The translations under genes and the position numbers were made by a program. DNA of 61,817 nucleotides from the NCBI GenBank assembly GCA_041654915.1, contig JBAZCO010000001.1, forward strand, positions 1-61,817, written 5' to 3'. The notes under the pieces are model-generated. The model was given only the letters and a program-made list of their open reading frames with translations. It had not been told where the DNA came from and ran no database searches. The stretch is from Clostridia bacterium (lineage in GTDB: Bacteria > Bacillota > Clostridia > Christensenellales > DTU072). How positions within the stretch are numbered: position 1 is the stretch's first letter; each line of letters opens with the position of its first letter. Below, one piece after another: positions 1 through 61,817 of this stretch.

Positions 1-140
1 AAGGGATAAGATAATTTGGATGCCGTTTAACGATGAAGGCAAGAATATAGAAAAGGCTGCACATTCATTAAAGATTTATAAAACGGTCGGGGGGGGGGGG
101 TATTCCCTTACAGCGAGCCAAAGGAGTGGGATATCATGAT
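1..140. repeat. End overlap copy 1 (same as 61678-61817); circular closure of the contig
   Basis: 1-123 are identical to 61678-61800, including the G12 run. The only mismatches are 127/131/135 vs 61804/61808/61812. Confidence 0.95.
89..100 (+). repeat. G12 homopolymer inside the N6-adenine methyltransferase gene
   Basis: cggtc + 12 G + tattcc. The upstream ORF frame and the downstream NPPF frame differ by one nucleotide across the run. Confidence 0.95.
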
Positions 141-426
141 ATCTAACCCTCCCTTTTCAGGCAGAACACAGTTATTTGAGCAAATATTTTCATATGATAA
201 GCCATTTGTGCTATTACAGCCAGTACAGGCATTTAATAACACAAGTTTTGTGCAAATGCTATGCAATAGAAATGATGACATAGGAATAATCTGCCCAAGC
301 AAAAGAATGAGTTTTATTGTAAATAATAAAGAATATAAAAACAGTAGCACAGCCTTTTACTCTTTGTGGCTTTGCTACAAAATACCCTCTATAAAGGGAT
401 TTACAAGTTTGACTATCGACAGGTAA
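136..426 (+). CDS. N6-adenine DNA methyltransferase, catalytic C-terminal part (continues from 61568 across the junction; frame broken at G12)
   Basis: Motif IV is DIMISNPPFSGR, followed by KPFVLLQP. This frame is open back to base 82 (..GGGVFPYSEPKEWDIMISNPPF), so the ATG at 136 is internal. Confidence 0.8.
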   Translation: MISNPPFSGRTQLFEQIFSYDKPFVLLQPVQAFNNTSFVQMLCNRNDDIGIICPSKRMSFIVNNKEYKNSSTAFYSLWLCYKIPSIKGFTSLTIDR

Positions 427-487
427 AAGGGCTATAATAATAATTACCGCTATAAATAATAAACCATAATACAGAAAGGCTAACCAT

Positions 488-676
488 ATGCCAGAAACCA
501 CAAAAATCAGAGTCTTTTCCACAGACAAAGTAGAATTAGCACCGTGTAATGAAGATAGAGCATATAGCCTTGTGCGCAAGCATAAGGCTTATTTTATCGT
601 TATAGACGGGCAAAGGGCTATTGTTATAAATAAGTCCTCCGAGCAAATAAGCATAAAGGAGGGCGATAACAAATGA
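488..676 (+). CDS. Small protein resembling the RRXRR/PLMP-type N-terminal domain of HNH/IscB-like nucleases, without a nuclease part
   Basis: 62 aa. IRVFSTDKVELAPCNEDRAYSLVRKHKAYFIV resembles the V.Vl...g.PLmPc...rAr.LL..GkA pattern. Stop overlaps the primase start (ATGA). Confidence 0.35.
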   Translation: MPETTKIRVFSTDKVELAPCNEDRAYSLVRKHKAYFIVIDGQRAIVINKSSEQISIKEGDNK

Positions 677-3615
677 GTAGAATAGATACCACGGATCTAA
701 AGTCAAGGTTTGACTTCGAAGGATATGTTGCCGCAAGAGTAAAAGGACTAAAAAAATCAGGCAGTCAGCATATCTGCCTTTGCCCTTTCCATGATGACAA
801 CACGCAATCCGCAAGCGTAGACTTTGATAACCATTTATTTAACTGCTTTGCCTGTGGGTCTGCTTTTGACAGCATAGGTTTTGTTATGGCATATGAAAAC
901 TGCGATTTTCACCGTGCTGTAGAAATAATGGGCGGAGCAGATTCAGAATTTAGGCTTATAGAACCACGAAAAATAACCTTTAAGGAAAAGGAAGTTACAT
1001 ATACACCCGTAAGGGGTGACATCAGGACTTGTTTAGACTATGAAAATCCTAAAGATAAACACAGCCCTTGGAAATTTGCTGCAGAATATGTTTACATCCC
1101 AGACAAACTCGTAAAGATAAGATATGAGTCAAGCAAATCCAACAAGAAAACTTTTCGCACATATCATAAGCAAGATGACGGCAAATGGTATTACGGCAAA
1201 GGGGATAATGTATTTCCCTTATATGCACCAAACGGCTATGACAGCGATACTATTATATTTGTAGAGGGCGAAAAGGATGTAGATTCTTTAATAGACATAG
1301 GCTATACGGCGGTTTGTACCGCATTCGGCGCAACAGAAGATGCCAGGCAACTCGACAAAGATGACATAGAGAACTTAAGAGAAAAATTAGTTGTTGTTAT
1401 ACCCGATGATAATGACAAAGCCGATGACATAGGCGGGAAATATGCCCGTGCTGTCGCAAATAAGCTAATCTTTAACGGTGTAACCGCAAGGGTATTCAAT
1501 TTAACAGAATTAAACACAGAAAATATACATGGCTATGACATTACGGATGCTATAGAGCAACACGGCGATGTATTTATAGCGGATAAGTTAGAAAAATTTA
1601 TTAAAGAATTGCCCGAAAACCAAACAGAACTTGTGCCTGTTAAATCGTACGGGTATACACAAGAACAAGATTTACAGATAGAACTGATAGCCAGTACACT
1701 TGCAAAGCATAATAATGACTGGACACAATGCCTACCGCAAGATACGGCTATGCGTGAACTGGCAAAAGAGCTAAATTGTGCCTTGCCCGCACTTAGGAAA
1801 ACAATAGAAAGACGGGCAGAAGAAATAAGAAAAGAGCATAATGTATTTTTAGCTAAAAGTAATGTTAAGAACACTATTGTGGAGATAGACAAAATCGCAA
1901 GGTCTATCAATATTAAGGGCAGCGGATATATTGTTGCTGAAAACGGCATGATAGTCACAGACGAAGGTGAAATCGTATGCAAGCAAATAATGCTACCCGT
2001 AGCCGAAGTACAAGACATTGACGGCAGCAGGATAGACGGCTCACATGTAATGCTTGCTTATGTGCCTATCGACGACAGCAATATACATTTAGGCCAGTTC
2101 CCGGCTTCTTCTTTGTCTTTAACCAATGACTTGATTAGAACTTTATCTACATGCGGACTGTCGGTTAACTCACAAAATTCGGGTGCGGTTATGGAGTACA
2201 TAGACAACATAAGAAACTGGTACAAGCAAAACGGACAGACAAGGATATTTAAGAGTGCAAACAGGCTTGGGTGGATAAAGCAAGGCGAACCTATATTCTT
2301 GCCATATGAGTATGATCCATTGACAATGATATACGGTACGGGAGTGGAAAAAAACACCATATCTAAAATGACAGCCACGGCAGGGGAAAGAGAAGAAAGC
2401 CGTAAACTTATAAAAGAAACATGCAAGGCAACAAATGTAATGACAACCATTATCGGTGCAACGGTCGCAAGTTTATTGTTAGGCTATTGCGACACAAACG
2501 GCGAAATGCAAGGCTTTGCTTTTAATGTGTACCATAAATCAGGTACGGGTAAATCTGTTATGACAGAAGTAGCCGCATCTATGTTCGGTAGCGGACAGTT
2601 TGTCAACGGTTGGTTCGGCATAGCAGATGCTACCTTGGCATCAGACAAAGGCAGAAATGCATACTATTATAATATGCCCTTATTTGTGGATGATATTGTG
2701 CGAAAGCGTGGGGAATTTAATGTACCCGTAACAGAACTGCCCAGAAGAAAAACACGTTATATTATGGGTGTAACGGGCGGGGAGGGCAGGAGCAGGCTAA
2801 ACCAGGCAGGGGAGTTTCGGGAAGTAGGAAACTGGTGTAATGTGGTTATACTCACAAATGAAGATAGGATGGTGGAAGATACCATGGACGGCGGTGCATT
2901 CTCAAGGTGCTTGGAAGTCCAACACACAGACTATCTTTCAGAGCAAACACTAACCGACTGGGTAAACCGATTCTCGGAACATTACGGACACTTTCCTTTG
3001 GATATCATAAACCAAATACGCACAAAAACACCCGAAGAGTGGAGGGCGGAGATATCCTTTTGGACGAACATGTATATAGCACTAGGTGTAACGGGAAAAA
3101 GAGCTTTATACGCAAGTTATATCCAAACAGGTTACAAGATAGCAAAAGAAGCCGTAGATATAGGCACAGAGTTTGACACGGACTGGTTTGCAAAAGAAAT
3201 CAAATCCGTAGGTGAAGTGGATGACGGCGCAAGGGCTTATATCAAGATTTTGGACTGGATTTCAACGCACACCGAATATTTGCGTGCAGAGGTGGACAAA
3301 AACGGAATAACAGTCGGATCATTGAACTATGACAAGCAAGGGAATAAGGTTGCAAGTATACCCGTAGCAGAACTTACAAAGGTCTGTAATCAGTATAATA
3401 TAAACAGGCAGTCACTTATAAACTATGCATACGAAACAGACAAGGCTGTCCGTGCATACGATGAAAACGATAAGGCCGCACCTGTAAGAGTGCAAATACG
3501 AGATGCAGAAATTAGGTGTATACAATTTTACTATGAATGGCTAAACAAAATGGTCGAATATGACGAGAGTGCAGATTATAATTATAAGCGCAGTTGGTAT
3601 GGAAGTGGGGTGTAA
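673..3615 (+). CDS. Primase-helicase: CHC2 zinc finger + TOPRIM + C-terminal P-loop NTPase
   Basis: CLCPFHDDNTQSASVDFDNHLFNCFACG (DnaG-type zinc finger). IIFVEGEKDVDSL and VIPDDNDKADDIGG (TOPRIM). YHKSGTGKS Walker A with FVDDIV Walker B-like. 980 aa. Confidence 0.85.
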   Translation: MSRIDTTDLKSRFDFEGYVAARVKGLKKSGSQHICLCPFHDDNTQSASVDFDNHLFNCFACGSAFDSIGFVMAYENCDFHRAVEIMGGADSEFRLIEPRKITFKEKEVTYTPVRGDIRTCLDYENPKDKHSPWKFAAEYVYIPDKLVKIRYESSKSNKKTFRTYHKQDDGKWYYGKGDNVFPLYAPNGYDSDTIIFVEGEKDVDSLIDIGYTAVCTAFGATEDARQLDKDDIENLREKLVVVIPDDNDKADDIGGKYARAVANKLIFNGVTARVFNLTELNTENIHGYDITDAIEQHGDVFIADKLEKFIKELPENQTELVPVKSYGYTQEQDLQIELIASTLAKHNNDWTQCLPQDTAMRELAKELNCALPALRKTIERRAEEIRKEHNVFLAKSNVKNTIVEIDKIARSINIKGSGYIVAENGMIVTDEGEIVCKQIMLPVAEVQDIDGSRIDGSHVMLAYVPIDDSNIHLGQFPASSLSLTNDLIRTLSTCGLSVNSQNSGAVMEYIDNIRNWYKQNGQTRIFKSANRLGWIKQGEPIFLPYEYDPLTMIYGTGVEKNTISKMTATAGEREESRKLIKETCKATNVMTTIIGATVASLLLGYCDTNGEMQGFAFNVYHKSGTGKSVMTEVAASMFGSGQFVNGWFGIADATLASDKGRNAYYYNMPLFVDDIVRKRGEFNVPVTELPRRKTRYIMGVTGGEGRSRLNQAGEFREVGNWCNVVILTNEDRMVEDTMDGGAFSRCLEVQHTDYLSEQTLTDWVNRFSEHYGHFPLDIINQIRTKTPEEWRAEISFWTNMYIALGVTGKRALYASYIQTGYKIAKEAVDIGTEFDTDWFAKEIKSVGEVDDGARAYIKILDWISTHTEYLRAEVDKNGITVGSLNYDKQGNKVASIPVAELTKVCNQYNINRQSLINYAYETDKAVRAYDENDKAAPVRVQIRDAEIRCIQFYYEWLNKMVEYDESADYNYKRSWYGSGV

Positions 3616-3618
3616 AAA

Positions 3619-4059
3619 ATGAACGAACAACAACAACCGGTAAGGCAATCAATAAGAAAGAAAATGTCAATAACAAAATTAACGATGGCACGGCTTGCGT
3701 ATATCCGTGAACATTATTATGAATTTGCGGCACACCAAATGCGTAAGCGCCGTGATTTGGTAAACCCTGAAGCCATGCACAAGGACACGGTTATAGTCGA
3801 AGCAGGTGTTGAAGTGCTGTTCAATGCAATATGTAAAATACACGAACTATCGCCAGAAGAAACTACCGCCATAGCCATAGAAGAATACGCAACCGAGCAA
3901 ATATTTGACGATAAATTCTTGGACAAGCTAGGGGATTTCGTTGAACTGGAATACGAAGCAAGTAAGAGAGTGAATGTTACACCAGGCGACAGGATGAAAG
4001 CTGTTGCGGAGTACAGGGATAGAAAAAAAGAAATAAGTGATGAATGGGGTGAAGAATAA
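3619..4059 (+). CDS. Hypothetical protein
   Basis: 146-aa ORF tightly packed between primase and the next gene; acidic C-terminus; no motif recognised. Confidence 0.5.
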   Translation: MNEQQQPVRQSIRKKMSITKLTMARLAYIREHYYEFAAHQMRKRRDLVNPEAMHKDTVIVEAGVEVLFNAICKIHELSPEETTAIAIEEYATEQIFDDKFLDKLGDFVELEYEASKRVNVTPGDRMKAVAEYRDRKKEISDEWGEE

Positions 4060-4655
4060 TGACAACAAGGTACATAAACGAACAAGGCGAGCCGATGGCA
4101 TTCTCTGAAATAAAGGGCGAAATCGATGTGCGAAACTATGAAGAATTGTGTGTTTTTCTGGGTGATTTTCGTAAGCCCATAACATCAGGCGATGGCAAAA
4201 TCTATAATGCAGATATAGGTAAGGCTGTCTGGGCTAACATAGTTTGCCGCAAAAAACCCGTTGCACACCAAAACAGCTTTGACTCTGAAAGTGTCTATCA
4301 GCTTATTGCCGAACTCGGGTTTAACGGTGATTTTCCCGCTATGCTTTATTTGTATGACCGTTTGAATATATCCGAAAGTAAATATTTAGCTATATGCAAG
4401 GACAATACAGACGAACGAAGTGCAATCTTTCGCTGGGCAAGAGAGGTTTTTTCACACGTAAGTAAAATCAATGCCGTACACGGAAACGGGAATGTAAATG
4501 TATTCCAATACGTAAGCATGTCGGACGATGTAGATATTGCAAGCGATAACCAATACGTTACACCCGAAAAAAATATCCAGGGCATACTCGAATTGTTTAG
4601 CGAACTTGCAGCAAACAAAGGGAAAGTAGGTGAACAAGATGAAGCAGTTGGATGA
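4059..4655 (+). CDS. Hypothetical protein; small-terminase candidate by position only
   Basis: 198-aa ORF immediately upstream of and overlapping the large terminase gene; no motif recognised. Confidence 0.4.
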   Translation: MTTRYINEQGEPMAFSEIKGEIDVRNYEELCVFLGDFRKPITSGDGKIYNADIGKAVWANIVCRKKPVAHQNSFDSESVYQLIAELGFNGDFPAMLYLYDRLNISESKYLAICKDNTDERSAIFRWAREVFSHVSKINAVHGNGNVNVFQYVSMSDDVDIASDNQYVTPEKNIQGILELFSELAANKGKVGEQDEAVG

Positions 4656-6159
4656 TGCCATAAATGACATCATAACTACGATGACAAACGCGGAAAAAAG
4701 GGAGTTTGCGGAACTTTTTACACCCACACTCTCAAGCTTGCTCCCGCCGGGCTTTTCCTTGTCGAACAAGCAAGCATTCTTTATGATCATGCGACAACAG
4801 GATAAATATACACCTATGCGTGAGTTTATCATGCTTTTAGGTGACAGGCATGGTGTAGATGTATCTTTTATTGCAGATAGACCCATAATACCAAAGGAAG
4901 GCTTATACGGCGGTTCGGGTAACTCTGGAAAGAGTTATATGTTATCTGCTTTAGGCTTAACCACAGCCGATACCTACGGCCTTGATGTGCGTGTATTTAC
5001 AGCCGAGAAGCAAGCCAAGTCTTTTAGCGGTGGTGTAGGCAAGCAAATATACGAATGGATAGAACCGCAGATAAAATCAAGGTATATAAGAAATGACGAA
5101 GAAAAAGCTATACTTACATTCCCGTCAGGCGGTACAATACATTTTTGCGGACTAGATAATGCTAATGCCTGGAAGAAATACAAGGGCGGAAATATAGCCC
5201 AAATGATATTTGACGAGGTAACGGAAATCGCACCTGAAAGCTATACAAAGCAGATAGGCGGTTGGTGCAGAAAATCGCCCAAGGCTTTCCAGATAGGGTA
5301 TACAGCCAATGCTTGTTCAGCAACAAATCCGCATGGGAAATTTGTTACATTCTATCGTGAGCGGTTTGTGGACGGCACAGGTAAAGATACTTTTTATCTA
5401 AAGGCCTTGCCAAAAGACAACCCTTTTATAGATTATGAATCATATAAGCGTGATTTAGAAAATCTAGGTGATCCTGTGTTTGCCGCACAGATGTTAGAGG
5501 GGCGTTGGGATATAATGCCGGCAGGAGATTTATTTAAGTCCGGCTGCACAAGAGAAGTTGCGGATATACCTGCAAGCGGAGTTACAAAGCGTGGCTGGGA
5601 TATAGCAGCAACTACAAAAAAAACATCAAACTATACCGCAGGAGTGAAAATGCGTTACCACGAAGGTATATACTATATCATGGATATAGATGTGTTCAAG
5701 GAAACACCCAATGAAAACGATAAGCGTATGCGGCTTAATGCACAAATAGATGGCAGAAATTGTGAGGTTGTAACCGAATTACAGCCCGGAGCCGCAGGCA
5801 AATATTTAGAAGAACATTTCAACAAAAAGCTGTTTAACGGCTTTACCCATAAATCTATCGGAGTACCAAACGATAAGGCTGTCCGTGCCAGACCTTTATC
5901 TGTTGCCTGTGCCAATGGTTTAGTCTGTATCTGGAGCAGCTGTAGAAATAAATACGAATTCTTAGAACAGCTTGTAGCTTTTCCCAACGGAGAAGATGAT
6001 GATATGGTAGATGCTTGTACCTTAGTTTTTAACGCAATCCAAGAACAAGTCGCAAATTATACGGGTAGCACACCGCAAACCAGTACAAAAAGCACAAGAA
6101 CGGATGTAAACAAAGTCGCTGCTGACAGGCTAAACAAAAGAGAAAGATGGAATTTTTAA
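4639..6159 (+). CDS. terL: Terminase large subunit
   Basis: Walker A GGSGNSGKS, Walker B MIFDEVTE, C-terminal nuclease-type acidic motif GEDDDMVDA. ATG 4639 has AGGTG 8 nt upstream; the track start 4630 is GTG. Confidence 0.8.
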   Translation: MKQLDDAINDIITTMTNAEKREFAELFTPTLSSLLPPGFSLSNKQAFFMIMRQQDKYTPMREFIMLLGDRHGVDVSFIADRPIIPKEGLYGGSGNSGKSYMLSALGLTTADTYGLDVRVFTAEKQAKSFSGGVGKQIYEWIEPQIKSRYIRNDEEKAILTFPSGGTIHFCGLDNANAWKKYKGGNIAQMIFDEVTEIAPESYTKQIGGWCRKSPKAFQIGYTANACSATNPHGKFVTFYRERFVDGTGKDTFYLKALPKDNPFIDYESYKRDLENLGDPVFAAQMLEGRWDIMPAGDLFKSGCTREVADIPASGVTKRGWDIAATTKKTSNYTAGVKMRYHEGIYYIMDIDVFKETPNENDKRMRLNAQIDGRNCEVVTELQPGAAGKYLEEHFNKKLFNGFTHKSIGVPNDKAVRARPLSVACANGLVCIWSSCRNKYEFLEQLVAFPNGEDDDMVDACTLVFNAIQEQVANYTGSTPQTSTKSTRTDVNKVAADRLNKRERWNF

Positions 6160-9100
6160 CTTATAGCAGAAAATCCCCTTGCACCTGAACTTGCGTTCAC
6201 AGCCTTTAACTCAGACAGTATCGCTCTCCACAATGCATTGCTTGTCGGCGGTACAGTAACTTCCAAAGTCCTATCTTCTTCTAATACATCATGCAAAGAC
6301 TGCATCTGTGGTGTAAACCATGATCTAATCGCATCTGATATTTCTTTTGCACTTGGTGCATTAAACTTATCTTGTGCTACACCCGCTCTCGCTTGTTCCA
6401 TTTGGATATTAATGTTTTGTGCGGATGTTTGCATATTAACCCTGCTTACAGCATTGGCTATATCATTGGCAAAGGCTTTAATAAACGGTGTGTTTTCAAG
6501 GGGGAATACAACTTCCGCTCCTGCTTCGCCTGCCTCTACATTCGATGCAAGCATGGTGGGTTTCCTTAGCATTTGTACGCCCCTTGCCGCCTGGATTATA
6601 CCGCCGTCAGCAAGCCGGGATAGTTTGCCGCCGCTCATTTTACTGTAACTTACACTGCCGCTTGTGCTTGTCGATAAGCTTTTCATTGTCTTGGAAAAGC
6701 CCGAGAGCATATCATTTAATCCTGTTGCAATCCTGCCTGTAAATTGTTCCATAAGTGTAAGCATGTTGTTAAGCATAGACTTAAAGCCACTTGTAGCCGT
6801 TGAGGTGTTGCTCTTTATACCGTCAGCAACACTGCTGGCGATTTTCTTGCCCTTGTCTTTATATTTGCTGGTAGATCCATCCGCTTTTTCTACTTCTTTG
6901 TAAACGGCTTCCATTGCGGTTTTAACGGATTTTGTATTTTTCTTGATGCCGTCACCAAAGCCCGTGACAAGCTTTTTGCCTGCTTCTTGTAGGTTAGTGA
7001 ATATCTTGTCCGGCAATGTTGTGTTGGAGTTACCTTTTGTTATTTCTGCCATTTCGCCCATAAGTTTTCCGTAGTCTGTCAACAGCCTGACAGCAGACCT
7101 TAATTCAGGGTTGGCAAGCCGCAGCTTATCATTAAGCCCTATCAGCTGCTTTTCGATTTTGGCTATATCATCCGCTAACTTTTGGACAGGATCTTTGGTA
7201 AACCAACCGATTATAGTATCTATTGTTCCGCTTAGCCCCGCAATAGCCGATACCTTGGTATAGGTTACGACATGCCCTGCAAACTCTTTCATGAAGCCCA
7301 CAAAATCTTCCATATCCCTTGAAAGTGAGGGCAACTTTACATTTAGCCTGGCAAGTGCAGGCGCTAAATTATCGCTTAATTCTTTCGCTACCTTTATAAG
7401 GCTTTGTGTGAATGTGATAAAGGCTTCTGTCAGCTGTACCAGTAATGCCGTACCAAGCCCGATGGCCAACGGCAATAGCCCGACCGATGCTATACTTGCA
7501 GCGCCGAGCAAAGCAGTAACCGCACCTATGGCGATAAGTAAATCTGTACCTATTTCTATTGCCTTGGCTATGTTTTCACCGTTCTCAAGCACAGGCTCCC
7601 ATGCAATACCTATCTGCTCTAAGCCTTTACCTATAGCCCAAATTTCAAGTATAAACAATCCTACGGCTACACCTACTTCTAGCAACATAGCTATACCAAG
7701 TCCAATAGCCAACGGCAACAGCCCTGCCGAAGCTACAGCCGCAACGCCGAGCAAGGCACAAACCGCACCGACAGCAACCAGTAACGCAGTGCCAAGCCCT
7801 ATGGCCGCTAAAACAGTATCGCCATGCTCAAGCACGGGTTCCCATGCTTTCCGTATTTCATCCAGACCTTTACCTATAGCCCAGATCTCAAGCAAGAACA
7901 GCCCTGCGGCTACACCTATCAAGGCAAGCATGGCAATACCTATGGCTATGGATGCCAATAAAGGTGTGCCAACCATACCAAGCACAGCACAAATTGCGCC
8001 TATAGCAACTAACAATGCAGTGCCAAGACCTATGGCTAATAATACGGTTTCACCGTTCTCAAGCACAGGCTCCCATGCAATCCTTATCTCATCCAAAGCC
8101 TTGCCTATAGCCCAAATTTCAGCTAAGAACAAAGCTGCAGCTGCACCGATTAACGCAAGCACTGCTATACCGATAGCTATATCTGCAACTAAACTTGCCC
8201 CTGCTTTTCCAAGTGCTGCCGTTATTGCACCTATAGCCGCAAGTATAGCCACACCTATGCCCATTGAAATAGCTACCGTTCCCGCATTTTCTATAACAGG
8301 CTCCCATGCAATACCGACTTGCTCTAACATTTTACCTAAGACCCAAATAGCACCTACAATCAAAATTGCAGCCGCAGCAACTTCTGCCAATATAACTAAA
8401 CCCATAGCAAGGTTTTTGGCCAAAGATGAAAGCTTGGGATTAAGTTGCCCTGTAGATTGGTTTAAAGTATCTACCGTTGTTGAATCAAGATCAACGGGTG
8501 GTGCTGCACTTGCGGCTTTACTTGCGGCCTTACCTGCTACCTTGCCCCCTACCTTACCTGCTACACCCTTTCCTGCGCCAAAGAGTATCTTCCCAGCTGC
8601 AAAAAGCTGTAAAGCATCGACAGCGGCCATTAGACCGTTGACAAACAACGAAAGCCATGCACTTGCATCGGAACTATCTTCTTTTAAAGCTTTAATATCA
8701 TCTGATATAAGCTTTACATCTGTTACAAGTTGCGCCACATTAAGCAATCCTAGCGCTGCTGCTGTACCTTTTCCCTCAAGACCGCCGCCACTAATGCCAC
8801 CGCCTGCACCGCCACCGCCTTTTGATAATAGTGCCTGCTCCTTATCCTCGGCCGTTTGCATTTTCTCTTGAAGTAGTTGCTCTTTATCCTCAGTTGTCTG
8901 CATTTTCTCCTGGAGTAACTGTTCTTTATCTTCGATGGTTTGCGACCGTTCTTGCAATAACTGCTCAATATCTTCTTGAGTTTGTGCTTTTTCTTGCAGC
9001 TTTTGCTCTATGTCCTCTTGAGTCTGTGCTTTTTCTTGTAATTTTTGTTCGATATCTTCTTGAGTTTGTGCTTTTTCTTGCAGCTTTTGTTCAATATCCT

Positions 9101-11477
9101 CTTTGGTTTGTGATTTTTCATGCAACAACTGTTCCTTGCTTTCTCCTGTCATGGCCTTAGAGTATAACTGCATTTGCTTGAAATACATTACCATCTTTAA
9201 GCCATAGAGCATAATGTCACTAAGCATCGGATTTATCTCTGCCCATAAATCACCGAGGGCGCCCTGTAATTCGTCTAACTTTAAATCCTTAAAGAAATCA
9301 TCACCAAGCCCACCAAAGCCCTCAAAGACACCTTTCATGTCAATAGGCGGCATATCGCCAAAATCAAGTTCTTCTAAATCGCCTATGCCTGTTTCAGCAG
9401 CCTCAGCAAGCTTATAAACTTCGTCAAAGGACATAAGACCTTTCATCGCCTTTTTGGTTGCACTGGCCGCATCATCTGCACTGTCGGACTGCCTTTTTTC
9501 TTCCTCAATTAAAGCATGGCTATAATCTTCTGCCTGTGCCTTAACTTCAGCGTTATACTTATCTATAGATTCTTGTATGTTGTCGTCTATTTCTTTAAAC
9601 TTTTCGCCGATGCTTGTGCCGCCGCCCATATCCTTTAAAGCAGCACCTACACGCTTGACCGCTTCTTTTACATCATTAAACTTCCCGGCTAAGGCTATAA
9701 CTAAACCAACAACAATCAACAACACCCCGATAACAGGCAAGAAACCCAAGGCGCCCGAAGCCCCGGCCGCTTTCATGGTCGCAGCCAATAACTGCGTATA
9801 AGCAATTGCACCGCCTATAGCAAGATGCACACCCTTAATTGCAATGGCTACAAAGCCCCAAATTCTGCTTACAGCGCCCACAACAAACATGGCAGCCTTA
9901 TATGCTAACAATGCGCCTAGAACTCGTTTAAGCCATAATTCTAGGGTTGCTACACCGCTTACGGAAGCACCTACGCTTTTGCCGAACATGCCGAAGGCGG
10001 CTGCAACAGAAGTAAATACACCGAAAAGGACACGCCCGTACCATGCCAAAGACCCTAGCACAGCGCTTATAATAGGTTTTATTTGGTTAAACACTATGCC
10101 GATAACTTGCGCTGCTTTAACAACAGCATTTATAGCGCTGACCGCACCATCGAACACTCCCGGCGGCAACAATGTTTTCAATGCCTTGCCCAAGCCTACC
10201 GCTTGGATAGCCTGATACATTCGCTCCACTTTTGGCATTATGGTATCAATTACACTGTCAACCGCACGGCGGATAGGATCCATAATACTAGACGAAACCA
10301 GTTCAAAGCTTTCACGCATATTGTTTATTTTCTGTTGGGTTGTTTTTTCCATGTTGTCCAAGGCTTGGCCATAGCGCTTATCTATACCGCGGACTATGGC
10401 ATTGATAGCTTTATTTGCTTCAATATTTAGATTAGCCCAACCTTTGGCCAGTTCATCTTGAGTTAAACCTAGCTCTTCGGCCAAAATATCAGAAACAGCT
10501 ACACCTGCTTCCGTTAATTGCCTTACTTCTTTAGCTGTTAGCTTACCTTTAGTGTAGATTTGACCTATAGCACGGGAAATGCGCTCCATTCTGGTTGGGT
10601 CACCGCTAACTGCTGTGGCTTTTTCAACTGCTCTCATTATATACATAAGGTTTTTAGCTTGTATGCCATAGGCAGTCAACAATCTTGTAGCGTCGATTAG
10701 GTTGCTTACATCAAATGGAGTGCGGATGGCTTCTTGCTTTAAGACCTCTAACAAGCCTTGTGCTTCCTTTTGTCCGCCGGCAAACATACCGCTAAAAGTT
10801 GCTTCTGCGGTATTTAGCGCAACAGACAACTCCCATGCGTCCGCAACCATGCCTTTAACCGCATTTACACCCTTATAGAAGGCTTGTGATAGAATAATCC
10901 CCTTAAATATGTTGGCAGTTGACCTTGCATAGCCCTGCATGCCCGACATGCTGCCTTTGGCTTTACGTATATATGCAGCTACATCTTTAGCATAGACCGA
11001 TAGTCTTGCGCTATGTGCGGTTGTTTTTAGAGTCGCTTTTTCAAGCTGTAATGCGGCTACCGTTTGTTTGTTAGAACTTGCCGATGCTTGCTCTGCTGCT
11101 ATGCGTTTGTTTACGTAGTCGAGTTGTTTTTGAAGAATGGTTGTTATTCGTTCTTGACTTTTTTGGTAACTTGACATAGACATAGACCGCATTTGGTCTA
11201 TTGAACGTTCATATGCTGCCTGCTCTCGTGCCGCTTGCCTTTGTGCTGCTGCTTGCTGTCTTTGTGCAGCCGCTTGCTGTTGTTGTGCTTGCCTTTGCTG
11301 TTGCGCTGCTTGCTTTATTGCAGCGGTTTGTTGTTTTATGGCCGAGGATACGGTAAGTTTTATAGGCTTGCTGCCAAGTTTAGCTATTTCAGCTTCAGCA
11401 CGTTTTAAATCCGCTGCAAGCTGACTTAAATCTGCACCTATGCCTACCTTTAGTTCTGTAATATTATTTGGCATCAC
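6156..11477 (-). CDS. Tail tape measure protein
   Basis: 1773 aa. Q/A-rich coiled coil. Tape-measure core ..TPFDVSNLIDATRLLTAYGIQ..GQIYTKGKLTAKEVRQLTEAGV... Internal 14-aa and ~77-aa repeats. Largest late ORF. Confidence 0.85.
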   Translation of the reverse strand: MMPNNITELKVGIGADLSQLAADLKRAEAEIAKLGSKPIKLTVSSAIKQQTAAIKQAAQQQRQAQQQQAAAQRQQAAAQRQAAREQAAYERSIDQMRSMSMSSYQKSQERITTILQKQLDYVNKRIAAEQASASSNKQTVAALQLEKATLKTTAHSARLSVYAKDVAAYIRKAKGSMSGMQGYARSTANIFKGIILSQAFYKGVNAVKGMVADAWELSVALNTAEATFSGMFAGGQKEAQGLLEVLKQEAIRTPFDVSNLIDATRLLTAYGIQAKNLMYIMRAVEKATAVSGDPTRMERISRAIGQIYTKGKLTAKEVRQLTEAGVAVSDILAEELGLTQDELAKGWANLNIEANKAINAIVRGIDKRYGQALDNMEKTTQQKINNMRESFELVSSSIMDPIRRAVDSVIDTIMPKVERMYQAIQAVGLGKALKTLLPPGVFDGAVSAINAVVKAAQVIGIVFNQIKPIISAVLGSLAWYGRVLFGVFTSVAAAFGMFGKSVGASVSGVATLELWLKRVLGALLAYKAAMFVVGAVSRIWGFVAIAIKGVHLAIGGAIAYTQLLAATMKAAGASGALGFLPVIGVLLIVVGLVIALAGKFNDVKEAVKRVGAALKDMGGGTSIGEKFKEIDDNIQESIDKYNAEVKAQAEDYSHALIEEEKRQSDSADDAASATKKAMKGLMSFDEVYKLAEAAETGIGDLEELDFGDMPPIDMKGVFEGFGGLGDDFFKDLKLDELQGALGDLWAEINPMLSDIMLYGLKMVMYFKQMQLYSKAMTGESKEQLLHEKSQTKEDIEQKLQEKAQTQEDIEQKLQEKAQTQEDIEQKLQEKAQTQEDIEQLLQERSQTIEDKEQLLQEKMQTTEDKEQLLQEKMQTAEDKEQALLSKGGGGAGGGISGGGLEGKGTAAALGLLNVAQLVTDVKLISDDIKALKEDSSDASAWLSLFVNGLMAAVDALQLFAAGKILFGAGKGVAGKVGGKVAGKAASKAASAAPPVDLDSTTVDTLNQSTGQLNPKLSSLAKNLAMGLVILAEVAAAAILIVGAIWVLGKMLEQVGIAWEPVIENAGTVAISMGIGVAILAAIGAITAALGKAGASLVADIAIGIAVLALIGAAAALFLAEIWAIGKALDEIRIAWEPVLENGETVLLAIGLGTALLVAIGAICAVLGMVGTPLLASIAIGIAMLALIGVAAGLFLLEIWAIGKGLDEIRKAWEPVLEHGDTVLAAIGLGTALLVAVGAVCALLGVAAVASAGLLPLAIGLGIAMLLEVGVAVGLFILEIWAIGKGLEQIGIAWEPVLENGENIAKAIEIGTDLLIAIGAVTALLGAASIASVGLLPLAIGLGTALLVQLTEAFITFTQSLIKVAKELSDNLAPALARLNVKLPSLSRDMEDFVGFMKEFAGHVVTYTKVSAIAGLSGTIDTIIGWFTKDPVQKLADDIAKIEKQLIGLNDKLRLANPELRSAVRLLTDYGKLMGEMAEITKGNSNTTLPDKIFTNLQEAGKKLVTGFGDGIKKNTKSVKTAMEAVYKEVEKADGSTSKYKDKGKKIASSVADGIKSNTSTATSGFKSMLNNMLTLMEQFTGRIATGLNDMLSGFSKTMKSLSTSTSGSVSYSKMSGGKLSRLADGGIIQAARGVQMLRKPTMLASNVEAGEAGAEVVFPLENTPFIKAFANDIANAVSRVNMQTSAQNINIQMEQARAGVAQDKFNAPSAKEISDAIRSWFTPQMQSLHDVLEEDRTLEVTVPPTSNALWRAILSELKAVNASSGARGFSAIS
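7440..8340 (-). repeat. Four tandem ~231-243-bp coding repeats (hydrophobic two-helix modules) within the tape measure gene
   Basis: The AWEPV(L/I)EN string recurs at about 8300, 8070, 7840 and 7600. Each unit reads ..AWEPVLENGETV.AIGLGTALLVAIGA..LLEIWAIGKGL.. Confidence 0.85.
8835..9135 (-). repeat. About 7 tandem 42-bp coding repeats (14-aa E/Q/K coiled-coil units) in the tape measure gene
   Basis: Protein reads (QEKAQTQEDIEQKL)n degenerating to QEKMQTTEDKEQLL. The DNA period of 42 is visible in 8835-9135. Confidence 0.9.
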
Positions 11478-11496
11478 CGTATCCCCCTTGAATTAA

Positions 11497-13593
11497 TTAT
11501 AATACCGTTTTCCTGTAAACCGTTGTACCACTAGTAAAATATCTATACATTTTGTTATTTAGACACATTTCTTTTCGCTCTCTGTATTTATGCGGGTCAC
11601 GATAATAGGAGTGTTTTTTTTCTTTGTCATAATATCGCACCATAGAATAATGCTTTGCCTCTTTCCAACCCGTCGCTTCAAACGACACTCCATCAAAGTA
11701 ATCGTTCAAGACCAAATATTCTATTGTTTGCCCAGCTTGCATTGTGTTCATAACAGCCTTTAACAACCTGCTTGCGCCGCCAATAATGCTTGTGTTTTGT
11801 TTGAAGCACATTCTGCTAATGGTTATATCCGCATTATTTTTATTTCCCTTGTCTACCAGCTTTATTTTCTTTGCATAGCAAATTGCACCTACAATCTCGC
11901 CCTTGTGCTTTAATGCAAAATAACCACTCCCACGAGCTGCGCCCTGAATATGGTTTTCACGGAAAAATGGATTGCACTCTTTGCTGTCACTTGCCACTAA
12001 CCTACAATTACGAGCATAAATCCTATGCTCATTCATGCCGAGTGCATTTCTTATAACGCTTTCAAGTATGGGTCTTATTCTGTCATCAGACCACTCTATA
12101 TCCCATATCTGGAATAACCTGATTCCTTCGTTCTTGCTTTCAATAAATTTACTATAATGATATGATTGCGGCTTTCCGCCCCGATTGTCCCTATTTTCTT
12201 CCTGTTCAGTAAATAGCGTTTGATGGGTGCGTATGTCATTAAACTCAAAGCCTATGTTATGATCTGGTAAATAAAAATCTATTTCTTTGGGTTTTATTTG
12301 TTGCCTATCGTTAATAACAACATTATCTGCGAGTGTACACAAAAACTCATAGAAATTATATGGTGTCCTTGCTAGGTTGCAAGCAGGACATGCCGTTTGG
12401 CTATCCACGCTTTTAAGTTCAGCCTCGCCGATCTGCCTTTCAAACTCACCGTGTTTTTCGCAGACAAATATTGCATTATCTTTTGTTGTAATCTCTGCAT
12501 TGTCCACCTTTTGTTTGTAATCATCTCTTAATTGATGATATATCGAATACGATTGCTTACGCCTGTTTTTTGACGCTTTTTCTTGCCCGCACGTAGGGCA
12601 GCCAAACCCCCTTTTGCGTTGTGTCAATGATTGCCAATACTCGCCATGTATCTCACAAATAAACGGCACCTTATCATGTGAGTGAAACTCTTTTTGCGCT
12701 ACCCTATCTTTATAGTCAGGTCTTATATCATCAAAGTTATAAGCCATGCGCCCATTAAGGGCAGAAAGGACTTTTCCGCATTCAGGGCACCCACCGCCAC
12801 GATTATGAGTAACCAATCTTTGCCAATATTCACCATGTTCTTTGCACATGAAAGGCACTTTGTCTGTGCTTAACATTTCACCATTACGTACTTTCTTTCT
12901 GTAGTCTTTTCTTATTTCATGCATAAAATCATAATCACGCTTCCTGTTCTTGAAGCCACGCTTTTTAGCAGAACATTTTAAATGCCTATTCCCCTGCTTA
13001 TAGCTTGTGATGATCATGGAGTAATATTCTTTGCATATTTCACACCGAAACCTAACCTTATCCTCGGCTCCATATTCGCCAGACAACAATTTTTCCCTAT
13101 CAACAGGATGGACAATGCTTAAGAAGTCATACTTAAGTGCGTTTCGTGCTTTTGTTTTGCTTTTTCGCCTTCTTTTAACACACATAGGGCAACGTTGCCC
13201 TTGCGCTCCGATAACATCTTGCACCCTTGCAGTAAATTCGCCATGCTCTTGGCATGTAAAGGTTGCTTTTTTGCCTACACCTTTATAGGTTTCTTTAACA
13301 ATTTTATACGGAGAGCGTGCCTGCGTATCAGCGAAAGTTCTCTCATAATATGCCTTGTAGTTTTGCTTTGGATAGCATTTCTTACAATGCTGCCTACCTG
13401 CCCTAACATTGCCGGGGTATGCTTGAAACTCACCATGCGTAGGGCACTCAAATGTTGCCTTAATATTTGCATTGACATATGTTTCAAGTATCATGCCATA
13501 CCCCCGCCTTTCTTTAATATCTTTTGCCATCTTGCTTGCGTTCTTGTTTCTTGACATATGAGTGCTCCTTTTCATGCGTGTTAGCTTACTCAT
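11497..13593 (-). CDS. Zinc-ribbon-array protein with PD-(D/E)xK-like (Vsr/DUF559-like) core and conserved C-terminal domain; paralogue A
   Basis: Six C..H/C-x(17-20)-C..C units (e.g. FMCKEHGEYWQRLVTHNRGGGCPECG). Then EIDFYLPDHNIGFEFND, then ARNC..NHIQG..GGASRLL..TSGTTVYRK. About 60% identical to 19885-21579 over the C-terminal half. Confidence 0.7.
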   Translation of the reverse strand: MSKLTRMKRSTHMSRNKNASKMAKDIKERRGYGMILETYVNANIKATFECPTHGEFQAYPGNVRAGRQHCKKCYPKQNYKAYYERTFADTQARSPYKIVKETYKGVGKKATFTCQEHGEFTARVQDVIGAQGQRCPMCVKRRRKSKTKARNALKYDFLSIVHPVDREKLLSGEYGAEDKVRFRCEICKEYYSMIITSYKQGNRHLKCSAKKRGFKNRKRDYDFMHEIRKDYRKKVRNGEMLSTDKVPFMCKEHGEYWQRLVTHNRGGGCPECGKVLSALNGRMAYNFDDIRPDYKDRVAQKEFHSHDKVPFICEIHGEYWQSLTQRKRGFGCPTCGQEKASKNRRKQSYSIYHQLRDDYKQKVDNAEITTKDNAIFVCEKHGEFERQIGEAELKSVDSQTACPACNLARTPYNFYEFLCTLADNVVINDRQQIKPKEIDFYLPDHNIGFEFNDIRTHQTLFTEQEENRDNRGGKPQSYHYSKFIESKNEGIRLFQIWDIEWSDDRIRPILESVIRNALGMNEHRIYARNCRLVASDSKECNPFFRENHIQGAARGSGYFALKHKGEIVGAICYAKKIKLVDKGNKNNADITISRMCFKQNTSIIGGASRLLKAVMNTMQAGQTIEYLVLNDYFDGVSFEATGWKEAKHYSMVRYYDKEKKHSYYRDPHKYRERKEMCLNNKMYRYFTSGTTVYRKTVL

Positions 13594-13617
13594 ACATTAT
13601 ATCACGATGCAAGCATG

Positions 13618-14025
13618 TTATCCAAGTTTTCTCTTTATATTTTCTTTCAATTCAGGTACAACCCTATCCCTATGTTTTCGCCAGCCCTCATACAAAATTT
13701 CACCTTCCCAGTTAAGCTCGTTCGGGCCTGGTTGCATCATATATTCGCTTGCTTCGGTGTTTTCCCAACCACCGACATGCCCAGGCTCACCAAAATGTAC
13801 TTCACCTTCAATTTCGGTTTCGCCATAATTAACTTTATAAGACGGCACATTACTTTTAAGTGAGTCTTGCAGGTTGCCTGTTTGCACGGGCACCCTATTG
13901 CGTGCATCCATATATATATCCTCGCATATTTCGCTTATTTTTTCTGCACAAGCATCCGTAACTTGCATTTTTATATAATCAAACGCTCTGCTTAATTTAT
14001 TTAATTCGCTTTGTTTTAATGACAT
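13618..14025 (-). CDS. HK97 gp10-like head-tail joining/tail completion protein (possible true start at 14067 with an in-frame TAA)
   Basis: RNRVPVQTGNLQDSL matches the gp10-family P..TG.L..S motif. The same frame upstream reads MENKLKIIGKVG-TAA-R-MSLK with a strong SD before 14067. Confidence 0.6.
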   Translation of the reverse strand: MSLKQSELNKLSRAFDYIKMQVTDACAEKISEICEDIYMDARNRVPVQTGNLQDSLKSNVPSYKVNYGETEIEGEVHFGEPGHVGGWENTEASEYMMQPGPNELNWEGEILYEGWRKHRDRVVPELKENIKRKLG

Positions 14026-14078
14026 TCTTTAGCCCACTTTACCGATTATTTTCAATTTGTTTTCCATAGGTTACCCTC

Positions 14079-14431
14079 CTAGCTATCTATCCTTGACCAT
14101 GCACTCCATGTGCTTGTGCTGTAGTTATAGTATCTGCGGTGTATCTGCACGCCGTTGACCATGTATGCAATTTGGTTTTTGTGCCCCGTGTCGGTCGATA
14201 CTGTGTGTATCCAATAATAATTTGCCGACGGTGCATTTGTCGCCGTGTTACTTATGTATGACCACTCGTCCCGTCAGGTTGCTTGAAGTCAACATACACC
14301 TTGGGACCTGCCCCAAAGCTATCAGCAACGCCCTCCCACAGCACTACCTTAAGCGGTGTGAGATTGTCGTGTTGCAGAGTAGTGAGGGACAGGACAGCGG
14401 AGCGATTAGATTGTACTTTTAAATTATTCAT
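14079..14431 (-). pseudogene. Small fibre-tip/knob-like ORF split by a one-nucleotide frame break at a GGG run
   Basis: ATG 14431 with GGAGGAGG SD gives 59 aa (..VYVDFKQPDGTSGHT*). The -1 frame continues as DEWSYISNTATNAPSANYYWIHTVSTDTGHKNQIAYMVNGVQIHRRYYNYSTSTWSAWSRIDS*, ending at 14079. Confidence 0.5.
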
Positions 14432-14570
14432 GTTCCTCCTCCGCTTTTTCTTCTATCGGCTTAATGTTTTGATTGAGTTCCGATATCAGTTGTGCAACTT
14501 CCGCATAAGGCTTTGTTGCAAGATACCTGATTATTTTATTAAGCACTTCCTGTTCGATTTCAAACTTCAT
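14424..14570 (-). CDS. Small hypothetical protein (48 aa)
   Basis: ATG 14570 is preceded by GGAGGAAACT. Sequence MKFEIEQEVLNKIIRYLATKPYAEVAQLISELNQNIKPIEEKAEEEHE. Stop overlaps the next start. Confidence 0.45.
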   Translation of the reverse strand: MKFEIEQEVLNKIIRYLATKPYAEVAQLISELNQNIKPIEEKAEEEHE

Positions 14571-14579
14571 AGTTTCCTC

Positions 14580-14891
14580 CTACTTTGTTATTATTATTTT
14601 GTACTCAAAGTTATTCGTACTTAATGTTTTGTTAGACAGATTAGTAATTGTGATTAATACTAAGTTTTCTGAAATAACTTTACCCTGTATATAAAAATTA
14701 CCTGATACTATGCCTTCTACTATTACATCAACTTTATCTCTTGGTTTTGCGCCCTGTAGTTCTATTTCAAAATATTCATAACAGCCACTTTCAAGTTCAA
14801 CTATTTCGTGGTAGGTATAAGTTGTTTTTTCGCAACTGCATATCGTAAAACATAAAACTATAATCATCAATAAAATTAATATCTTTTTCAT
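14580..14891 (-). CDS. Putative lipoprotein (superinfection-exclusion candidate)
   Basis: MKKILILLMIIVLCFTICSCEK is a signal peptide with a lipobox-like I-C-S-C. AAGGAGGG SD before ATG 14891. Lies immediately downstream of the fibre gene. Confidence 0.55.
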   Translation of the reverse strand: MKKILILLMIIVLCFTICSCEKTTYTYHEIVELESGCYEYFEIELQGAKPRDKVDVIVEGIVSGNFYIQGKVISENLVLITITNLSNKTLSTNNFEYKIIITK

Positions 14892-14901
14892 AAACCCTCC
14901 T

Positions 14902-16605
14902 TTATGGGGTTGGATTAACCAATAACCCACCAATAAACATCATTCCGTATGCAACACCGCTCCAACCAGCCGAATAACTTGATGCATATGTATTCCAAAC
15001 ATAATATCCTGTGCTTGCATAATATCTTCCCGCTCGCATATATCCTGTACTCGCATCCACTGAATATGATTCGTTTGCAACAACTCCACAGCCTATTCTT
15101 TTACAAGTTATCCAGGTGCCATCATCACTCGTACCACCTACTATATTTGCGTTATTAACTAATATATTACTACCAACTTTCGGTCTTATGTTTACGTTAC
15201 CCACTTCATTGGCTATATGAAAATCATAAGTACCAGTATTACCAAACCCTAAGTAGCCTTGTCTTGTCGTGTTGTTTGATTCCATGAACTGGAAGTAAGA
15301 TGTATTCCCTGTTCCTGTACCAGAACCCCTTAATTTTGTAGTATTTACAAGACCACCGGGTATTGTAACAACACCTGTAGAACCCTTTATTGAGAAATGG
15401 TCGCCATAAGTCCCGCCTATAACAAAATCAGCGTCTGTATTTTGAGTTTCTATATACCAAGGCGGTGTATCGCTAACACCAATATTTAATGATTCTGAAT
15501 ACAGTGTAGGAATATCCACCCAAGCAGGAGCAACGACCATTGAGGGGTCTGTTGAACCGCTTTGAGCATTAAAAGCTATTGCATTTCCACCCGCTTCAAT
15601 GAACAAGCAATCCCCTAAAGCTGAGCCCCACCAACTATCGGAAATATATTCGCTTCTTATGTTCCCAACGCTTGCACCTGCACGATGAAATTCTAAGCGG
15701 TCATATTCTACTTCTACGCGAAGAACATCAGAAACATATCCATGCAGACCTGTTGAATCCAAGACAAGTTTATCTGTTCCATTTGTTACTACAATCTCTG
15801 CATTATCCAAATCAAAGTAAGTTGAGCCGTCAGGAGATTTAAGCATACCGGCTGTTATCCAATCCGCATTCAAGCCAACAGTAGATATCAGCCTAAATAT
15901 TGCATTACCTGTTTGGTCTACGCCGTACTGCCATACAGGAGAACCGTCATTCCAACCAGTATTTGTCCAGGCATATGCCCCTGCGGTCTGAATAGCAATA
16001 AAATCGCTTTGTTCAATATACGGATGATCATGAGCATAAATTACCTTGCTACCTCCCGGTTGCGTTATTTCGGTGGTATATAGCCCAGACAAAGCATTAG
16101 CATATTCATTTAAACTCGCTAATTCCTCGGACATGTTTTCAGTCAGGTTTTCTTCTAACTCCTCTGCTACCTTCAGCAACTCGCTTAAACTTGGGTCATC
16201 AATAACAAATGAGGTTAGCTCTATATTTTCGCCCACATCCAAAGTAGCCTCTATTTTTATATCTATATGATCGAAAAAACCAAACCTGCCACTTGTAATA
16301 ACTATTTCTTGATTTATTACGCCATCGCTATTCCCATGCAAGTAAATAAAGTGCTTTTCTACCTCCATGTCACCTTCATCGGAAACAGGCGGTACATGAA
16401 ATGCTATCTGGCAACGCAAGGCTTGCGGGTGTGATACAATACCACGGATATATAGGTTGCCGCCTGATAACCCCGCCTCCTCGCCTGTTACAATAACCCT
16501 TACATACGCACCCACACCATGAAAGGTAAACTCATCATCCGCCACTCTCGTCACACCCTCGTAAGTCCATTGACCGGTATTACTATCAGGATAAATATTT
16601 GCCAT
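14902..16605 (-). CDS. Tail fibre / receptor-binding protein candidate
   Basis: 567 aa, last large ORF of the baseplate block, G/S/T/N/Y-rich C-terminal part. Assignment by position and composition only. Confidence 0.45.
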   Translation of the reverse strand: MANIYPDSNTGQWTYEGVTRVADDEFTFHGVGAYVRVIVTGEEAGLSGGNLYIRGIVSHPQALRCQIAFHVPPVSDEGDMEVEKHFIYLHGNSDGVINQEIVITSGRFGFFDHIDIKIEATLDVGENIELTSFVIDDPSLSELLKVAEELEENLTENMSEELASLNEYANALSGLYTTEITQPGGSKVIYAHDHPYIEQSDFIAIQTAGAYAWTNTGWNDGSPVWQYGVDQTGNAIFRLISTVGLNADWITAGMLKSPDGSTYFDLDNAEIVVTNGTDKLVLDSTGLHGYVSDVLRVEVEYDRLEFHRAGASVGNIRSEYISDSWWGSALGDCLFIEAGGNAIAFNAQSGSTDPSMVVAPAWVDIPTLYSESLNIGVSDTPPWYIETQNTDADFVIGGTYGDHFSIKGSTGVVTIPGGLVNTTKLRGSGTGTGNTSYFQFMESNNTTRQGYLGFGNTGTYDFHIANEVGNVNIRPKVGSNILVNNANIVGGTSDDGTWITCKRIGCGVVANESYSVDASTGYMRAGRYYASTGYYVWNTYASSYSAGWSGVAYGMMFIGGLLVNPTP

Positions 16606-17958
16606 TTACATCGCCTCCTTATTTAATAATTTAACACTGTGCCTACCTGCAGGCGAGCCGTCAGAAACTTCTAACGTTTGTTCAACCACATATGCTTCCA
16701 TGTCAACATCGTAATTCTCATGAACACAGTCTACAAGAAAGCCTAGTTGTAAAAGCGGGTTAAAGCGTATCTCTGCGCCGCAGTATTTATTATTAGTTGT
16801 AATAAAGTTATCCAATTTATCTTTTATCAAACCTGCATGTTCTTTTGTTTGGATAAATGTATTTTTTATCTCGCATATATTTTCCGAGTTATCCGTCTGC
16901 CCCTCCGAAACCGTATTAAAGGTCAAAGTTTCGGCCTTAATTTTAACCGTAGCTGTACCTGCACCGTTATTTTCAAGCGCAAGGGTGATTATGTTTGAAT
17001 ATATATCCACAACTGAAACATCAACCATGCTTGTACCGTCAGTAGATACACAGATTATTTCTTCTATCCTGTTTATATAGCCGTCAAATGTCATGTCACT
17101 ATATACAACCTCGCCCGACTCTCCAAATTCAACATCCAAAGACGCTATTTCCGTGCCTTGCTTTAACCCGATTTCATTCCACAGCACAACACTGCTATCG
17201 TATTGATTTACAAGTGACTGCTCAGGTGTTAGCGATATGATATTACTATTATCGAGTGATCCCTTTTTAGTATCATCGAATGTACCTATGCTTATATTAT
17301 TACCATCGCACCTAGAGAAACAATAAAGTGCTGCCAGCAACTCATTTATAGTGTCAAGCTTATTTTCAAGCGAAAACAATCGCTTAGGCAAAGCTATCAC
17401 TTCCTCTGGCGGCGGAATGGAAAAACCATAATCAGGAAGCACATCAGCGAGAAAATAAAACAAATCTTCTCTGCTTTCAACTTTGCGCAAAGGCGCAAGT
17501 ACCTTTTGCTTTGAATTTTCAATGCCGTCATAGCCATAATCATAGGCAAGGATATTAGCCTCCGTGCCTGTAGGACTTATATCTATTTCTGCTATCTTGT
17601 ATTTACCTAAAGCATCCCAGTTTAATTTATCCGCCTCTTCATCTAAATAATCTACCTTGACAAATAAATCAATTTTTGCGCCAAGGATAAACTTACCGTA
17701 ATATTGACTGCTTTCAGCAAAGGGATTAAAGTCATTGTCAAGGCTATACAGGGTCATTTCCAGTTTATCGGACACAAAATCGAATACAGGTCTGTCTTTA
17801 TCCGAAGATATATTTTGGGTTACCTTCCATTTTTGGATATAGTCTGTGCCATAGACTTCGATAACAGTGGAGTCTGCAAGCGTTATAACAGCTTTAGAGC
17901 GAACTACGCCAAGGTTTGACCACCAGTCTAAATTTGTGCTGTTTCTTGTTGTTGACAT
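16606..17958 (-). CDS. Baseplate / distal tail protein candidate
   Basis: 450 aa, abutting the fibre gene (ATG directly after the upstream stop). Position-based. Confidence 0.4.
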   Translation of the reverse strand: MSTTRNSTNLDWWSNLGVVRSKAVITLADSTVIEVYGTDYIQKWKVTQNISSDKDRPVFDFVSDKLEMTLYSLDNDFNPFAESSQYYGKFILGAKIDLFVKVDYLDEEADKLNWDALGKYKIAEIDISPTGTEANILAYDYGYDGIENSKQKVLAPLRKVESREDLFYFLADVLPDYGFSIPPPEEVIALPKRLFSLENKLDTINELLAALYCFSRCDGNNISIGTFDDTKKGSLDNSNIISLTPEQSLVNQYDSSVVLWNEIGLKQGTEIASLDVEFGESGEVVYSDMTFDGYINRIEEIICVSTDGTSMVDVSVVDIYSNIITLALENNGAGTATVKIKAETLTFNTVSEGQTDNSENICEIKNTFIQTKEHAGLIKDKLDNFITTNNKYCGAEIRFNPLLQLGFLVDCVHENYDVDMEAYVVEQTLEVSDGSPAGRHSVKLLNKEAM

Positions 17959-17961
17959 TTA

Positions 17962-18396
17962 CTATTCACCCTCACCAAGCGTATAAATTTCCGAAGCAAT
18001 TGCGTTTTTACTGATAATTGAAAACCCGATATCAGACCAAATCCAGTTATCGCCTACATCACCCATAAAGTTATTCATGAAATCTTGCGACATAGCACCA
18101 AGGTAGCCTTCCATTTTACGAATCTTTGAACCCATGCGATAGATTAAGGCTCTGTTGCCCACAAGCCATGCCTTTTGCGCATTATATCCGATTAAGTTCT
18201 CAAACAACTCCTGTCTGTCGCATTGGAGCATAGTGTCATAAGAAAAATTCATTTTCTCGGCTGTTCCGGTAAAGCGCCCCTGCATATCGTATGATGCAAC
18301 TCGTATCAAGTCTGATTGAGGGTATAGCTCGTAAGACAGCTTGTCAGGCGGCGGGATCTCATAACTCCCTACTTTAAAGTACCACTGATGCGCCAT
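17962..18396 (-). CDS. Tail component, hypothetical
   Basis: 144-aa ORF packed in the late operon. Confidence 0.35.
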   Translation of the reverse strand: MAHQWYFKVGSYEIPPPDKLSYELYPQSDLIRVASYDMQGRFTGTAEKMNFSYDTMLQCDRQELFENLIGYNAQKAWLVGNRALIYRMGSKIRKMEGYLGAMSQDFMNNFMGDVGDNWIWSDIGFSIISKNAIASEIYTLGEGE

Positions 18397-18397
18397 A

Positions 18398-18769
18398 TTA
18401 ATTCCCTCCTCTTAGTATTTTTAACCGTTCTGCTCTGTCCATTTCCTTTGCTTGTTTATCATAAACAGCATTATTTACTACAAATACTTCAATAACTAAT
18501 CTACTCTCGCTGTCTTTTTTGTAACGAGAGTTTATGACACCAGAGAAAAGCTTTATACCGGACATATCAATGATCTGCTCCTGGCTTTTGGGTCTGCTAT
18601 CGGCTAAACCACCGCTGTCATCACGCTCAAACCAAAACCTAAACTGCAAATAATCTTTTCGCTCACGAACAAGCATGCCACCATTGCCTGATAACTTACC
18701 CTTAAACTCGCTATCGTTTATGCGTTCAGCTTCCTCTAAAGCTGCATTAAACTCTTTTTGGTAAACCAT
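18398..18769 (-). CDS. Tail-module hypothetical protein
   Basis: 123-aa ORF starting 2 nt after the upstream stop. Confidence 0.35.
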   Translation of the reverse strand: MVYQKEFNAALEEAERINDSEFKGKLSGNGGMLVRERKDYLQFRFWFERDDSGGLADSRPKSQEQIIDMSGIKLFSGVINSRYKKDSESRLVIEVFVVNNAVYDKQAKEMDRAERLKILRGGN

Positions 18770-18771
18770 TA

Positions 18772-19386
18772 TTATCGCTTACCTCGCTTCATGTGTTCTT
18801 TTTCTACTATATTCTGATAATGCACATCCCAGTTATATTCATCTAAAATTAAGCCTATCTCGCGGGGCGACATAGCCCAAAACTCTTCCTTTGTCCAACC
18901 AAATTGCTTGCCTAAAGTTACAAGCATACTCATATAATCAATGCCAAATCCGCCCGGCCTTGGCTTTTGGCTTAATACACGGGCGCTTATAGGATCAGGC
19001 GGTGCGGTAGGCTTCATCGGGTGCGACATCTCAAACGCTTTCATGCATGCCTCCTGAAACTCTTTATCGAACTGGAAGCCATTCCTGCGGAACTCAGCCC
19101 AATCCACCCTATCATCATGCAAGGTAGAAGCCATAGCGAACAGCATTACCTGATTTTCAGGTGTTTCATCTTCTATATTGTTTGTTTCAAGGAAAGCCCA
19201 AGACCGCATGGAAAACTTTAGCTCAACGGTGATATTAAACATTTGATAAGGCACACCCTTGCCCCAGAGTGCATCCAGCTTAGATCTAAACCTATCTTCA
19301 TTGGGCTTTTTTATAGCGTTGATACGCTCTTGCGCTGTTTCATTCTCTTGCGCTATTTTTTTAAGTAAATCTTCATTATATGACAT
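18772..19386 (-). CDS. Tail assembly chaperone-like protein (tentative)
   Basis: The C-terminal GFGIDYMSMLVTLGKQFGWTKEEFWAMSPREIGLIL resembles the W..lTP.E motif of some tail-assembly chaperones. First minus-strand late gene downstream of the tube genes (after the 19518-21579 plus-strand insert). Confidence 0.35.
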   Translation of the reverse strand: MSYNEDLLKKIAQENETAQERINAIKKPNEDRFRSKLDALWGKGVPYQMFNITVELKFSMRSWAFLETNNIEDETPENQVMLFAMASTLHDDRVDWAEFRRNGFQFDKEFQEACMKAFEMSHPMKPTAPPDPISARVLSQKPRPGGFGIDYMSMLVTLGKQFGWTKEEFWAMSPREIGLILDEYNWDVHYQNIVEKEHMKRGKR

Positions 19387-19455
19387 AATATTACCTCTTA
19401 CATATATTGTAACAAGTGCATATAGTGCTGTAAAGAACTTTAATACTGTTAAGTG

Positions 19456-19484
19456 TTGTTAATAAGACTTAACGGTGTTATAAT
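19456..19484 (+). promoter_or_regulatory. Sigma-A-type promoter for the plus-strand zinc-ribbon genes
   Basis: TTGTTA, 17 nt spacer, TGtTATAAT (extended -10). Confidence 0.5.
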
Positions 19485-19517
19485 ATAAACGGATAAGGAA
19501 AAGAGGGAGGAAAAGCT

Positions 19518-19883
19518 ATGGCAAGGAAAAGAGTTAATACAATGATTTTGGCTAACATGACAGAAGAAAGCAAGCAAAAATACTTGGCGGGGGAGTATGG
19601 TTTTGGCGATAAGGCAGACTTTATTTGCCATAAGTGTGGCATTATTAAGCATGTAACTATAATGGGCTATAGACCTGACAGCCTTTGCAGGTCTTGTGCA
19701 GCCAAAAGGCGCATGAAAGAACTACGGGTAAAAGATTACCTTTTCTGCGAGGATGTGCATCCGGCTGATCGTGAACTTGCCATGAGCGGTGAATACGATA
19801 CTGTGCGTGTATGGTGCAAAAAATGTGAAGATTTTATCTTACGCACAAAAGATGATAAGGTTTGTCCGGCATGCGGAGCATGA
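19518..19883 (+). CDS. Zinc-ribbon protein (2 units); N-terminal piece of the split paralogue B
   Basis: ADFICHKCGIIKHV..SLCRSCA and VRVWCKKCEDFILRTKDDKVCPACG. Stop at 19881-19883, 1 nt before ATG 19885. Confidence 0.6.
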   Translation: MARKRVNTMILANMTEESKQKYLAGEYGFGDKADFICHKCGIIKHVTIMGYRPDSLCRSCAAKRRMKELRVKDYLFCEDVHPADRELAMSGEYDTVRVWCKKCEDFILRTKDDKVCPACGA

Positions 19884-19884
19884 T

Positions 19885-21579
19885 ATGAAAACAGAAAATA
19901 ATATACAGCTTTCAGAAGCCTCAATCAAGCGGCGAATTACTTATGCAAAAAGATACCCATATCTCAATGAAATGCACCCCGAAGATAGGGCAGATTACCT
20001 AAAGGGCAAATATAATTCAGAGGACAAGATAAGGTTTTTATGCCCTGTTTGTGGAGAATATTACAAGCAAACCACAAAAAACAAAAGAAAAGGGCGACTA
20101 CATTGGACTTGCGCAACACTTAAAAGAGCCAAAACACAAAGAACAGATGAAGCCTATCATTCTTTCAATGATTTAACACCTGAATTTCAAGAAAAATGTA
20201 GAAATAAAGAGCTAACTCGAAAGGATCGAGTTGACTTTATTTGCCCTATCTGCAAAGAGATATATTCTACTTTGCTTGGATCTCATGTTAAAGGTGCATC
20301 TTGCCGTAAGTGTGCAGCAAGATACAAAAGAGAAACACATCAACCCCGTACAGACTATGACTTCATAGATGAAATACACCCTGATGATAGACATTTAATA
20401 GGCAAGGTAAACAATAAGAGTAAGGTTCGCATTAAGTGTTCAGATTGCAAAGAATATTTTTATCAAGTTATAGCCAGTAGAGCTAACGGCTTTACCCGAT
20501 GTGAGGAATGCGGATATCTTGCTGCCGGCACTTCCAACAGGCGCAGGGAATATGAATTTGTTAATCCACTTCGAGAAGATTATGCTACAGGTTTAGCCAG
20601 CGGCGAAATCAGAACACAAGACAGAGTTATGTTTATCTGCCCTGTGCATGGTGAATACGAACAAATACTTATGTCCGGGCAATTCCACGGTTGTCAGGCA
20701 TGTACCATAGGGCTAAAACCACATCATTTGTATGAGTTTTTATTAACACTTACAGATAATATTATAGTCAATGACAGGCAGCAAATTAAACCCAAAGAAA
20801 TAGATTTTTACTTGCCGGACTATAATATTGGCTTTGAGTTTAACGATATAGGCACACATAGAACTTTATGGAAAGAGCAACTAAACGGAACGGCAAGGCT
20901 TTTTGGAAAGCCTGTAAAATATCATCTTAATAAATTTAATGATTGCAGGAAAGCAGACATACGTTTATTCCAAATATGGGATGTTGAATGGAATAATGAA
21001 CATTTACGCTCAATCCTGCAAAGCGTTATACGTAATGCGCTTGGATTAAATACAAAAAGGATTTATGCCAGAAAATGTAAACTAGTCGAATCAAACAGCA
21101 AAGAATGTAACCCGTTTTTTATTGAAAATCACATCCAAGGGCAAGCTAAGGGAAAGGGATATTTTGCACTTAAATACAAAAATGAAATAGTCGGCGCAAT
21201 TTGCTACACAGATAATCAGCGAATACTAACTGAAAGTAACGCTATAACTATAAGCAGGATGTGTTTTGCAAAAGATACCACAGTTGTTGGCGGAGCAAGT
21301 AGGTTGCTTAATGCCGTAGAAAAGAAAACAAACTGTGATTCAATAGAATACCTTGTTCTAAACGATTATTTTGACGGCATATCTTTTGAAAAAACGGGCT
21401 GGGAGAAAGTCGGTGTAAATATAATGGTCAGATATCATGACAAAGAAACAGGTAAGCTTTATTATCGACAAATAGCCCGAAGAAATGAATTTAAGCAACG
21501 CTGCCTTGAAGGGAAAATGGACAGATATTATACCAGTGGAACAACCGTTTATAGAAAGACAAAAACACCCTCGTTATGA
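19885..21579 (+). CDS. Zinc-ribbon-array / PD-(D/E)xK-like protein, paralogue B
   Basis: Four zinc-ribbon units, then EIDFYLPDYNIGFEFND, ARKC..NHIQG, GGASRLL, TSGTTVYRK. Start moved to ATG 19885; the track ORF 19789 overlaps the upstream gene. Confidence 0.7.
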   Translation: MKTENNIQLSEASIKRRITYAKRYPYLNEMHPEDRADYLKGKYNSEDKIRFLCPVCGEYYKQTTKNKRKGRLHWTCATLKRAKTQRTDEAYHSFNDLTPEFQEKCRNKELTRKDRVDFICPICKEIYSTLLGSHVKGASCRKCAARYKRETHQPRTDYDFIDEIHPDDRHLIGKVNNKSKVRIKCSDCKEYFYQVIASRANGFTRCEECGYLAAGTSNRRREYEFVNPLREDYATGLASGEIRTQDRVMFICPVHGEYEQILMSGQFHGCQACTIGLKPHHLYEFLLTLTDNIIVNDRQQIKPKEIDFYLPDYNIGFEFNDIGTHRTLWKEQLNGTARLFGKPVKYHLNKFNDCRKADIRLFQIWDVEWNNEHLRSILQSVIRNALGLNTKRIYARKCKLVESNSKECNPFFIENHIQGQAKGKGYFALKYKNEIVGAICYTDNQRILTESNAITISRMCFAKDTTVVGGASRLLNAVEKKTNCDSIEYLVLNDYFDGISFEKTGWEKVGVNIMVRYHDKETGKLYYRQIARRNEFKQRCLEGKMDRYYTSGTTVYRKTKTPSL

Positions 21580-21596
21580 GGGTGTTTTCTTTTGTT
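21562..21596. terminator. Bidirectional stem-loop terminator between convergent genes
   Basis: aaaacaccctc-gttat-gagggtgtttt is an 11-bp stem followed by tcttttg. Confidence 0.7.
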
Positions 21597-21621
21597 GTCC
21601 TTATGTAACTGCCTGTCTTTG

Positions 21622-22554
21622 TTAGCCAACTTCGGCTGCAAGCAACTTATGCACACCAAAGGCTACAGCCTTATCGTTTGTGTCAAGCCCATACACACTA
21701 ATATATGTGCCAGCCGAAACGCCACTAATTGTACCGCCGTCCTGAGTGGTTGTGCCGCCTGAAATCGGAGTGCCAACCGTAGGTCTGCTTCTTTCACCAA
21801 TAACATAAACGAACTCATCTATGCCTGTACCTGCAATGGTAATGTCAGTTTCACCTGCACCTGATCCAGCCTCAAATGAGAATGCATCGAAATCAGCAGC
21901 AGGAATAAATGCATCACCTGTCGGGAGTTGAACATTTTGGAACCAGTTATCCCACTTGGTTTTGTCAAAATCAACTCCGTCCTCGGTCATTGTCATAAAT
22001 CTAATGCCGTCGGCATTGATTACAGTGTTGTCCGATAATCTGGTTAATTCACCTTCGTAAAGCAAGTCTGTTATTCTACCTTCAAGCGGCAAATGCCCAA
22101 ACTCAACACCATCACCTTTTGTTTGCAATGCGTTTTCGCCTTCAGGAAAGATTGCATTATAAATTATATAACGTACCCTTTTCCTTTGGGCATTAAGAAC
22201 TTCAAATGCAACCGCAAGCTCTGGCGAGGCTTGACCCGCCATCATCACTGTTCCACCCGCATCGCTTACAACCCTACCTGTCACAAACTCATACCCGGCA
22301 GGGCCAAGACCCGTAACTTCAAGCGAAATATCTGCGGCTGCATAGTTAACTAACTGCTCATGTGTCTTATTGTCAGCATAATCACTCTCAATAGACCCAT
22401 TAGGTGTTATTGTGCCGCTCACAAGCCCGTCAATCCTGATGAGTTGTCCATAAGTTGGGAACGCACTTGCACTCCCTTTGTCCAGTATTTTTGCAAAGTG
22501 AAGCTTTGATAAGCCTATACTTGCACTGTTAAATGTTTCTATAGCATATGCCAT
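21622..22554 (-). CDS. Major tail (tube) protein with C-terminal Ig-like extension
   Basis: 310 aa, similar in outline to phi13/TP901-type tail proteins. The C-terminal G/T-rich ~90 aa looks like an Ig-like add-on. Position-based. Confidence 0.55.
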   Translation of the reverse strand: MAYAIETFNSASIGLSKLHFAKILDKGSASAFPTYGQLIRIDGLVSGTITPNGSIESDYADNKTHEQLVNYAAADISLEVTGLGPAGYEFVTGRVVSDAGGTVMMAGQASPELAVAFEVLNAQRKRVRYIIYNAIFPEGENALQTKGDGVEFGHLPLEGRITDLLYEGELTRLSDNTVINADGIRFMTMTEDGVDFDKTKWDNWFQNVQLPTGDAFIPAADFDAFSFEAGSGAGETDITIAGTGIDEFVYVIGERSRPTVGTPISGGTTTQDGGTISGVSAGTYISVYGLDTNDKAVAFGVHKLLAAEVG

Positions 22555-22566
22555 AATTTTATCCTC

Positions 22567-23124
22567 CTAAATTTGTACTGTTTTAAACCAATCGGCAAAT
22601 TGTCTTGAGTTCAGTTCTTCATATGCTTTTCTGTATTTAACCCCATTCAATGTATGCCAATAGATACCTGATAACATAAAGTGTTGAAACTCTACGCTAT
22701 CGCTTCTTGTTGCGAGCTTGTCCGGTTCTGCACTTTGGATCTTAACCATAGGCAAAAGCCAGCGCACTCTTTTCTTGTTCGCCTGTTCTGTTTCCCATAG
22801 CAATGCAATGATAGGCGGTTCATCGCTTTGCCTTTTTTCTAAAACGCCGTTTACCAATGTTTGACCAAGCATAAGTTTTTGAAATTCCGGGGTAAGCCCT
22901 GTTTTTTCTATGGTAATATCTGACGGCATGTACCGCCAACGCTTGTTACCCAAAAACCTTGCTTCAGGTTCTTCTTCTGCTTCAGGATTTGCCTTAACAA
23001 GTCCATCGCAAATGTGTATAGGCCCGTATGTAGGCTTTACATTAGCACAGCCAACATTCGTACACACAGCAAACGCTAAGCGCTTTAACCCTACTATTGA
23101 ACTTGCAGGGCGCTCTATTGTCAC
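22567..23124 (-). CDS. Second tail-tube-like protein (paralogue of 21622-22554)
   Basis: Shared pattern: N-terminal ..GL.KL.FA..., central KKRVRW/QRKRVRY, then VEF.H. with the downstream protein. Confidence 0.45.
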   Translation of the reverse strand: MTIERPASSIVGLKRLAFAVCTNVGCANVKPTYGPIHICDGLVKANPEAEEEPEARFLGNKRWRYMPSDITIEKTGLTPEFQKLMLGQTLVNGVLEKRQSDEPPIIALLWETEQANKKRVRWLLPMVKIQSAEPDKLATRSDSVEFQHFMLSGIYWHTLNGVKYRKAYEELNSRQFADWFKTVQI

Positions 23125-23125
23125 A

Positions 23126-23581
23126 TTAACTCACCCCCCTATCCGCATATACGCTCAATACAAGCGAATATTCAAACCTCCCGCTTGCATCTATGCCTGA
23201 CTTCATTGGTTTCTGTAGTATTTTCACAACCGCAAGACCGTTCTCAAGCTCCACTTCGGGGTTTAACCTCACAACCTCCTCTATCCGCTGGCATCGGATT
23301 TTGGCTGTTATAAGTGTCTTACTCCTACATATTACCTGAATTACACGCCTTGAGCTGCTATACCCGCTCTCCATTGGACTTTCGTTGGGTGCTTTTCCTT
23401 CAACAAGACAAATAAGGTTATCCGGTGTTGCCGCCAAATGCTCCTCTATGCCATACCAGTTACCCACCGCTTGCCCTTCTTCCGCATACCCCTCAACAGT
23501 TCTTTCACTGTCACGGGGTGCAGGAAAACGAAAATCACGTAGCCATTTTATTAAATATTCTAATAACCTATCTCTTAACAT
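23126..23581 (-). CDS. Tail terminator / tail completion candidate
   Basis: 151 aa directly upstream of the tube genes. Position-based. Confidence 0.35.
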   Translation of the reverse strand: MLRDRLLEYLIKWLRDFRFPAPRDSERTVEGYAEEGQAVGNWYGIEEHLAATPDNLICLVEGKAPNESPMESGYSSSRRVIQVICRSKTLITAKIRCQRIEEVVRLNPEVELENGLAVVKILQKPMKSGIDASGRFEYSLVLSVYADRGVS

Positions 23582-23586
23582 ATTAC

Positions 23587-23808
23587 TTATTCTATATCTT
23601 CGCCATTTTCTCTGGCCTGGTCTATAAGACCTTCACCCACAACATATGCTATAACGGATGCACCGGCCATAATCAATCCCGTAACCTGCCCTGCTTGGTT
23701 TTCCGTGTAACCGTAGGCTACCAATAATCCACCGACAAATCCCGCAATAGACATCCATAGTTTCCTTGATGTCAGCTTAATGAAAAATTTATTCCAATCC
23801 CATTTCAT
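23587..23808 (-). CDS. Holin-like two-TM protein
   Basis: 73 aa. LTSRKLWMSIAGFVGGLLVAYG and VTGLIMAGASVIAYVVGEG hydrophobic helices, with a charged C-terminus ARENGEDIE. Confidence 0.5.
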   Translation of the reverse strand: MKWDWNKFFIKLTSRKLWMSIAGFVGGLLVAYGYTENQAGQVTGLIMAGASVIAYVVGEGLIDQARENGEDIE

Positions 23809-23821
23809 AGACTTTCCCCCT

Positions 23822-24061
23822 TTATTTGCTTATCATGCGTGGTAATACTTTTTCTAAATCTTTTACCCGCTCACAGGTAGACTTTATATCTTTTTCTGCT
23901 ACCGCCATGCGCTCCATTAAATTGTTGTGTTTATCCATTTTTTTCTCTAAATCGTCTAATCGCAGATCAACTACCTTATTACTTTGCTTTATCCCCAAAA
24001 TACTACCTGTAAATGTGCCAAATAAAGCAATACTCGCTACAACAATACTTGTCCAATCCAT
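23822..24061 (-). CDS. N-terminal TM + coiled-coil membrane protein (BhlA/XhlA-like, holin-associated candidate)
   Basis: 79 aa. IVVASIALFGTFTGSILGI TM helix followed by a charged coiled coil. Confidence 0.4.
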   Translation of the reverse strand: MDWTSIVVASIALFGTFTGSILGIKQSNKVVDLRLDDLEKKMDKHNNLMERMAVAEKDIKSTCERVKDLEKVLPRMISK

Positions 24062-24075
24062 AATTACGTCCTCTC

Positions 24076-24618
24076 TTACAATCCGATTTCTTGTATAGAT
24101 AAGCCTTCGTGCTGCTCTGCGTCACGATCCACGCCAAATCCATCAAAATATTGCGGCACACTTTTCACTGTTTCAGCCTTACCTTTAAATCCGCCCGTTA
24201 CTTCACCGTCAACCTTTGTGCCGTCAAAGACCACAGACCATGCCACGCCATCCCAATACTGTGCTTTACCACATACGCAACACCATGTTTTGCCTGCAAC
24301 TAATCTATTGGGCCTGCTGCCAAAGTATGAATCCCGTGCTGCGCTGCTAGAAAAATTTTCTCCAAACCAATTAGGGTTTGCACTCTCTAATATAATCAAA
24401 TCCTGTTCTTTGACTGAAACCTCCGGCAATACATATAATATTGTCTTACTAAACACTGCCGCACCTTCGCTGTTCATTACATACCTGTTTTCAACTGCAG
24501 GATAACACTTTATCATTATAGGATCTGAATACAATGCTTCACCCGAACTGCCTTGCCCGTTATATGATCGTAGCAATGCTGTAAATCTAATTGCAGGCTT
24601 TATGCTATCAAACGCCAT
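24076..24618 (-). CDS. Head-tail joining protein candidate
   Basis: ORF in the head-tail block. The track start 24651 is GTG; ATG 24618 has GGTGA upstream. Start uncertain. Confidence 0.35.
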   Translation of the reverse strand: MAFDSIKPAIRFTALLRSYNGQGSSGEALYSDPIMIKCYPAVENRYVMNSEGAAVFSKTILYVLPEVSVKEQDLIILESANPNWFGENFSSSAARDSYFGSRPNRLVAGKTWCCVCGKAQYWDGVAWSVVFDGTKVDGEVTGGFKGKAETVKSVPQYFDGFGVDRDAEQHEGLSIQEIGL

Positions 24619-25000
24619 GACAATCACCATCACCGTACTTGCTTCGCTCACGCCGCTTGACTATTATCCAACGTGAAGCTATCTCGGTTTTCATTTCATC
24701 GAATTTTTGCCTAAGCACTTTAAGCCTTGTGTCCGCAGCTCTGCTTTCGCTTTGCGGACCAAGCTTCCTACTTGTCCACATCTGACCTGTCTTGCTTGAA
24801 TATGCATTTATAGCACCCTCTAACAAAGAATAAACCACAAGCGTTTCATCATTGTTTTCCAGTTCTGCTATAGCCATTATCTCTTCATTTGATAATATAG
24901 GATCAGACTCAATGGTGTCACCAATCTTGTACCGCCAATAATCAAGAGTAGGAGGCGCAGGCACCCGCTTTATGTTTTTAGGGTCATATGTCCATGCCAT
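24608..25000 (-). CDS. Head-tail connector (gp6-like) candidate
   Basis: 130 aa. First long ORF after the capsid gene and the 110-aa basic-tail protein. Confidence 0.4.
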   Translation of the reverse strand: MAWTYDPKNIKRVPAPPTLDYWRYKIGDTIESDPILSNEEIMAIAELENNDETLVVYSLLEGAINAYSSKTGQMWTSRKLGPQSESRAADTRLKVLRQKFDEMKTEIASRWIIVKRRERSKYGDGDCHGV

Positions 25001-25034
25001 TTTATCTCGCCTCCTTTATACTCTTTCTCTTTGT

Positions 25035-25367
25035 TCATTTCTTAGGCTTAGGCTTTGACTGATTCTTAGGCGGTGTCTTAGCCTGATTTTTGCCCTTAGC
25101 CTCATTCTTAGGCTTTGCCGCAGACTTAGGCTTAGGCTCTGACTTAGGCTTTTCTGTAACCTCAACCACAGGTTCTTCCACCCTCTCAAGCTCAACCGCT
25201 TCCTCTGCCGCAGGTAGGGGCAACTCAACAAAAGTAACCATTTCCTGAACACCTCGTTTTATTGCCACCTTATCCTTCGACATACGCAAAAACTCATCAG
25301 CAGTTAATTCTTGCCCAACCTCGTAAAGCCTTGCACGATAAATGAATTTTTTTGTTACTACATACAT
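25035..25367 (-). CDS. Small protein with Lys/Pro-rich basic tail
   Basis: The C-terminal 40 aa read KPKSEPKPKSAAKPKNEAKGKNQAKTPPKNQSKPKPKK. Located immediately after the capsid gene. Confidence 0.5.
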   Translation of the reverse strand: MYVVTKKFIYRARLYEVGQELTADEFLRMSKDKVAIKRGVQEMVTFVELPLPAAEEAVELERVEEPVVEVTEKPKSEPKPKSAAKPKNEAKGKNQAKTPPKNQSKPKPKK

Positions 25368-25378
25368 AGGATTTCTCC

Positions 25379-26473
25379 TTAAATTATATCATACAAATAT
25401 GCAGCACCCTTGCTCATTGTCAACTTCATGTCCGTGTTAAAGAATGCATCCATCCATGTGCTGTAGCGCTCTGAATGATAATGCGTGTTGACTTGACCTT
25501 CAGCACCGTTGCCGACATCAGCCATCTGGAATATAACTCCCGAAGATGGTGTAAAGATGTCGTTAGCCCCAGTCTTTGGACTATAAGACAATAAAGCATT
25601 CCCGCTCGCAAAAGGGGTTGCACTTGCACCTTCTTTTGCACGATACACAGCACTTGAAACGATTACTTCGTCAATGCCGATTGCACGTGCAACCAAAGCC
25701 TCGGTTACCATTGAACTGTCATAGTTGCCCGACAAGTTGCCCGTAATGGCACTCAAAGTGTCAAGCGTTTGCTGGCACTCAATTAAAGCATTCCAAGCAT
25801 TCTCGGCTATTGTCAAAGTTGTAGGATTTACACCAATAGCAAGCTTTACTTTAGCAGCCAACGCACGCAGGTCACTGATAGGTGTCGCGGTAGACGGTGC
25901 ATTCCACTTATAGAACTGATCTCCGGTAGGCGAACCGCCAGAGGCTACACCCTGGGCGTCAATGCCCCATACGCCGGTCTTGAAGTACTGGTCAAAGAAA
26001 CGCTTTTCTTTTGTAACTTTCAAGCCACGAAGTTGTACTTTTGATGCAAACTGGAATGCGGAAAAACCAACATTACCTGCTCGCCTTACAGCCTGATCTG
26101 AAACCCAAACACCGTTACCTTCACGCTTAATTCGGTAGGTGTCGGTCGAAAGTTCGGGCAACTTCATTTCAGGGGCCATAGAGTTTTCAGCCACCACACC
26201 GGCAGTCGGAATGTCTATAGCCGCACTGTCAAATACATAATAATGTCCGCTTTCGGCATCCATATTAAGGGTCTTAAATACCTTGTTAGCAACAAAGCCG
26301 GCATCATCCCTCCATACTCCTAAAGCAAATGTAGTAAGAGCCTCATCAATGGGCGCTCCTTGCCAATTTGCTTGATTCATGGCATGCACAAGCTGTTCAC
26401 CCGACATATTCTTGTAGGTGCGTTCAAACTCTGCCATGTTCGCAATCCTGCGATCTAATACTTTGTTTCCCAT
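25379..26473 (-). CDS. Major capsid protein
   Basis: 364 aa, following the protease/scaffold and decoration genes. Size and position fit lambda-E-like capsid proteins. Confidence 0.6.
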   Translation of the reverse strand: MGNKVLDRRIANMAEFERTYKNMSGEQLVHAMNQANWQGAPIDEALTTFALGVWRDDAGFVANKVFKTLNMDAESGHYYVFDSAAIDIPTAGVVAENSMAPEMKLPELSTDTYRIKREGNGVWVSDQAVRRAGNVGFSAFQFASKVQLRGLKVTKEKRFFDQYFKTGVWGIDAQGVASGGSPTGDQFYKWNAPSTATPISDLRALAAKVKLAIGVNPTTLTIAENAWNALIECQQTLDTLSAITGNLSGNYDSSMVTEALVARAIGIDEVIVSSAVYRAKEGASATPFASGNALLSYSPKTGANDIFTPSSGVIFQMADVGNGAEGQVNTHYHSERYSTWMDAFFNTDMKLTMSKGAAYLYDII

Positions 26474-26498
26474 TCTTTTATCCTCCTCTTACTTTTGC

Positions 26499-27173
26499 TT
26501 AAACTACCGTCGCAACAATGTCAACAGTTACAGTCCTAAATGCAACAACAGTTGCACTGTCAGTCGATGTGTCATAGGTGTGAGTCGTACTGGTCGCTTC
26601 CCAGGTATAATCACCGACTTCAAGCACAAATTCAACCACACCATCCTCATCTGTCGTGCCCGTCAGTGTCTTGCCGCCATCGAGTTCAACTTCGATTTCA
26701 ATGTCTTTCACTCCAGCCGTAGTGCCGTCAACAACCACAAACTGTAATGTTCCTTTAGACTCAGGCGTAGGGTTAGCAGCAGCTTTTACACCGGTAAGCA
26801 ATACAACCACATCATCGCCTTTCGCAGCAGAAGTTGCGCCTTCTACATCAGCCGATAAGCCGGCTAATACACCAACGATAAACTCTGATCCCTTAATAGC
26901 CAACCCGTCTTTGTCGGGAACAATAGATGCACCCAAGTCGCTAACACTCAAGCTCTCTCCGGCCGTTACACGAGCAAAGCCTGCACCAATAGGCAGCACA
27001 GTTATAGGAAAACCTGCATCCTGCGCATAGTTGTGCGATACACCGATAGGATAAGTAGTAGCATTTGCCTGGATAACATCGCCGGTTGTGGTATCAAGCC
27101 CTACTATCCTATTCGCACCGATAGCGCCACCAGCCTTACCAGTGGCAAAATTGTTGTTTGTAAATACTTTCAT
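26499..27173 (-). CDS. Head decoration protein (DUF2190-like N-domain) fused to a beta-sandwich (CarboxypepD_reg-like) domain
   Basis: N-terminal G/A/V-rich ~120 aa. The C-terminal GTLQFVVVDGTTAGVKDIEIEVELDGGKTLTGTTDEDGVVEFVLEVGDYTWEAT is a typical Ig-like/PEGA-type pattern. Confidence 0.5.
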   Translation of the reverse strand: MKVFTNNNFATGKAGGAIGANRIVGLDTTTGDVIQANATTYPIGVSHNYAQDAGFPITVLPIGAGFARVTAGESLSVSDLGASIVPDKDGLAIKGSEFIVGVLAGLSADVEGATSAAKGDDVVVLLTGVKAAANPTPESKGTLQFVVVDGTTAGVKDIEIEVELDGGKTLTGTTDEDGVVEFVLEVGDYTWEATSTTHTYDTSTDSATVVAFRTVTVDIVATVV

Positions 27174-27174
27174 C

Positions 27175-28368
27175 TTATTTACCTCCTCCGTTTACGACAG
27201 CTTGATAAGCTTCTTGCTCAGTCACATTGTTTTCTGTCGCATAGTCCTTGATTTTCTTGCGAAGCTCTGCTTCTTCTTTGCCTTCGGCAACATCTGCATC
27301 ACTCACTACAGCACCAATAGGTTCCGTAAGCTCATTCATGGTCGTTGCTATAGCTTTAAGCTCGTTAAACAATTCTTCGTCAGCCGTGCGTGCAATTTCA
27401 ATGCGCCTTTCATCGGAAATACCCGGCAAACCAATCAAAGCTTGCGCTTTAAATTCTGCCTCTTGACGTGCCTTATACTCACGCAACTCCGATACTTCTT
27501 TGGCAGTTTTTTCCTTGTATGCCTTAAACTCACTGGCCAACGACTCAAAGTCCTTTACATCTACAACAGCAGCGGCAGAAGGCTCTTTAGGAACATCAAC
27601 CACCTTGTCCTGAACTTCAAGAACATCGGACGCTTGGTCAATAACTTCAGGCACCTTTTTGTCCTTATCTTTCATTTTTTCTTCCTCCTTTGTGTCCTCT
27701 ACAGGTTCGACCTTAGACTGAAATGCCAGTTTCCAATCCTTAACCGAATTATAAAATCTCACCATAGCCGAATTTGTTACGTCCATAGTCGAGAACTTAT
27801 CTTGCTCTGATTCTATAAAGCCGTCTGCAAAGCCCAACTCAATGGCCTCCGTCGCATCAAACGCTTTTTCTTTGTTCATATATTCAGATAATTCTTTTCT
27901 ACTTAAACCCGTCTTTTTCTCGTATGCGTTTATAATGGTTTCTTTCACCGCAACAAGCTGATCCGCAGTTTTTTTCATGTCCTCGCTCTCGCCCATAGCA
28001 ACCGCATACGGATTATGGATCAACATCAAAGCGGTAGGCGACATATAAATTTTATTTGCAGCCATAATTATGACTGTGGCTGCACTCGCACAAAGCCCGT
28101 AAACATAGGCTGTAATCTTACCCTTGCCGTACTGTGCTATATCATTGTAAATCTTTGCAGCGGCAAATACATCGCCGCCCGGAGAGTTTATCCAAATATC
28201 CACATCGCCTGTGCCGCCGTACAACTGATCGTGGAAGGCATCGGCTTCCGTATCGTCGCCCCACCAACTCCACTCCACAATCTCGCCCGTAATATACAGT
28301 TCCCTTTTTTCTGTGCCGTCACTGTCCTTATAGTTTCTAAACTCCCAAGCTTTTTTAAACTTTCCCAT
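27175..28368 (-). CDS. ClpP-like head maturation protease fused to scaffold
   Basis: INSPGGDV..YVYGLCASAATVI..LMLIHNP (Ser/His of the ClpP/S49 type), followed by ~200 aa of acidic coiled coil. Confidence 0.8.
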   Translation of the reverse strand: MGKFKKAWEFRNYKDSDGTEKRELYITGEIVEWSWWGDDTEADAFHDQLYGGTGDVDIWINSPGGDVFAAAKIYNDIAQYGKGKITAYVYGLCASAATVIIMAANKIYMSPTALMLIHNPYAVAMGESEDMKKTADQLVAVKETIINAYEKKTGLSRKELSEYMNKEKAFDATEAIELGFADGFIESEQDKFSTMDVTNSAMVRFYNSVKDWKLAFQSKVEPVEDTKEEEKMKDKDKKVPEVIDQASDVLEVQDKVVDVPKEPSAAAVVDVKDFESLASEFKAYKEKTAKEVSELREYKARQEAEFKAQALIGLPGISDERRIEIARTADEELFNELKAIATTMNELTEPIGAVVSDADVAEGKEEAELRKKIKDYATENNVTEQEAYQAVVNGGGK

Positions 28369-28400
28369 ACGCTCCCTCCCTTGCTGATATACACCTAAAT

Positions 28401-29723
28401 TTAAGGCGTAACATACCTTTCGTCGTTTTGCTCAAATTCCCTGCTCTCTAAACTCTTATCATGCTCACCGCCGTCCGAACCGCTACTATCACTGTTAGAC
28501 TGCGGCTTGTATACTTCCTCAAACAATTCATCATCCATAAAGGGCAGCCCCACAAGCACACGCAAAGTGTTCATTAAGTCCTTATCACCCTTTATATTCA
28601 TATCCATAGCTCTAAGCAAAAGTGCAATCTCACTTATAGTAGGCTGCTTTATCCGACCAGGCACTAACCGCGCATCGCTTTTTATACCGTTCATACGCAA
28701 AAGCTTTTCCACAGCGTACTTGTTAAAGGTTTCCGCAATATTATCCGTAAAGGTCTGCAAAGCCTGATTCAATAAAGTCTGCTGAACATTAGCCGCCGAA
28801 GCATTCACAGCCGCAGCCATATCCTGGATATTAGCCGAAAATGACGAAGCAATCTGTGAATTATACCGCTTTATAGTCTTATCCACGTCCACAGCCCTAT
28901 TGTTGTTCGGAGTCAACAACGCTATCTCCCAACTATTCGGCATCGCAGCATAATCTATGCTGTCATTTCTTACGCCCACGCCAACCTTGTCTATCTCCAC
29001 GGCTATAGCGTTGCTCTCATCACTGCCATCAGTCAAATTCACACCATCAGGCACCTTTATAACAGGAAACCCGTTCATAGCACGTTCTATACCTATAGCC
29101 TCTATCTGCTGCAACTGTTGGATATATCTGTAAGGTATATAACAAGATCTAAGCAAACTCTGACCTTCAGGGTTTTTCCTGGTCTTATTTATGTTGATAA
29201 GCACACCCCTACTTAAAGGTATCTCTATAAGCCGACCCGAAACAGGCTCCCACTGCACAAAATGTGTGCAATCATCAGACCCTTCCCTAAATTTCCAACC
29301 AGCCAAACTCGCCTGCGAACGCGGAGAGAAATCTTTCCACAATATCTCACCCGTTTTCCTATCAATACTGTAAACCGTCTCCAAAAAACAAAAACCGTAG
29401 ATCAATGCAGACAATGCCTCTTCCACCACCTGTGACCACGGTACATCCATATTCTTTATATTCTTTTCTAAAAAATTCTTGGCCTTTTCGCTAGTACCCT
29501 GCACAGTCCACTCCAAAGACCTTATCGCTGAATTGCAAAGATACAAAATCGACGCTATAACCGGCGCCTCCGTGCTCATATCCTTATAAGTCCTGGCCGC
29601 CAATGGATACCGTAGCTCTCGCTTGCTCTCCTCGTATATAGTAGCAGGAGTGCCTAAAGACCTTTTTATACCCGTCTTGCCAACCATCGGAGTCGAGGTA
29701 GTTGCTTTTAAGCTCGCAGCCAT
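28401..29723 (-). CDS. Portal protein
   Basis: 440 aa, first gene of the late operon, directly upstream of the protease. Acidic C-terminus. Confidence 0.6.
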   Translation of the reverse strand: MAASLKATTSTPMVGKTGIKRSLGTPATIYEESKRELRYPLAARTYKDMSTEAPVIASILYLCNSAIRSLEWTVQGTSEKAKNFLEKNIKNMDVPWSQVVEEALSALIYGFCFLETVYSIDRKTGEILWKDFSPRSQASLAGWKFREGSDDCTHFVQWEPVSGRLIEIPLSRGVLININKTRKNPEGQSLLRSCYIPYRYIQQLQQIEAIGIERAMNGFPVIKVPDGVNLTDGSDESNAIAVEIDKVGVGVRNDSIDYAAMPNSWEIALLTPNNNRAVDVDKTIKRYNSQIASSFSANIQDMAAAVNASAANVQQTLLNQALQTFTDNIAETFNKYAVEKLLRMNGIKSDARLVPGRIKQPTISEIALLLRAMDMNIKGDKDLMNTLRVLVGLPFMDDELFEEVYKPQSNSDSSGSDGGEHDKSLESREFEQNDERYVTP

Positions 29724-29771
29724 ATAAATATTTACCTCTCAATATTACATTATCCTTATTATTCTATGTAT

Positions 29772-29801
29772 AATATACATCTGTCCTTATAACTTTGTCA
29801 A
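29772..29801 (-). promoter_or_regulatory. Candidate promoter for the minus-strand late operon
   Basis: The reverse strand reads TTGACA-18 nt-TATATT about 50 nt upstream of the portal ATG. Confidence 0.35.
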
Positions 29802-30248
29802 CTATATGTTGTATATTTCACCCACTATATATACATTATATAGCTTTTAACCTTTCCTTGCATGCATAATTATTCATCATTCTATAACTTTATACATACT
29901 TTATACATTATTTTTTTACATATCATAAAACATAACTTTCGTTTTGTGCTTTTTTTGGGAGCTTAAAATTCAATATTCCTATCCTTAAACACCAGAACAC
30001 ACACCAAACACACAAATAACACAAATAAGAACACGTAAATCGCACCCTTAAATAAAACACTAACCATAATTAACCACTTAACTTAACTTTATTTCCAGTG
30101 CTTAACCATAAGTGTAGACACATTTTTTAACTACATTTTGTTTTTTTATATAGATGTGGGGTTAACGGCAGGATTTTCGGTTTTTGCTAAAATAGTTTTT
30201 TTGGGCTTATTTTAGATCCTTGCATATGCATATATATATAGCTTTATA

Positions 30249-30292
30249 ACTTGCATTATAACTTGCATTATAAGACTTGATATAATGCAAGT
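30249..30292. promoter_or_regulatory. Operator-like 12-mers: two direct copies plus one inverted copy
   Basis: ACTTGCATTATA at 30249 and 30261. Inverted TATAATGCAAGT at 30281. A related pair GCAATATA/TATATTGC is at 30336/30352. Confidence 0.6.
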
Positions 30293-30377
30293 CTTTAACA
30301 AGCTTTCAGCCAAGACCAAAAATAAAAAATATCTTGCAATATATCTAAAATTATATTGCTTATTTTAGCTAAAACTA

Positions 30378-30406
30378 TTGACAAGGCAATATGTATATGA
30401 TAATAT
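30378..30406 (+). promoter_or_regulatory. Early promoter P1 (TTGACAAGG family)
   Basis: TTGACA-17 nt-TAATAT, preceded by aaaactat as at 32816. Confidence 0.65.
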
Positions 30407-30443
30407 ATATATAAGATGATAAATAAATAAAGGAGGAGATAAA

Positions 30444-30635
30444 ATGACTAACAGCATATACATTATAAAGGCAATTGACAAAGCTATGAATAATTATCCT
30501 TTAGAATATGAATTCTCAAATATCAATCATGCGAGGGAATTATTCAACGAATTAAAAGCCGATGATAGAATAAAAGACTTATATATGTATGAGTATAGCT
30601 TCATTACTAAAAATTACTATTTAATGGAGGTATAA
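30444..30635 (+). CDS. Hypothetical early protein
   Basis: 63 aa with an AAAGGAGGAG SD. Confidence 0.55.
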   Translation: MTNSIYIIKAIDKAMNNYPLEYEFSNINHARELFNELKADDRIKDLYMYEYSFITKNYYLMEV

Positions 30636-30648
30636 AGATGAAAAGCAA

Positions 30649-30855
30649 GTGAATAAAGCTAAGGCAAGGAATGAATATAACAAGGGTAAGACAATTTTTA
30701 TTGCTCCAAAATATGTAAAAAATACTGATATTGACTCTATATGGTGGAAGTATCCAACTGTTAGTAAGGAATTTGGTCACAATGACTTTAATCAGTTTGT
30801 GGTTGACTATGAAAAAAGGACAAAAACAAAAACAATCTACTTCATAAAGAAATAA
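30649..30855 (+). CDS. Hypothetical early protein (GTG start coupled to a 4-codon mini-ORF)
   Basis: A strong SD serves ATG 30638 (MKSK stop). Its TGA overlaps GTG 30649. Confidence 0.4.
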   Translation: MNKAKARNEYNKGKTIFIAPKYVKNTDIDSIWWKYPTVSKEFGHNDFNQFVVDYEKRTKTKTIYFIKK

Positions 30856-30937
30856 AAAAAGCTAACAGCTGATATCACATTACATGAAGCCCTAGAAGCA
30901 GCATATAAGGCAGGGCAAAAAGAAGGCAAAAAAACAT

Positions 30938-31013
30938 TACATTAAAAGGATAAGCCAAACAAAAACACTACATTAAAAGGATAAGCCAAACAAAAACACT
31001 ATATTAAAAGAGG
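30938..31013 (+). repeat. 31-bp tandem repeat x2.4 upstream of ORF 31023
   Basis: tacattaaaaggataagccaaacaaaaacac at 30938 and 30969. The partial third copy merges into the SD. Confidence 0.9.
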
Positions 31014-31022
31014 AGGCAAATC

Positions 31023-31376
31023 ATGGCCAACAAAAAATTATTAAACGCGTTTAAACTCTCAAGTAAAATTACAATTTATATCCCAGGCACAAAAAACATT
31101 AACGAGGCAGCTGACACGACAGAGCACGTCGACGATTGCGCGCGCTTGTTGTCTGAGTGCTTCGGCGGTGCTACAAGCACACCCGCCCTCGGCTATTGGG
31201 CAAGCCCGACGGCTGGACTAGTAAAGGAACAAACAACTATGGTTTTTGCCTATTGTAAAGAGGCCGACCTTGAGGCACACCTCGCCCGCGTTATTGATTA
31301 TTGTATAAGCTTAAAAGCTGAGCTAAACCAAGAAGCAATTGCGCTTGAGCTAAACGGGGAAATGTATTTTATTTAA
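31023..31376 (+). CDS. Hypothetical protein in a locally GC-rich gene (DUF3574-like pattern, tentative)
   Basis: 117 aa. ..CFGGATSTPALGYWASPTAGLVKEQTTMVFAY..LNQEAIALELNGEMYFI. Composition is visibly more GC-rich than its neighbours. Confidence 0.5.
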   Translation: MANKKLLNAFKLSSKITIYIPGTKNINEAADTTEHVDDCARLLSECFGGATSTPALGYWASPTAGLVKEQTTMVFAYCKEADLEAHLARVIDYCISLKAELNQEAIALELNGEMYFI

Positions 31377-31394
31377 TAAGACTATAAAAGGCCG

Positions 31395-31413
31395 GCCCGG
31401 AGCCCATCCGGGC
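31395..31413 (+). promoter_or_regulatory. Conserved GC hairpin element, copy 1
   Basis: GCCCGGA-gccca-TCCGGGC followed by AGGAGGGAGAGG and ATGTATAAG. Near-identical copy at 33355. Confidence 0.7.
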
Positions 31414-31432
31414 AGGAGGGAGAGGATTAAAA

Positions 31433-31852
31433 ATGTATAAGACACAAAAACAAAAAATGGTTTATAAAAAGTCTTTAGGAGGACAAAAAATGATTGATAC
31501 AGGAATTACTATTAAGCTTTATTCTCTATCAGAGCTTGGCGACAAAGCTAAAAGAAAAGCTATTGAAGCACACCGGGAATTTGAATTAAGCATTATGAAG
31601 CCCGATGACTTTATAAGCGGTGTAGCAGAATATGACACGCCAGAAGAGCTGCAAAAAACTTATGAAGCGGTATATGTTTATTACCTTATGAACGATAAAC
31701 CCATAATTGAAAACATTGAAGCGAATAACTATTTATTCTTTGAGAATGGAAAGCTTGCGCCCACAGTCCATTATTGCGGGGTGCATCCATTAGCAGGGGA
31801 AACACATTTTATATTTAACGGCACGGCTCATATCATCAAGAAGGAGGATTAA
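31433..31852 (+). CDS. Hypothetical protein
   Basis: 139 aa. An alternative start at ATG 31490 also has an AGGAGG SD. Confidence 0.5.
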   Translation: MYKTQKQKMVYKKSLGGQKMIDTGITIKLYSLSELGDKAKRKAIEAHREFELSIMKPDDFISGVAEYDTPEELQKTYEAVYVYYLMNDKPIIENIEANNYLFFENGKLAPTVHYCGVHPLAGETHFIFNGTAHIIKKED

Positions 31853-31970
31853 AATGAAAACGACAAGCATTAGAGAGTTAAACAAAAAAAAGAAATATAC
31901 AGCAGACCAATTAATAAGATTGCTTAAAATTTGAACTATCATAACACTATAAAAAAACCAAACACTAAAA

Positions 31971-31997
31971 ACCGGGCCGCAATACCCGGTTTTTTTA
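31971..31997 (+). terminator. Rho-independent terminator
   Basis: accggg-ccgcaata-cccggt followed by T7. Confidence 0.75.
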
Positions 31998-32203
31998 TGC
32001 CTAAAATTATAACCCGGATCCGGCAATTATTAAAATCTATATCCGGATTGCCGGCAACGACCCACACCAAAAAAACAACCTTAAAAAAGACCCTTAAAAG
32101 GGATCACCAACAAAAAAAATCAGTCAAAAATTTTAATCTATAAAAAAGCCCTTTAAAACACCAAAAAGCCCACAAACGGCTATACAATGGGCTTTATTTA
32201 ACT

Positions 32204-32253
32204 TTATGCAGTTTTATGCATAATTATGCAGTTTTAGCCGTTTTTATGCATAA
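32204..32253. repeat. Left cluster of 4 TTATGCA motifs (two as the full palindrome TTATGCATAA)
   Basis: Motif starts at 32204, 32214, 32224 and 32244. Confidence 0.85.
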
Positions 32254-32286
32254 TTATTCAGTCGTGATTTTAGCTTTATTTCAAGG

Positions 32287-32365
32287 GAGTGGACAAGGGA
32301 ACAGAGTGGACAAGGGAACAGAGTGGACAGGGGAACAGAGTGGACAGGGGAACAGAGTGGACAAC
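32287..32365 (+). repeat. Iteron-like array: 17-bp direct repeat x4.6 (GAGTGGACARGGGAACA)
   Basis: Contiguous units at 32287, 32304, 32321 and 32338, with a partial unit at 32355. Confidence 0.95.
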
Positions 32366-32530
32366 TTCCAAGCATACAGTTACAAAATTTGAGAAAAAAA
32401 ATACCGGAACAATGTTTTTGATTTTTACCCGATATTATCAACAATATTAAATAATGTAACAATATTAAAATCCTAATATCCTAATATACATAAAATTTTT
32501 TTTTCTGTTTTTATCAGTGTATATTTTTGA

Positions 32531-32557
32531 CCCTGTCCCCCTGTCCCCCCTGTCCCC
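32531..32557 (-). repeat. Three inverted copies of the iteron core (GGGGACAG on the minus strand)
   Basis: CTGTCCCC at 32533, 32541 and 32550. Separated from the direct array by a ~165-bp very AT-rich spacer. Confidence 0.9.
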
Positions 32558-32605
32558 TTCTTTTTTACAATTTGTTAACAATTAGCTTTTTTTTAGTGTT
32601 TTAAA

Positions 32606-32669
32606 TTATGCATAAAAAGTGCATAAACCTATAAAACACGGTGCATAAAGTATACAAATTTATGCATAA
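32606..32669. repeat. Right cluster of 4 TGCATAA motifs
   Basis: Motif at 32609, 32620, 32642 and 32663. Mirror image of the left cluster. Confidence 0.85.
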
Positions 32670-32815
32670 AGTTATATTGGTATTTTTGATGTGATCTTTG
32701 CATGCTTTGGCAGCTGTTAGACTTTAGGCATTGCCGGCGGCAAAAGGGTAAAAAAGAGATCTAAAAAAGGCTAAAAAAAAGGCTAAAAATAATTAAACTA
32801 TTTTAATTAAAACTA

Positions 32816-32844
32816 TTGACAAGGTAATCAATAGGTGATACAAT
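32816..32844 (+). promoter_or_regulatory. Early promoter P2 (TTGACAAGG family)
   Basis: TTGACA-17 nt-TACAAT. The upstream aaaactat is identical to P1. Confidence 0.65.
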
Positions 32845-32951
32845 AGTACATGAAGGATAAGGAATAAGAGAGAAAAACAGTTTTTCAGCGGTATGAATTA
32901 GTTATCGAGGATTCCGGCAAGATTGAGGCAGATTTTGACACAAGCGACGAA

Positions 32952-33323
32952 TTGACAAGCCCGCAGGCCGTGGCCAGGATTTTAACCGCGGCAAATTTGC
33001 ATAATAGACCGCAAGAACATTTGTGGATAATTGCACTTGATAGTAGCAACAACATTGTCGGCATTTTTGAAGGCGGGCGCGGTAGCGTAGGCTCTGCAGC
33101 ATTTAGCCCCCGGACGATAATCCAACCATTGCTAACGGTAAATGCTTCGGCGGCTATATTGGCGCACAATCACCCAAGCGGCAACTTAAAGCCCTCCGAT
33201 TCAGATATAGAAACAACAAAAGAATTAAATGAGTTCTTGAAAGTGGTTGATATTATGCTATTAGATCATGTAATCATCAGCCGAAACGGCTACAAAAGTT
33301 TAAAGGTTGGCGGCTTATTTTAA
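32952..33323 (+). CDS. radC: RadC-like JAB/MPN domain protein
   Basis: JAMM motif AILAHNHPSGNLKPSDSD. The track start is TTG and the frame is open from 32868, so the start is uncertain. Confidence 0.8.
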   Translation: MTSPQAVARILTAANLHNRPQEHLWIIALDSSNNIVGIFEGGRGSVGSAAFSPRTIIQPLLTVNASAAILAHNHPSGNLKPSDSDIETTKELNEFLKVVDIMLLDHVIISRNGYKSLKVGGLF

Positions 33324-33354
33324 ATTAAAAAAAAGGGAATAAAACAAAAGGCCC

Positions 33355-33373
33355 GCCCGGAGCCTATCCGGGC
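33355..33373 (+). promoter_or_regulatory. Conserved GC hairpin element, copy 2
   Basis: GCCCGGA-gccta-TCCGGGC followed by AGAAGGGG and ATGAACATGTATAAA. Confidence 0.7.
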
Positions 33374-33385
33374 AGAAGGGGAAAA

Positions 33386-33844
33386 ATGAACATGTATAAA
33401 ACATTAGAAGAAAACGCAAAAAGAGCAAAAGAAGCATATAGCTTCAGGGATTACGAAAGCGGCAGCGCGACGGCAGAATATAAAAGTTATTGTGCCCAGG
33501 CGCAAGAGGCGGCAGATCGGGCAATAGCACAGCTAAAAAAAGCAAGCGCACCGGAGGAGCGGATCGAACGCGTAAATTATTTATTAGAAAAATACAAGGT
33601 AAAAAAGCTTGATTGGCTGAATAATTTATATTTAAATCGGGCAAGCGTTCCCTCCGTTATGATTGCCGGTGGATCAAATTATCCGACAAGAAAAAAAGAA
33701 AAACAGATTGCACGCGAAAAAACTATATATGAAAATAACCCTGATTATATTATTGAACAAATTAAAAGCATGGGCAGAGAGGCAAAAGTAAAAGAAGATT
33801 TAGAAAAAGTTATTGTAATTTTAAAGGGGTATAAAGATGTTTAA
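33386..33844 (+). CDS. Hypothetical protein (conjugative-element/polyvalent-protein-like domain, tentative)
   Basis: 152 aa, helical, no catalytic motif recognised. Confidence 0.45.
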   Translation: MNMYKTLEENAKRAKEAYSFRDYESGSATAEYKSYCAQAQEAADRAIAQLKKASAPEERIERVNYLLEKYKVKKLDWLNNLYLNRASVPSVMIAGGSNYPTRKKEKQIAREKTIYENNPDYIIEQIKSMGREAKVKEDLEKVIVILKGYKDV

Positions 33845-34493
33845 TATGAATAGTGGTTATGTTGGTGCAAGTAGAAGTGTTAGAAGTCAAGAAGCTGTAG
33901 ATTCTTACGAAGTTCCAATGTCAATGATTAAAAAGGCACTCATTGAAGATTTTCTTGACGAGCAAGACGATTTCACAAGTGAGGATATAAATTTTTTAAG
34001 TAAAGTATCTGTGGCAAAATGGAAATATGTCGCAAGTGAAAGAATGTCAGTTTCATCTTGGCATCATACGAGTTCATATTTCAACGAAACATATCACTAT
34101 TCTCTGTGTTCCATCTCTGACAAATTACTTGAAATCAAAGACACTTTAGACACTGATTACAAAGAATATCGTGATTCAAAGAAAAAAGAAGTTTCGGATG
34201 TAAAATATGGCGTTATTAAAGTTCAGGTTTGGGGCGGTTCAAGAAAACGCCCACGTCTTGAAGGCTATGAAGAAGTGGCAGGAATAGTTGTTGGCGATTG
34301 GCTCTTTTACAAAAACAATCATTCCATCAATGGCTGCATTGCCAAATTCAAGACAACGGCTAATAAAGTAGAATGGTTAAAAGAATATGATTCATATGCT
34401 GATTTAACCAAAAATCATAAAGAATACAAAAACACTAAAAAAGTATTTAACAATTTGATTTCAGAGAAAAGAAATATAATAAATAAAAAGTAA
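33837..34493 (+). CDS. Hypothetical protein
   Basis: 218 aa. Contains the SSWHHTSSYFNETYHY string. Confidence 0.45.
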   Translation: MFNMNSGYVGASRSVRSQEAVDSYEVPMSMIKKALIEDFLDEQDDFTSEDINFLSKVSVAKWKYVASERMSVSSWHHTSSYFNETYHYSLCSISDKLLEIKDTLDTDYKEYRDSKKKEVSDVKYGVIKVQVWGGSRKRPRLEGYEEVAGIVVGDWLFYKNNHSINGCIAKFKTTANKVEWLKEYDSYADLTKNHKEYKNTKKVFNNLISEKRNIINKK

Positions 34494-34534
34494 GCGAGCC
34501 GGCGCATAACAATACCGGCAGAAAGGAAAATGAA

Positions 34535-34744
34535 ATGGATAGAATTTTAATTGCAACTATAAGAAAAGACGATAGAGAGCAAGGCGAAACGGTTGCTATT
34601 TATTGGAAAGAAAAAGAACTTGTTGGCGAAAATAATGAACCAATAATTGACGGAGGGAACATTAATTCTTTAAAAGATGCGGTAGACCGTGCTTTTAAGC
34701 TATGGGAACATTGGGAAACATTTAATTGTGATACTGAATATTAG
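34535..34744 (+). CDS. Hypothetical protein
   Basis: 69 aa. Preceded by a GCCGG..CCGGC hairpin and an AGAAAGG SD. Confidence 0.45.
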   Translation: MDRILIATIRKDDREQGETVAIYWKEKELVGENNEPIIDGGNINSLKDAVDRAFKLWEHWETFNCDTEY

Positions 34745-34756
34745 GAGCGGAAGAAA

Positions 34757-35224
34757 ATGAAAAAGCAAAGAGTACGAGAAATTCTTCTAACTGAAAAGGA
34801 TATAAAAAGAATGGCAAGGCAGAAGAAACGCAAAGCGAATAGAATTAACAACTGCATTGTTTTAATTATGATAAGCAGCGTGGCATTGATAGTTATATTT
34901 GCCACAGAAAAGAGGGTAGAGCAACAACCAATAGCAGAACATATAAAAGTACCTTACGAAGCAACAAAAGCGATTAAAACGCAAATACGGAGACCATTAA
35001 AAGAGTTACCTACAATTATTCCAACAGTTGAGCCGACAGTTGCGTTGCCTGATAAAATAGACAAAAAAACCTACATGGATTATCGGTCAATCACAAGATT
35101 AGGGAGTAGACAATTAGAACTACAACAAAGAGCCTGGACGGACAGTCAAGGCTTTAGAAAGATAGACGATTATTACATGGTAGCAATGGGAACATTTTAT
35201 GGGGAGGTGATAGCGGTATTATGA
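34757..35224 (+). CDS. Membrane-anchored protein; truncated paralogue of 38930-39577
   Basis: TM helix NNCIVLIMISSVALIVIFAT. YMDYRSITR..YYMVAMGTFYGE parallels MMDYQKVTN..RYMVAMGSYYGD, but the ORF stops right after it. Confidence 0.5.
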   Translation: MKKQRVREILLTEKDIKRMARQKKRKANRINNCIVLIMISSVALIVIFATEKRVEQQPIAEHIKVPYEATKAIKTQIRRPLKELPTIIPTVEPTVALPDKIDKKTYMDYRSITRLGSRQLELQQRAWTDSQGFRKIDDYYMVAMGTFYGEVIAVL

Positions 35225-35337
35225 AAGATTTTGCGATGCTTGCAATTATTGCCGCGATTATTGCAAGCCCCGTATTGATAATTCCTATAGTAGTTACGGC
35301 GGCGGCTTACGCTATAAAAGAAAACGGAGGTATATAA
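35221..35337 (+). CDS. Small hydrophobic peptide (38 aa)
   Basis: ATGA overlap with the upstream stop. MKDFAMLAIIAAIIASPVLIIPIVVTAAAYAIKENGGI. Confidence 0.35.
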   Translation: MKDFAMLAIIAAIIASPVLIIPIVVTAAAYAIKENGGI

Positions 35338-35339
35338 AA

Positions 35340-35933
35340 TTGAAACAAGAGCAAAAAGAATTAAAAGTAACCTACAAAAAAGAATTGGCTAAAAAGTGGG
35401 GCACAGATCAAAAAATGATTGACTATTGCGCTAAGCACGCGGCCTATGTATTGGAGCATGGCGGCAAGCTTTACAAGATAGGGCGGCCGGATATTAAAAA
35501 AGATTTTTGCTTCGGATTTGGTCAAAACGGTATATCAGACGAAGAAGATACAAAAAGGGCAAGCGGCGCGGCAGCAAATGCAAGGACTAACGAGGAATAT
35601 TTTATATCTCAAAACTTGAAAGATATAAATCATATGGTTGAGGAGCTTGAAAAGATAAAAAACAACATTAGCCTGGATTACGATCCTAATATAATAGTAA
35701 TGGGCTATAACCAATACATGGGCCAACCGGAAAATTGCCGGCTTGCAGGTTGGAGCATCATCGACACATTCAGGCAAAGCCCTCCGCAAGGCGAAAAAAT
35801 GGATATAGATTTTATCGACAAACTATTAAAAGGCTTCGCGCAAGTAAAAGCAGATTTTGAAAAGCGGCTTAAAACTTATCTTAAAAGATACGGTCTAACA
35901 AAAATTAACAGCTGGACTTATTTAGTCGATTAA
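35340..35933 (+). CDS. Hypothetical protein (TTG start)
   Basis: 197-aa ORF with a GGAGG SD upstream. Confidence 0.45.
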   Translation: MKQEQKELKVTYKKELAKKWGTDQKMIDYCAKHAAYVLEHGGKLYKIGRPDIKKDFCFGFGQNGISDEEDTKRASGAAANARTNEEYFISQNLKDINHMVEELEKIKNNISLDYDPNIIVMGYNQYMGQPENCRLAGWSIIDTFRQSPPQGEKMDIDFIDKLLKGFAQVKADFEKRLKTYLKRYGLTKINSWTYLVD

Positions 35934-36023
35934 AAAAGTTAAAAAAGGGCAAGCCCTTTAATATTACATTGGAGCAGGCGGCGGAAATGGTCAAAAGTTG
36001 GCAGGCAAGCAAACAAGGAAAGG

Positions 36024-36365
36024 TTGGAATATATCGAAAGGGAAAAACAGGAGCAGGCCCAAAAGGAAAAAGAGCAACAAGAATTTAACGAAAGAATCTC
36101 AAAAGTAAAAGAGCAATTTAAGGGCCTGGGCAAGATAAATGATATCGATGCGGTGATTGGGCTAGCCGAAAAGCTGGATGTAAATATACCGCTAAGAACA
36201 AAAGGCTGGATGATGGAAAGCTTGGTTAGTGTTACATTACGCGAGGAAGATCACCCGGACGGTGATATTGGATATGCATATCAAAGGAAAACCAAAAACT
36301 CAAGAGGATCTCAGGCAGTCTTTACGGTTATAAGACAAATCCGGGATATAGTATTAAGTTTATAA
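36024..36365 (+). CDS. Hypothetical protein (non-ATG start, uncertain)
   Basis: 113-aa ORF with a charged N-terminus. Confidence 0.35.
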   Translation: MEYIEREKQEQAQKEKEQQEFNERISKVKEQFKGLGKINDIDAVIGLAEKLDVNIPLRTKGWMMESLVSVTLREEDHPDGDIGYAYQRKTKNSRGSQAVFTVIRQIRDIVLSL

Positions 36366-36399
36366 GTATTGTATTAAAAGGCAGGAAGGAGCAAATAAA

Positions 36400-36939
36400 A
36401 TGAACAGTAGAGCAGCAAAAGAAATGTATCAAAGGATCGTTGACGCTAAAATTGGTGATCTGATAAGCACAAGGCATGAAGGCAACAAAAAAGAATATGG
36501 CGACACTTTAGCAGATATGCTCATTCAGCAAGGCTATAAGGAGGATGCAGACTTTGAATTTTATTTTGAGTGGAGCACTTGTCAGCGTTACATCGAAAAA
36601 CTTGCAGAAATTAAGCCCTATGTAGAGCCGGAACATGATATAAAAGTAGGCGATATTTTTGTTTATACCTGGGGCTATGAACAAACCAATGTAGATTTTT
36701 ACCAAGTGATCAAAGTTACAAAAAAGACTGTAACGATTTTGCCTATAAAAACCAAAGGCATATATAATTATGGCACTATGACCGGCAACAAAACGCCTAT
36801 AAAAAATAGCTTTACAGAAAACGATAAACCTATAAGAAAAAAGCCTTATTTATTTATGGATGAATGGCACTTAAAATTTGATCATGGCGTTGCAAGCCCC
36901 TGGAATGGCGAGCCGGTATCTTATAGTAGCTATCATTAA
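36400..36939 (+). CDS. Hypothetical protein
   Basis: 179 aa with an AGGAAGGAG SD. Confidence 0.5.
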   Translation: MNSRAAKEMYQRIVDAKIGDLISTRHEGNKKEYGDTLADMLIQQGYKEDADFEFYFEWSTCQRYIEKLAEIKPYVEPEHDIKVGDIFVYTWGYEQTNVDFYQVIKVTKKTVTILPIKTKGIYNYGTMTGNKTPIKNSFTENDKPIRKKPYLFMDEWHLKFDHGVASPWNGEPVSYSSYH

Positions 36940-36974
36940 GTCAAAAGATTAAGTCAAAAAGAAAGGAGTAAATT

Positions 36975-37112
36975 ATGAAAAAAGTCTGGTGGAAAATTAT
37001 ATTTGCATTCCTGGTTATCCTCAGGATTGCCGGCCCGATTGTTGCCTTGATTGTGTTTATAATTTGGACTATATATACAACGATATTACACCATAAAAAC
37101 AAGCCAAAATAA
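36975..37112 (+). CDS. Small membrane peptide (45 aa)
   Basis: AAAGGAG SD. MKKVWWKIIFAFLVILRIAGPIVALIVFIIWTIYTTILHHKNKPK. Confidence 0.45.
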   Translation: MKKVWWKIIFAFLVILRIAGPIVALIVFIIWTIYTTILHHKNKPK

Positions 37113-37124
37113 AATAAATAAATA

Positions 37125-37144
37125 TTGTCAATAATTATTGACAA
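37125..37144. promoter_or_regulatory. Perfect 20-bp palindrome overlapping the -35 of P3
   Basis: TTGTCAATAATTATTGACAA. Confidence 0.9.
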
Positions 37145-37166
37145 GGTTAAAATATATGTATATAAT
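37138..37166 (+). promoter_or_regulatory. Promoter P3 (TTGACAAGG family) upstream of the integrase
   Basis: TTGACA-17 nt-TATAAT. Confidence 0.65.
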
Positions 37167-37209
37167 AAGCATATAAAAAGGAATCTCAAAAGAAAAAAGG
37201 AGTTAAAAA

Positions 37210-38028
37210 ATGGCAAACCACAACCATATCGACCAATATCTAAACTATCTTGAAAATGTTCGCAAAGTATCTCAAAACACAATAAAAGCATTTGAGTATT
37301 CATGGAAATATTTTGCAGAATCGGGCGGATCTGAATTGTCAAAAGTATCTTGTGTAGAAAACTGGATAAAAGCCATGAACGAAAACGGCAATAGCCCTGC
37401 AACAGTCAAAATGCGTGTATCGAGCGTTAAAAATTATTTTGACTATCTTATCCTTATAGGCAGCTATCAAGGCAATAACCCGTTCACGGGCATTAAAACG
37501 CCTAAAGTGCAAGCCTACAAGCCTGATGTATTGACAGATGAAGAGCGATTGGAAGTATTATCAAAAGCCGATACGGACGAAGATAAAGCAATGGTGGGCA
37601 TTATGTTTTGGATGGGCCTAAGGATATCCGAGGTGGTTGCCTTAAAACCGGAGCATATCCAGGGCAATATTTTAGTTGTAGAAGAAGGCAAAGGCGGTTA
37701 TTCACGCAGAGTGCCGATTAATATGCCGGAAACAGCCCTGGATGCACTTAAAAGGCTTATCGAAACTGATAACCTTTATCTGTTTAAGAGCCAAAGAAGT
37801 GAGCAAATAACAGCAAATGCGGCTTACAGACGCATATCTAACCTATTAAAAGAAGCTGGGCTTGATACGACAAGATCACACGCTGCAAGGCATTCGGCTG
37901 CAAGCGAATATGTAAAGGCAGGCAAAAATCAGGTAGCAATCACAAAGGCATTTGGCTGGCATAGCCCGGCATTGCTTAATAAATATGCTGTATTGTCGGA
38001 TGATGACTTGGTGGATGCATTAGTTTAA
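37210..38028 (+). CDS. int: Tyrosine recombinase / integrase (XerC/D-like)
   Basis: GLRISEV (Arg), HAARHSAAS (His-x-x-Arg), GWHS, LLNKYA (Tyr). N-terminal SAM-like core-binding domain. Confidence 0.85.
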   Translation: MANHNHIDQYLNYLENVRKVSQNTIKAFEYSWKYFAESGGSELSKVSCVENWIKAMNENGNSPATVKMRVSSVKNYFDYLILIGSYQGNNPFTGIKTPKVQAYKPDVLTDEERLEVLSKADTDEDKAMVGIMFWMGLRISEVVALKPEHIQGNILVVEEGKGGYSRRVPINMPETALDALKRLIETDNLYLFKSQRSEQITANAAYRRISNLLKEAGLDTTRSHAARHSAASEYVKAGKNQVAITKAFGWHSPALLNKYAVLSDDDLVDALV

Positions 38029-38046
38029 GGAAAGGAGGTAAAGCAA

Positions 38047-38304
38047 ATGGACAAAGAAAGGCTGAAAAAAATACGCGAGGGGTTCGCAGAGCTTGTGGAG
38101 AAAAACAACAACGCTGATAAATATGATTGGAACGCGCTTTACATATATAATGAAGATGATGAAATAGTCAAGGCAGCACAAGAAGATTTATTGAATAGCA
38201 CAGATTGTATTTATATTACACCCGAAGATATAACGGCATTATTTAACGGGAAAATATTAGGGTTTAAGAATATTTTAATAAAGCTTAAAAAGGAGGAGAA
38301 CTAA
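38047..38304 (+). CDS. Hypothetical protein
   Basis: 85 aa with a GGAGG SD. Confidence 0.45.
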   Translation: MDKERLKKIREGFAELVEKNNNADKYDWNALYIYNEDDEIVKAAQEDLLNSTDCIYITPEDITALFNGKILGFKNILIKLKKEEN

Positions 38305-38307
38305 AAA

Positions 38308-38601
38308 ATGAAATTTATTTATGCAGATCGTATTAAAACCATTGTAGCTGATTGTGAACTTATATCGGTTACAAAAAAATCGATCAAAGTCAAAAGGCTT
38401 GACAACAATCAAAATGAATCTATAAGCCGATTTGATAGAGGTCAGGAATTTTTATTAGAAAAAGACGGCTGGTATCCGAACATTCCTACAGAATGGCAGA
38501 TAGGCTATATCAAAAAGGCAGGCAATAATGTAAAGATACCGCTCAAAACCATCAGCCGAAAAATAGATAGGGTTGTTACCATTTTATCGGAATCACTTTA
38601 A
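38308..38601 (+). CDS. Hypothetical protein
   Basis: 97 aa with an AGGAGGAG SD. Confidence 0.45.
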   Translation: MKFIYADRIKTIVADCELISVTKKSIKVKRLDNNQNESISRFDRGQEFLLEKDGWYPNIPTEWQIGYIKKAGNNVKIPLKTISRKIDRVVTILSESL

Positions 38602-38633
38602 AATCGTAATAATGAATCAAAAGGAGGATAAAA

Positions 38634-38912
38634 ATGAAATACGCAGCAAGCAGAACATCAGGGTTTGGCATTTCAGAGCCTTGCCGTGGAGCATTTGAAG
38701 AAGAATCTATAGGGCCTGACCATTGGGGCAACGACTACACATACACAGATTGGTTTATTGAAATAAATACATTGGAAGAACTTAACGCTTTTATTGCTGA
38801 ACATAAACGAATTGTAATTGAACCGCACCAGCGAATAAAAGATTGTCTTAAAATTGAAATCTACGATGATTATAGAGAAGATCACTACAGAGAAGATGAA
38901 TATGGAGAATAA
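38634..38912 (+). CDS. Hypothetical protein
   Basis: 92 aa with an AAGGAGG SD. Confidence 0.45.
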   Translation: MKYAASRTSGFGISEPCRGAFEEESIGPDHWGNDYTYTDWFIEINTLEELNAFIAEHKRIVIEPHQRIKDCLKIEIYDDYREDHYREDEYGE

Positions 38913-38929
38913 GAAAAGAGGTCAAATAA

Positions 38930-39577
38930 ATGACAACACATAAAACAGAACAAGAAGACATGAACACAATCTTTCTTGCGATTGTTATTTTGTTTGCGAT
39001 AGCCGGGATGTTCGTTGTGTTTAACACTGTAAGCAATAACAATAAATTGCACGAAGAAATCGAACAAGCTCTAGCGGAGCAAAGAGAAAAAGAGCCTTTG
39101 GTCGTTAAAGAATACATCCACCATATTGTAGAGATAGAAAAAGAGCCTGTATTGACTGAAGTCGAGCTACCGAAGCCGCATAGAGATTTTATATCAATGA
39201 TGGACTATCAAAAGGTAACAAATAAGACTTCAAAACAGTATGGCTACATTTTGCTGTCAGAAGTGGAAGAATTTTCCGGGCTGATGAAATTTCAGGGCCG
39301 CTACATGGTCGCAATGGGTTCTTACTACGGAGATTTAGGCACAAAGTATGATGTATTGCTGACTAACGGTGAAACCATAAGGGTTGTTGTAACCGAAAGA
39401 AAGGATGATAAACACACCGATGAAAAAAACCAGTATCAAAAGTGGGATGGGTCTATCTTGGAGTTTGTTATAAATAAAGAAGTTATGTCAAAACAATTAG
39501 GTAATCACATAGTAAAGGGCGGGAATGTATTTAACATAATTGGCGGATATCCCAAAAGGATTTGGAGGGTGGAATAA
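38930..39577 (+). CDS. Membrane-anchored protein with C-terminal beta-barrel-like domain (possible cell-wall-acting; tentative)
   Basis: TM helix IFLAIVILFAIAGMFVVF. ..YMVAMGSYYGDLGTKYDVLLTNGETIRVVVTERKDDKHTD..ILEFVI.. Confidence 0.45.
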   Translation: MTTHKTEQEDMNTIFLAIVILFAIAGMFVVFNTVSNNNKLHEEIEQALAEQREKEPLVVKEYIHHIVEIEKEPVLTEVELPKPHRDFISMMDYQKVTNKTSKQYGYILLSEVEEFSGLMKFQGRYMVAMGSYYGDLGTKYDVLLTNGETIRVVVTERKDDKHTDEKNQYQKWDGSILEFVINKEVMSKQLGNHIVKGGNVFNIIGGYPKRIWRVE

Positions 39578-39670
39578 ATGAGCGTAAAAGAAATATCTTT
39601 AATTGTTATATTGACTTCACTTTATACTAACTTTATTTGGTGGTGCTTTTTTGGGGGTAAGAAAAAATGA
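39578..39670 (+). CDS. Small membrane peptide ending FFGGKKK
   Basis: 30 aa. Start abuts the upstream stop, and the stop overlaps the next ATG. Confidence 0.35.
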   Translation: MSVKEISLIVILTSLYTNFIWWCFFGGKKK

Positions 39671-39753
39671 GTAGAGAGTCTGCATATTTAATAATTGCTT
39701 TTTGTTTGGTGGCTTTAATTATATTTAACATTTTGGATAGGAGAGATAGATAA
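39667..39753 (+). CDS. Small membrane peptide (28 aa)
   Basis: MSRESAYLIIAFCLVALIIFNILDRRDR. Ends 1 nt before the MTase GTG. Confidence 0.3.
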   Translation: MSRESAYLIIAFCLVALIIFNILDRRDR

Positions 39754-40431
39754 GTGAGAAACATTGCATACAACGTGGATTGCATGGTTGCCATGAAAGA
39801 TATGGCAGATAAAGAGTTTGATTTAGCGATAGTTGATCCGCCATATAGGATAGGTGTGGACACAGCGATGAGAAAGTCGGCAGGTACACAATATGGAAAC
39901 GCAGCAGCACCAAAGGCAACATACCACACAAGCGATTGGGATACAGAGCCACCAGCTGCAGAGTATTTTAATGAGCTTAGGCGAGTAAGCAAGAATCAAA
40001 TATTGTGGGGGGCTAATCATTATATAAGCAAGATGCCCATTGATAGTAGTTGTTGGATTGTTTGGGACAAAAAGAACGGTACAAATAACTTCGCAGACTG
40101 TGAACTTGCATACACAAGTTTTAATACAGCCGTTAGAAAGTTTGACTTTATGTGGAATGGGATGTTGCAAGGCGACATGAAGAACAAAGAGTTCAGAATC
40201 CACCCCACCCAAAAGCCGGTAGCCCTCTACAAGTGGCTACTCACGAACTACGCCAAAGAGGGCGACCTGATCCTTGATACACATTTGGGTAGCGGAAGTT
40301 CAAGGATAGCTTGTTATGATATGGGCTTTGACTTTACTGGATTTGAGATAGACAAAAATTATTTTGATGCACAAGAAGAACGGTTTAGGGTGCATACAAG
40401 CCAAATTAGGATGGAGGATTTGATGTTATGA
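39754..40431 (+). CDS. DNA methyltransferase, beta-class N6A/N4C (DPPY before the SAM motif)
   Basis: DLAIVDPPY near the N-terminus. IHPTQKPVALYKWLL..GDLILDTHLGSGSS at the C-terminus. GTG start. Confidence 0.85.
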   Translation: MRNIAYNVDCMVAMKDMADKEFDLAIVDPPYRIGVDTAMRKSAGTQYGNAAAPKATYHTSDWDTEPPAAEYFNELRRVSKNQILWGANHYISKMPIDSSCWIVWDKKNGTNNFADCELAYTSFNTAVRKFDFMWNGMLQGDMKNKEFRIHPTQKPVALYKWLLTNYAKEGDLILDTHLGSGSSRIACYDMGFDFTGFEIDKNYFDAQEERFRVHTSQIRMEDLML

Positions 40432-40523
40432 GATACAAAAAGCGTTGGGATTTCGGCATAGGAATAATTATGGCATTTATTGTAGCAATTTTAGAAAGTT
40501 TATTCGGGGGTAGGAAAAGATGA
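40428..40523 (+). CDS. Small membrane peptide ending LFGGRKR
   Basis: 31 aa. ATGA overlaps at both ends. The tail resembles that of 39578-39670. Confidence 0.35.
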   Translation: MRYKKRWDFGIGIIMAFIVAILESLFGGRKR

Positions 40524-40861
40524 ACTGGAACAACATAAAAGACAAGACCCCAAAAAGTGGGGAAACAGTTTTAGCCTATTGGTGGGAGGAGGATATCCAC
40601 CAAGTGCATATGCTTACATGGTATGAGAAGGGCGACAAGTTTACAGGCGAGGACTTGCAAAGGGGCATGATAGATATGCTTGAGTTGGTGCATGGAGTGT
40701 ATGACAGAAAAGTTGAAGAAACAGGTTTTTATTTTTTAGAAATAAACAAAGAAATGGAAACGCTATTTACACCGCACGCAGACATTATCACGCATTGGAT
40801 GAGTATTCCTGCACCGCCTAATAGCAAAAAAGGCTGGCTTGGCGGAATAGAGCAAGAGTAA
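40520..40861 (+). CDS. DUF551-like protein
   Basis: W..IKDKTPKSGETVLAYW...ITHWMSIPAPP, a typical DUF551 outline. Confidence 0.55.
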   Translation: MNWNNIKDKTPKSGETVLAYWWEEDIHQVHMLTWYEKGDKFTGEDLQRGMIDMLELVHGVYDRKVEETGFYFLEINKEMETLFTPHADIITHWMSIPAPPNSKKGWLGGIEQE

Positions 40862-40883
40862 AAACAGAAAGGAGCAAACAGTA

Positions 40884-41483
40884 ATGACTGAACAAGAAAA
40901 AATAATTTATGACACCTTGGAAGTCAACTTTGTAATGTCTTGCACAAGTAAAGATAACCGTTTAACCAGATCAAAGCTATCATATTTAACCGGCTGGGAT
41001 GACAGGACCTTAAGAGCAAACATAGCTATTGCAAGAAGATTAAAGTTAAAGATAATTTCTGATAATACAAAAGGTTATTGGCTAGGCAATAACGAAGAAT
41101 GGGATGAGTTTTGCGACAGAGAAAGGGGTAGGGCTATGGCAAGCCTTTATCCTAAAAGTACAGAGATCGACGGGCAGATAGAGATAGTGTTTAAGCCGAA
41201 CTGGACTTATGACACAAGCGAGCTGACGCAAATCAAGCCGGTGTCAAATTATTTTACTGTTGAGTCAATAGTGGGCAAGCACATTAAGGCAGAACTTTGC
41301 CCAACATGCCAAGGGGCAACTTTTCTAAATGGTGAATGTTCAAATTGCAAACAAAGCGAGGAGCTGCCCTTTGATGGTGACTATATTCATGGCGTTTCTT
41401 GTCCGTATTGCGGCGGCAACAATACTGTGTCGCTTCTTGATATGATTGATTGCAGCGATTGCGGAATGACGTCATGGACATAA
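40884..41483 (+). CDS. Putative DNA-binding protein (winged-helix-like N-terminus, C-terminal Cys-rich zinc ribbons)
   Basis: CPTCQG..CSNC and CPYCGG..CSDCG pairs. Confidence 0.4.
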   Translation: MTEQEKIIYDTLEVNFVMSCTSKDNRLTRSKLSYLTGWDDRTLRANIAIARRLKLKIISDNTKGYWLGNNEEWDEFCDRERGRAMASLYPKSTEIDGQIEIVFKPNWTYDTSELTQIKPVSNYFTVESIVGKHIKAELCPTCQGATFLNGECSNCKQSEELPFDGDYIHGVSCPYCGGNNTVSLLDMIDCSDCGMTSWT

Positions 41484-41497
41484 AAAGGGGAAAGAGA

Positions 41498-41782
41498 ATG
41501 AAACCTTTGTTAATGAAATGCGGACATACAGCACATGCTGTAAATGAAAAAGGAAAGCCTGCTTGCATAATTTGCAATTGCACGAAAGTAGAAGAAAATA
41601 AGCCGGATCTAACAGACAGAAAAGCAAGGTGTTCATATCATGGACAAACCTTTACGCGTTGCAACGGCCAAACTATAACTTGTCATGGAGAAGCAGATTC
41701 AAGCTATAGGTTGCCATTTTTTGAACATAAGCCGGAAAGCGAATTTGATGCATATTATTGTGGCTGTTGGGGCTGGGATTAA
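41498..41782 (+). CDS. Cys-rich hypothetical protein
   Basis: Start moved to ATG 41498 (GGGGAAAGAG SD). Ends ..DAYYCGCWGWD. Confidence 0.45.
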   Translation: MKPLLMKCGHTAHAVNEKGKPACIICNCTKVEENKPDLTDRKARCSYHGQTFTRCNGQTITCHGEADSSYRLPFFEHKPESEFDAYYCGCWGWD

Positions 41783-41793
41783 AGGAGTGAAAA

Positions 41794-42321
41794 ATGGAAA
41801 AGATTAAACAAGAAATTGAAAAGCATAAGGCTTGTATTATGGAACTAGAAAAGGAGTTAGAAAAAAGAGAACAAAGGGAGAGGGTGTTTCCACAAGACGG
41901 AGATAATTATTGGTACATCAGCGATTATGGGCAAATAGAATATCAAAGAGATTACATGAGAAGTGGAGGTGGGGATTTTGCCAGGTTTAGGTTGGGTAAT
42001 ACATTTAGAACAGAAGATGACGCTTTGTTTGAACTCGAACGCAGAAAAGTAGAAGCCGAACTGAAAAGGTTTGCGGATAAATATAATGAGGGGACAATGG
42101 ATTGGAGAAATCCCTTTCAAGACAAGTGGTATATAGTATATGACCACGAAAGAGATAACTTTAATTTCTCATATACACAAACGTGGCAAAAGGCAGCCAT
42201 TCACTTTACATCAATAGAGGTTGCCAAGCAAGCTATCGAAGAAATAGGAGAAGAACGCATAAAGAAATATTACTTGGGGGTGGAGCAAAATGGATCAACA
42301 GCTTATACAGTGGTTAGATAG
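41794..42321 (+). CDS. Hypothetical protein
   Basis: 175 aa with a GGAGTG SD. Confidence 0.45.
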   Translation: MEKIKQEIEKHKACIMELEKELEKREQRERVFPQDGDNYWYISDYGQIEYQRDYMRSGGGDFARFRLGNTFRTEDDALFELERRKVEAELKRFADKYNEGTMDWRNPFQDKWYIVYDHERDNFNFSYTQTWQKAAIHFTSIEVAKQAIEEIGEERIKKYYLGVEQNGSTAYTVVR

Positions 42322-42568
42322 ATTAGATATGGTCTTGTGGAAGATTCACGATGAAGTTAAAGAATTAAACGCTAAGGTTGCTAGTTCCAAGCAAACTAAT
42401 TATAAAAAAGCAATGCTAGAGATGACCCCTACAAGACTTGCATTAGATCAGGTTAGGTACAGCAAAGCGGAAGATGCTTGGCTTGGTAACTTTGAAGGCA
42501 GCTATAAAGAATTAGATGATGCTGTAAATGCACAAACTGAATGGCTAAACAAGGAGATAAAGGAATGA
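42290..42568 (+). CDS. Hypothetical protein
   Basis: 92-aa ORF overlapping both neighbours. Start uncertain. Confidence 0.35.
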   Translation: MDQQLIQWLDRLDMVLWKIHDEVKELNAKVASSKQTNYKKAMLEMTPTRLALDQVRYSKAEDAWLGNFEGSYKELDDAVNAQTEWLNKEIKE

Positions 42569-43104
42569 AAACAAACAAAATAATATGCTTTGATTTTGAT
42601 GACACAATGGATATAAAGACAGAGCCGTACCCGGCCATAGGTAAAGCAAATACACTTATGATTGATGTGATTAAAACACACATTACAAAAGGCGATACGG
42701 TTATACTTAATACCATGCGTGAGGGCAAAGTCTTGCAAGAAGCCCTTGACTGGCTTAAAGTCCATGGCATTACCCCGCATGCAGTCAATGATAATTGCGA
42801 AAGCCAAAAAAACAAATGGAACAATAACCCACGCAAGATTTCGTGTGACATCAATTACGATGACAAAAACTTTGATTGGGGCAGTGATTACATGAACAAC
42901 AAGCTACAAGAGTTTGTTAAAAAAGAATATATGCTAAAAGAATTAGAAAAATGCGAAAAAGACAGAAAGGTTGAAATAGGAAGCGAAACCTACGGCACAG
43001 GCTATCGCAATGGTTACCATAAAGGGCGTGCCGAACTTATTCGCTATATCTTAGACATGCCGGAAGAACATAGAGCAAAGGAGGCAATAGAAAATGGCAA
43101 TTAA
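42565..43104 (+). CDS. HAD-like hydrolase/phosphatase candidate
   Basis: The N-terminal IICFDFDDTMD is a DxDxT-type HAD motif I. AAGGAG SD before ATG 42565. Confidence 0.5.
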   Translation: MKTNKIICFDFDDTMDIKTEPYPAIGKANTLMIDVIKTHITKGDTVILNTMREGKVLQEALDWLKVHGITPHAVNDNCESQKNKWNNNPRKISCDINYDDKNFDWGSDYMNNKLQEFVKKEYMLKELEKCEKDRKVEIGSETYGTGYRNGYHKGRAELIRYILDMPEEHRAKEAIENGN

Positions 43105-43300
43105 CAAAATGATAATCTATAATGATACACCAACAGCGCTGGCAGATGACACAGCAGTTGCATCGGTGCTTGGTGTAATAAAGGAAAAAACAAAAAACAA
43201 TAACCATATCACTCCATACCTGGTTGGCGATGTTGTTGTGACCGTAATCGAGAATAAAAGGTCGACCACATTCAGGGTGGCAAAGGCCGCAAGAAAATAA
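43094..43300 (+). CDS. Hypothetical protein
   Basis: 68-aa ORF. Confidence 0.4.
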   Translation: MAINKMIIYNDTPTALADDTAVASVLGVIKEKTKNNNHITPYLVGDVVVTVIENKRSTTFRVAKAARK

Positions 43301-43310
43301 CATTACTATA

Positions 43311-43340
43311 TTGACAAGGTTAAAGCAAGTGAGATATAAT
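43311..43340 (+). promoter_or_regulatory. Promoter P4 (TTGACAAGG family)
   Basis: TTGACA-18 nt-TATAAT. Confidence 0.6.
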
Positions 43341-43360
43341 ATAGGAACGGGAGGCAATAA

Positions 43361-44227
43361 ATGAACAGTAAAAGCATGGCAAAACATTTGAATAGAAAAT
43401 TGACTGACTGGGTGGACTCGGTTAAAGATGAAAAGGTAGCCAAGGCTATCAAGGAAAATGCGATAATAACGGGCGGTGCGTTAGTATCGCTATTAAATAA
43501 TGATGAGCCGAACGATTATGATGTATACTTTAAGACCTATGAATCGTGTTTAATGGTTGCGAAATATTATGCAGAGCAATGGAATGAAATGTACCCCGAA
43601 AAACCGCATGTAGAGATAAAGACAGAAAATGATAGAATCACAGCCTTTATTGAAAGCGATGGCATAGCAGCAGAAGATAATGAAAACATGATAGATGACG
43701 AAACCGAGCCTAATGCAGAAAAAAAAGAAGCCGAGCAAGAGGAAAGGCCGAAATATAGGCCAAGGTATTTTTCGACCAATGCTATCAGCTTATCCGATAA
43801 AATACAGCTTGTTATAAGATTTTACGGTAGTGTAGATGAAATCCATGAAAACTATGATTTTATACATTGCACCTGTTCTTATGATTTTAAGGAAAACAAG
43901 GTTAATTTGCCGGCAAGGGCATTGGAGGCAATTATAAATAAAGAATTGTATTATACCGGCAGCAAATACCCTTTATGCTCTATTATCCGTACACGAAAAT
44001 TTATATCAAGGGGTTGGTTTATAAACGCAGGGCAATACTTGAAAATGTGTTTGCAGTTGAATGAATTAGACTTAAAGGATATAAAGGTATTCGAGGATCA
44101 GCTTGCAGGTGTAGACAGCTATTATTTCAGCCAGGCAATTACAGCGATAAGGGAAAAGCAAGCAGTAGACCCGACCTTTAAGGTAGACAACACATATTTA
44201 TTTGAACTTATCAATCGTATATTTTAA
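43361..44227 (+). CDS. Pol-beta-fold nucleotidyltransferase-like protein (tentative)
   Basis: IITGGALVSLLNNDEPNDYDVYF fits hG[GS]-x(9-13)-DhDh. 288 aa with an acidic insert. Confidence 0.4.
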   Translation: MNSKSMAKHLNRKLTDWVDSVKDEKVAKAIKENAIITGGALVSLLNNDEPNDYDVYFKTYESCLMVAKYYAEQWNEMYPEKPHVEIKTENDRITAFIESDGIAAEDNENMIDDETEPNAEKKEAEQEERPKYRPRYFSTNAISLSDKIQLVIRFYGSVDEIHENYDFIHCTCSYDFKENKVNLPARALEAIINKELYYTGSKYPLCSIIRTRKFISRGWFINAGQYLKMCLQLNELDLKDIKVFEDQLAGVDSYYFSQAITAIREKQAVDPTFKVDNTYLFELINRIF

Positions 44228-44297
44228 GAAAGGAGTAAAAAATAAACCATAAGCAAAAACCATATAAACAAACAAATTAAACATTGGAGGAAAAGAA

Positions 44298-44861
44298 ATG
44301 AGCAAAAACAATTATCTGGCACAGCTTAGTGCCGCAAGGACAGGACAACAGCAGAAAAAACCGAACCTAGACAAGGCTATGGCCGACATCAGACAATACT
44401 CAGATTCTCTTAGTGGACTTAAGACCGAGGACTTGAACGAACTTAATGAGTTAATGGACAAGGTAGACGGGCTTGCGGATGTATTTTCAAAGTATGATAA
44501 GCTTTCAGGGAAAATTGAAGCTTTGCAGAAAAACGCAGCTTCCATTGAAGCCTCGCTCGGAGATTTAGCCGAGTTGCAAGATGAAACACAAGTAAATCCG
44601 TTTGAAGGTTACACGGAAGAACAGACCCTTGCTATCAATGTACAGCTTATCAAGGAATTTGAAGCCGAAAGCAGATTATCCAAGGACTTACTCAAGCTAT
44701 CGGAATCACAAATCTTAGAAGAAGAAGTGCCGGAAGAAGTGCCTGCGTTTGAAGGGCTAACAAAAGAGCAAACTGTACAGGTTTATATGCAAGTAATGGA
44801 TGAATTTGAAAATAAGACCGAACTTGCAAATAGGCTTGCATATAATGCGGAGGTGGAATAA
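44298..44861 (+). CDS. Acidic coiled-coil protein
   Basis: 187 aa, E/L/K-rich. Confidence 0.45.
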   Translation: MSKNNYLAQLSAARTGQQQKKPNLDKAMADIRQYSDSLSGLKTEDLNELNELMDKVDGLADVFSKYDKLSGKIEALQKNAASIEASLGDLAELQDETQVNPFEGYTEEQTLAINVQLIKEFEAESRLSKDLLKLSESQILEEEVPEEVPAFEGLTKEQTVQVYMQVMDEFENKTELANRLAYNAEVE

Positions 44862-45803
44862 ATGTCGGAAAAGAAAATTATTGAAGCAGAATTTACCGAA
44901 GTAATTGAGCCAGATGCAACCGAAAAAGAAAAAACAGCTAAAGCAAAAGAAGAGGAAAATGTTACGGACTTGATTGTGTTTACGGCTAAAGCCGTACAGC
45001 CGATTAAAGCCGAATATTTGGAATTATCAAGCAGATATGTTGAAATCAGGACAAGGCTGCATGAGTTAGTCGATAGTGTAAAAGATGTAGAGGTTACGGA
45101 AGATTATCTGGACGAAGCAACAAAAATCCAAAGGGAAGTAAATAAACTTTGGAAAGAAATTGAAACCGCAAGAAAAGATTATCATAATTTTGTGGACTCT
45201 GTTTTCTATGATCCGATTGCAGAAAAAATCGAAAAAGAAATCAAACTTGTATTCCAAGAATGGGAAAACACCTTTAAGGCAAGCAAGACCAACATCGAAA
45301 ACGAGCTTTTAGAACAACGTGTAAACAAAACCGCAGATTGGTTTTCAAAGACAGCCGCAGAGCAAGGGCTTGACTGGTTGACACTGCAAGACGCATTACA
45401 ACAAAAAGCGGTCACGGTTACACGCAAGAACAAATCCACGGATATAGTTAAGGCATCAAACGCATTCATAGATAAGGTTAAGTCCGATATCACGGTTTTG
45501 CGTGACGGTTATGGTGATGAAGAAATTGCAGAGTATCGCAAAACCTTTAACGCAGCCACAGCGATAGCTACAGTAAAGGCAAGACAGGCAGAACTTGATG
45601 CTGCAAAGCAAATAACAGTTACCCCTGACGCCCCTTTAGTGCAAGAAGTTGTTCCGGTGGCGGCAGCACAAACACCTAAAATGAATGCAGACGGCAAGAT
45701 GACCCGTGTTTGGGAGTTAACAGGCACAAAAGAACAGCTTGTTGCCTTGGCTAAGACTGCAATGAAGTTAGGCATTGAATACAAGGCATTAGGAGGTAAA
45801 TAA
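44862..45803 (+). CDS. DUF1351-like recombination-module protein (tentative)
   Basis: 313 aa, helical. Located just upstream of the RecT-like gene, as in many Firmicutes siphophages. Confidence 0.4.
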   Translation: MSEKKIIEAEFTEVIEPDATEKEKTAKAKEEENVTDLIVFTAKAVQPIKAEYLELSSRYVEIRTRLHELVDSVKDVEVTEDYLDEATKIQREVNKLWKEIETARKDYHNFVDSVFYDPIAEKIEKEIKLVFQEWENTFKASKTNIENELLEQRVNKTADWFSKTAAEQGLDWLTLQDALQQKAVTVTRKNKSTDIVKASNAFIDKVKSDITVLRDGYGDEEIAEYRKTFNAATAIATVKARQAELDAAKQITVTPDAPLVQEVVPVAAAQTPKMNADGKMTRVWELTGTKEQLVALAKTAMKLGIEYKALGGK

Positions 45804-45805
45804 GT

Positions 45806-46696
45806 ATGGCTATTAGGTTTATTAAATTCCCGGAAGTAGAAAACGGCAAGGATCGTACTGCGTTAGAATTTGCCTGGTTAGAAAGGCAACAAGCAGAAGA
45901 ACAAAAAAAGAACCAACAAAACTATATTAACTTTGGCGAGCTGCCTGACGATATTGTAAAGCCTGCTGTTTTGTGGGCATATTACCAAGGGCTATCCGTG
46001 TTACCAAGAGATGGGCATGTATATTTTCAAACCGTAACCATTGAAAACCAAGACGGAGCTATCGAAGTAATCGCATTGCAACCCAAAATCCAATATGCAG
46101 GCGAAATCTATTTAGCGGTGCATGGCGAAAATGCAAGGTATCGTGCAGTTGAAATGCTTATTGACGGCCGAAGATTAGGTGCAGAAAACATGGACAATAT
46201 AGCCTTTGGGCTTAACTCACAGCTAACCGTGCGTGTAGTTGATATGGCAAACAAAGCTCGCTCTATAACACAAACCATTGGTGTTTGCTTTCAGCATGGC
46301 TTAGAGTATTCCCCAACTTTAGGTAAATTCAAAAAGGATCTAAACAAGTTTTGGGCAGGCTATGAAAAATACAGAAAAGGCGACACCTCGCTTTTTAACC
46401 CGTGGTATGCAAATCCTTTGGCTATGAGTGCAAAAACACTTTGGAGAAAAATTGACGGACAAGATAAAATTACAACCTACTCCGAAGAATACTTAGAAGA
46501 AGTAAGGGAAGCAACGGTTACAGGCTTGGCTTTGCCTGAAATAAAAGTAGACTTTGAAACAGGTGAAATATTAGAGTTAGATGCCCCTGTACCCATGATT
46601 ACAGGCGAAGTTGTAGTTGAAGAAGAGGTTGCACCTATTATGATTGAAAGCAGCGAAGTTGTTGCTCCAATCAAAGATGACGAGATAGAAATATGA
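45806..46696 (+). CDS. Single-strand annealing protein, RecT-like (tentative)
   Basis: ..HVYFQTV..IALQPKIQYAGEIYLAVHGEN.. resembles the RecT core. Its neighbours are an MBL nuclease and an SSB-like protein. Confidence 0.4.
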   Translation: MAIRFIKFPEVENGKDRTALEFAWLERQQAEEQKKNQQNYINFGELPDDIVKPAVLWAYYQGLSVLPRDGHVYFQTVTIENQDGAIEVIALQPKIQYAGEIYLAVHGENARYRAVEMLIDGRRLGAENMDNIAFGLNSQLTVRVVDMANKARSITQTIGVCFQHGLEYSPTLGKFKKDLNKFWAGYEKYRKGDTSLFNPWYANPLAMSAKTLWRKIDGQDKITTYSEEYLEEVREATVTGLALPEIKVDFETGEILELDAPVPMITGEVVVEEEVAPIMIESSEVVAPIKDDEIEI

Positions 46697-47322
46697 GCAA
46701 CTTGCCAAAAGGATTAGACTATACAATTATAAAAACAGGCAGTTCGGGCAATGCTGTGTTGGTAAACGGTATATTATTTGACTGCGGTATAAGCTGGAAA
46801 ATGCTTGAGCCTTATGCCACGCAGGTTGATGTGGTTTTGACTTCACACAGGCACCAAGATCACATAAGGCACTCAACCTTAAACAAGCTAAAGAGTTTAT
46901 TCCCAAGGGTAGCTATAATCGCACCTAAGGACTTTTACAAGGGCACAGACAAGGCTCAGTATGAATTTGACGCTATATTGCCGCATAACAAGAAACTGCT
47001 GATTAAAGGCAAATATGAGGTCTTATGCACACCCATACCGCACAGCGTGCCTAATGTTGCGTTTGTGGTTAAGTTTCAAAGTGGCAAAACAGTTATGTAT
47101 GCGACTGATACGGTGAGTTTAGACCATTTGCATATCCCAGATCTTGATTTATATTTACTTGAAAGCAATTACAGTGAATTAAGCATAGTTAAGGATCAAA
47201 GGAATGCAATGATCGCGGTTACAACACATTTATCACAAGAGGCAAGTTTTGGTTGGTATTTAAGAAACAAGGGTGAAAACAGTGAATATGTGCCATTGCA
47301 TGCCCACATGGACTTCAAGTAA
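46693..47322 (+). CDS. Metallo-beta-lactamase-fold hydrolase (recombination exonuclease candidate)
   Basis: VVLTSHRHQDHIRH (HxHxDH). Confidence 0.75.
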   Translation: MSNLPKGLDYTIIKTGSSGNAVLVNGILFDCGISWKMLEPYATQVDVVLTSHRHQDHIRHSTLNKLKSLFPRVAIIAPKDFYKGTDKAQYEFDAILPHNKKLLIKGKYEVLCTPIPHSVPNVAFVVKFQSGKTVMYATDTVSLDHLHIPDLDLYLLESNYSELSIVKDQRNAMIAVTTHLSQEASFGWYLRNKGENSEYVPLHAHMDFK

Positions 47323-47348
47323 AGCATTTATAAACATTAAAAAGGAGA

Positions 47349-48137
47349 ATGAGGGTGATAGAAAAAGTAAATCCTGCTCACGTGGACAAAATCGCAGATA
47401 GGATAGCAGGAGCAATAGTAGATTTAGCATATATAACCCATTCTGACCCAAAAATAGCAGTAGAAGTTTTGATAGGGCATGACCATTGTCATGTAATAAT
47501 TGAAACAACCGCTTTAATAGGTTATGCAGCAGTAAGCGACATTGTTAAACGAATAGGCGGCGATGTAGAAGCCGATATAAAGATCTATGAACAAGACAAG
47601 CACCTGCAAGAAAACCAAGATGGAAAGATAAGGTGTGGTGATAACGGTATATTCAAGGGTGTGCCGCTGACAGATGAAGAAAAAGAATTATCACAAATTG
47701 CAAGGGATATTTACAAAAAATGGCCATATGATGGCAAGTATATACTTGACGGCGATCGCTTAATTATATGCCAAAGCAACGCAAAAACCGAAGATATAAG
47801 AAAACTATATCCTGATGCTGTAATCAACCCCTTGGGCGATTGGATAGGCGGAACTGGTGTTGATACAGGTGTTGGCGGAAGAAAATTAGGTAGCGATATG
47901 GCTCAAAGCGTAACTGGTGGAAACATACACTCGAAAGACCTTTCCAAAGCTGATGTATCAGTCAATATCTATGCATTCCTCAAAGCACAGCAAACAGGTG
48001 AAGTTGTAGAATTAAGTTGTGCTATAGGCGATGAATATGTTGACGGCATACCTTATGGTGAAATTGTAGAAATAGCAAGAGAATTTATTAACAGGCTTGG
48101 TGGATTTGAAAAGTTTGCCGAGTGGGGATTGTTTTAA
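47349..48137 (+). CDS. metK: Miniaturised S-adenosylmethionine synthetase (MetK-like)
   Basis: HVDKIADRIAGAIVD (cf. HPDKI.DQISDA.LD). CGDNGIFKG (cf. GAGDQGLMFG). INPLGDWIGGTGVDTGVGGRK (cf. NPTGRF.IGGP.GD.GLTGRK). TGGNIHSKDLSKADVS (cf. GGGAFSGKD.TKVDRS). 262 aa. Confidence 0.7.
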   Translation: MRVIEKVNPAHVDKIADRIAGAIVDLAYITHSDPKIAVEVLIGHDHCHVIIETTALIGYAAVSDIVKRIGGDVEADIKIYEQDKHLQENQDGKIRCGDNGIFKGVPLTDEEKELSQIARDIYKKWPYDGKYILDGDRLIICQSNAKTEDIRKLYPDAVINPLGDWIGGTGVDTGVGGRKLGSDMAQSVTGGNIHSKDLSKADVSVNIYAFLKAQQTGEVVELSCAIGDEYVDGIPYGEIVEIAREFINRLGGFEKFAEWGLF

Positions 48138-48164
48138 CACAAAAAAAGAAAAGGAGAAAAAATT

Positions 48165-48740
48165 ATGTTTGACAGCAAAAAAGACTATGGCGGGGGTGGG
48201 TATCTCCGCAAAGAAGGGGATTTTTTCTTAAAAATCCTTTCATGGGAATATGATGATGCGTATTTTCCCAAGTATAAGGTTGACGCAGAAGTTGTGTCCG
48301 GGCCGAACGAAGGAGAGTTTGTGCAGGGCACAATCACAAAGCCGACTGAAAAATATATGAACGACAATGATCGTGCCTTAGGCGGTTTTTCTTTCTCGCA
48401 AGTCGGTGCGTATGTAGTCGGTGCCGGAATCACAGACAAAGTAAATGCTTTAGAGAAAATCACGGTCGGTGCCATAGGCAAAATGATTGTCGGTAAAATA
48501 ATAAAGGCACGTGTTCAACTTACAAGGAAAAGTCAACAGGCAAAAGAGGATGGCGAAACAACCGGGCTTTACTATGAAGTAGGCAGAATATATAAATATT
48601 CCGATTGGATTAACGAAGAAGTAAGTTCTTATGAAACTGCAGACCCAGTACCGCCGCCTGATATAGACTACAGCCATGACATGGTTTCACCGTTTGATTT
48701 AGGCAATGATGATGACCACGGTGGTGAGCTTCCATTTTAA
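48165..48740 (+). CDS. Non-canonical ssDNA-binding protein candidate with an SSB-type acidic tip
   Basis: C-terminus NDDDHGGELPF (cf. the DDDIPF tip of bacterial SSB). Sits in the recombination module. Confidence 0.5.
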   Translation: MFDSKKDYGGGGYLRKEGDFFLKILSWEYDDAYFPKYKVDAEVVSGPNEGEFVQGTITKPTEKYMNDNDRALGGFSFSQVGAYVVGAGITDKVNALEKITVGAIGKMIVGKIIKARVQLTRKSQQAKEDGETTGLYYEVGRIYKYSDWINEEVSSYETADPVPPPDIDYSHDMVSPFDLGNDDDHGGELPF

Positions 48741-48760
48741 TTTAACTTAAACTTACGGCT

Positions 48761-48803
48761 ACCGCTATCACTGATATGAACGATTAACATTAGTGATAGC
48801 GGT
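48761..48803. promoter_or_regulatory. 12-bp inverted repeat (hairpin/operator) followed by TATAAT
   Basis: ACCGCTATCACT-19 nt-AGTGATAGCGGT, then tataat. Confidence 0.6.
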
Positions 48804-48825
48804 TATAATAAACAAAGGAAAAAAA

Positions 48826-49215
48826 ATGACTTGGCAACAATTTCAACAGTGGGTATGCAAAGAATTATCTGAGCATGGCTTTTGGGCATATGAAACTATA
48901 AACAAACCATCGGGTCAGCCGGTAGATATAATCGCAGCTAAGAATAATGTTACATATATCATTGAATGCAAGGTAACAAAAAGTGATAGATTCCCATTAA
49001 GCCGTGTAGAGGACAACCAAATAATGGCTATAGAAAAATTTAGCAGGTGCGGTAATACACAAAGTTGGTTTGCTTTTTATTTTAGAAAACACCCTGACAG
49101 CGTTTTATTTGTCAGAGCAAACATGATATTAGACTTGATTGACAGTGGAGCAAAAAGCACGACTTATGAAGAGCTGAAAGATATGAGTGAGCTGCTGCTA
49201 GAAAAAGAGCAATAA
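48826..49215 (+). CDS. Holliday-junction resolvase-like PD-(D/E)xK nuclease
   Basis: ..GQPVDIIAAKNNVTYIIECKV.. (D...E.K). Start moved to ATG 48826, downstream of the hairpin. Confidence 0.55.
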   Translation: MTWQQFQQWVCKELSEHGFWAYETINKPSGQPVDIIAAKNNVTYIIECKVTKSDRFPLSRVEDNQIMAIEKFSRCGNTQSWFAFYFRKHPDSVLFVRANMILDLIDSGAKSTTYEELKDMSELLLEKEQ

Positions 49216-49259
49216 TTGATTGATTGTTTTGAATTGCAGGCAGTCGAAGGAGCAAGTAA

Positions 49260-49640
49260 ATGAGAAAGATTAAATTCAGGGGGAAGACATTAGACGGTAG
49301 ATGGATATACGGCGACCTTTGGCACCGACCTTACGCAAAAGACTGCGTTACCATAGTCAGCTTTATGGAAGATACAGGAACAACAGGAGGTCTTGAGGTA
49401 ATCCCTGAAACCGTTGGACAGTACACTGGCTTAAAAGATAAGAACGGTATTGAGATTTACGAGGGTGATATAGTGCTCTGTAAAATACACGATAAAGAGT
49501 ATATGGGCCTAGTTGAGTATACAAATACATACGGATTTTACTATCTTTCTGGGATGGGACGTTCTGATACTGAGTTATGGGGTTGTAACGAAAAAAAAGT
49601 CATCGGCAACATCTACGAAAACCCTGAACTAATGGTTTAG
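49260..49640 (+). CDS. yopX: YopX family protein
   Basis: MRKIKFRGK...GRWIYGDL...TVGQYTGLKDKNGIEIYEGDIV...VIGNIYENPELM. Confidence 0.85.
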   Translation: MRKIKFRGKTLDGRWIYGDLWHRPYAKDCVTIVSFMEDTGTTGGLEVIPETVGQYTGLKDKNGIEIYEGDIVLCKIHDKEYMGLVEYTNTYGFYYLSGMGRSDTELWGCNEKKVIGNIYENPELMV

Positions 49641-49644
49641 ACTA

Positions 49645-49827
49645 ATGATTGAGGCAGCGGAGATGAAAAAAATAACAGTTAAGCACATAGCGGAAAAATA
49701 TATCTGCGAGACGTGCTCAAAGCTGGAGCAGCTTAAAGATAAAGTCAGGGAAAGCGGCGAAACACAGTGGTGCATGTGCACTTGCAGTCATGCGCAGGCT
49801 TGGCCGGTAAAGGAGGATTGTGAATGA
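49645..49827 (+). CDS. Small Cys-rich protein
   Basis: 60 aa. CETC...CMCTC. Confidence 0.4.
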   Translation: MIEAAEMKKITVKHIAEKYICETCSKLEQLKDKVRESGETQWCMCTCSHAQAWPVKEDCE

Positions 49828-49888
49828 TTATTCAACTCGGCACCTGGTATGTGGAGGACGATATGAACAAGGAAAGGGAGATGATAAA

Positions 49889-50104
49889 ATGAAACTAAGT
49901 GAATACATCAGCCGCATGAGAGAAATCCAAGAAGATATGTTCGACGGCGGGAAGCCAAGTGTTGAAGAGCTGATAGAACTAAGCCATCCTCAAGGTCTGG
50001 ACTTGCACTTGCTAACCGAGCAAGAGCTAGAAGTGATGATTGTAGGAATTAACAATGGGCTAGACACAATGGAAAAGGCGTATCTATATTTTGATGACGA
50101 GTGA
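49889..50104 (+). CDS. Small protein, paralogue of 51027-51239
   Basis: MKLSEYISRMREIQEDMFDGGKP vs MKLSEYISRMRAIRDDMYDGGKT. GGGAG SD before ATG 49889. Confidence 0.5.
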   Translation: MKLSEYISRMREIQEDMFDGGKPSVEELIELSHPQGLDLHLLTEQELEVMIVGINNGLDTMEKAYLYFDDE

Positions 50105-50714
50105 TAATAAACAACGAAGGCGAGATAGAAAAGTGAAGGTATTGAGTGGTAGCAGTTTAGCTGGTGGTACGCCAACAAGGGGTAGAGTAAAGGACGATTA
50201 TTACGCAACGCCACCTCAATCAACACAAGCGCTGTTAGATGTATTGGAACTAAACGGTTCGATGTTAGAGCCGGCTTGTGGAGAAGGTCATATAAGCGAA
50301 GTGTTAAAAAAGAATTATCCATGTAGCGAGATTGTATCAACCGACTTAGTCGATAGAGGGTATGGAGTTGGTGGAATTGATTTTTTAGAAAAAGAATACG
50401 ATAGAACGTTCGATAACGTGATAACTAACCCACCTTTTAAGTACATGCGGGAGTTTGTTGAGAAGTCTTTAGAGATTTCAACAGATAAAGTAATAATGTT
50501 CGGGAAAATACAATTTTTAGAAGGGCAAAGGCGAAAAGAGTTCCTTGAAAACTCACCATTAAAATACGTGTACGTGTTCAGCGAACGTCAAAACCCGATG
50601 AGAAATGGTAGTCCTGTTGATGGAAATGGCAAGAAATGGTCATCCACAATGTGTTTCGCATGGTATGTGTGGGAACAAGGTTATCAAGGAGAGCCGATAA
50701 TTAGGTGGCTATAA
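50091..50714 (+). CDS. N6-adenine DNA methyltransferase
   Basis: YYATP, LEPACGEGHI (motif I), VITNPPF (motif IV). Confidence 0.85.
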   Translation: MMTSDNKQRRRDRKVKVLSGSSLAGGTPTRGRVKDDYYATPPQSTQALLDVLELNGSMLEPACGEGHISEVLKKNYPCSEIVSTDLVDRGYGVGGIDFLEKEYDRTFDNVITNPPFKYMREFVEKSLEISTDKVIMFGKIQFLEGQRRKEFLENSPLKYVYVFSERQNPMRNGSPVDGNGKKWSSTMCFAWYVWEQGYQGEPIIRWL

Positions 50715-50756
50715 GAGGAGTGAGAAGTTGATAAACAAAGAAAGCGAGATGGAAAA

Positions 50757-50999
50757 ATGAGCGTTACAACATGGATATTTGATCCGGAGGAAGTAAAGGC
50801 AGCCATAGGGCTGTATATGGTAGAAGTGCGAGGAGTGTCGCTGGATGACATACGGAGCATTGAGTTTTTAATAATTGACGGGGAACAAGGCTCCGAGTTT
50901 GATGGGGTACAAGTAAGTTTTGATGATCCAGGGGATGTGGAATTTGTTGACGCCGACGACCAAACAGGCGGAACTGAACGGAAACAGAGGGAGGAATAA
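50757..50999 (+). CDS. Acidic hypothetical protein
   Basis: 80-aa ORF. Confidence 0.4.
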   Translation: MSVTTWIFDPEEVKAAIGLYMVEVRGVSLDDIRSIEFLIIDGEQGSEFDGVQVSFDDPGDVEFVDADDQTGGTERKQREE

Positions 51000-51026
51000 C
51001 TATGAAATGGAAGGAGTGCTAGGGAG

Positions 51027-51239
51027 ATGAAGTTGAGTGAATATATCAGCCGTATGCGGGCAATCCGAGACGATATGTATGACGGAGGGAAAACGATGCT
51101 GAAATGTTGTATGTGCGGCGATGTGTTTGATATTGGCTATGAAATGCCGAACGGTGATTATGTTTGTGCCACACACGAGTGTTGCTATGAATATTGCAAA
51201 TGTGAGGGGAAAAGAATAACTCAAGAAAGCGAGGACTGA
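51027..51239 (+). CDS. Small Cys-rich protein, paralogue of 49889-50104
   Basis: The shared N-terminal 23 aa are ~79% identical at the DNA level. Confidence 0.5.
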   Translation: MKLSEYISRMRAIRDDMYDGGKTMLKCCMCGDVFDIGYEMPNGDYVCATHECCYEYCKCEGKRITQESED

Positions 51240-51244
51240 GTGAT

Positions 51245-51523
51245 ATGAACAATGAAAAGGAAATAAAAGACAAACTTTTGAAGTTATTTGAAGAAATAGA
51301 CCGACAATCAGATGAACAGGAGATGTATATCCAAGAGTTGAGACAAAGATTATCTCTTGCTGAAAAAGTCTGCTATGAGGCTAACGGTTATCTAAAAAGC
51401 AAAGACAATCCGCTTGGCAGGATTTATTTAGACAGACTGGCTGAGGCAATTGAGAAGTGGGACAGCAGTAGGAAAAATAAGGGTGCTCAATATCTTGTGA
51501 TGGAGGATTGGGAACAATGCTGA
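51245..51523 (+). CDS. Hypothetical coiled-coil protein
   Basis: 92-aa ORF. Confidence 0.4.
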   Translation: MNNEKEIKDKLLKLFEEIDRQSDEQEMYIQELRQRLSLAEKVCYEANGYLKSKDNPLGRIYLDRLAEAIEKWDSSRKNKGAQYLVMEDWEQC

Positions 51524-51590
51524 GTTTAGAACGATTGCAAAATATACAAAAACAAATAACCATAACCGATTGGTTAGGAGATTCTATATA

Positions 51591-52952
51591 ATGCACGCAG
51601 TTTTCGGAGCAGAGATAACTTTATATAACCCTACACTTAAAGTTGTAGCTTGGTGTAGAGCTAATCTATGGGTAAACAACCCTGAATATACTGCAAGGGT
51701 ACGTATGAACAAGTGGTTAGGCAACACACCACGAAAACTCATGCTGTACAAGCGAGTTGACGGTAATCTGATACTGCCGGCAGGACTTAGGGGCAAGTTT
51801 AACAAGATACCGTTCACAGAAAGCTATCCACAGATAAAGCGTTGGCAACCACAAGAACCGAAAAGCTATGAACCGTATAGCTATCAAGTGCTTGCTGCTA
51901 ATGATATGTTTGAGTCGAAACACGGCGGAATAGTGTTAGCGAGCGCGGGTAGTGGCAAGACTTCGATAGCACTCCATGCAATCGGCAGCTTAGGTGTAAA
52001 GACATTGTGGATAGCAGACACACTTGATTTGATAAACCAAGCAAAGAATAGGTTTATACAGTTTTATGGAAAACAAGGTGTAGGCGTAACCACGGGCGGT
52101 AAGATAGACATAGGCGAACGCATAACCTTCGCCACGCTCCAAACGCTTGCCAAGATACCGATTGAGAATTATGCCAACGAATGGGAATGTGTTATTGTTG
52201 ATGAAGTGCAGATAGTTTCAGGCAGTCCTACAAAGATAACTATGTCTCAAGCTGTACTGTCTAAGTTAAACGCAAGATTAAAGTATGGTTTAACCGCAAC
52301 TTATCATAGATCTGATGGCCTAGAAAAGTGTATATGGGCATTGATAGGCGACATTATACATGAGGTGCCTGAAAGCGCCACAGAAAAAACCACAATGATA
52401 CCTACAGTTCGCAGGATAGATACAAGCCTTATGCCATCGGAAGAATACCTTGATACCGACGGCACGCTTATGTGGGCAAAATTGATTAACTATATAGCTT
52501 TAGATGAAGATAGAAATAGGCAAATAGCCTATGATATAGAAAAGGCCGGCAAAAGCATTTTAGTTTTATCCGACAGAAAGGCACAGCTTGATATGTTGTA
52601 TGATTTTTTGACCGATAAACGTTTTGCAAAGATTATTACAGGCAGCACTCCAAGAAAAAAAAGAGAACAAGGCATACAGGATATGCGAGACGGGAAATTG
52701 CGAATAATGCTATCTACATTTGCCATGTCAAAGAAAGGTTTAGATATACCAAGGCTTGATACCTTGGTTTTAGCTTCACCCAATAAGGATTATGCGTTAA
52801 TAACCCAAGCCGTCGGTCGCTGCCAACGCATATTTAAGGGTAAGACCCAAGCCTTGGTTTTAGACTATGTAGATAGCAACATCAGATATTTAGATAGAAT
52901 GTACAAAAAAAGAGTTACATCTTATAATAAACTTAGAGCGAGGTATGAATAA
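51591..52952 (+). CDS. Superfamily-2 DEAD/DEAH-box helicase
   Basis: ASAGSGKTS (Walker A), VIVDEVQ (motif II), TAT (motif III), QAVGRCQR (motif VI). Confidence 0.85.
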   Translation: MHAVFGAEITLYNPTLKVVAWCRANLWVNNPEYTARVRMNKWLGNTPRKLMLYKRVDGNLILPAGLRGKFNKIPFTESYPQIKRWQPQEPKSYEPYSYQVLAANDMFESKHGGIVLASAGSGKTSIALHAIGSLGVKTLWIADTLDLINQAKNRFIQFYGKQGVGVTTGGKIDIGERITFATLQTLAKIPIENYANEWECVIVDEVQIVSGSPTKITMSQAVLSKLNARLKYGLTATYHRSDGLEKCIWALIGDIIHEVPESATEKTTMIPTVRRIDTSLMPSEEYLDTDGTLMWAKLINYIALDEDRNRQIAYDIEKAGKSILVLSDRKAQLDMLYDFLTDKRFAKIITGSTPRKKREQGIQDMRDGKLRIMLSTFAMSKKGLDIPRLDTLVLASPNKDYALITQAVGRCQRIFKGKTQALVLDYVDSNIRYLDRMYKKRVTSYNKLRARYE

Positions 52953-53157
52953 AATGAAAGAAACAACTAAATATAACCAAATGCTTACAGCCTTTTATTG
53001 TGATTTTGCTTTAGCTAAAGATGAACGTATGAGATTAGGTGATTTAGATGATTTAATTAAAAAATCGGATGAAAGACTGCTCAAAGATATAAAGCTATTA
53101 GAAGAATTAGATTTTAACTTAAGGCACGGAAAAATAAAAATCGTAGAGGTGGACTAA
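52945..53157 (+). CDS. Hypothetical protein
   Basis: 70-aa ORF overlapping the helicase stop. Confidence 0.4.
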   Translation: MNKMKETTKYNQMLTAFYCDFALAKDERMRLGDLDDLIKKSDERLLKDIKLLEELDFNLRHGKIKIVEVD

Positions 53158-53325
53158 GTGAAAAAACCAACCGTTAGGCAATGCAAGCTAATAGAAAAAA
53201 GATTAGGTTTAGATCCTACTAAATATCTTGTCAGGAGATGGAATCCGGTTAAAGACGGTAAAATAGAAGTTTGCCTTGTAAGCAGGAAAACAGGGGAGAA
53301 AGTATGGAAAACGATAATAACATGA
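53158..53325 (+). CDS. Small basic protein (55 aa, GTG start)
   Basis: GAGGTGG SD. VKKPTVRQCKLIEKRLGLDPTKYLVRRWNPVKDGKIEVCLVSRKTGEKVWKTIIT. Confidence 0.4.
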   Translation: MKKPTVRQCKLIEKRLGLDPTKYLVRRWNPVKDGKIEVCLVSRKTGEKVWKTIIT

Positions 53326-53477
53326 TTTGCAAGTCAGTGTCAGAAAACCAACGCGGCAATATATGGCTGTCTAATCATTTGGGTAGCATAACAACAAGGG
53401 GGGGGGAAGCCAGGGCAAGGCTATCCTTGCATACTGTCTTTTCAGCCAAGGCTGCAGTCAATGGATATACAATATGA
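53304..53477 (+). CDS. N-terminal variable-region fragment of the permuted C5-MTase (out of frame with the main ORF at G9)
   Basis: MENDNNMICKSVSENQRGNIWLSNHLGSITTRGG.. with a GGGGAG SD. With 8 or 11 G it would read into KPGQGYPCILSF..MDIQYEH. Confidence 0.55.
   Translation: MENDNNMICKSVSENQRGNIWLSNHLGSITTRGGEARARLSLHTVFSAKAAVNGYTI
53398..53406 (+). repeat. G9 homopolymer
   Basis: acaacaa + 9 G + aagcc. Confidence 0.95.
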
Positions 53478-54987
53478 ACATATTGGCACACTATGTACAA
53501 CAGATTATAAAGGAGAGAGGTGTTTACTTGCAATGGAACCTATAAATTACGCGATTGACAGCATGTCATCTAACAGCATGAAATCAAGCAATCCGCACAG
53601 CGGAATACACAAGGAGAACTATGTGAAAACAATAGATACGAATGGCAATAACCCTGCTTGCAACCAAGGGGGAAATATGATTGTTTATGCTTTATCAAGC
53701 CCATGTAAAGGAGAAAGTGGGGGTTTAACGTACATGCCAATGAAGCTACGTGTAAGAAAAATTACAGAAAGAGAGTGTTTGCGTCTTATGGGGTTGCCGG
53801 ACGATTGGTTTGATGGTGCAGATTTGCCAAAAACAAGACAGTACCAAATAATTGGAAACGGACTTGTAACAGGTAAAGATTCCTATTTTTGGTATATGTG
53901 GCAAAACATCTATAAGCTACTGAACAAGAAAAGACCAACAGTTTTCTCACAATTCAGCGGTACAGGCATGACAGAATATATAACGGATGAATTAGGTTTT
54001 TTTACAGTTTATGCAAGCGAAATAGACGAATCTGCAAATAAAGCTCATGCCAACCTGCAAAGAAAAGGCATACTTGATAGAAGAACTCGAAACCTAGGTG
54101 ATATCACGAAGGTAAGTGGATATAAAATCAGACCTTGTGATGTAATTTTCTCTTCAAGCCCTTGTCAAAGTTTTAGTCATGCAGGGAAAGGCGAGGGGGA
54201 GGATGGTGAAAGCGGCTTGATATGGGAAACCATAAGGACTGCAAGGGAAATGCTTGAGGCTACAAACGGTAGATATCCAAGCGTAATAGCAACAGAAAAT
54301 GTTGCAGGTGAGCTTTCGCACAAACACTTTTTAACTAAGTTTCTTATTGCGCTTGACAGGATGGGCTATGCCATTGACATTCAACTTCACAATGCACTTG
54401 ATTATAACGTAGCACAATCAAGGGAAAGAGTTGCAATTGTAGCAATAAAAAAAGAGTTGGTTGACGGGAACAGCTTTGAGGAGCATAGGCATAACAGGGT
54501 GCAAAGGGTCTTGAAGAAAACAAATGCAGATATACAGCTTTTTTCTGGCATAGCAACCTTCCCGCACGAGCCCAAAAAAAGCAACTTAATCGACTTTATA
54601 GATGATAATGTAGACGAAGAATATGACCTATCCGAAAGGGCATGTATGGGAATATTGCGCAGGGCATATCAAAGGGAAAAAGAAATCCCGGCTATTCTTG
54701 CATATGCGCTTATGGTGCAAAGCGGCGATTTGTACTATGAAAGTGAATATGACAGCAAGCACGGGAAGGTAGATGGCAATAAACTTAGGGAATGGTATGC
54801 AGATATTATTGATAAAGGTTTTGAGAAAGTTGAACTGCCTGTGTGCCTTGAAAATCATGGTACAGATAGCAGGATCAAGATAAAGGAAAATGAAACACCA
54901 ACTGTAACTTCAAGATGGGGAACAGGTGGCAATAATATGGCACTGGTGCTAGATGTCATAAATGACACTGGGGGGGGTATAACGTGA
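53461..54987 (+). CDS. Circularly permuted DNA (cytosine-5) methyltransferase, main ORF
   Basis: Order: IX RKITERECLRLMGLPDDW, X QYQIIGNGLV, I FSQFSGTG, II ASEIDESA, IV SSSPCQSFSHAGK, VI IATENVAG, VIII QSRERVAIVA, then a variable C-terminus ending ..DTGGG. Confidence 0.8.
   Translation: MDIQYEHIGTLCTTDYKGERCLLAMEPINYAIDSMSSNSMKSSNPHSGIHKENYVKTIDTNGNNPACNQGGNMIVYALSSPCKGESGGLTYMPMKLRVRKITERECLRLMGLPDDWFDGADLPKTRQYQIIGNGLVTGKDSYFWYMWQNIYKLLNKKRPTVFSQFSGTGMTEYITDELGFFTVYASEIDESANKAHANLQRKGILDRRTRNLGDITKVSGYKIRPCDVIFSSSPCQSFSHAGKGEGEDGESGLIWETIRTAREMLEATNGRYPSVIATENVAGELSHKHFLTKFLIALDRMGYAIDIQLHNALDYNVAQSRERVAIVAIKKELVDGNSFEEHRHNRVQRVLKKTNADIQLFSGIATFPHEPKKSNLIDFIDDNVDEEYDLSERACMGILRRAYQREKEIPAILAYALMVQSGDLYYESEYDSKHGKVDGNKLREWYADIIDKGFEKVELPVCLENHGTDSRIKIKENETPTVTSRWGTGGNNMALVLDVINDTGGGIT
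54970..54977 (+). repeat. G8 homopolymer
   Basis: gacact + 8 G + tataacg. Confidence 0.95.
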
Positions 54988-55187
54988 CGCACAACAGAAC
55001 AGGTACACTGCGGTCGGCTTGTCAGTCTGTATTTTTAGTTGAAGCTTCGCCACAAGATAAAAAGAAGACTCGTTGCTTTAGTGGTGATTTTGCTGCAAGA
55101 AAAGAGTCTGAACATTATCCAACCATAACAGGCAACCATGCAAAAGTAAGTGCTGATTTGCTGATCATCCTAGAGGAAAAAGAATGA
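54984..55187 (+). CDS. Possible C-terminal extension of the permuted C5-MTase (joined if the tract is G9)
   Basis: The frame is continuous with the MTase after a +1 G. Contains ..NRTGTLRSA.. and ..YPTITGNH... Its stop overlaps ATG 55184. Confidence 0.4.
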   Translation: MTHNRTGTLRSACQSVFLVEASPQDKKKTRCFSGDFAARKESEHYPTITGNHAKVSADLLIILEEKE

Positions 55188-55819
55188 AAATATTAGAACT
55201 GTTTGCAGGAACAAGGTCAATAGGCAAAGCATTTGAACAGAATGGACATAAAGTCTTTTCTGTTGATTGGAGCAAGGATTTTGAAAATATTGACTTATAC
55301 GCAGATATTCTTGCCTTAACTCGTGATGATATCATCAATAAGTTTGGCTATCCGGATGTAATCTGGGCAAGCCCTGACTGCACAACCTATAGTGTTGCAG
55401 CAATTAGTCATCATAGGCGACGCGAAGAAAGTGGAAATTTAGCTCCAATTTCTGAATATGCCAAGTTTTGCGATGAAGTAAATAAGCATGTACTTTATTT
55501 AATCGAATCCCTTTCTCCTAGATTTTGGTTTATTGAAAATCCACGGGGGGGGCTAAGAAAGATGGACTTTATGAAAGATTTGCCTAGATATACAGTTACG
55601 TATTGTCGGTATGGAGATACAAGAATGAAGCCTACGGATATCTGGACAAATCATCCAAACCCAAAATTTAAGCCTATGTGTAAAAATGGTGATCCTTGTC
55701 ATATTGCTGCACCACGTGGCTCAAGAACTGGCACGCAAGGAATAAAGGGAAGCATCAAGCGATCTATAATTCCAAATGAATTATGCCAACATATTGCAAG
55801 CATATGTGAAGAAAGGTGA
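55184..55819 (+). CDS. Small C5-MTase-like methyltransferase with an internal G8 run (in frame)
   Basis: I ILELFAGTRSIG. IV-like IWASPDCTTYSVAA (Cys retained, PDC instead of PC). VI FIENPRGG (the GG is coded by the G8 run). 211 aa. Confidence 0.7.
   Translation: MKILELFAGTRSIGKAFEQNGHKVFSVDWSKDFENIDLYADILALTRDDIINKFGYPDVIWASPDCTTYSVAAISHHRRREESGNLAPISEYAKFCDEVNKHVLYLIESLSPRFWFIENPRGGLRKMDFMKDLPRYTVTYCRYGDTRMKPTDIWTNHPNPKFKPMCKNGDPCHIAAPRGSRTGTQGIKGSIKRSIIPNELCQHIASICEER
55545..55552 (+). repeat. G8 homopolymer
   Basis: ccac + 8 G + ctaag. Confidence 0.95.
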
Positions 55820-55885
55820 ATAACATGAATAAACATGCTATACTAAAATTATCTCGTGTGCCATGTGTGCAAGGAGTCTCTGATT

Positions 55886-55919
55886 ACGCACCTTCAGTTG
55901 GGGTGCGTTTTCTGTTTTT
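55886..55919 (+). terminator. Rho-independent terminator after the MTase cluster
   Basis: acgcacc-9 nt-ggtgcgt followed by tttctgttttt. Confidence 0.7.
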
Positions 55920-55935
55920 ATAAACCTTAGTCAGG

Positions 55936-55944
55936 TGATATAAT
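55936..55944 (+). promoter_or_regulatory. Extended -10 promoter element upstream of the endolysin
   Basis: TGATATAAT. No good -35. Confidence 0.4.
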
Positions 55945-55979
55945 CAAAGAAAGAAGCACAAGCAAAGGAGGAAAACGAA

Positions 55980-57320
55980 ATGAAAATTATTCCAAACAAA
56001 TACCCTGAAGAAAAGAACTGGCAGAAGTGGCTGAAGTTTAACACTGGCAAAGAGGTCAATGTTGTCTTTTTGCACCGCACCGCAGCCTATATCCGTGACC
56101 ACCACAAAAAACAAGCAGTAATCGCATCAGGCAATAGAACTATGAAACAGCAACAAGACTTGTACGATTTATATAAGGCAGGTAAGGGTAATAAGGCAGC
56201 TGTTCCCGGCAAGAGCAGGCATAACTTCGGCTTAGCCATAGACTTTAATAATATAGGCACAAAAAACGGTGTTAAACAATATCCCGGAACACTTAATTCA
56301 GACTATGCCTTGTGGGTATCCAAAAAAGCAGAAGTGTTAAATCAATATGGGTTAAGGCACGCAGTCGACGGCGAAATTTGGCACATAGAGCCGATAGAAA
56401 CGGCTGGAGTATCTATAGATGATATTGCAAATTTTTTAGATGAGGATGATTTATTTAATACACCGTCTGGATATCCAAGGTTAGAGTTAACCAGCCCTTT
56501 AACCCGTGGAACATTTGTAGGTTTATTACAAAAATGGCTCAAGATTAAAGTTGATAAAGCATTTGGCAAAGACACCGATAAAGCAATCAAAGACTACCAA
56601 AAAGTAAAAGGGCTTACTGTTGACGGTATAGTTTGGACTGATACATGGAACGCATTAAAGGCTGACAACGCACCTAAAAAAACAGACTTAGAAATTTGCC
56701 AGGACAAAGTCAAGGGTTTAGAAAAGCAGATAACCGCATTGCAAGACACAATAAAGAAAAACGATACAACCATAAAAAACCTAAATGCTGATAAGACAAG
56801 CTTAGAAGGGCAAGTTACAACAGAAAAAGCTAAGGTAATTACCCTTGAAAAAGAAATAAAGGCTGTGCAAGACACAAATGCGGGCTTAATTATACATAGG
56901 GATAGTTTAAAAAACGAATTAACGGCAACACAAAAAGAATTAGTTGCGGCCAAAAATGAAGCAATACAATTAGAAACAGAAAAGAACCAGGCACAGAACT
57001 GGTCGGAAGTTTTACAAGAAAAAATAGTTACACTGGAAACAAAGATAGAAGATAAAGACGGGCAGTTGACGGAAGAGAAAGACAGAAACACGGAATATGT
57101 TAAATCTATTATCCATTTAGAGGCTTTAATATCCGAGAAGGAAAGAGATTTAGAATATGCCGAAGAAAGTTTACACGCATGTGAAACAGAAATTAAAATA
57201 CTGAACGACAAAATAGAAGAATTAAGTAATAAAAAGCCTTGCGAAGAAATTGATATTAATAAATACTCCATAGCCGAATTATTGAAATTGATCATAGATA
57301 AAATTTTTAGGAGAGGTTAA
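55980..57320 (+). CDS. Endolysin: M15 (VanY-like) peptidase + PG_binding_1 + long C-terminal coiled coil
   Basis: SGNRT..Q..L, PGKSRHNFGLAIDF, EIWHIEP (H-x6-D...H). FVGLLQKWL..AIKDYQKVKGLTVDGIVWTDTW. Then ~215 aa of heptad-rich sequence. Confidence 0.8.
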   Translation: MKIIPNKYPEEKNWQKWLKFNTGKEVNVVFLHRTAAYIRDHHKKQAVIASGNRTMKQQQDLYDLYKAGKGNKAAVPGKSRHNFGLAIDFNNIGTKNGVKQYPGTLNSDYALWVSKKAEVLNQYGLRHAVDGEIWHIEPIETAGVSIDDIANFLDEDDLFNTPSGYPRLELTSPLTRGTFVGLLQKWLKIKVDKAFGKDTDKAIKDYQKVKGLTVDGIVWTDTWNALKADNAPKKTDLEICQDKVKGLEKQITALQDTIKKNDTTIKNLNADKTSLEGQVTTEKAKVITLEKEIKAVQDTNAGLIIHRDSLKNELTATQKELVAAKNEAIQLETEKNQAQNWSEVLQEKIVTLETKIEDKDGQLTEEKDRNTEYVKSIIHLEALISEKERDLEYAEESLHACETEIKILNDKIEELSNKKPCEEIDINKYSIAELLKLIIDKIFRRG

Positions 57321-57322
57321 GA

Positions 57323-57706
57323 ATGGAAAAATCTTTTAAAGAATGCCCTATATGCGAATGTCCGTTTAAGTTTTGCCAATGTATCTTCTCAGGCTCTACA
57401 CACCCCGACAGGCATTTACAGACAGAGGTGGTGGAGCAGCATTTATATTTACTAAATAAAAAGCAAATAAAGCATTTAATGTATTTACAAAAATATTGGC
57501 GAATATCTTATTCCGACAAAGAGAGAAAGCAAATATATCTCAAGCTAATCAGGAAAGCAAGGTTCAATAACAGCCGTAGATTTAGGCTTTTATTTCCCCT
57601 GTTTCGTGTTACGGTTCAACATGAAAACTTAGACTTTTTAACGAATTTAATCGTAAAATTAGGCGGCAAGAAAAATCATGCTAATTTCTATGATTTACCA
57701 TATTGA
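57323..57706 (+). CDS. Hypothetical protein with a Cys-rich N-terminus
   Basis: CPICECPFKFCQC. 127 aa. Confidence 0.4.
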   Translation: MEKSFKECPICECPFKFCQCIFSGSTHPDRHLQTEVVEQHLYLLNKKQIKHLMYLQKYWRISYSDKERKQIYLKLIRKARFNNSRRFRLLFPLFRVTVQHENLDFLTNLIVKLGGKKNHANFYDLPY

Positions 57707-57732
57707 CAAGGTAAAGTATTAGGTGCTACAAT
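57703..57732 (+). promoter_or_regulatory. Promoter P5 (TTGACAAGG family)
   Basis: TTGACA-18 nt-TACAAT. Confidence 0.6.
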
Positions 57733-57755
57733 AATACAAGAGGTGAGAATATCAG

Positions 57756-57962
57756 ATGAAAACTTATGAAAAAGACGGGGTAAAATATATAACGCACAGG
57801 GATGCACTAAAGTATTATGAGTGTACGCCTACCACTTTGCTTAATTGGCGAGAAAGCGGTCGAATAAAGATTTATAAATTACCTCTTGATAGCGGGCATT
57901 TATATGCAGTAGATCCGATTTTAAGAAAATACCATATAGGGGGTGAAAGGTTTGACAGATAG
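57756..57962 (+). CDS. Helix-turn-helix (excisionase/MerR-like) DNA-binding protein
   Basis: YITHRDALKYYECTPTTLLNWRESGRIKIYKL. Confidence 0.45.
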   Translation: MKTYEKDGVKYITHRDALKYYECTPTTLLNWRESGRIKIYKLPLDSGHLYAVDPILRKYHIGGERFDR

Positions 57963-58416
57963 GGAAAAAGCAACAATAGAAGAAAGCAGATACTTGATTT
58001 ACAGTGTGTTTAACAACGGCGATGTAACCAAGGCTTCTGTTAAAGACCCTGACAATGAAAGACCCTTACCGAGATACAAAGACGGTGGCGGTGTATATGT
58101 TTGGGTCGGCAAGAAAAAGCTATATGTAAAGCGTTTGGTTGCAAAGCATTTTATGAACGAAGTCGGTGATAGAGTAGAGTGCATAGACGGTAACGAAGAT
58201 AATTGCTCCGTGGTAAATTTGCGTATAGGTAAGCGTGATTATAGTAGTGATAGAAAGATATATACCAAGGTTTCGGTTGACGGTGTTGTCTATGATTCCA
58301 TCTCTGCTGCGGAGCGTGCTTTAATGGTATCTCACGGTTATCTAACAAGATATTTTAACGGCCAAAGAAGTGGTAAAATCTTAGAAGGACACAAAATTAA
58401 AATAATAAAGGAGTGA
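57943..58416 (+). CDS. Degenerate HNH_3/NUMOD-type homing-endonuclease-like protein
   Basis: VKRLVAKHFMN...VECIDGNEDNCSVVNLR (the usual His is replaced by Cys). C-terminal VSVDGVVYDSISAAERAL is a NUMOD1-like motif. Non-ATG start. Confidence 0.45.
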   Translation: MKGLTDREKATIEESRYLIYSVFNNGDVTKASVKDPDNERPLPRYKDGGGVYVWVGKKKLYVKRLVAKHFMNEVGDRVECIDGNEDNCSVVNLRIGKRDYSSDRKIYTKVSVDGVVYDSISAAERALMVSHGYLTRYFNGQRSGKILEGHKIKIIKE

Positions 58417-58422
58417 GTGGAT

Positions 58423-58809
58423 ATGAGTAGTGTGGTAGACATAGCCTTATTGCGTGGCAATGACGAGAAAATAAATGTGACCATGAAAGATGCCGATGGT
58501 GGGGCTATTATTATGACTGGCGGTGACGAACTGTACTTTACGGTGAAAAAAGCGGCGTTGGGCTGTGAAGAGATCGAGGATGGTTTGATTTTTCAAAAAT
58601 CTTTATCCAAGGGCATTGAAAACAATAATGACGGTACATATACCGTAAACATTGCTGCTGTTGATACCGATGATTTAAAGGGCTTGTTTGCTTATGATTT
58701 AAAGTGTGTATTTGCTTTGGGTAATGACGAATATTTTCGCAAGACCGCTTTGATGGGTATGATCGATTTTCGTGACACAAGGACACGCATAGATGAAGAA
58801 GGAGAATAG
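58423..58809 (+). CDS. BppU-N-like / Ig-like tail fibre-associated protein (tentative)
   Basis: ..INVTMKDADGGAIIMTGGDELYFTVKK..GTYTVNIAAVDTDDL..YDLK... ATG 58423 has an AAGGAG SD. Confidence 0.4.
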   Translation: MSSVVDIALLRGNDEKINVTMKDADGGAIIMTGGDELYFTVKKAALGCEEIEDGLIFQKSLSKGIENNNDGTYTVNIAAVDTDDLKGLFAYDLKCVFALGNDEYFRKTALMGMIDFRDTRTRIDEEGE

Positions 58810-58811
58810 TT

Positions 58812-58997
58812 ATGAGTAAAGATATATTTGTTACGCTTGATGTAGAGGGTGGTATTAGTGCAAGTGCCGAGCCGGGTGTGTTACAAGGCCCACAAGGTGA
58901 CAAGTGGATGAAAGCCATGACACAAAGCGAATATGACGGTTTAGCTGAAGTTGACCCCGAAATTTATTATATAGTTACACCAGACGAGGTAGGATAA
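58812..58997 (+). CDS. Short fibre-associated protein with a collagen-like GPQG string
   Basis: ..GVLQGPQGDKWMKAMTQSEYDGL..EIYYIV, a pattern common at tail-fibre N-termini. Confidence 0.4.
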   Translation: MSKDIFVTLDVEGGISASAEPGVLQGPQGDKWMKAMTQSEYDGLAEVDPEIYYIVTPDEVG

Positions 58998-59483
58998 ATG
59001 GCTATATATAATAAAAACAAAAAAGCAAAATTTTATAAAGGTTTCTATAAGCCTGTAAACTGGTATCACCGTGGCCATAAAGTGGCTGGTTGGGAAGAAG
59101 GTATCAAGTCTGGTGAGAGTATTTTGTTTGAAGATACCTACGATGATTTTATGGATATCGAAATGTCGGGCAAGAGCGAACAGGTGCAGACAGTACAAGG
59201 GAAGAATTTTGTTGATATTTCTGGCGAACTTTTTAAAGTTACCATAGGATATGCACCTGGTTCAGCAGAAAGTAAAGCTATATTTGCTGACAACAGTGTT
59301 GTGGTCGGTATGTCTCGGAATGCATTTATGAATATAAATGTCAATCTAATATATAGAAACCCCACAACAGGATATGTAAAATACTCGTCAAATTTTGCAT
59401 GGTATGGTGTCGGTTTTAAAGTGTACTTAAAGCCCAGTACAAATTACATAAAAAATTTTACAGGCGATGGTTACGCTGGGTAG
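58998..59483 (+). CDS. Tail fibre protein, 5' part (frame ends at TAG 59481)
   Basis: ..MSGKSEQVQTVQGKNFVD... The -1 frame is open from 59420 and continues into 59552-60265. Confidence 0.55.
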   Translation: MAIYNKNKKAKFYKGFYKPVNWYHRGHKVAGWEEGIKSGESILFEDTYDDFMDIEMSGKSEQVQTVQGKNFVDISGELFKVTIGYAPGSAESKAIFADNSVVVGMSRNAFMNINVNLIYRNPTTGYVKYSSNFAWYGVGFKVYLKPSTNYIKNFTGDGYAG

Positions 59484-59551
59484 GCTTTTTTGAGGCGGAC
59501 GGCACTTTTATATCGGATGCTATTTCTAACTCTTTTACCACACCCTCTAAT

Positions 59552-60265
59552 ATGGCTTTTGCGTTTATAGTTATAGCACCATCAACCGCTACTAGTGGGG
59601 TGCAATTAGTACAAGAAGTTACAGGTTTGCAAGTAGAGTTAGGCTCAACCGCAACTGCCTTTGAGCCGTTTACTCCCGACAGTCCTTCACCAAATTATCC
59701 ATCGCTTGTTAACAGTGCTGGCAAAAAATTACTTGTAAATAGTAACGAAGTAATTATCCCTACCCTACACAAAATCGGTGACGTAGCTGATGAGTGGAAC
59801 AGCAAAACAGGTGAAATCACAAGGCGGATTGGTGTTAAAGTTTTTGACGGAACGGAAGCCACAACACTATACACTTATAATGATTTAAATGGGGTTTATT
59901 TTGCGAGCATTTTACCAGAAAACCAATTAAGAGGGCCTGGCTTTTGCACGCATGAAAGTAGGGTGGGCAACTATGGCAGTTCATCTGGAACTTATATGTG
60001 GGTTGGTGCAAATAATAGAGATGTTTTTTGGATAGGTATTTGTGATTACCTTAATAAACCAACCGTGGGCGAAATACAAGACTGGCTTGCAGACCAGTAT
60101 AACAACGGAACGCCAGTGACGCTTTACTATCAACTATCAACACCAGTCATAGAGCAAGTAGCGACCAAAGTACCGTCATATCCAAAAATAACGGAGATAG
60201 TACAAGATAACAACATAAAAACAGATATAACAGCGACAGCAAAAATAGTGGATTTGGGGGAGTAA
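59552..60265 (+). CDS. Tail fibre protein, 3' part (no SD at ATG 59552; probably a continuation of 58998-59483)
   Basis: ..LQVELGSTATAFEPFTPDSPSPNYPS... The upstream same-frame sequence VGFFEADGTFISDAISNSFTTPSN is protein-like. Confidence 0.55.
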   Translation: MAFAFIVIAPSTATSGVQLVQEVTGLQVELGSTATAFEPFTPDSPSPNYPSLVNSAGKKLLVNSNEVIIPTLHKIGDVADEWNSKTGEITRRIGVKVFDGTEATTLYTYNDLNGVYFASILPENQLRGPGFCTHESRVGNYGSSSGTYMWVGANNRDVFWIGICDYLNKPTVGEIQDWLADQYNNGTPVTLYYQLSTPVIEQVATKVPSYPKITEIVQDNNIKTDITATAKIVDLGE

Positions 60266-60271
60266 GGCACG

Positions 60272-60451
60272 ATGACTTGCAGGTGCAGAAAAAAGCTCAA
60301 AACAGATAACAACGGTGAAGAAGTTTCTGTCAGTATAAATAAAGGCACAATGCTTATAGAAAACAAAGACATTGAAACCTATGTAGAGATAAAATATTGC
60401 CCGAATTGCGGGAAGAAAATAAAGTACAAGAAACGTAAAGGAGAAAACTAA
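60272..60451 (+). CDS. Small zinc-ribbon protein (59 aa)
   Basis: MTCRC...YCPNCGKK. The next gene's ATG (60454) lies 2 nt after its stop. Confidence 0.4.
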   Translation: MTCRCRKKLKTDNNGEEVSVSINKGTMLIENKDIETYVEIKYCPNCGKKIKYKKRKGEN

Positions 60452-60453
60452 AA

Positions 60454-61581
60454 ATGAGAATCGAAACCATACGAATAGGGGATTTAGCACTAAACGAAAA
60501 GAACATCAGGACAAATTTAAATGTAGATGATCTGATAGACAGCATACAAGAAAGTGGTGTACTTGTACCGCTTATTGTTACACCAGATTACACCGTAGTT
60601 GACGGCAACCGTAGATTAGAAGCCGCAAGGCGAGTGTTCGGCGAAGATGCTTTAATAACGGTAGATATAAGAAACCTGTCAGAACAAGAAATTATTGAAT
60701 ATTCACTCATAACTGCACTGCAAAGAGAAAATCTAACCGAAAAGGAAAAGGCAAACGCATATAAGCAGTTAAGCATTCTAGGGTTAAGTGATTTTACCAT
60801 AGCAAAGAAAATAGGTAAAAAGAAAACAAATGTTAATGCTTACATTAAGGCAGCGGACATAGAGCAAGAATTATGGGAAACACACACCTTAGATGAGCTG
60901 CAATTTATAGCCGAGTACCCTGAACTTGCAAATTACACAGGCAGAGCCTTAATCGACAGATACGATAGGCTTGTTGCACAAGAGAAGTTTAACAACTGGC
61001 TAAATGATTTTTCATATCCTGAAAACACAAGCCAATCCATAGCCGACAAATGGTATGAAAACGAAGATTACGGCTTTGACGGGCTTGCAATTAAGAGTGA
61101 TAACAAGCTTTATCATAACGGCGAAGTTATAGCCGAGGATTATCACACCTATCCATATGCACCAAATACCCTTATACACGCTGTTTCTAATGAACTATGG
61201 ATAATTGAGCCTAAAGAGCAAGAAAGTGCCACAGAAGCCGAAAATGAACCACAGGAGGCACTTAAACTAATAGATGAAAGTGATATATACGAGGGTTACT
61301 TGGAAGTTTGGGGCGGAATTGTAGAGCGAGTCAAACGAAAGGTAGAAGAAGTAAGGGTAAGAAAAGAGCCGGCATTATCACTTGTTGGTATTATATGCAA
61401 GACCTACGGCTTTGATGATCTAAAGGATATGGCCTTAGATTCGTTTGAAACGCTTGCTATCGAACCGTTCTTCATGCGTGATGGAAAGATAGAGCATAGG
61501 GAGTGTGAATGCTTAGATTTTATCAATGCAATGACCACTTTAAGCGATGCAGAAAGGGTAGTAATCAGTGGCAAACAGTAA
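60454..61581 (+). CDS. parB: ParB/Srx-domain protein
   Basis: IRIGDLALNEKNIR, GVLVPLIV, VVDGNRRLEAARR (the GxRR box), and an HTH-like FTIAKKIGKKKTNVNAYI. Confidence 0.8.
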   Translation: MRIETIRIGDLALNEKNIRTNLNVDDLIDSIQESGVLVPLIVTPDYTVVDGNRRLEAARRVFGEDALITVDIRNLSEQEIIEYSLITALQRENLTEKEKANAYKQLSILGLSDFTIAKKIGKKKTNVNAYIKAADIEQELWETHTLDELQFIAEYPELANYTGRALIDRYDRLVAQEKFNNWLNDFSYPENTSQSIADKWYENEDYGFDGLAIKSDNKLYHNGEVIAEDYHTYPYAPNTLIHAVSNELWIIEPKEQESATEAENEPQEALKLIDESDIYEGYLEVWGGIVERVKRKVEEVRVRKEPALSLVGIICKTYGFDDLKDMALDSFETLAIEPFFMRDGKIEHRECECLDFINAMTTLSDAERVVISGKQ

Positions 61582-61813
61582 CACTTATGTTTCAATGAAT
61601 AAATCTCATGATGAGTGTTATACACGCTTGCCTGATGCTTTGGATATGTTTTCCTTTTTACAAAAGCATATAAGTTTAAGGGATAAGATAATTTGGATGC
61701 CGTTTAACGATGAAGGCAAGAATATAGAAAAGGCTGCACATTCATTAAAGATTTATAAAACGGTCGGGGGGGGGGGGTATTCCCTTACAGCGAGCCAAAG
61801 GAGGGGGGTATAA
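61568..61813 (+). CDS. N6-adenine DNA methyltransferase, N-terminal part (runs into G12; continues at base 82-426 in another frame)
   Basis: ..DECYTRLPDAL..DKIIWMPFNDEGKNIEKA..KTVGGGG. Overlaps the parB stop. Confidence 0.7.
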   Translation: MANSNTYVSMNKSHDECYTRLPDALDMFSFLQKHISLRDKIIWMPFNDEGKNIEKAAHSLKIYKTVGGGGYSLTASQRRGV

Positions 61814-61817
61814 TGAT
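61678..61817. repeat. End overlap copy 2
   Basis: See 1-140. Confidence 0.95.
61766..61777 (+). repeat. G12 homopolymer (second copy of 89-100)
   Basis: Same context as 89-100. Confidence 0.95.

What the first reader, a model, noticed from the sequence alone, without database searches (positions are those of the whole stretch)
89..100. G12 tract splits an N6-adenine methyltransferase spanning the junction
ORF 61568-61813 (..ECYT.., ..IIWMPFNDEGK.., ..KTVGGGG) enters a 12-G run. With 12 G that frame stops at TGA 137-139. The catalytic half (..EWDIMISNPPFSGR..KPFVLLQP..) is open from base 82 to 426 in the frame that 13 or 10 G would join, giving one MTase of about 180 aa. A 12-nt G run in an AT-rich genome is very unlikely by chance. 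It is the classic substrate for slipped-strand ON/OFF switching.
Basis: partly seen in the sequence, partly recalled or inferred. Interest (0 to 1): 0.7.

Follow-up and report, generated by a model that had tools for sequence, protein, structure and literature searches.

The report
Poly-G switches in phage methyltransferase genes
A circular 61.7-kb phage genome has runs of 8 to 12 G inside three of its DNA methyltransferase genes, and related phages carry two of these runs at other lengths, so the phage most likely turns these DNA-marking enzymes on and off by replication slippage.

Summary
The window is a circular phage contig whose first 126-140 bases repeat at its end. One G12 run (89-100, also 61766-61777) splits a small NPPF methyltransferase gene (MT_A). 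With 12 G the frame stops at TGA 137-139. With 7, 10, 13 or 16 G it gives one protein of about 168 aa, colinear with single-ORF homologues.

Related phages from other samples have the same run between identical flanks. One has G10 and an intact 168-aa ORF. Another has G7, in frame, but with two later nonsense changes. dN/dS across the joined frame is 0.10.

The run is not alone. All four G runs of 8 or more in the genome (0.16-0.23 expected) lie in methyltransferase genes. G9 and G8 both break a permuted C5 methyltransferase, MT_B. Another G8 is in frame in a second C5 enzyme, MT_C, where 58 homologues interrupt the run. About 30 coding A/T runs break no frame.

Best reading: slipped-strand contingency loci that switch phage methyltransferases. 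The mechanism is known in bacteria. Poly-G in a phage methylase gene is known from Bordetella phage BPP-1. Read-level heterogeneity could not be tested.

The parts
61595..61765 (+). MT_A 5' part, codons 1-57. An alternative GTG start at 61568 overlaps the end of the ParB-like gene 60454-61581. Bases 61678-61765 are the same as window 1-88.
   Evidence: The N-terminal DECYT and IWMPFNDEG motifs are conserved in homologues (alignment A1).
89..100 (+). G12 tract of MT_A, identical to 61766-61777. Lengths of 3n+1 (7, 10, 13, 16) give the full-length enzyme. Length 12 is out of frame, one step from 13.
   Evidence: Relatives have G10 (L154) and G7 (L155) between identical flanks ACGGTC|TATTCCC.
137..139 (+). 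TGA that ends the upstream frame when the tract is 12 G.
101..426 (+). MT_A 3' part. It holds the catalytic NPPF motif (codons at 145-156) and the rest of the Rossmann domain. The frame is open from 82 to 426.
   Evidence: (PF13651 over residues 69-163)
53304..55187 (+). MT_B, a circularly permuted C5 cytosine methyltransferase. It is 627 aa when tract 1 is G8 and tract 2 is G9. Its stop overlaps the MT_C start (ATGA).
   Evidence: (PF00145, 145.6 bits)
53398..53406 (+). G9 tract 1 of MT_B at codons 32-34. It is out of frame as assembled and needs 8 or 11 G.
   Evidence: The relative L065/L073 has G10 in frame at the same site with a conserved N-terminus. dN/dS upstream of the tract is 0.07.
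54970..54977 (+). G8 tract 2 of MT_B near codon 557. It is out of frame as assembled and needs 9 G. The frame then runs 67 more codons to 55187.
   Evidence: BLASTP to the canonical homologue P0175 runs unbroken across this site.
55184..55819 (+). MT_C, a small C5 cytosine methyltransferase of 211 aa, intact as assembled.
55545..55552 (+). G8 tract of MT_C. It encodes the RGG of motif VI (ENPRGG) as CGG GGG GGG and is in frame.
   Evidence: All 58 IMG/VR homologues with the motif interrupt the run, for example AGGGGCGGG.
39754..40431 (+). N6/N4 (DPPY) methyltransferase. It holds the only G6 run of the genome (40007-40012) and has no long tract.
50091..50714 (+). A fifth methyltransferase-like ORF with weak MTS and EcoRI_methylase matches. 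It has no tract.
61678..61817 (.). Terminal overlap with bases 1-140, which closes the circle. The last 14 nt diverge at 3 positions (T>G, A>G, C>A).

Best explanation
The G12 run is a slipped-strand contingency locus inside a phage gene for a small NPPF, adenine-N6-type methyltransferase. It is one of four such loci that control three of this phage's orphan DNA methyltransferases.

During phage DNA replication the G:C homopolymer gains or loses a base at high frequency. In MT_A, lengths of 3n+1 give the 168-170-aa enzyme. Other lengths end translation 12 codons (12 G) or 15 codons (11 G) after the tract. That leaves the SAM-binding half (beta1-beta3) separated from the catalytic half (beta4 with NPPF onward).

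The assembled genome is MT_A OFF (12 G, needs 13), MT_B OFF at both of its tracts (9 needs 8; 8 needs 9) and MT_C ON (8). Every OFF tract is one step from ON. A burst would then contain genomes with different methyltransferase sets, so progeny would carry different methylation patterns.

This would be a bet-hedge between protection from host restriction-modification and exposure to methyl-dependent restriction, or simply the cost of methylation.

Shown here: the tracts, the frame logic, their excess and exclusive placement, the length differences between relatives, and purifying selection on the joined frames. Inferred: the high switching rate, reversibility, the DNA substrate and target motifs, and the selective benefit.
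For: (1) Frame logic.

(2) One protein, not two. PF13651 passes its cut-off. Homologues are single ORFs covering 89-98% of the joined protein. AlphaFold gives one Rossmann domain at pLDDT 84, with the tract in the loop between beta3 and beta4. The nearest folds are adenine-N6 methyltransferases.

(3) Relatives from other samples. L154 (about 92% nt identity) has G10 and an intact 168-aa ORF. L155 (about 88%) has G7. The window has G12. The flanks are identical and the gene has no other indel. At MT_B tract 1 the window has G9, out of frame. L065 has G10 at the same site, in frame, with a conserved N-terminus.

(4) dN/dS is 0.10 for MT_A (0.05 upstream and 0.135 downstream of the tract) and 0.07 for MT_B, including the codons upstream of tract 1. 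The frame breaks are therefore recent.

(5) Excess and placement. There are 4 G runs of 8 or more against 0.16-0.23 expected, and a G12 is expected 3e-4 to 5e-4 times. A, C and T runs are as expected. All 4 lie on the sense strand of methyltransferase genes, which make up about 7% of the genome.

(6) Codon choice. GGG is 12% of Gly codons and CGG is 4% of Arg codons. None of 57 Gly-Gly pairs in 19 other genes is GGGGGG. All 58 MT_C homologues with the ENPRGG motif interrupt the run.

(7) No general homopolymer error. About 30 coding A/T runs of 7-8 break no frame, whereas 3 of the 4 long G runs sit 6-10 nt from a frame end.

(8) Precedent. The bpm methylase gene of BPP-1 holds a G8 run, the only G/C run of 8 or more in that genome (PMC4791379 and bioRxiv 10.1101/2025.10.21.683753, both citing Liu et al. 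2004).
Against: No reads were available, so length heterogeneity within one phage population is not shown.

A second assembly (ENA ERZ27247346, 62,114 bp) has identical lengths of 12/9/8/8. This may come from the same reads, or it may mean the lengths are stable.

Three of four tracts are out of frame here, while all three tracts seen in relatives are in frame. That asymmetry would also fit errors or decay specific to this genome.

L155 carries two nonsense changes in MT_A and L065 has an A7>A6 frameshift in MT_B, so these genes are dispensable and can decay.

Part of the tract 1 difference from L065 is two A>G substitutions, not slippage.

Tract 2 of MT_B and the MT_C tract have no close relative to compare with.
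Confidence: 0.68

Rival explanations
1. Assembly or sequencing miscount. The true tracts are in frame (13 or 10, 8, 9 G) and uniform, and the consensus is off by one because long poly-G is hard to read.
For: G12 is long enough for Illumina indel errors. The contig was cut next to the tract, and its last 14 nt carry G-biased mismatches. L065 ends about 60 nt before MT_B tract 2. All three tracts seen in relatives are in frame.
Against: Three separate miscounts would be needed, in both directions (-1, +1, -1), two of them at only G8 and G9. Meanwhile A8 and T8 runs in coding sequence are all in frame. A second assembly gives the same lengths. Miscounting would not explain why the tracts exist only in methyltransferase genes, against codon usage.
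Confidence: 0.12
2. Decaying genes. The tracts are only mutational hotspots, and the methyltransferases are being lost in this lineage with no adaptive switching.
For: MT_A in L155 has two nonsense changes. MT_B in L065 has an A-run frameshift. MT_A and MT_B are broken here. A homologue of MT_C (L062) is frameshifted at a G6 run.
Against: dN/dS is 0.07-0.13 on both sides of the tracts, and the window shows no other defect in 2.4 kb of MT_A plus MT_B. Every broken tract is exactly one step from ON. Uninterrupted G runs were built and kept against codon bias at sites where homologues interrupt them. The tracts are conserved at about 90% nt divergence.
Confidence: 0.13
3. Recoding at expression level. 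The 12-G allele is the working form, and full-length enzyme is made by programmed ribosomal frameshifting or RNA polymerase slippage on the G run.
For: A G run is slippery for tRNA-Gly and for RNA polymerase. Some leaky expression from OFF alleles is plausible.
Against: The RNA downstream of G12 has no structure beyond shuffled controls (z = +0.41). The three broken tracts need shifts in different directions (-1, +1, -1). Relatives carry in-frame lengths, so no fixed recoding site is conserved.
Confidence: 0.05

Closest known systems
[quoted passage not shown] 2004, as cited in PMC4791379 and bioRxiv 10.1101/2025.10.21.683753)
   Same: A homopolymeric G run on the sense strand inside a phage-encoded orphan DNA methyltransferase ORF. 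A G8 was verified in NC_005357 bpm and is the only G/C run of 8 or more in that genome. [quoted passage not shown]
   Different: BPP-1 has one tract in one gene, a DPPY N6/N4-type enzyme, in a 65% G+C genome of a proteobacterial podovirus. This phage has four tracts in three genes (one NPPF enzyme and two C5 enzymes), up to 12 G, in a 40% G+C siphovirus-like genome with Firmicutes-type genes. The original paper could not be read here.
Phase-variable restriction-modification methyltransferases and phasevarions of bacteria (Helicobacter pylori, Campylobacter, Neisseria, Haemophilus)
   Same: Slipped-strand changes in G/C homopolymers inside methyltransferase ORFs switch the enzyme ON or OFF. Several such genes can occur per genome, and sometimes two tracts occur in one gene (10.1101/2024.05.05.592563, PMC3936762, PMC5700931).
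   Different: Those are chromosomal genes, usually part of Type I, II or III systems, and they change host gene expression or restriction. Here the genes are orphan methyltransferases on a virus, so the unit that varies is the methylation of the viral DNA itself.
Hypermutable polyG tracts of Campylobacter Fletchervirus phages (Sorensen et al. 2021, Cell Rep 35:109214, cited)
   Same: Tracts of 7-11 G inside phage ORFs create mixed phage populations.
   Different: Those tracts sit in receptor-binding protein genes and vary host recognition. They do not affect DNA modification.
Contingency loci of coliphages T2 and T4 (bioRxiv 10.1101/2025.10.21.683753)
   Same: Short homopolymers in phage genes give reversible frameshifts, interpreted as bet-hedging.
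   Different: Those are mostly runs of 6 or more bases spread over many functional classes. Here the long runs are G only and confined to methyltransferase genes.
Pfam PF13651 EcoRI_methylase-like small phage methyltransferases, often annotated as 'sugar-phosphate nucleotidyltransferase' or 'DNA methyltransferase' (P-SSM2, phiYS40, Fnu1)
   Same: Same size, DECYT N-terminus, NPPF motif and colinear alignment over 89-98% of the length.
   Different: No homologue at 45% identity or less has a G run at this loop. Their target and substrate are untested.

Membership tests
Simple-sequence-repeat contingency locus (phase-variable gene) | Homopolymer of about 7-8 nt or more inside the reading frame | tested here: met
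   G12 at 89-100. G9, G8 and G8 in MT_B and MT_C.
Simple-sequence-repeat contingency locus (phase-variable gene) | Tract length sets the frame, and the gene is otherwise intact in the alternative frame | tested here: met
   dN/dS is 0.07-0.13 on both sides of the tracts.
Simple-sequence-repeat contingency locus (phase-variable gene) | Tract more frequent than base composition predicts | tested here: met
   4 G runs of 8 or more against 0.16-0.23 expected. A G12 is expected 3e-4 to 5e-4 times. The codon choice is atypical.
Simple-sequence-repeat contingency locus (phase-variable gene) | Length polymorphism between closely related genomes with conserved flanks | tested here: met
   MT_A has 12, 10 and 7 G. 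At MT_B tract 1 the window is out of frame by one base against in-frame L065. Tract 2 and the MT_C tract have no close relative.
Simple-sequence-repeat contingency locus (phase-variable gene) | Mixed lengths within one population, with high-rate reversible switching | not testable with these tools
   No reads were available. The only hints are the contig cut next to the tract and the divergent contig tip.
N6-adenine methyltransferase, PF13651 EcoRI_methylase-like (MT_A) | Profile match above the curated cut-off | tested here: met
   31.8 bits against a cut-off of 26.4, but only residues 69-163 are matched.
N6-adenine methyltransferase, PF13651 EcoRI_methylase-like (MT_A) | Catalytic motif IV, (D/N/S)PP(Y/F) | tested here: met
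   NPPF at residues 77-80, invariant in 20 homologues.
N6-adenine methyltransferase, PF13651 EcoRI_methylase-like (MT_A) | Class I Rossmann SAM-methyltransferase fold | tested here: met
   AlphaFold pLDDT 84 and pTM 0.84. Foldseek hits include 3ufb, Dim1, TrmM, M.TaqI and M.BseCI, with E 4e-5 to 1e-3 and TM 0.5-0.6.
N6-adenine methyltransferase, PF13651 EcoRI_methylase-like (MT_A) | Glycine-rich SAM-binding motif I (FxGxG) | tested here: inconclusive
   The equivalent position reads IWMPFNDEG (consensus IWxPFDxxxS), which is not a canonical FxGxG.
N6-adenine methyltransferase, PF13651 EcoRI_methylase-like (MT_A) | Methylates adenine in DNA rather than RNA | not testable with these tools
   The nearest folds include both DNA and RNA adenine methyltransferases.
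C5 cytosine DNA methyltransferase PF00145 (MT_B, MT_C) | Profile match and motifs I (FxGxG), IV (PC), VI (ENV) and VIII (QxRxR) | tested here: met
   MT_B scores 145.6 bits and has all these motifs, in permuted order (IX-X before I-VIII). MT_C scores 20.9 bits, just under the cut-off of 22. It has motifs I, IV and VI and is 76-79% identical to proteins with a recorded PF00145 hit.
Programmed ribosomal frameshift site | Conserved slippery site with a downstream stimulatory RNA structure and one fixed shift direction | tested here: not met
   The fold z-score is +0.41. The three tracts need -1, +1 and -1 shifts. Relatives are in frame.
Phasevarion (methyltransferase switch that re-programmes gene expression) | A regulon changes with the ON or OFF state | not testable with these tools
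   No expression or methylome data were available.

The most novel reading that the evidence does not exclude
The phage runs a combinatorial epigenetic switchboard. Four independent poly-G switches in three orphan methyltransferases (one adenine-type, two C5) give up to eight methylation states among the progeny of one lineage. These states are selected as a bet-hedge between classical restriction-modification and methyl-dependent (Type IV) restriction in Clostridia-like hosts of anaerobic digesters. The same trick recurs in unrelated phages: BPP-1 bpm, and a group of 120-139-kb IMG/VR phages with a G7-G10 tract in a C5-methyltransferase-like region.
Probability: 0.4. Interest if true: 0.75.

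Novelty: new member of a known kind. Interest (0 to 1): 0.55.

Why it matters
Phage-encoded methyltransferases are usually treated as fixed anti-restriction equipment. If a phage switches several of them stochastically, its DNA methylation pattern becomes a variable trait. Host range against restriction-modification and methyl-dependent restriction would vary with it, within one burst. That would be a viral counterpart of bacterial phasevarions.

There are practical consequences too. Such tracts split genes into 'hypothetical' fragments, here pieces of 82+96 aa and 57+484+67 aa. They break contigs next to the tract. They also make methylation motifs appear partially modified in virion DNA.

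The case is well suited to testing. Three genes and four tracts sit in one 61.7-kb genome, and ON and OFF alleles already exist in public data.

Tried and rejected
- **Frameshift stimulator:** RNA folding of 82-220 gives z = +0.41, so there is none.
- **Close relatives of the whole phage:**
  - megablast against INPHARED found nothing;
  - the best TerL match in cultured phages is 28% identical;
  - TerL found nothing in IMG/VR;
  - an exact flank pattern found nothing in IMG/VR or JGI metagenomes;
  - MT_A found nothing in GTDB genomes and only relatives of 38% identity or less in JGI metagenomes.
  - The useful relatives came from cluster members and exact-protein look-ups.
- **Host:** there are no tRNAs and no Rfam hits. 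Only indirect signs point to Clostridia or Firmicutes:
  - YopX, RecU/Hjc, DUF1351 and a VanY plus PG_binding endolysin;
  - the best MT_B hits in Monoglobales, Ruminococcus and Oscillospiraceae phages;
  - one relative binned in a Clostridiaceae MAG.
  - Those gut phages have no G/C runs of 6 or more near their methyltransferases.
- **C7/C8 runs upstream of MT_C homologues in IMG/VR loci:** they looked variable but are a PPTPP/PPLPP linker differing by a substitution, in a non-methyltransferase protein. Rejected as irrelevant.
- **Liu et al. 2004:** not held in the library, so the BPP-1 tract was checked directly in the genome.
- **Split two-subunit enzyme:** I considered that the 96-aa ORF 136-426 (AAGGAG 11 nt upstream of its ATG) works with the 82-aa piece as a two-subunit enzyme. 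This was not tested. The AAGGAG is explained by the conserved K-E codons, and homologues are single chains.

Full report
**What the window is**

Bases 1-140 recur at 61678-61817. The overlap is exact for 126 nt and then has three mismatches in the last 14 nt. The window is therefore a circular contig of 61,677 bp, with 40.1% G+C.

It encodes these proteins:

| Feature | Coordinates |
|---|---|
| Large terminase | 4630-6159 |
| Portal | 28401-29723 (-) |
| Prohead protease | 27175-28368 (-) |
| Major head protein | 25379-26473 (-) |
| Major tail protein | 21622-22554 (-) |
| Tape measure protein, 1,773 aa | 6156-11477 (-) |
| Primase of the DUF927 type | 673-3615 |
| VanY plus PG_binding endolysin | 55980-57320 |
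| Tyrosine recombinase | 37210-38028 |
| RecU/Hjc resolvase | 48793-49215 |
| YopX | 49260-49640 |

It is a complete siphovirus-like phage genome with no close cultured relative. Its relatives come from anaerobic-digester metagenomes.

**The observation**

G12 lies at 89-100 and, as the same tract, at 61766-61777. The gene, here called MT_A, starts at ATG 61595 or at GTG 61568. It crosses the circle junction and enters the tract after codon 57.

- With 12 G the frame ends at TGA 137-139.
- The frame carrying EWDIMISNPPFSGR is open from 82 to 426.
- Tracts of 10, 13 or 16 G join the two frames into 168, 169 or 170 aa.
- Tracts of 9, 11, 12, 14 or 15 G do not.

The protein is a little shorter than 'about 180 aa', and the genome is only moderately AT-rich.

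**It is one gene**

- The joined protein passes Pfam PF13651 EcoRI_methylase at 31.8 bits against a cut-off of 26.4.
- It aligns colinearly over 89-98% of its length with single-ORF proteins of 165-220 aa from phages and metagenomes.
- Twenty homologues share invariant residues on both sides of the tract, including the DECYT, W-PF and SNPPF motifs.
- AlphaFold2 on that alignment gives one compact Rossmann domain (pLDDT 84, pTM 0.84).
- The tract-encoded glycines (58-61) lie in a lower-confidence loop between beta3 and the strand that carries NPPF.
- Foldseek finds adenine-N6 methyltransferases of DNA and RNA: a type I M subunit, Dim1/KsgA, TrmM, METTL16, M.TaqI and M.BseCI.
- A sequence-only search of the PDB found nothing significant.
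- Adenine-N6 chemistry is thus well supported. DNA as the substrate is inferred from context.

**Comparative test of the tract**

The 90% clusters of the two MT_A fragments contain two other proteins, and their DNA was fetched. The alignment shows identical flanks (ACGGTC | TATTCCC) and no other indel in the gene.

| Source | Identity to window | Tract | State |
|---|---|---|---|
| Window | - | G12 | frame broken, otherwise intact |
| L154 (Logan ERR3345678) | about 92% nt | G10 | intact 168-aa ORF |
| L155 (SRR3166067, anaerobic digester) | about 88% nt | G7 | in frame, but TGC>TGA and TAC>TAA downstream |

Between the window and L154, dN/dS in the joined frame is 0.10. It is 0.05 upstream and 0.135 downstream of the tract. 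Both halves have therefore been kept as one protein until recently, and the break in the window is young or reversible.

**The tract is not alone**

The genome has four G runs of 8 or more: G12, G9, G8 and G8. It also has one G6 and no G7. Between 0.16 and 0.23 runs of 8 or more are expected. A, C and T runs match a first-order Markov expectation. All four long runs, and the G6, lie on the sense strand of methyltransferase genes, which occupy about 7% of the genome.

*MT_B (53304-55187).*

- It is a C5 cytosine methyltransferase (PF00145, 145.6 bits).
- Motifs IX and X precede motifs I-VIII, so it is circularly permuted.
- G9 at codons 32-34 and G8 near codon 557 each break its frame.
- G8 plus G9 would give one 627-aa ORF that ends in an ATGA overlap with the next gene.

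Both tract sites are coding:

- A canonical homologue, P0175, aligns without a break across the tract 2 site. Its TRD segment aligns across the tract 1 site.
- A relative at about 89% nt identity (L065, the same contig as L073, in a biogas 'Clostridiaceae' MAG) has a G10 at the tract 1 site. It is in frame, with the N-terminal 31 codons conserved at dN/dS 0.07.
- Relative to that in-frame state the window carries one extra base. The longer run in L065 comes partly from two A>G substitutions.
- L065 ends about 60 nt short of tract 2.

*MT_C (55184-55819).*

- It is a small C5 methyltransferase from a very large and conserved family.
- Its G8 encodes the RGG of motif VI as CGG GGG GGG and is in frame.
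- In the 58 IMG/VR homologues that carry the motif, the same residues are always encoded with an interrupted run, such as AGGGGCGGG.

*Codon usage.* In 19 other genes of this phage, GGG is 12% of glycine codons and CGG is 4% of arginine codons. None of 57 Gly-Gly pairs is GGGGGG. The homopolymers are a derived feature specific to this lineage, built against its own codon usage.

**Is it an artefact?**

About 30 A/T runs of 7-8 nt inside long ORFs cause no frame break. By contrast, three of the four long G runs sit 6-10 nt from the end of an open frame. The assembly therefore has no general homopolymer problem.

The three breaks need corrections in different directions: +1, -1 and +1 base. A second assembly (ENA ERZ27247346, 62,114 bp) is identical over about 12 kb, including all four lengths. 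It may derive from the same reads.

The contig was opened next to G12, and its last 14 nt carry G-biased mismatches. This fits a branch in the assembly graph at the tract, caused either by length heterogeneity or by read errors. A miscount at G12 alone remains possible. Three miscounts, plus tracts confined to methyltransferase genes, is a poor explanation.

**Other rivals**

*Recoding.* The RNA after G12 folds no better than shuffles (z = +0.41). The required shifts differ in sign, and relatives are in frame. Some leaky transcriptional slippage on 12 G cannot be excluded, but it would only soften the OFF state.

*Plain decay.* MT_A in L155 and MT_B in L065 do carry real defects, so these genes are dispensable. 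Even so, low dN/dS, the absence of any other lesion in the window, tracts one step from ON, and maintenance of uninterrupted runs at conserved sites all argue for loci kept as switches.

**Mechanism proposed**

Slipped-strand mispairing during phage replication changes tract lengths. Each methyltransferase is then ON or OFF in a given genome. The sampled genome is MT_A OFF, MT_B OFF and MT_C ON.

Progeny DNA is methylated according to the genotype that infected the cell, so a lineage continually produces virions with different methylation patterns. The likely benefit is bet-hedging between protection from restriction-modification and sensitivity to methyl-dependent restriction, or the cost of methylation.

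The phage also carries two more methyltransferase-like genes without long tracts (39754-40431 and 50091-50714). It also has a weak MetK-like ORF (47349-48137, below the Pfam cut-off).

The benefit, the switching rate and the target motifs are inferences.

**Relation to what is known**

- SSR-driven phase variation of methyltransferases is classical in bacteria such as H. pylori, Campylobacter, Neisseria and Haemophilus (for example 10.1101/2024.05.05.592563, PMC3936762).
- In phages, polyG tracts in Fletchervirus receptor-binding genes (Sorensen 2021) and contingency loci in T2 and T4 (bioRxiv 10.1101/2025.10.21.683753) have been described.
- I confirmed a sense-strand G8 in bpm, the only G/C run of 8 or more in that genome.
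- Literature searches found no description of a phage with several methyltransferases each carrying such tracts.
- I file this as a new member of a known kind. The multi-gene, methyltransferase-only arrangement is its unusual aspect.

**A possible second example**

Among 80 IMG/VR loci with distant MT_B homologues (1.0 Mb), four of the five G/C runs of 8 or more fall at one site of a C5-methyltransferase-like region. The site belongs to a group of 120-139-kb phages. With identical flanks, nine contigs show G7 (five contigs), G8 (two), G9 (one) and G10 (one).

G8 restores SGCAGGGKGAL, which sister loci encode as GGT GGT GGC. That gene also has an in-frame stop and a frame change at the PCQ motif in both members I translated, L123 and L133. 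Its status is therefore unclear.

Noticed in passing
window 61804-61812 (compare 127-135): The last 14 nt of the contig differ from the start copy at three positions (T>G, A>G, C>A), which creates a spurious G6. The exact overlap is 126 nt. The contig was opened 88 nt before the G12 tract and ends 40 nt after it. This suggests a graph branch or low-quality reads at the tract.
   Followed up: partly
window 53304-55187: MT_B is a circularly permuted C5 methyltransferase, with motifs IX-X ahead of I-VIII. A T-x-T-S/T-R-x-G-x-GG segment is present at both ends. It resembles the middle of a tandem double methyltransferase (P0130), as expected if the permutation arose by duplication and truncation.
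   Followed up: partly
IMG/VR loci L123, L125, L126, L129, L132, L133, L137, L139, L143 (tract at about 6550 in most): An unrelated group of 120-139-kb phages (43% G+C) has a G7-G10 tract (7 in five contigs, 8 in two, 9 in one, 10 in one) with identical flanks in a C5-methyltransferase-like region. G8 is the in-frame length. The two members translated (L123, L133) also share an in-frame stop and a frame change at the PCQ motif. It could be a pseudogene, recoding or an alternative genetic code.
   Followed up: partly
L066 5630-5638; L065 about 2495; L062 about 5232: Homologues in other phages are broken at other homopolymers. There is an A9 in the 30%-GC MT_B homologue of L066, an A6 in L065 against the window's A7 at 54574-54580, and a G6 in the MT_C homologue of L062 (PRGA* instead of PRGGM).
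   Followed up: no
L155 174-780: In the SRR3166067 relative, MT_A has the shortest tract (G7, in frame) but two nonsense substitutions (Cys TGC>TGA, Tyr TAC>TAA). The gene is dead in that lineage.
   Followed up: yes
window 47349-48137: This ORF has a weak match to the N-terminal domain of S-adenosylmethionine synthetase (31.4 bits, cut-off 33.1). If real, the phage may top up the methyl donor for its five methyltransferases.
   Followed up: no
window 11497-13593 (-) and 19789-21579 (+): Two large paralogous HNH or homing-endonuclease-like ORFs (698 and 596 aa; phrog_559 and phrog_3339) sit inside the structural gene block. One of them is on the opposite strand to its neighbours.
   Followed up: no
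window 29800-33300: This AT-rich stretch has few ORFs and most of the genome's non-coding A/T runs. It contains iteron-like direct repeats: 31 nt x 2.6 at 30930-31010 and 17 nt x 4.6 at 32287-32364, both 96% identical. It may be an origin or a regulatory region between the divergent structural and early modules.
   Followed up: no
window 119-138: AAGGAG lies 11 nt upstream of the ATG at 136, which opens the 96-aa C-terminal ORF. Independent translation of the catalytic half in the OFF state is conceivable. However, the hexamer is explained by the conserved Lys-Glu codons.
   Followed up: no
window 37210-38028: A tyrosine recombinase (Phage_integrase, 93.6 bits) is present, so the phage may be temperate or use it to resolve dimers. 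No prophage copy was found in GTDB genomes with the two queries used.
   Followed up: no

Follow-up and report, generated by a model that had tools for sequence, protein, structure and literature searches.

The phage genome analysed here carries one circularly permuted cytosine-5 (C5) DNA methyltransferase gene (53304-55187, plus strand) that is broken at two poly-G tracts, G9 and G8, and these tracts belong to a small set of long G runs that are real, non-random in their placement and found in methyltransferase genes throughout. After weighing the explanations discussed below, we lean modestly towards the view that the tracts are evolved hypermutable switches, which in the permuted gene would add or remove the modules at both ends of the enzyme, and that the phage probably varies its own DNA methylation pattern at random. 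All coordinates refer to the window, i.e. the whole stretch of 61,817 nt that was analysed (contig JBAZCO010000001.1 of assembly GCA_041654915.1, forward strand; Clostridia bacterium, Christensenellales; DTU072).

A preliminary description of this DNA had interpreted the 508-aa open reading frame (ORF) as a single permuted enzyme with one copy of each motif, and this interpretation is fully borne out. PF00145 matches the ORF in two separate stretches (E 1.6e-42), motifs I (FxGxG), IV (PCQ, with the catalytic Cys), VI (ENV), VIII (QxRxR), IX and X are all present, and M.HaeIII and M.HhaI are the best matches among solved structures. Since M.HaeIII (PDB 1dct) aligns to the query in two swapped blocks, with residues 3-165 on query 161-333 and residues 272-308 on query 98-135, the permutation is directly visible. 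From the N-terminus, target-recognition modules are followed by IX, X, the linker, motifs I to VIII and further modules, and the alignment reveals that this ring order is kept in the relatives P0002 and P0003 and in the rotated P0004. We set aside two fused enzymes or a domain-swapped dimer as the main interpretation, given that no motif is duplicated and that P0003 and P0004 share the X-to-I linker; a dimer is nevertheless conceivable. The catalytic core from IX-X via the linker to motifs I to VIII is intact. AlphaFold returned a pLDDT of 45.6 with 3 sequences, and with 87 sequences the model of the unfused form was confident in the catalytic core only (pLDDT 85-98). As residues 1-135 and 456-508 stayed below 50, the model is uninformative for the end modules and the packing of IX-X.

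The best phage matches include the enzymes of SPR, phi3T, rho11s and H2 with 30-35% identity across the core, and by its module content the gene product is a multi-module ("multispecific"-type) C5-methyltransferase of a Firmicute (Clostridia-type) phage and not a plain M.BssHII-type enzyme. The chain break falls within the module array, with modules a, b and c ahead of IX and module d and the C-terminal add-on behind the post-VIII region, because the recognisable modules at both ends are found within the variable region when ordinary relatives are compared. Natural circularly permuted C5-methyltransferases comprise M.BssHII, M.Alw26I, M2.Eco31I, M.Esp3I and M2.BsaI, and 27 were listed in REBASE in 2018 (PMC5944983). 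They share with the phage enzyme a single chain with IX-X ahead of I-VIII and termini in the variable region. Whereas the M.BssHII-type enzymes are part of restriction-modification systems and, for the most part, have their cut at the border of the variable region (type H; PMC5944983), the phage enzyme is an orphan with several modules, a cut inside the array and poly-G at both ends. The earlier M.BssHII-type label is therefore appropriate for the position of X before I and for the single motif set, but not for a recognition domain that is entirely N-terminal (type H). No nuclease partner was detected among the neighbours (a helicase, small ORFs, a second methyltransferase and an endolysin-like gene), which is a weak test based on domain matches alone. 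In multispecific phage enzymes, tandem modules confer multiple recognition sequences, as summarised in PMC8936443 with reference to Wilke 1988 and Sethmann 1999. Enzymes of the SPR/phi3T type are likewise phage-borne and combine tandem short modules with a common catalytic core, but their motifs run canonically from I to X and their modules all lie between VIII and IX, in contrast to the permuted enzyme described here. We know of no repeat tracts in SPR-type enzymes.

As assembled, the main ORF extends from 53461 to 54987 (508 aa) and lies downstream of a 57-aa ORF, which starts with ATG 53304 and is preceded by a GGGGAG Shine-Dalgarno sequence (Table 1). The frame outcomes at both tracts were derived by varying the tract lengths in silico. 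In these simulations, G8 or G11 at the N-terminal tract fuses the upstream ORF with the main frame (560-561 aa), G9 results in a stop of the upstream ORF at 53475-53477, and G7 or G10 shifts this stop to about 53543, approximately 10 nt past ATG 53533. At the C-terminal tract, G9 leads to a gain of 67 aa with the end at TGA 55185-55187, and G7, G8, G10 or G11 cause a stop 1-2 codons beyond the tract. Coordinates and simulated frames agree with what had been described for both sites, namely a G9 in the 57-aa ORF with fusion at 8 or 11 G and a G8 that terminates the main ORF, with 67 aa added at 9 G. The additional claim that the main frame can be started solely at M53461 had to be abandoned: a second in-frame start is available at ATG 53533 with GAGGTG upstream, and it was the one selected by gene callers, resulting in the 484-aa product P0001. 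The frames are tightly linked, as the GTG start of the add-on shares GTGA with the stop of the main ORF and the add-on stop shares ATGA with the ATG of the next gene (55184).

Table 1. Positions of features in the permuted methyltransferase gene and in the other methyltransferase genes of the phage.
Feature	Position	Strand	Remarks
N-terminal add-on, 5' part (recognition module a)	53304..53397	+	reads MENDNNMICKSVSENQRGNIWLSNHLGSITT
Poly-G tract G9	53398..53406	+	on conserved GGG of module a
Module b	53482-53529	+	..TLCTTDYKG..
Alternative in-frame start ATG	53533..53535	+	Met25, MEPINY..; GAGGTG 10 nt upstream
Module c	53557-53691	+	SNSMKSSNPHSG..NPACNQGG
Motif IX	53755-53808	+	residues 99-116 of 508-aa ORF
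Motif X	53839-53868	+	residues 127-136 of 508-aa ORF
X-to-I linker	53869-53943	+	25 aa
Motif I	53944-53967	+	residues 162-169 of 508-aa ORF
Motif II	54013-54036	+	residues 185-192 of 508-aa ORF
Motif IV (PCQ)	54151-54189	+	residues 231-243 of 508-aa ORF
Motif VI (ENV)	54286-54309	+	residues 276-283 of 508-aa ORF
Motif VIII	54415-54444	+	residues 319-328 of 508-aa ORF
Conserved post-VIII region	54475-54726	+	
Module d	54847-54954	+	ENH..SRIK..TSRWGTGGNN
Poly-G tract G8	54970..54977	+	at ..DTGGG, shortly 3' of module d
C-terminal add-on	54984..55187	+	67 codons; GTG start; stop TGA 55185-55187
Small C5-methyltransferase-like gene	55184..55819	+	211 aa; phrog_757; adjoins permuted gene 3'
G8 tract of small C5 gene	55545-55552	+	codes RGG of ENPRGG; in frame as assembled
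G12 tract	89..100	+	repeated as 61766-61777 in terminal overlap
Fourth DNA methyltransferase (adenine type, NPPF)	50091..50714	+	phrog_799, E 2.6e-63; without long G run; comparator

By their codon usage, both add-ons behave as coding sequence. In an 86% identical relative (P0002/L001, and likewise L084), where the tract is G10, module a and the main ORF form one continuous frame, and the module is also kept inside the variable regions of P0064, P0031, P0133, P0177, P0202 and P0256, with the pattern ..ENQRxEV.L....TGGGKPGQGYPC and with 58% over 33 aa in the case of P0064. Its GGG is written GGCGGAGGG or GGTGGTGGG in other enzymes, and the codon usage of the segment lies inside the in-frame range. 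This conservation identifies the N-terminal add-on as a real recognition module. Counterparts of modules c and d occur in P0005, P0008 and P0121-P0128, and an extra module ALQGN..YTINTVDRH is present in P0002.

The C-terminal add-on has a codon-usage score of 0.110, which is in the in-frame range and exceeds every off-frame window, and we estimate that an open frame of 67 codons at 40% G+C occurs by chance in about 1% of cases. A search of 5.8 billion protein clusters returned solely the add-on itself, BLAST against 120 related enzymes yielded nothing better than E 0.1, and the profile (HMM) of the common 'KIRSGCEGGGKGAL..TL..' module scored -2.2 bits, which is the level of shuffled sequences and leaves a resemblance by eye. 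Its assignment as a candidate recognition module draws on this pattern. The T-L/I-x-x-GG and PT-I/V-T strings that had been put forward as module similarity thus hold for the N-terminal add-on but not for the C-terminal one, for which neither a homologue nor an HMM match was obtained; regarding coding conservation of the flanking ORFs, the N-terminal add-on is conserved, and the C-terminal add-on combines coding-type codons with the lack of a homologue in these searches. A positional homology of the C-terminal tract to the G7-G10 tract of a set of ~130-kb phages was considered as well, but was dropped after the module profile had failed.

Besides the permuted gene, two other methyltransferase genes of the phage contain long G runs. 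In the small C5-methyltransferase-like gene, the ENP.GG-type motif is kept in 58 of 58 alignable IMG/VR relatives, nearly all of them with ENPRGG, and these relatives use interrupted (mixed) codons at the G8 site with a longest G run of 4. L228, the nearest relative (84% identity), is frameshifted at precisely this position, where it has G6. The G12 tract splits an EcoRI-like adenine methyltransferase (PF13651, E 6.5e-7; phrog_799, E 3e-11) into an 82-aa ORF (61568..139 across the circle) and a 96-aa ORF (136-426, MISNPPFSG..), which G10 or G13 in place of G12 would fuse. When fused, the two frames align as one ORF with L169, L170 and more than 100 proteins of 165-220 aa. The G runs of these two genes, which lie outside 53304-55187, constitute the strongest evidence in our data.

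Over the ~61.7-kb genome, G runs cover the lengths from 1 to 6, beyond which there are four runs, of 8, 8, 9 and 12; G runs of 8 or longer are expected about 0.15-0.22 times, and no C run exceeds 6. All four G runs of at least 7 are located within three of the four DNA methyltransferase genes, which make up 6.0% of the genome, a placement with a chance probability of ~1.3e-5 by our own arithmetic. GGG is the rarest glycine codon in the genome (12%), and the GGG of the module 'KIRSGCEGGG' is written with mixed codons elsewhere. Since mixed codons encode these glycines in relatives, the tracts are particular to this lineage.

In L001, L084 and L164 the homologue of the N-terminal tract reads C+G10 and keeps the frame, compared with G9 in the phage described here. 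In the ~130-kb phages, which form an independent set, a poly-G tract covers the GGG of a recognition module and measures G7, G8, G9 or G10 between flanks that otherwise match, and A and T runs of 6-7 are invariant in the same set. This gene may be inactive and its tract drifting, because these phages also carry another frame break in motif IV. In other lineages of the permuted gene, further homopolymer frameshifts are found in L001 (A6 versus A7) and in L002, which is frameshifted at an A9 run (TTT AAA AAA AAA C) immediately before module d. Variation within the phage itself was not seen, because the three assemblies that carry it are identical over 6.5-7.5 kb, including the tract lengths, and probably stem from the same sample. 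Among about 15 billion proteins there was no longer or fused variant of the permuted methyltransferase, and in IMG/VR, JGI metagenomes and GTDB genomes the L001/L084/L164 lineage was the only new close relative. A helicase-based search for sister phages found none, and no GenBank phage covered at least 80% of the 508-aa ORF.

In terms of mechanism, the two lineage-specific tracts in the outermost modules most likely act as hypermutable contingency sites. Slipped-strand mispairing during replication of the phage DNA would change the tract length, and terminal modules would be gained or lost. At the C-terminal tract, G9 would attach the 67-aa add-on, and the other phases would end cleanly after module d and leave a complete enzyme. 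At the N-terminal tract, G8 or G11 would allow translation from the strong ATG 53304 with module a included; in the other phases a short upstream ORF would be produced, and the enzyme, if made, would depend on a weaker restart at ATG 53461 or 53533. An out-of-frame N-terminal tract could accordingly mean OFF or low expression instead of a shorter active enzyme, and because the starts available in this state are weak, the tract may be a plain ON/OFF switch. With the assembled lengths, the G12 switch in the adenine methyltransferase would be OFF and the G8 switch in the small C5 methyltransferase ON. Switching within the population would generate mixed methylation patterns, with target sets that may differ between isoforms, and the likely benefit would be bet-hedging between hosts with methylation-blocked restriction and hosts with Type IV enzymes that attack methylated DNA. 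To our knowledge, poly-G mutability is undocumented for this host group.

In this context, the position of the chain break might be of advantage. A break inside the array would let a frameshift trim the end modules only; the same event in ordinary relatives, or in those with a different permutation, would cut off IX-X and thereby kill the enzyme. With its two tracts, the enzyme would exist in four forms whose target sets are nested, and in combination with the two ON/OFF methyltransferases up to 16 methylation states would be conceivable from one phage genotype, a phage-borne combinatorial 'methylome lottery' for encounters with hosts whose restriction is either blocked by methylation or dependent on it. 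We regard this extension as possible, but tentative and somewhat doubtful.

Some of the same observations would also be compatible with decay. If methylation is costly in the host, for example due to Type IV restriction, the genes might be knocked out repeatedly, and the frameshifts would represent fixed lesions that hit homopolymers first. That three tracts out of four break the reading frame, that an A6 frameshift is present in L001 and an additional motif IV break in the L052 group, and that the N terminus of L228 also looks decayed besides its G6 frameshift fits into such a scenario, as does the fact that protein searches did not retrieve variant alleles of this phage. Yet decay does not explain the confinement of G8-G12 to methyltransferase genes, nor why the tracts are built from the rarest glycine codon at sites with mixed codons in relatives. 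Furthermore, ~2.9 kb of flanking reading frame contain no other stop or indel, both add-ons retain coding-type codon usage, and one tract (55545-55552) is still in frame. On balance, we consider decay unlikely.

The lengths of the G8-G12 runs also raise the question of recoding, in which the RNA polymerase would slip, or the ribosome shift frame, at the G runs, so that unchanged DNA would yield both short and long proteins as a fixed mixture. Long homopolymers support transcriptional slippage, which is an established phenomenon, the A9 of L002 is a classic slippery sequence exactly before module d, and the tight packing of frames with stops overlapping the next starts (GTGA, ATGA) would fit as well. 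On the other hand, tract lengths differ among relatives at the DNA level (9 vs 10, 8 vs 6, 7-10), an in-frame state is found in a relative, and slippage is less well documented for G runs than for A or T runs, so that we judge recoding to be distinctly improbable. Homopolymer miscalls in truly continuous genes (a 627-aa methyltransferase and a ~170-aa adenine methyltransferase) are the least probable explanation and in our view very unlikely: every break is at a homopolymer, G12 is hard to call and relatives match the fused frames, but three assemblies from different pipelines have identical lengths, A/T runs of similar length do not differ between related contigs while the G tract does, three independent miscalls in one short-read consensus are improbable, and the placement of the tracts would be unexplained even if the lengths were wrong.

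The proposed switches have parallels in several known systems. In Neisseria gonorrhoeae, a poly-G in hsdS of the Type I system NgoAV switches specificity via truncation and fusion (PMC9577141). Common to both cases is a poly-G at the end of a specificity segment that governs the fusion of a further segment. In contrast, NgoAV is a bacterial Type I HsdS for adenine methylation with two recognition domains, whose forms recognise different sequences, whereas the phage enzyme is a single-chain C5-methyltransferase with tracts at both ends and a predicted effect on specificity. Phase-variable methyltransferases (phasevarions) are known for Type III mod, Type I and the Type IIG cj0031 (PMC7383803, PMC4889913), and here, too, a simple repeat within the methyltransferase ORF sets the frame, with ON and OFF phases. 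They differ in that they are located on bacterial chromosomes and regulate host gene expression, whereas in the phage three methyltransferase genes carry tracts and the likely role is the protection of phage DNA. For Campylobacter phages, Sorensen et al. (2021 Cell Rep 35:109214, as cited in PMC12823448) have linked hypermutable poly-G tracts to diversity of phenotype and to the evasion of resistance in bacteria. The phage described here differs by its Clostridia-type host and by methyltransferases as the site of the tracts. In the Campylobacter phages of that study, the tracts reportedly reside in receptor-binding genes.

Thus, phase-variable methyltransferases as bacterial regulators and poly-G switches in Campylobacter phages are already known, but our literature search, which included a 2026 review, found no report of a phage with methyltransferase genes as the specific home of hypermutable tracts. 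For annotation, homopolymer frameshifts in phage methyltransferase genes should be neither auto-corrected nor labelled as pseudogenes. The modules also offer a natural set of C5 recognition units whose targets could be read out one by one. If the switch model is true, circular permutation would gain a functional rationale, as it would make a specificity dial out of an ON/OFF switch, and phages would hedge their own epigenetic coat against opposing host defences.

The 508-aa ORF is one cytosine-5 DNA methyltransferase (PF00145, E 1.6e-42, two matched stretches). Its motifs run from IX and X across a 25-aa linker to I, followed by II, IV with the PCQ cysteine, VI and VIII, and the solved structure of M.HaeIII aligns in two parts, with residues 3-165 pairing with query 161-333 and residues 272-308 with query 98-135. 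Motif order and two-part alignment thus establish a single, circularly permuted enzyme, as the preliminary description had proposed. Structure predictions were informative for the catalytic core alone. The poly-G tracts reported at both variable ends are present as described, and the suggested reading frames were reproduced with simulated tract lengths: with G8 or G11 in the N tract, the ORF starting at ATG 53304 behind a good Shine-Dalgarno sequence fuses with the main frame, and with G9 in the C tract the enzyme gains 67 residues, ending at a TGA that overlaps the ATG of the next gene. Every out-of-frame phase of the C tract meets a stop within 1-2 codons past the tract, and with the N tract out of frame each upstream ORF ends 10-14 nt beyond an in-frame ATG (53461 or 53533).

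Features in the window and in related contigs (nt; motifs in residues of the 508-aa ORF)
Feature	Position	Remarks
508-aa ORF	53461-54987	
Motifs IX; X; I	99-116; 127-136; 162-169	
Motifs IV; VI; VIII	231-243; 276-283; 319-328	
N tract	53398-53406	G9
C tract	54970-54977	G8
Small C5-methyltransferase-like gene	55184-55819	phrog_757
Its tract	55545-55552	G8, in frame, codes RGG of ENPRGG
EcoRI-like adenine methyltransferase (PF13651, phrog_799), tract	89-100 = 61766-61777	G12
Its two ORFs	61568..139; 136-426	82 aa; 96 aa
Fourth DNA methyltransferase, adenine type	50091-50714	phrog_799, E 2.6e-63; without long G run
ORF near the fourth methyltransferase	47349-48137	sub-threshold PF00438 (S-adenosylmethionine synthetase N-terminal domain), 31.4 bits vs cut-off 33.1
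End overlap	1-140 and 61678-61817	
31-nt direct repeats	30930-31022	n=3
34-nt copies	32287-32371	overlapping at 17-nt spacing, n=4
63-nt repeat	30345 and 32783	n=2, with TTGACA..17 nt..TATAAT-like promoters
Tandem repeats inside 1773-aa minus-strand ORF	7576-9087	units of 231-243 nt and 42 nt
Second-permutation ORF	about 5990-7500	L003, L026, L027, L043, L059 and others
'KIRSGCAGGGKGAL' poly-G	6550 in L052-group loci; 625 in L068	L052, G8 (sole in-frame length); L055, G9; L061, G10; L058, L062, L066, L068, L072, G7
A run before module d	7226-7234 in L002	A9
A run, compared	54574-54580; 2496-2501 in L001	A7; A6
Frameshift tract, L136	590-597	G8
Motif IV break, L052-L082	about 5985-6005	

Among 1.8 billion representative proteins, the X-to-I junction is shared with only three other lineages. 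P0002 (Clostridiaceae bin, contig L001, recovered again as L084 and L164) is 86% identical, P0003 (L002) 52% and P0004 (L083) 43%. The closest relatives of ordinary motif order (P0121-P0128, P0005, P0008) are 600-770-aa enzymes in which the VIII-to-IX region forms a string of short modules, and the same modules flank the core of the window enzyme: 'SNSMKSSNPHSG..NPACNQGG' before motif IX, 'ENH..SRIK..TSRWGTGGNN' after the post-VIII region, and a 'TLCTTDYKG' unit. The best phage matches include the classical multispecific enzymes of Bacillus phages SPR, phi3T, rho11s and H2. Judging from these modules and matches, it is a phage multi-module methyltransferase with its chain broken inside the module array. 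The permuted C5 enzymes already described are close to it, but those of the M.BssHII type are described as cut at the array edge (PMC5944983); assignment to this type was ruled out, since modules flank the core on both sides. A related 930-aa multi-module enzyme, P0064 (L231), carries intein domains (PF14890, PF13403).

A 2018 survey lists natural C5-methyltransferase permutations in the variable region only (PMC5944983). P0004 aligns end to end with the window enzyme after rotation, and the two have one ring in common, X-to-I linker included; the break in the P0004 chain falls between motifs II and III. This second natural permutation, with an ORF that opens immediately ahead of motif III/IV ('KHYGDI..GSPCQ') and runs through X-linker-I-II before it ends, is present in L083 and in several inspected ~130-kb IMG/VR phage loci.

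A complete phage-like genome (~61.7 kb, 40% G+C) fills the window, and the 140-nt overlap of its ends indicates that it is circular or terminally redundant; a contig cut at another point bridges the junction uninterrupted. The right-hand overlap copy differs at 3 positions within the last 14 nt, and L168, a contig cut elsewhere, matches the left-hand copy. A helicase and small ORFs lie upstream of the permuted gene, and the small C5-methyltransferase-like gene and an endolysin-like gene downstream. In this genome the long G tracts are not randomly placed: there are only four distinct G runs of at least 7 (for G8 and above, about 0.2 would be expected) and no C run above 6, and each of the four falls within a DNA methyltransferase gene, the permuted one holding two. 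Since such genes make up 6.0% of the genome, the chance of this placement is ~1.3e-5 by our own arithmetic. The G12 run divides the adenine methyltransferase, which G10 or G13 would join; the joined frame matches L169, L170 and >100 single-ORF proteins of 165-220 aa, and poly-glycine is absent from the site in L169 and L170, the two relatives inspected there.

GGG is the rarest glycine codon of the genome (12%). At the small-methyltransferase site, 58 alignable IMG/VR relatives (51-76% identity) encode ENPRGG via interrupted codons with a longest G run of 4, and the window reads CGG GGG GG at this motif-VI-like site; L228, the closest relative of this gene (84%), has G6 and a frameshift there. 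The N tract sits on the conserved GGG of the N-terminal add-on, which reads GGCGGAGGG in P0064 and GGTGGTGGG in P0031, the two enzymes with DNA checked. By these comparisons the tracts are derived.

A conserved module ('..ENQRxEV.L....TGGGKPGQGYPC[IV]L') makes up the N-terminal add-on; at least six other enzymes have this module within their arrays, and identity to P0064 is 58% over 33 aa. In L001, L084 and L164 the add-on is in frame with the main ORF through a C+G10 tract, which bears out its earlier reading as a coding extension. For the C-terminal add-on, a protein search found no homologue, and the profile of a module resembling it by eye gave no match. We take it as coding, with a putative role, because its codon usage falls among the values for real genes and exceeds those of all off-frame windows, its frame stays open for 67 codons and its stop codon overlaps the start of the next gene.

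It is most likely that tract length changes by strand slippage during replication. In the ~130-kb IMG/VR phages, the GGG of the 'KIRSGCAGGGKGAL' module lies in a poly-G whose length differs by locus within matching flanks, and in the same loci flank-matched A and T runs of 6-7 are constant. Homopolymers also break the frame in other lineages of the enzyme: in L002, at an A9 run, it changes just before module d, the module after the post-VIII region, which is read from there in a different frame up to the end of the contig, and L001 has A6 in place of the A7 of the window. On the 2.2-kb contig L136, a tract frameshifts a multi-module C5-methyltransferase between motifs VI and VIII; the ORF starts at 'GDITK' and ends past motif X, motifs I-II are not visible on this contig, and the enzyme may be split. 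In ~30 phage contigs the frame is broken within motif IV (TGT TAG C CAA: catalytic Cys codon, in-frame TAG, QDLSIAG in the +1 frame); programmed shifting, recoding or a fixed knock-out might each account for this.

No fused variant of the window enzyme occurs among the protein collections. About 2.9 kb of methyltransferase reading frames hold no lesion besides three tract frameshifts; that these are fixed knock-outs at mutable sites seems unlikely to us. Transcriptional or ribosomal slippage, acting on the same tracts, is more doubtful still. Homopolymer miscalls are the least probable, as the phage is identical, tract lengths included, in three assemblies (probably derived from one sample), which speaks against an assembler artefact.

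Slipped-strand changes would switch both the adenine methyltransferase and the small C5 enzyme between ON and OFF and, in the permuted enzyme, attach or drop the outermost modules. With the C tract out of frame, a complete enzyme with module d last would result; with the N tract out of frame, putative restart at ATG 53461 or 53533 may be possible, given the upstream stops shortly beyond them. In multispecific phage enzymes, tandem modules confer multiple recognition sequences, according to PMC8936443 (citing Wilke 1988 and Sethmann 1999); by analogy, the tract isoforms of the permuted enzyme would differ in target set. The tracts, frames and permuted enzyme of the preliminary description stand, and its interpretation is supported in part.

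Besides these multispecific enzymes, with M.phiBssHII likened by its title alone, near systems are NgoAV, whose poly-G switches specificity by truncation or fusion (PMC9577141), and Campylobacter phages with poly-G tracts, as cited in PMC12823448. As far as the literature was searched, it is new to find a permuted multi-module C5 enzyme whose two end modules both carry tracts, and this in a phage that has all its long G tracts in methyltransferase genes. In relatives of ordinary order or of the P0004 type, the same frameshift would remove IX-X and kill the enzyme; with circular permutation, what is otherwise an ON/OFF switch would instead change specificity.

Follow-up and report, generated by a model that had tools for sequence, protein, structure and literature searches.

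Long G tracts confined to DNA methyltransferase genes of an uncultured temperate phage are candidate frame switches

Results

In the phage genome analyzed here, three DNA methyltransferase (MTase) genes contain all four long G tracts, each as G on the coding strand. Because of this placement, the differences in length and frame among relatives and the recurrence of such tracts in other phages, we read them, with moderate confidence, as slippage-prone contingency loci by which the frames of three orphan phage MTases are switched. The whole stretch of DNA under study (the window, 61,817 nt) is a terminally redundant phage genome, in which positions 1-140 are repeated at 61678-61817. The unit is therefore 61,677 bp with four long G tracts, since the G12 run at 61766-61777 is the same tract as that at 89-100. 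The phage, which is temperate and tailed, probably infects Clostridia in anaerobic digesters.

An exhaustive scan of the window for G runs of at least 8 nucleotides returned 89-100 (G12), 53398-53406 (G9), 54970-54977 (G8), 55545-55552 (G8) and 61766-61777 (G12), while no C run of 7 or more was found in the window. Counted per unit, this agrees with a preliminary description, in which four G or C runs of this length had been named as the only ones. G runs of 1, 2, 3, 4, 5 and 6 nucleotides number 7683, 1827, 323, 63, 12 and 1 in the unit, followed by none of 7, two of 8, one of 9 and one of 12; the spectrum is bimodal, falling to a single G6 with a gap at G7 before G8, G8, G9 and G12 appear. 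At a G+C content of 40%, about 0.15 runs of at least 8 are expected at order 0, and these coding homopolymers are longer than composition predicts. Markov simulations confirmed the excess, with means of 0.2 (order 2) and 0.8 (order 4) such runs and only 1% of the order-4 simulations attaining four.

MTase genes were identified with Pfam and PHROGs. The five that were found make up 7.0% of the genome, which gives P = 2.4e-5 for the placement of all four tracts (P = 3.4e-4 when the tracts are scored as three genes), and the remaining 57 kb contain no long tract. The non-random placement in three of the five genes that had been proposed by eye was thus upheld. In addition, the sole G6 of the genome (40007-40012) is located within a fourth MTase gene. 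As had also been stated, every long tract codes for Gly-Gly(-Gly), and the codon pairs bear this out: GGG-GGG is used in 6 of 109 genomic Gly-Gly dipeptides, and all six are inside the long tracts. The MTase genes are otherwise ordinary in composition and codon use. Homologues of similar G+C content use mixed codons (GGT or GGC) for the Gly motifs at the tracts, and by this comparison their homopolymeric coding is derived and lineage-specific. Three of the four tracts now break the ancestral frame and one is in frame. The frame arithmetic of the preliminary description was correct, with +1 or -2 needed at G12, -1 or +2 at G9, +1 or -2 at the G8 at 54970, and no change at the G8 at 55545. The genes and tracts are as follows.

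1..139 (+): frame-shifted continuation of the N-terminal ORF of the junction MTase, ending in a TGA (137-139) that overlaps the ATG at 136-138
89..100 (+), also 61766-61777: G12 tract, four Gly; MTase out of frame, restored by G13 or G10
136..426 (+): 3' ORF of the junction MTase, 96 aa, starting MISNPPF (motif IV), ancestral frame
39754..40431 (+): N6_N4 (DPPY) MTase, intact, containing the G6
50091..50714 (+): another phrog_799 DNA MTase, tract-free and paralogous to the junction gene
53304..53477 (+): 5' ORF of the permuted C5 MTase, 57 aa, start of the N-terminal target-recognition module
53398..53406 (+): G9 tract, Arg-Gly-Gly; out of frame, the 5' ORF and the MTase would be joined by G8 or G11
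53461..54987 (+): central ORF of the permuted C5 MTase (PF00145, E = 3e-42)
54970..54977 (+): G8 tract, Gly-Gly-Gly; the protein now ends at 54985-54987, G9 adds 67 residues
54984..55187 (+): C-terminal extension ORF, 67 aa, with two further TRD-like modules (GTLRS, PTITGNH)
55184..55819 (+): small C5-type MTase, 211 aa, phrog_757, intact
55545..55552 (+): G8 tract, Arg-Gly-Gly of ENPRGG; in frame (ON), truncated by a one-base change either way
61595..61817 (+), continuing at position 1: 5' part of the small N6-adenine MTase, EcoRI_methylase-like, phrog_799

When the MTase that spans the junction of the unit was repaired by one additional G, the product matched PF13651 at 31.8 bits (cutoff 26.4) and phrog_799 at 7.6e-14, and it aligned end to end, over 98% of its length, with homologues of 165-220 aa. 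The repaired protein has both the NPPF motif and a full-length match to the EcoRI_methylase-like profile; the unrepaired gene is split. Invariant residues are present on each side of G12 in the homologues, none of which has a Gly run at this position. The 97 off-frame codons of the 3' ORF would be open by chance with a probability of only 0.001. The dN/dS ratio of the junction gene is 0.12, and that of the 3' ORF alone against the relative L286 is 0.28.

The central ORF around which the G9 and the first G8 tract are placed encodes a C5 MTase with the motif order TRD modules, IX, X, I, IV (PCQ), VI (ENV), VIII and further TRD modules. All six motifs are present, including FxGxG in motif I and QxRxR in motif VIII, and IX-X precede I-VIII. 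Judged against the normal-order proteins P0120 and P0146, the order is circularly permuted: residues 213-553 match residues 5-352 of P0120, and residues 80-209 match its residues 368-551. The same permuted order occurs in P0117 and P0118. Conserved modules span both tracts. The N-terminal module SVxEN..WLSxH..TTGGGKPGQGYPCIL is conserved in many homologues, where the motif at the G9 site reads GGT GGT GGT/GGC, and the repaired reading at the 54970 tract, VINDTGGGYNVTHNRTGTLRS, matches the conserved module VLNDQGGxVMxVxxNxTGTLRA. Translation of the central ORF could restart at 53461 or 53533. The 67 off-frame codons of the C-terminal extension have a probability of only 0.006 of being open by chance, and the extension ends in an ATGA (55184-55187) in which its stop codon and the start codon of the following MTase overlap. 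Several TL-type target-recognition modules are recognizable by sequence in the protein, a candidate multispecific enzyme.

The ENPRGG motif that contains the second G8 tract is retained in 57 of 57 IMG/VR homologues of the small C5-type MTase, and a homopolymer codes for it in none of them. The commonest coding, AGGGGCGGG, is one synonymous change away from the G8 found here.

No close relatives of the phage were found among INPHARED phages or in IMG/VR; GTDB genomes yielded only the 2.8-kb contig L003 (GCA_012511915.1) and JGI metagenomes only distant C5 MTases. The second relative, L286, comes from the digester data set SRR3166067. At 87-89% identity, both tracts that could be compared, G12 in L286 and G9 in L003, differ in length and frame. 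L286 has G7 at the G12 site and reads in frame, though its gene carries two nonsense codons. In L003, where G10 replaces the AA+G9 seen here, the same 5' ORF and the MTase are joined in frame, and an additional A7-to-A6 frameshift is present. Four near-identical assemblies (the JGI/IMG window, ENA, NCBI and Logan), from samples that are possibly not independent, all have the same tract lengths. By exact-sequence look-up, the product of the G12 state was the same in NCBI, Logan and ENA, while the alternative-phase products of all four tracts were absent from a collection of 15 billion proteins. The expectation that tracts would vary in length therefore held for two of the four in relatives, and no variation was seen among the near-identical genomes.

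Unrelated phage contigs also contain polyG or polyC tracts in their MTase genes, some ON and others OFF. The contigs L030 (G9, OFF) and L152 (G8, ON) share 99.56% identity and have no indel besides the tract. Four further contigs (L033, L150, L153 and L155) have two tracts apiece, all within MTase genes. Among 2.17 Mb of loci picked irrespective of polyG, 6-7 of 13 independent tracts are in MTase genes, compared with an MTase-coding fraction of 10.7%. This enrichment suggests a general phenomenon. A G8 beside an MTase start in L001 was uninformative owing to the GC-rich contig. In the C5 MTase family as a whole polyG is rare, since only six C5 MTases across IMG/VR have a run of at least 8 G at the GAKTGLY site. 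The adenine MTase gene bpm of the Bordetella phages BPP-1, BIP-1 and BMP-1 contains G8, G9 and G10 in different isolates; its tract lengths are G8, G8, G9 and G10 among phages that are otherwise at least 99.6% identical. In BPP-1, the tract is the sole G8 of the genome; chance alone would give about 2.5 such runs.

Discussion

As contingency loci, the tracts would gain or lose one G by slipped-strand mispairing during replication. G12 would switch the small N6-adenine MTase, which is currently OFF and would turn ON with G13 or G10, and the G8 at 55545 would switch the small C5 MTase, which is ON now. The G9 at 53398 and the G8 at 54970, near both ends of the permuted C5 MTase, would determine whether the catalytic core carries the N-terminal and C-terminal modules. 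With two tracts at the ends of this enzyme and two elsewhere, one burst could contain genomes with differing methylation patterns, up to 16 phasotypes. The proposed bet-hedging benefit would be a shield against classical restriction, at the price of being open to methylation-dependent restriction or of a cost of methylation in lysogens. Placement, ancestral frames, the derived homopolymeric coding, the two length differences and recurrence in other phages speak for the contingency loci suggested in the preliminary description; the invariance of the near-identical assemblies does not.

The main rival is that the tracts are non-adaptive mutational hot spots, which came about through drift at the Gly-Gly-Gly motifs of dispensable accessory MTases and then, by slipping, inactivated these genes as an early step of pseudogenization. 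We consider this unlikely, although several observations fit it. Only one of the four tracts is in frame at present, the other three being out of frame simultaneously and identically in all assemblies, which counts against a switch. The L286 orthologue is dead by its nonsense codons, so that simple decay stays a live rival, and these codons as well as the extra A-tract frameshift of L003 fit dispensability rather than switching. The rarity of polyG at GAKTGLY among viral C5 MTases agrees with codons having combined by chance within a large family, and the G8 at 55545 is only one synonymous step from the common form. On the other hand, decay does not predict four tracts in three MTase genes and none in the other 57 kb, nor that the second tracts of other phages are also within MTase genes. 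The segments beyond the frame breaks are open and homologous to functional modules, the dN/dS of 0.12 speaks against decay, and near-identical phages hold ON and OFF alleles side by side.

A second rival, that the tracts are real but miscalled and that their true lengths keep every gene in frame, appears improbable. Short-read data are prone to errors at long G runs. Two more frames break at GGG (14270 and 59478); in tblastn searches against phages and in Pfam nothing spans either break, and one weak PHROG match spans that at 59478 only. Most of the differences between the final 14 bases of the window and their counterparts in the first copy are changes to G. Against this, the four assemblies stem from different pipelines and concur, and runs of A8, T8 and T9 in the terminase, helicase and other long genes leave the frames unbroken. 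No uniform error mends all sites, as had been argued before: if every site gained one G, the intact small MTase would be disrupted and G9 would still be out of frame. Miscalling also leaves the MTase-only location of the tracts unexplained. The caution about G undercalling raised in the preliminary description is thereby largely answered.

It is very unlikely that the tracts are constitutively recoded, with RNA polymerase slippage or ribosomal frameshifting giving full-length enzymes and no genetic switch: transcriptional slippage at long A or T runs does rescue frameshifted genes in some bacteria, and the ATGA overlaps at 136-139 and 55184-55187 point to tightly coupled translation here, but we know of no such rescue at G runs, the direction of the shift needed differs from tract to tract, and relatives carry in-frame alleles.

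Parts of the proposed frame switches have precedents. M.BssHII is a circularly permuted C5 MTase, and the Bacillus phages SPR, phi3T and rho11s have multispecific C5 MTases. The permuted enzyme described here resembles the former in the position of motifs IX-X ahead of I-VIII and the latter in several TL-type target-recognition modules in tandem; to our knowledge, homopolymer switches have not been described for any of them. The polyG tract of bpm, reportedly described by Liu and colleagues (2004, J Bacteriol 186:1503), is likewise a coding-strand G run of varying length in a phage orphan MTase. However, BPP-1 is GC-rich and has one tract in one gene, whereas the present genome, at 40% G+C, has four tracts in three MTases, and two of the tracts flank the target-recognition modules of a single enzyme. 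The bpm tract is among the precedents cited in bioRxiv 10.1101/2025.10.21.683753, where contingency loci of T2/T4, including the alpha-glucosyltransferase gene agt, are described (Gomez, Barrick and Waters, 2025). Phage contingency loci that include a DNA-modification gene have thus already been published. The agt homopolymer undergoes reversible frameshifts, and subpopulations evade one restriction system while being exposed to another (bioRxiv 10.1101/2025.10.21.683753). Like agt, our tracts are homopolymers in phage DNA-modification genes. In the T2/T4 loci, however, virulent coliphages have A runs of 6-9 in genes for glucosylation or in rII, and the role was shown experimentally; our tracts are G runs of 8-12 in MTase genes of an uncultured temperate phage, and their role is inferred.

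Several G tracts in one phage genome are also found in Campylobacter Fletchervirus phages, for which hypermutable tracts of 7-11 G are described as giving rise to phenotypic mixtures (Sorensen et al., 2021, Cell Rep 35:109214), but those tracts are in genes for receptor-binding proteins and not for DNA modification. In bacteria, phase-variable MTases comprise Type III mod, Type I hsd and the Type IIG cj0031 with polyG (PMC4889913, PMC12707154). They share the repeat-driven ON/OFF control of a DNA MTase, which there changes methylation genome-wide. In contrast to the phage-borne orphan MTases described here, whose main substrate is presumably the phage genome, they are chromosomal, usually belong to a restriction-modification system and are defined by a regulon; the label phasevarion, in its strict sense of a regulon under the control of the MTase, is unjustified here beyond that of a phase-variable MTase candidate. 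Repeat-switched phage MTases are absent from a 2026 review of MTase regulation (PMC13076061). The concept is thus precedented by BPP-1 bpm, T2 agt and the polyG of Campylobacter phages, and the present genome offers a multi-tract MTase version of it.

Orphan phage MTases are usually regarded as fixed anti-restriction equipment, and variation of phage methylation by G-run slippage is real yet little studied. If the switches operate as proposed, one phage lineage would confront its hosts with mixed methylation patterns, set against both classical and methylation-dependent restriction, and lysogens of one lineage could differ epigenetically. This would bear on host range, on the linking of phages to hosts by methylation in metagenomes and on escape in phage therapy. 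More speculatively, and with considerable doubt on our part, the tracts might form a methylation switchboard in which those of the C5 MTase add or remove single recognition modules and the two others toggle MTases; polyG or polyC switches in MTase genes would then be a widespread, hitherto unrecognized class in uncultured phages of anaerobic communities. The two tracts of the C5 MTase would in that case alter its specificity instead of simply turning the enzyme on or off.

C7-TA-C7 runs found near the small MTase in many loci were rejected as further candidates, as they encode a Pro-rich linker within a replication protein and differ among loci by substitutions, not in length.

Methyltransferase genes and long G tracts of the phage genome

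The window is the genome of a tailed phage with a G+C content of 40%, encoding a tape measure protein, a Mu-type portal, a ClpP-like protease, a terminase, a primase, an integrase and a ParB-like protein. Bases 1-140 recur at 61678-61817 with three mismatches, all within the last 14 bases, and this 140-bp terminal repeat implies a unit genome of 61,677 bp. Five DNA methyltransferase (MTase) genes were identified, which together make up 7.0% of the genome:

39754-40431, N6_N4-type MTase with a DPPY motif
50091-50714, phrog_799 MTase
53304-55187, C5-type MTase (PF00145), with a G9 tract at 53398 and a G8 tract at 54970
55184-55819, small C5-type MTase (phrog_757), with a G8 tract at 55545
61595..426, phrog_799/EcoRI_methylase-like MTase spanning the window junction (junction MTase), with a G12 tract at 89-100 (second copy at 61766-61777)

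The preliminary description had placed all G or C runs of at least 8 bases in MTase genes, and an exhaustive scan of the unit genome bore this out, finding the G12, G9 and two G8 tracts and no others. The number of G runs drops about 5-fold per extra base down to a single G6, which sits in a fourth MTase gene, and no G7 occurs before the four long tracts, where about 0.15 runs of 8 or more are expected. All four lie in the coding strand of three MTase genes (P = 2.4e-5 given the 7.0% MTase share). GGG accounts for 14.5% of glycine codons genome-wide and for 13-19% in the MTase genes, and all six GGG-GGG pairs among the 109 Gly-Gly dipeptides fall inside tracts; the tracts, which are real and non-random, are therefore not accounted for by general codon bias.

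Several further features of the genome were observed. At 61804 (T>G), 61808 (A>G) and 61812 (C>A) the end copy of the terminal repeat departs from the start copy, creating AGGAGGGGGG. It represents either a minor variant or a contig tip full of errors, and the start-copy version is the one found in the ENA contig. A 262-aa protein (47349-48137) strongly matches phrog_1569 (function not known) and contains a domain resembling the N-terminal part of S-adenosylmethionine synthetase, at a score under the Pfam cutoff; it may be linked to the SAM supply of the five MTases. The region at ~49100-51500 is either a variable module or hard to assemble: the ENA contig departs from the window upstream of 49595, with a YopX gene in place, and those of NCBI and Logan both stop at about 51476-51498. 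Two large ORFs in the structural module with DUF4379 treble-clef zinc-finger matches (11497-13593 and 19789-21579) and a separate protein with an I-TevI DNA-binding-like domain (57943-58416) may be homing-endonuclease-type insertions.

Tracts within conserved MTase modules

The C5 MTase is circularly permuted, an order also seen in P0117 and P0118. Its residues 213-553 align to residues 5-352 of normal-order relatives, and residues 80-209 correspond to the target-recognition and IX-X region at the C-terminus of those proteins, so that target-recognition modules lie at both chain ends. The G9 tract falls within a conserved N-terminal module (..TTGGGKPGQGYPCIL; E = 1e-9 to 1e-11 against many homologues), and the G8 tract at 54970 within the conserved C-terminal module VLNDQGGxVMxVxxNxTGTLRA. 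In the present tract state, a 57-aa 5' ORF is detached and the MTase ends 67 codons short.

The G12 tract shifts the frame of the 5' ORF of the junction MTase, which ends at a TGA (137-139) overlapping the ATG of a 96-aa 3' ORF starting MISNPPF. Repair by one added G yields a 169-aa product, 98% of which can be aligned to a family of MTases 165-220 aa long; the alignment has invariant residues on either side of the tract, and the glycine run itself is missing from the homologues. The three cut-off segments have stayed open, with chance probabilities of 0.05, 0.006 and 0.001, and are homologous to real modules.

ATGA stop/start overlaps were seen twice. In the junction MTase the stop of the frame-shifted 5' ORF overlaps the ATG of the 3' ORF (136-139), and at 55184-55187 the reading frame of the C-terminal extension of the permuted MTase runs out in the first codon of the small C5 MTase, an arrangement by which tract state could also influence translation of the following gene.

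The G8 tract at 55545 is in frame and codes the RGG of a conserved ENPRGG motif. This motif is kept in 57/57 IMG/VR homologues, none of which codes it homopolymerically, and their commonest form is one synonymous change from the G8. In two C5 MTase homologues of similar G+C, TTGGGKPG is coded GGT GGT GGT/GGC and NDQGG with GGT/GGC. Among 81 sampled viral C5 MTases with GAKTGLY, 53 have Gly-Gly-Gly upstream and none a G run longer than 6. By this comparison, the homopolymeric coding is derived.

Assembly artefacts

The caution that G homopolymers might be undercalled was largely dispelled. Tract lengths are concordant among assemblies from different pipelines, the JGI/IMG window and the ENA, NCBI and Logan contigs being 100% identical over the MTase block, although these samples are possibly not independent. 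No single correction of G length applied throughout would restore every gene, and A8, T8 and T9 runs do not disturb the reading frames of the terminase, helicase and other long ORFs that contain them. Frame breaks at GGG at 14270-14272 (minus strand) and 59478-59480, each repaired by one added G, are genuinely present in the assemblies. Consensus errors at G3 are implausible in short-read data; real mutation, recoding or separate genes could each be the cause. The first break lies in a small knob-like tail-module protein, and the second joins ORFs 58998-59483 and 59552-60265, with a weak PHROG 'neck protein' match spanning the junction.

Tract lengths in related genomes

The expected length variation was observed between lineages and not within the lineage, where all tract lengths are identical; no alternative-phase product of any tract is on record. 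In L003, from a Clostridiaceae metagenome-assembled genome of a biogas study (~89% identical), ACAAC-G10 replaces the ACAACAA-G9 of the window, and the region is one base shorter, fusing the 5' ORF in frame to the MTase. An A7 run of the C5 MTase at 54574-54580 is A6 in L003 (about 2495), so that the enzyme there ends after motif VIII and one gene shows frameshifts at two kinds of homopolymer. In L286, from an anaerobic-digester metagenome (87% identical), G7 stands in place of G12 and is in frame, reading KTVGGVFPHSEPKEWDVMISNPPF.

The main rival explanation is that dispensable genes are decaying at accidental hot spots, which we consider the less likely reading. The L286 orthologue of the junction MTase carries two nonsense codons farther downstream, and dN/dS for this gene between the window and L286 is 0.12.

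PolyG tracts in other phage MTases

In 80 distant MTase loci (803 kb), G/C runs of at least 8 were found only in MTase genes, apart from one contig end. L030 (G9) and L033/L034 (G10) carry tracts at a shared position in homologous C5 MTases, with the frame broken in both, and L033 has a second, in-frame G9 in a DPPY MTase. An IMG/VR pattern search for at least G8 just upstream of GAKTGLY returned six contigs with both in-frame and out-of-frame states; L152 (G8, in frame) and L030 (G9, out of frame) are 99.56% identical over 5.2 kb, with the tract as sole indel. L150, L153 and L155 each have a second tract, also in an MTase gene. Across three locus sets picked without regard to polyG (2.17 Mb; one set, of ~52% G+C, contributed no tracts), MTase genes make up 10.7% of the sequence and hold 6-7 of the 13 independent tracts (P ~1e-3 to 1e-4). 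Their positions vary, lying in the target-recognition domain, in motif IV (PPCQ), immediately before ENV or immediately after DPPY. This comparative evidence suggests that the association is widespread in phages.

In bacteria, MTases switched by repeats are a classic case (PMC12707154, PMC4889913). In phages, homopolymer contingency loci of T2 and T4, among them one in agt, a gene for DNA glucosylation, have been shown in a 2025 preprint that also notes earlier polyG cases in receptor-binding proteins of Campylobacter phages and the methylase gene of Bordetella phage BPP-1 (bioRxiv 10.1101/2025.10.21.683753); repeat-switched phage MTases are absent from a 2026 review of MTase regulation (PMC13076061). 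In the Bordetella phage bpm sequences that we compared (at least 99.6% identity), BPP-1 and vB_BbrP_003 have G8, BIP-1 G9 and BMP-1 G10. The system in the window is multi-locus, belongs to a low-GC uncultured phage and has an unusual arrangement, with two tracts placed on either side of the target-recognition modules in the permuted C5 MTase. On balance, we favor the reading that the tracts are slippage switches in phage MTase genes.

Single C5 MTase genes with two tracts occur in L150 (oriented 355 and 572) and L155 (37 and 211); in L150 the two are G10 tracts, located in the target-recognition domain and between motifs IX and X respectively, and each shifts the frame. The C5 MTase of L157 has a frame-breaking G8 before ENV and, near oriented position 5175, an apparent intein-like insertion just ahead of the motif IV catalytic Cys. 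L198 has a G11 at the 3' edge of a truncated C5 MTase, in which an in-frame TAG (2736-2738) takes the place of a conserved Gln (YPNTV*LGD) and suggests TAG reassignment in this phage. Many ~52% G+C phages (L090-L146, near locus position 3792) carry a C7-TA-C7 or C7-T-C8 pair coding the Pro-rich linker (TPPTPP) of a replication-type protein, with the two forms differing by substitution, not length.
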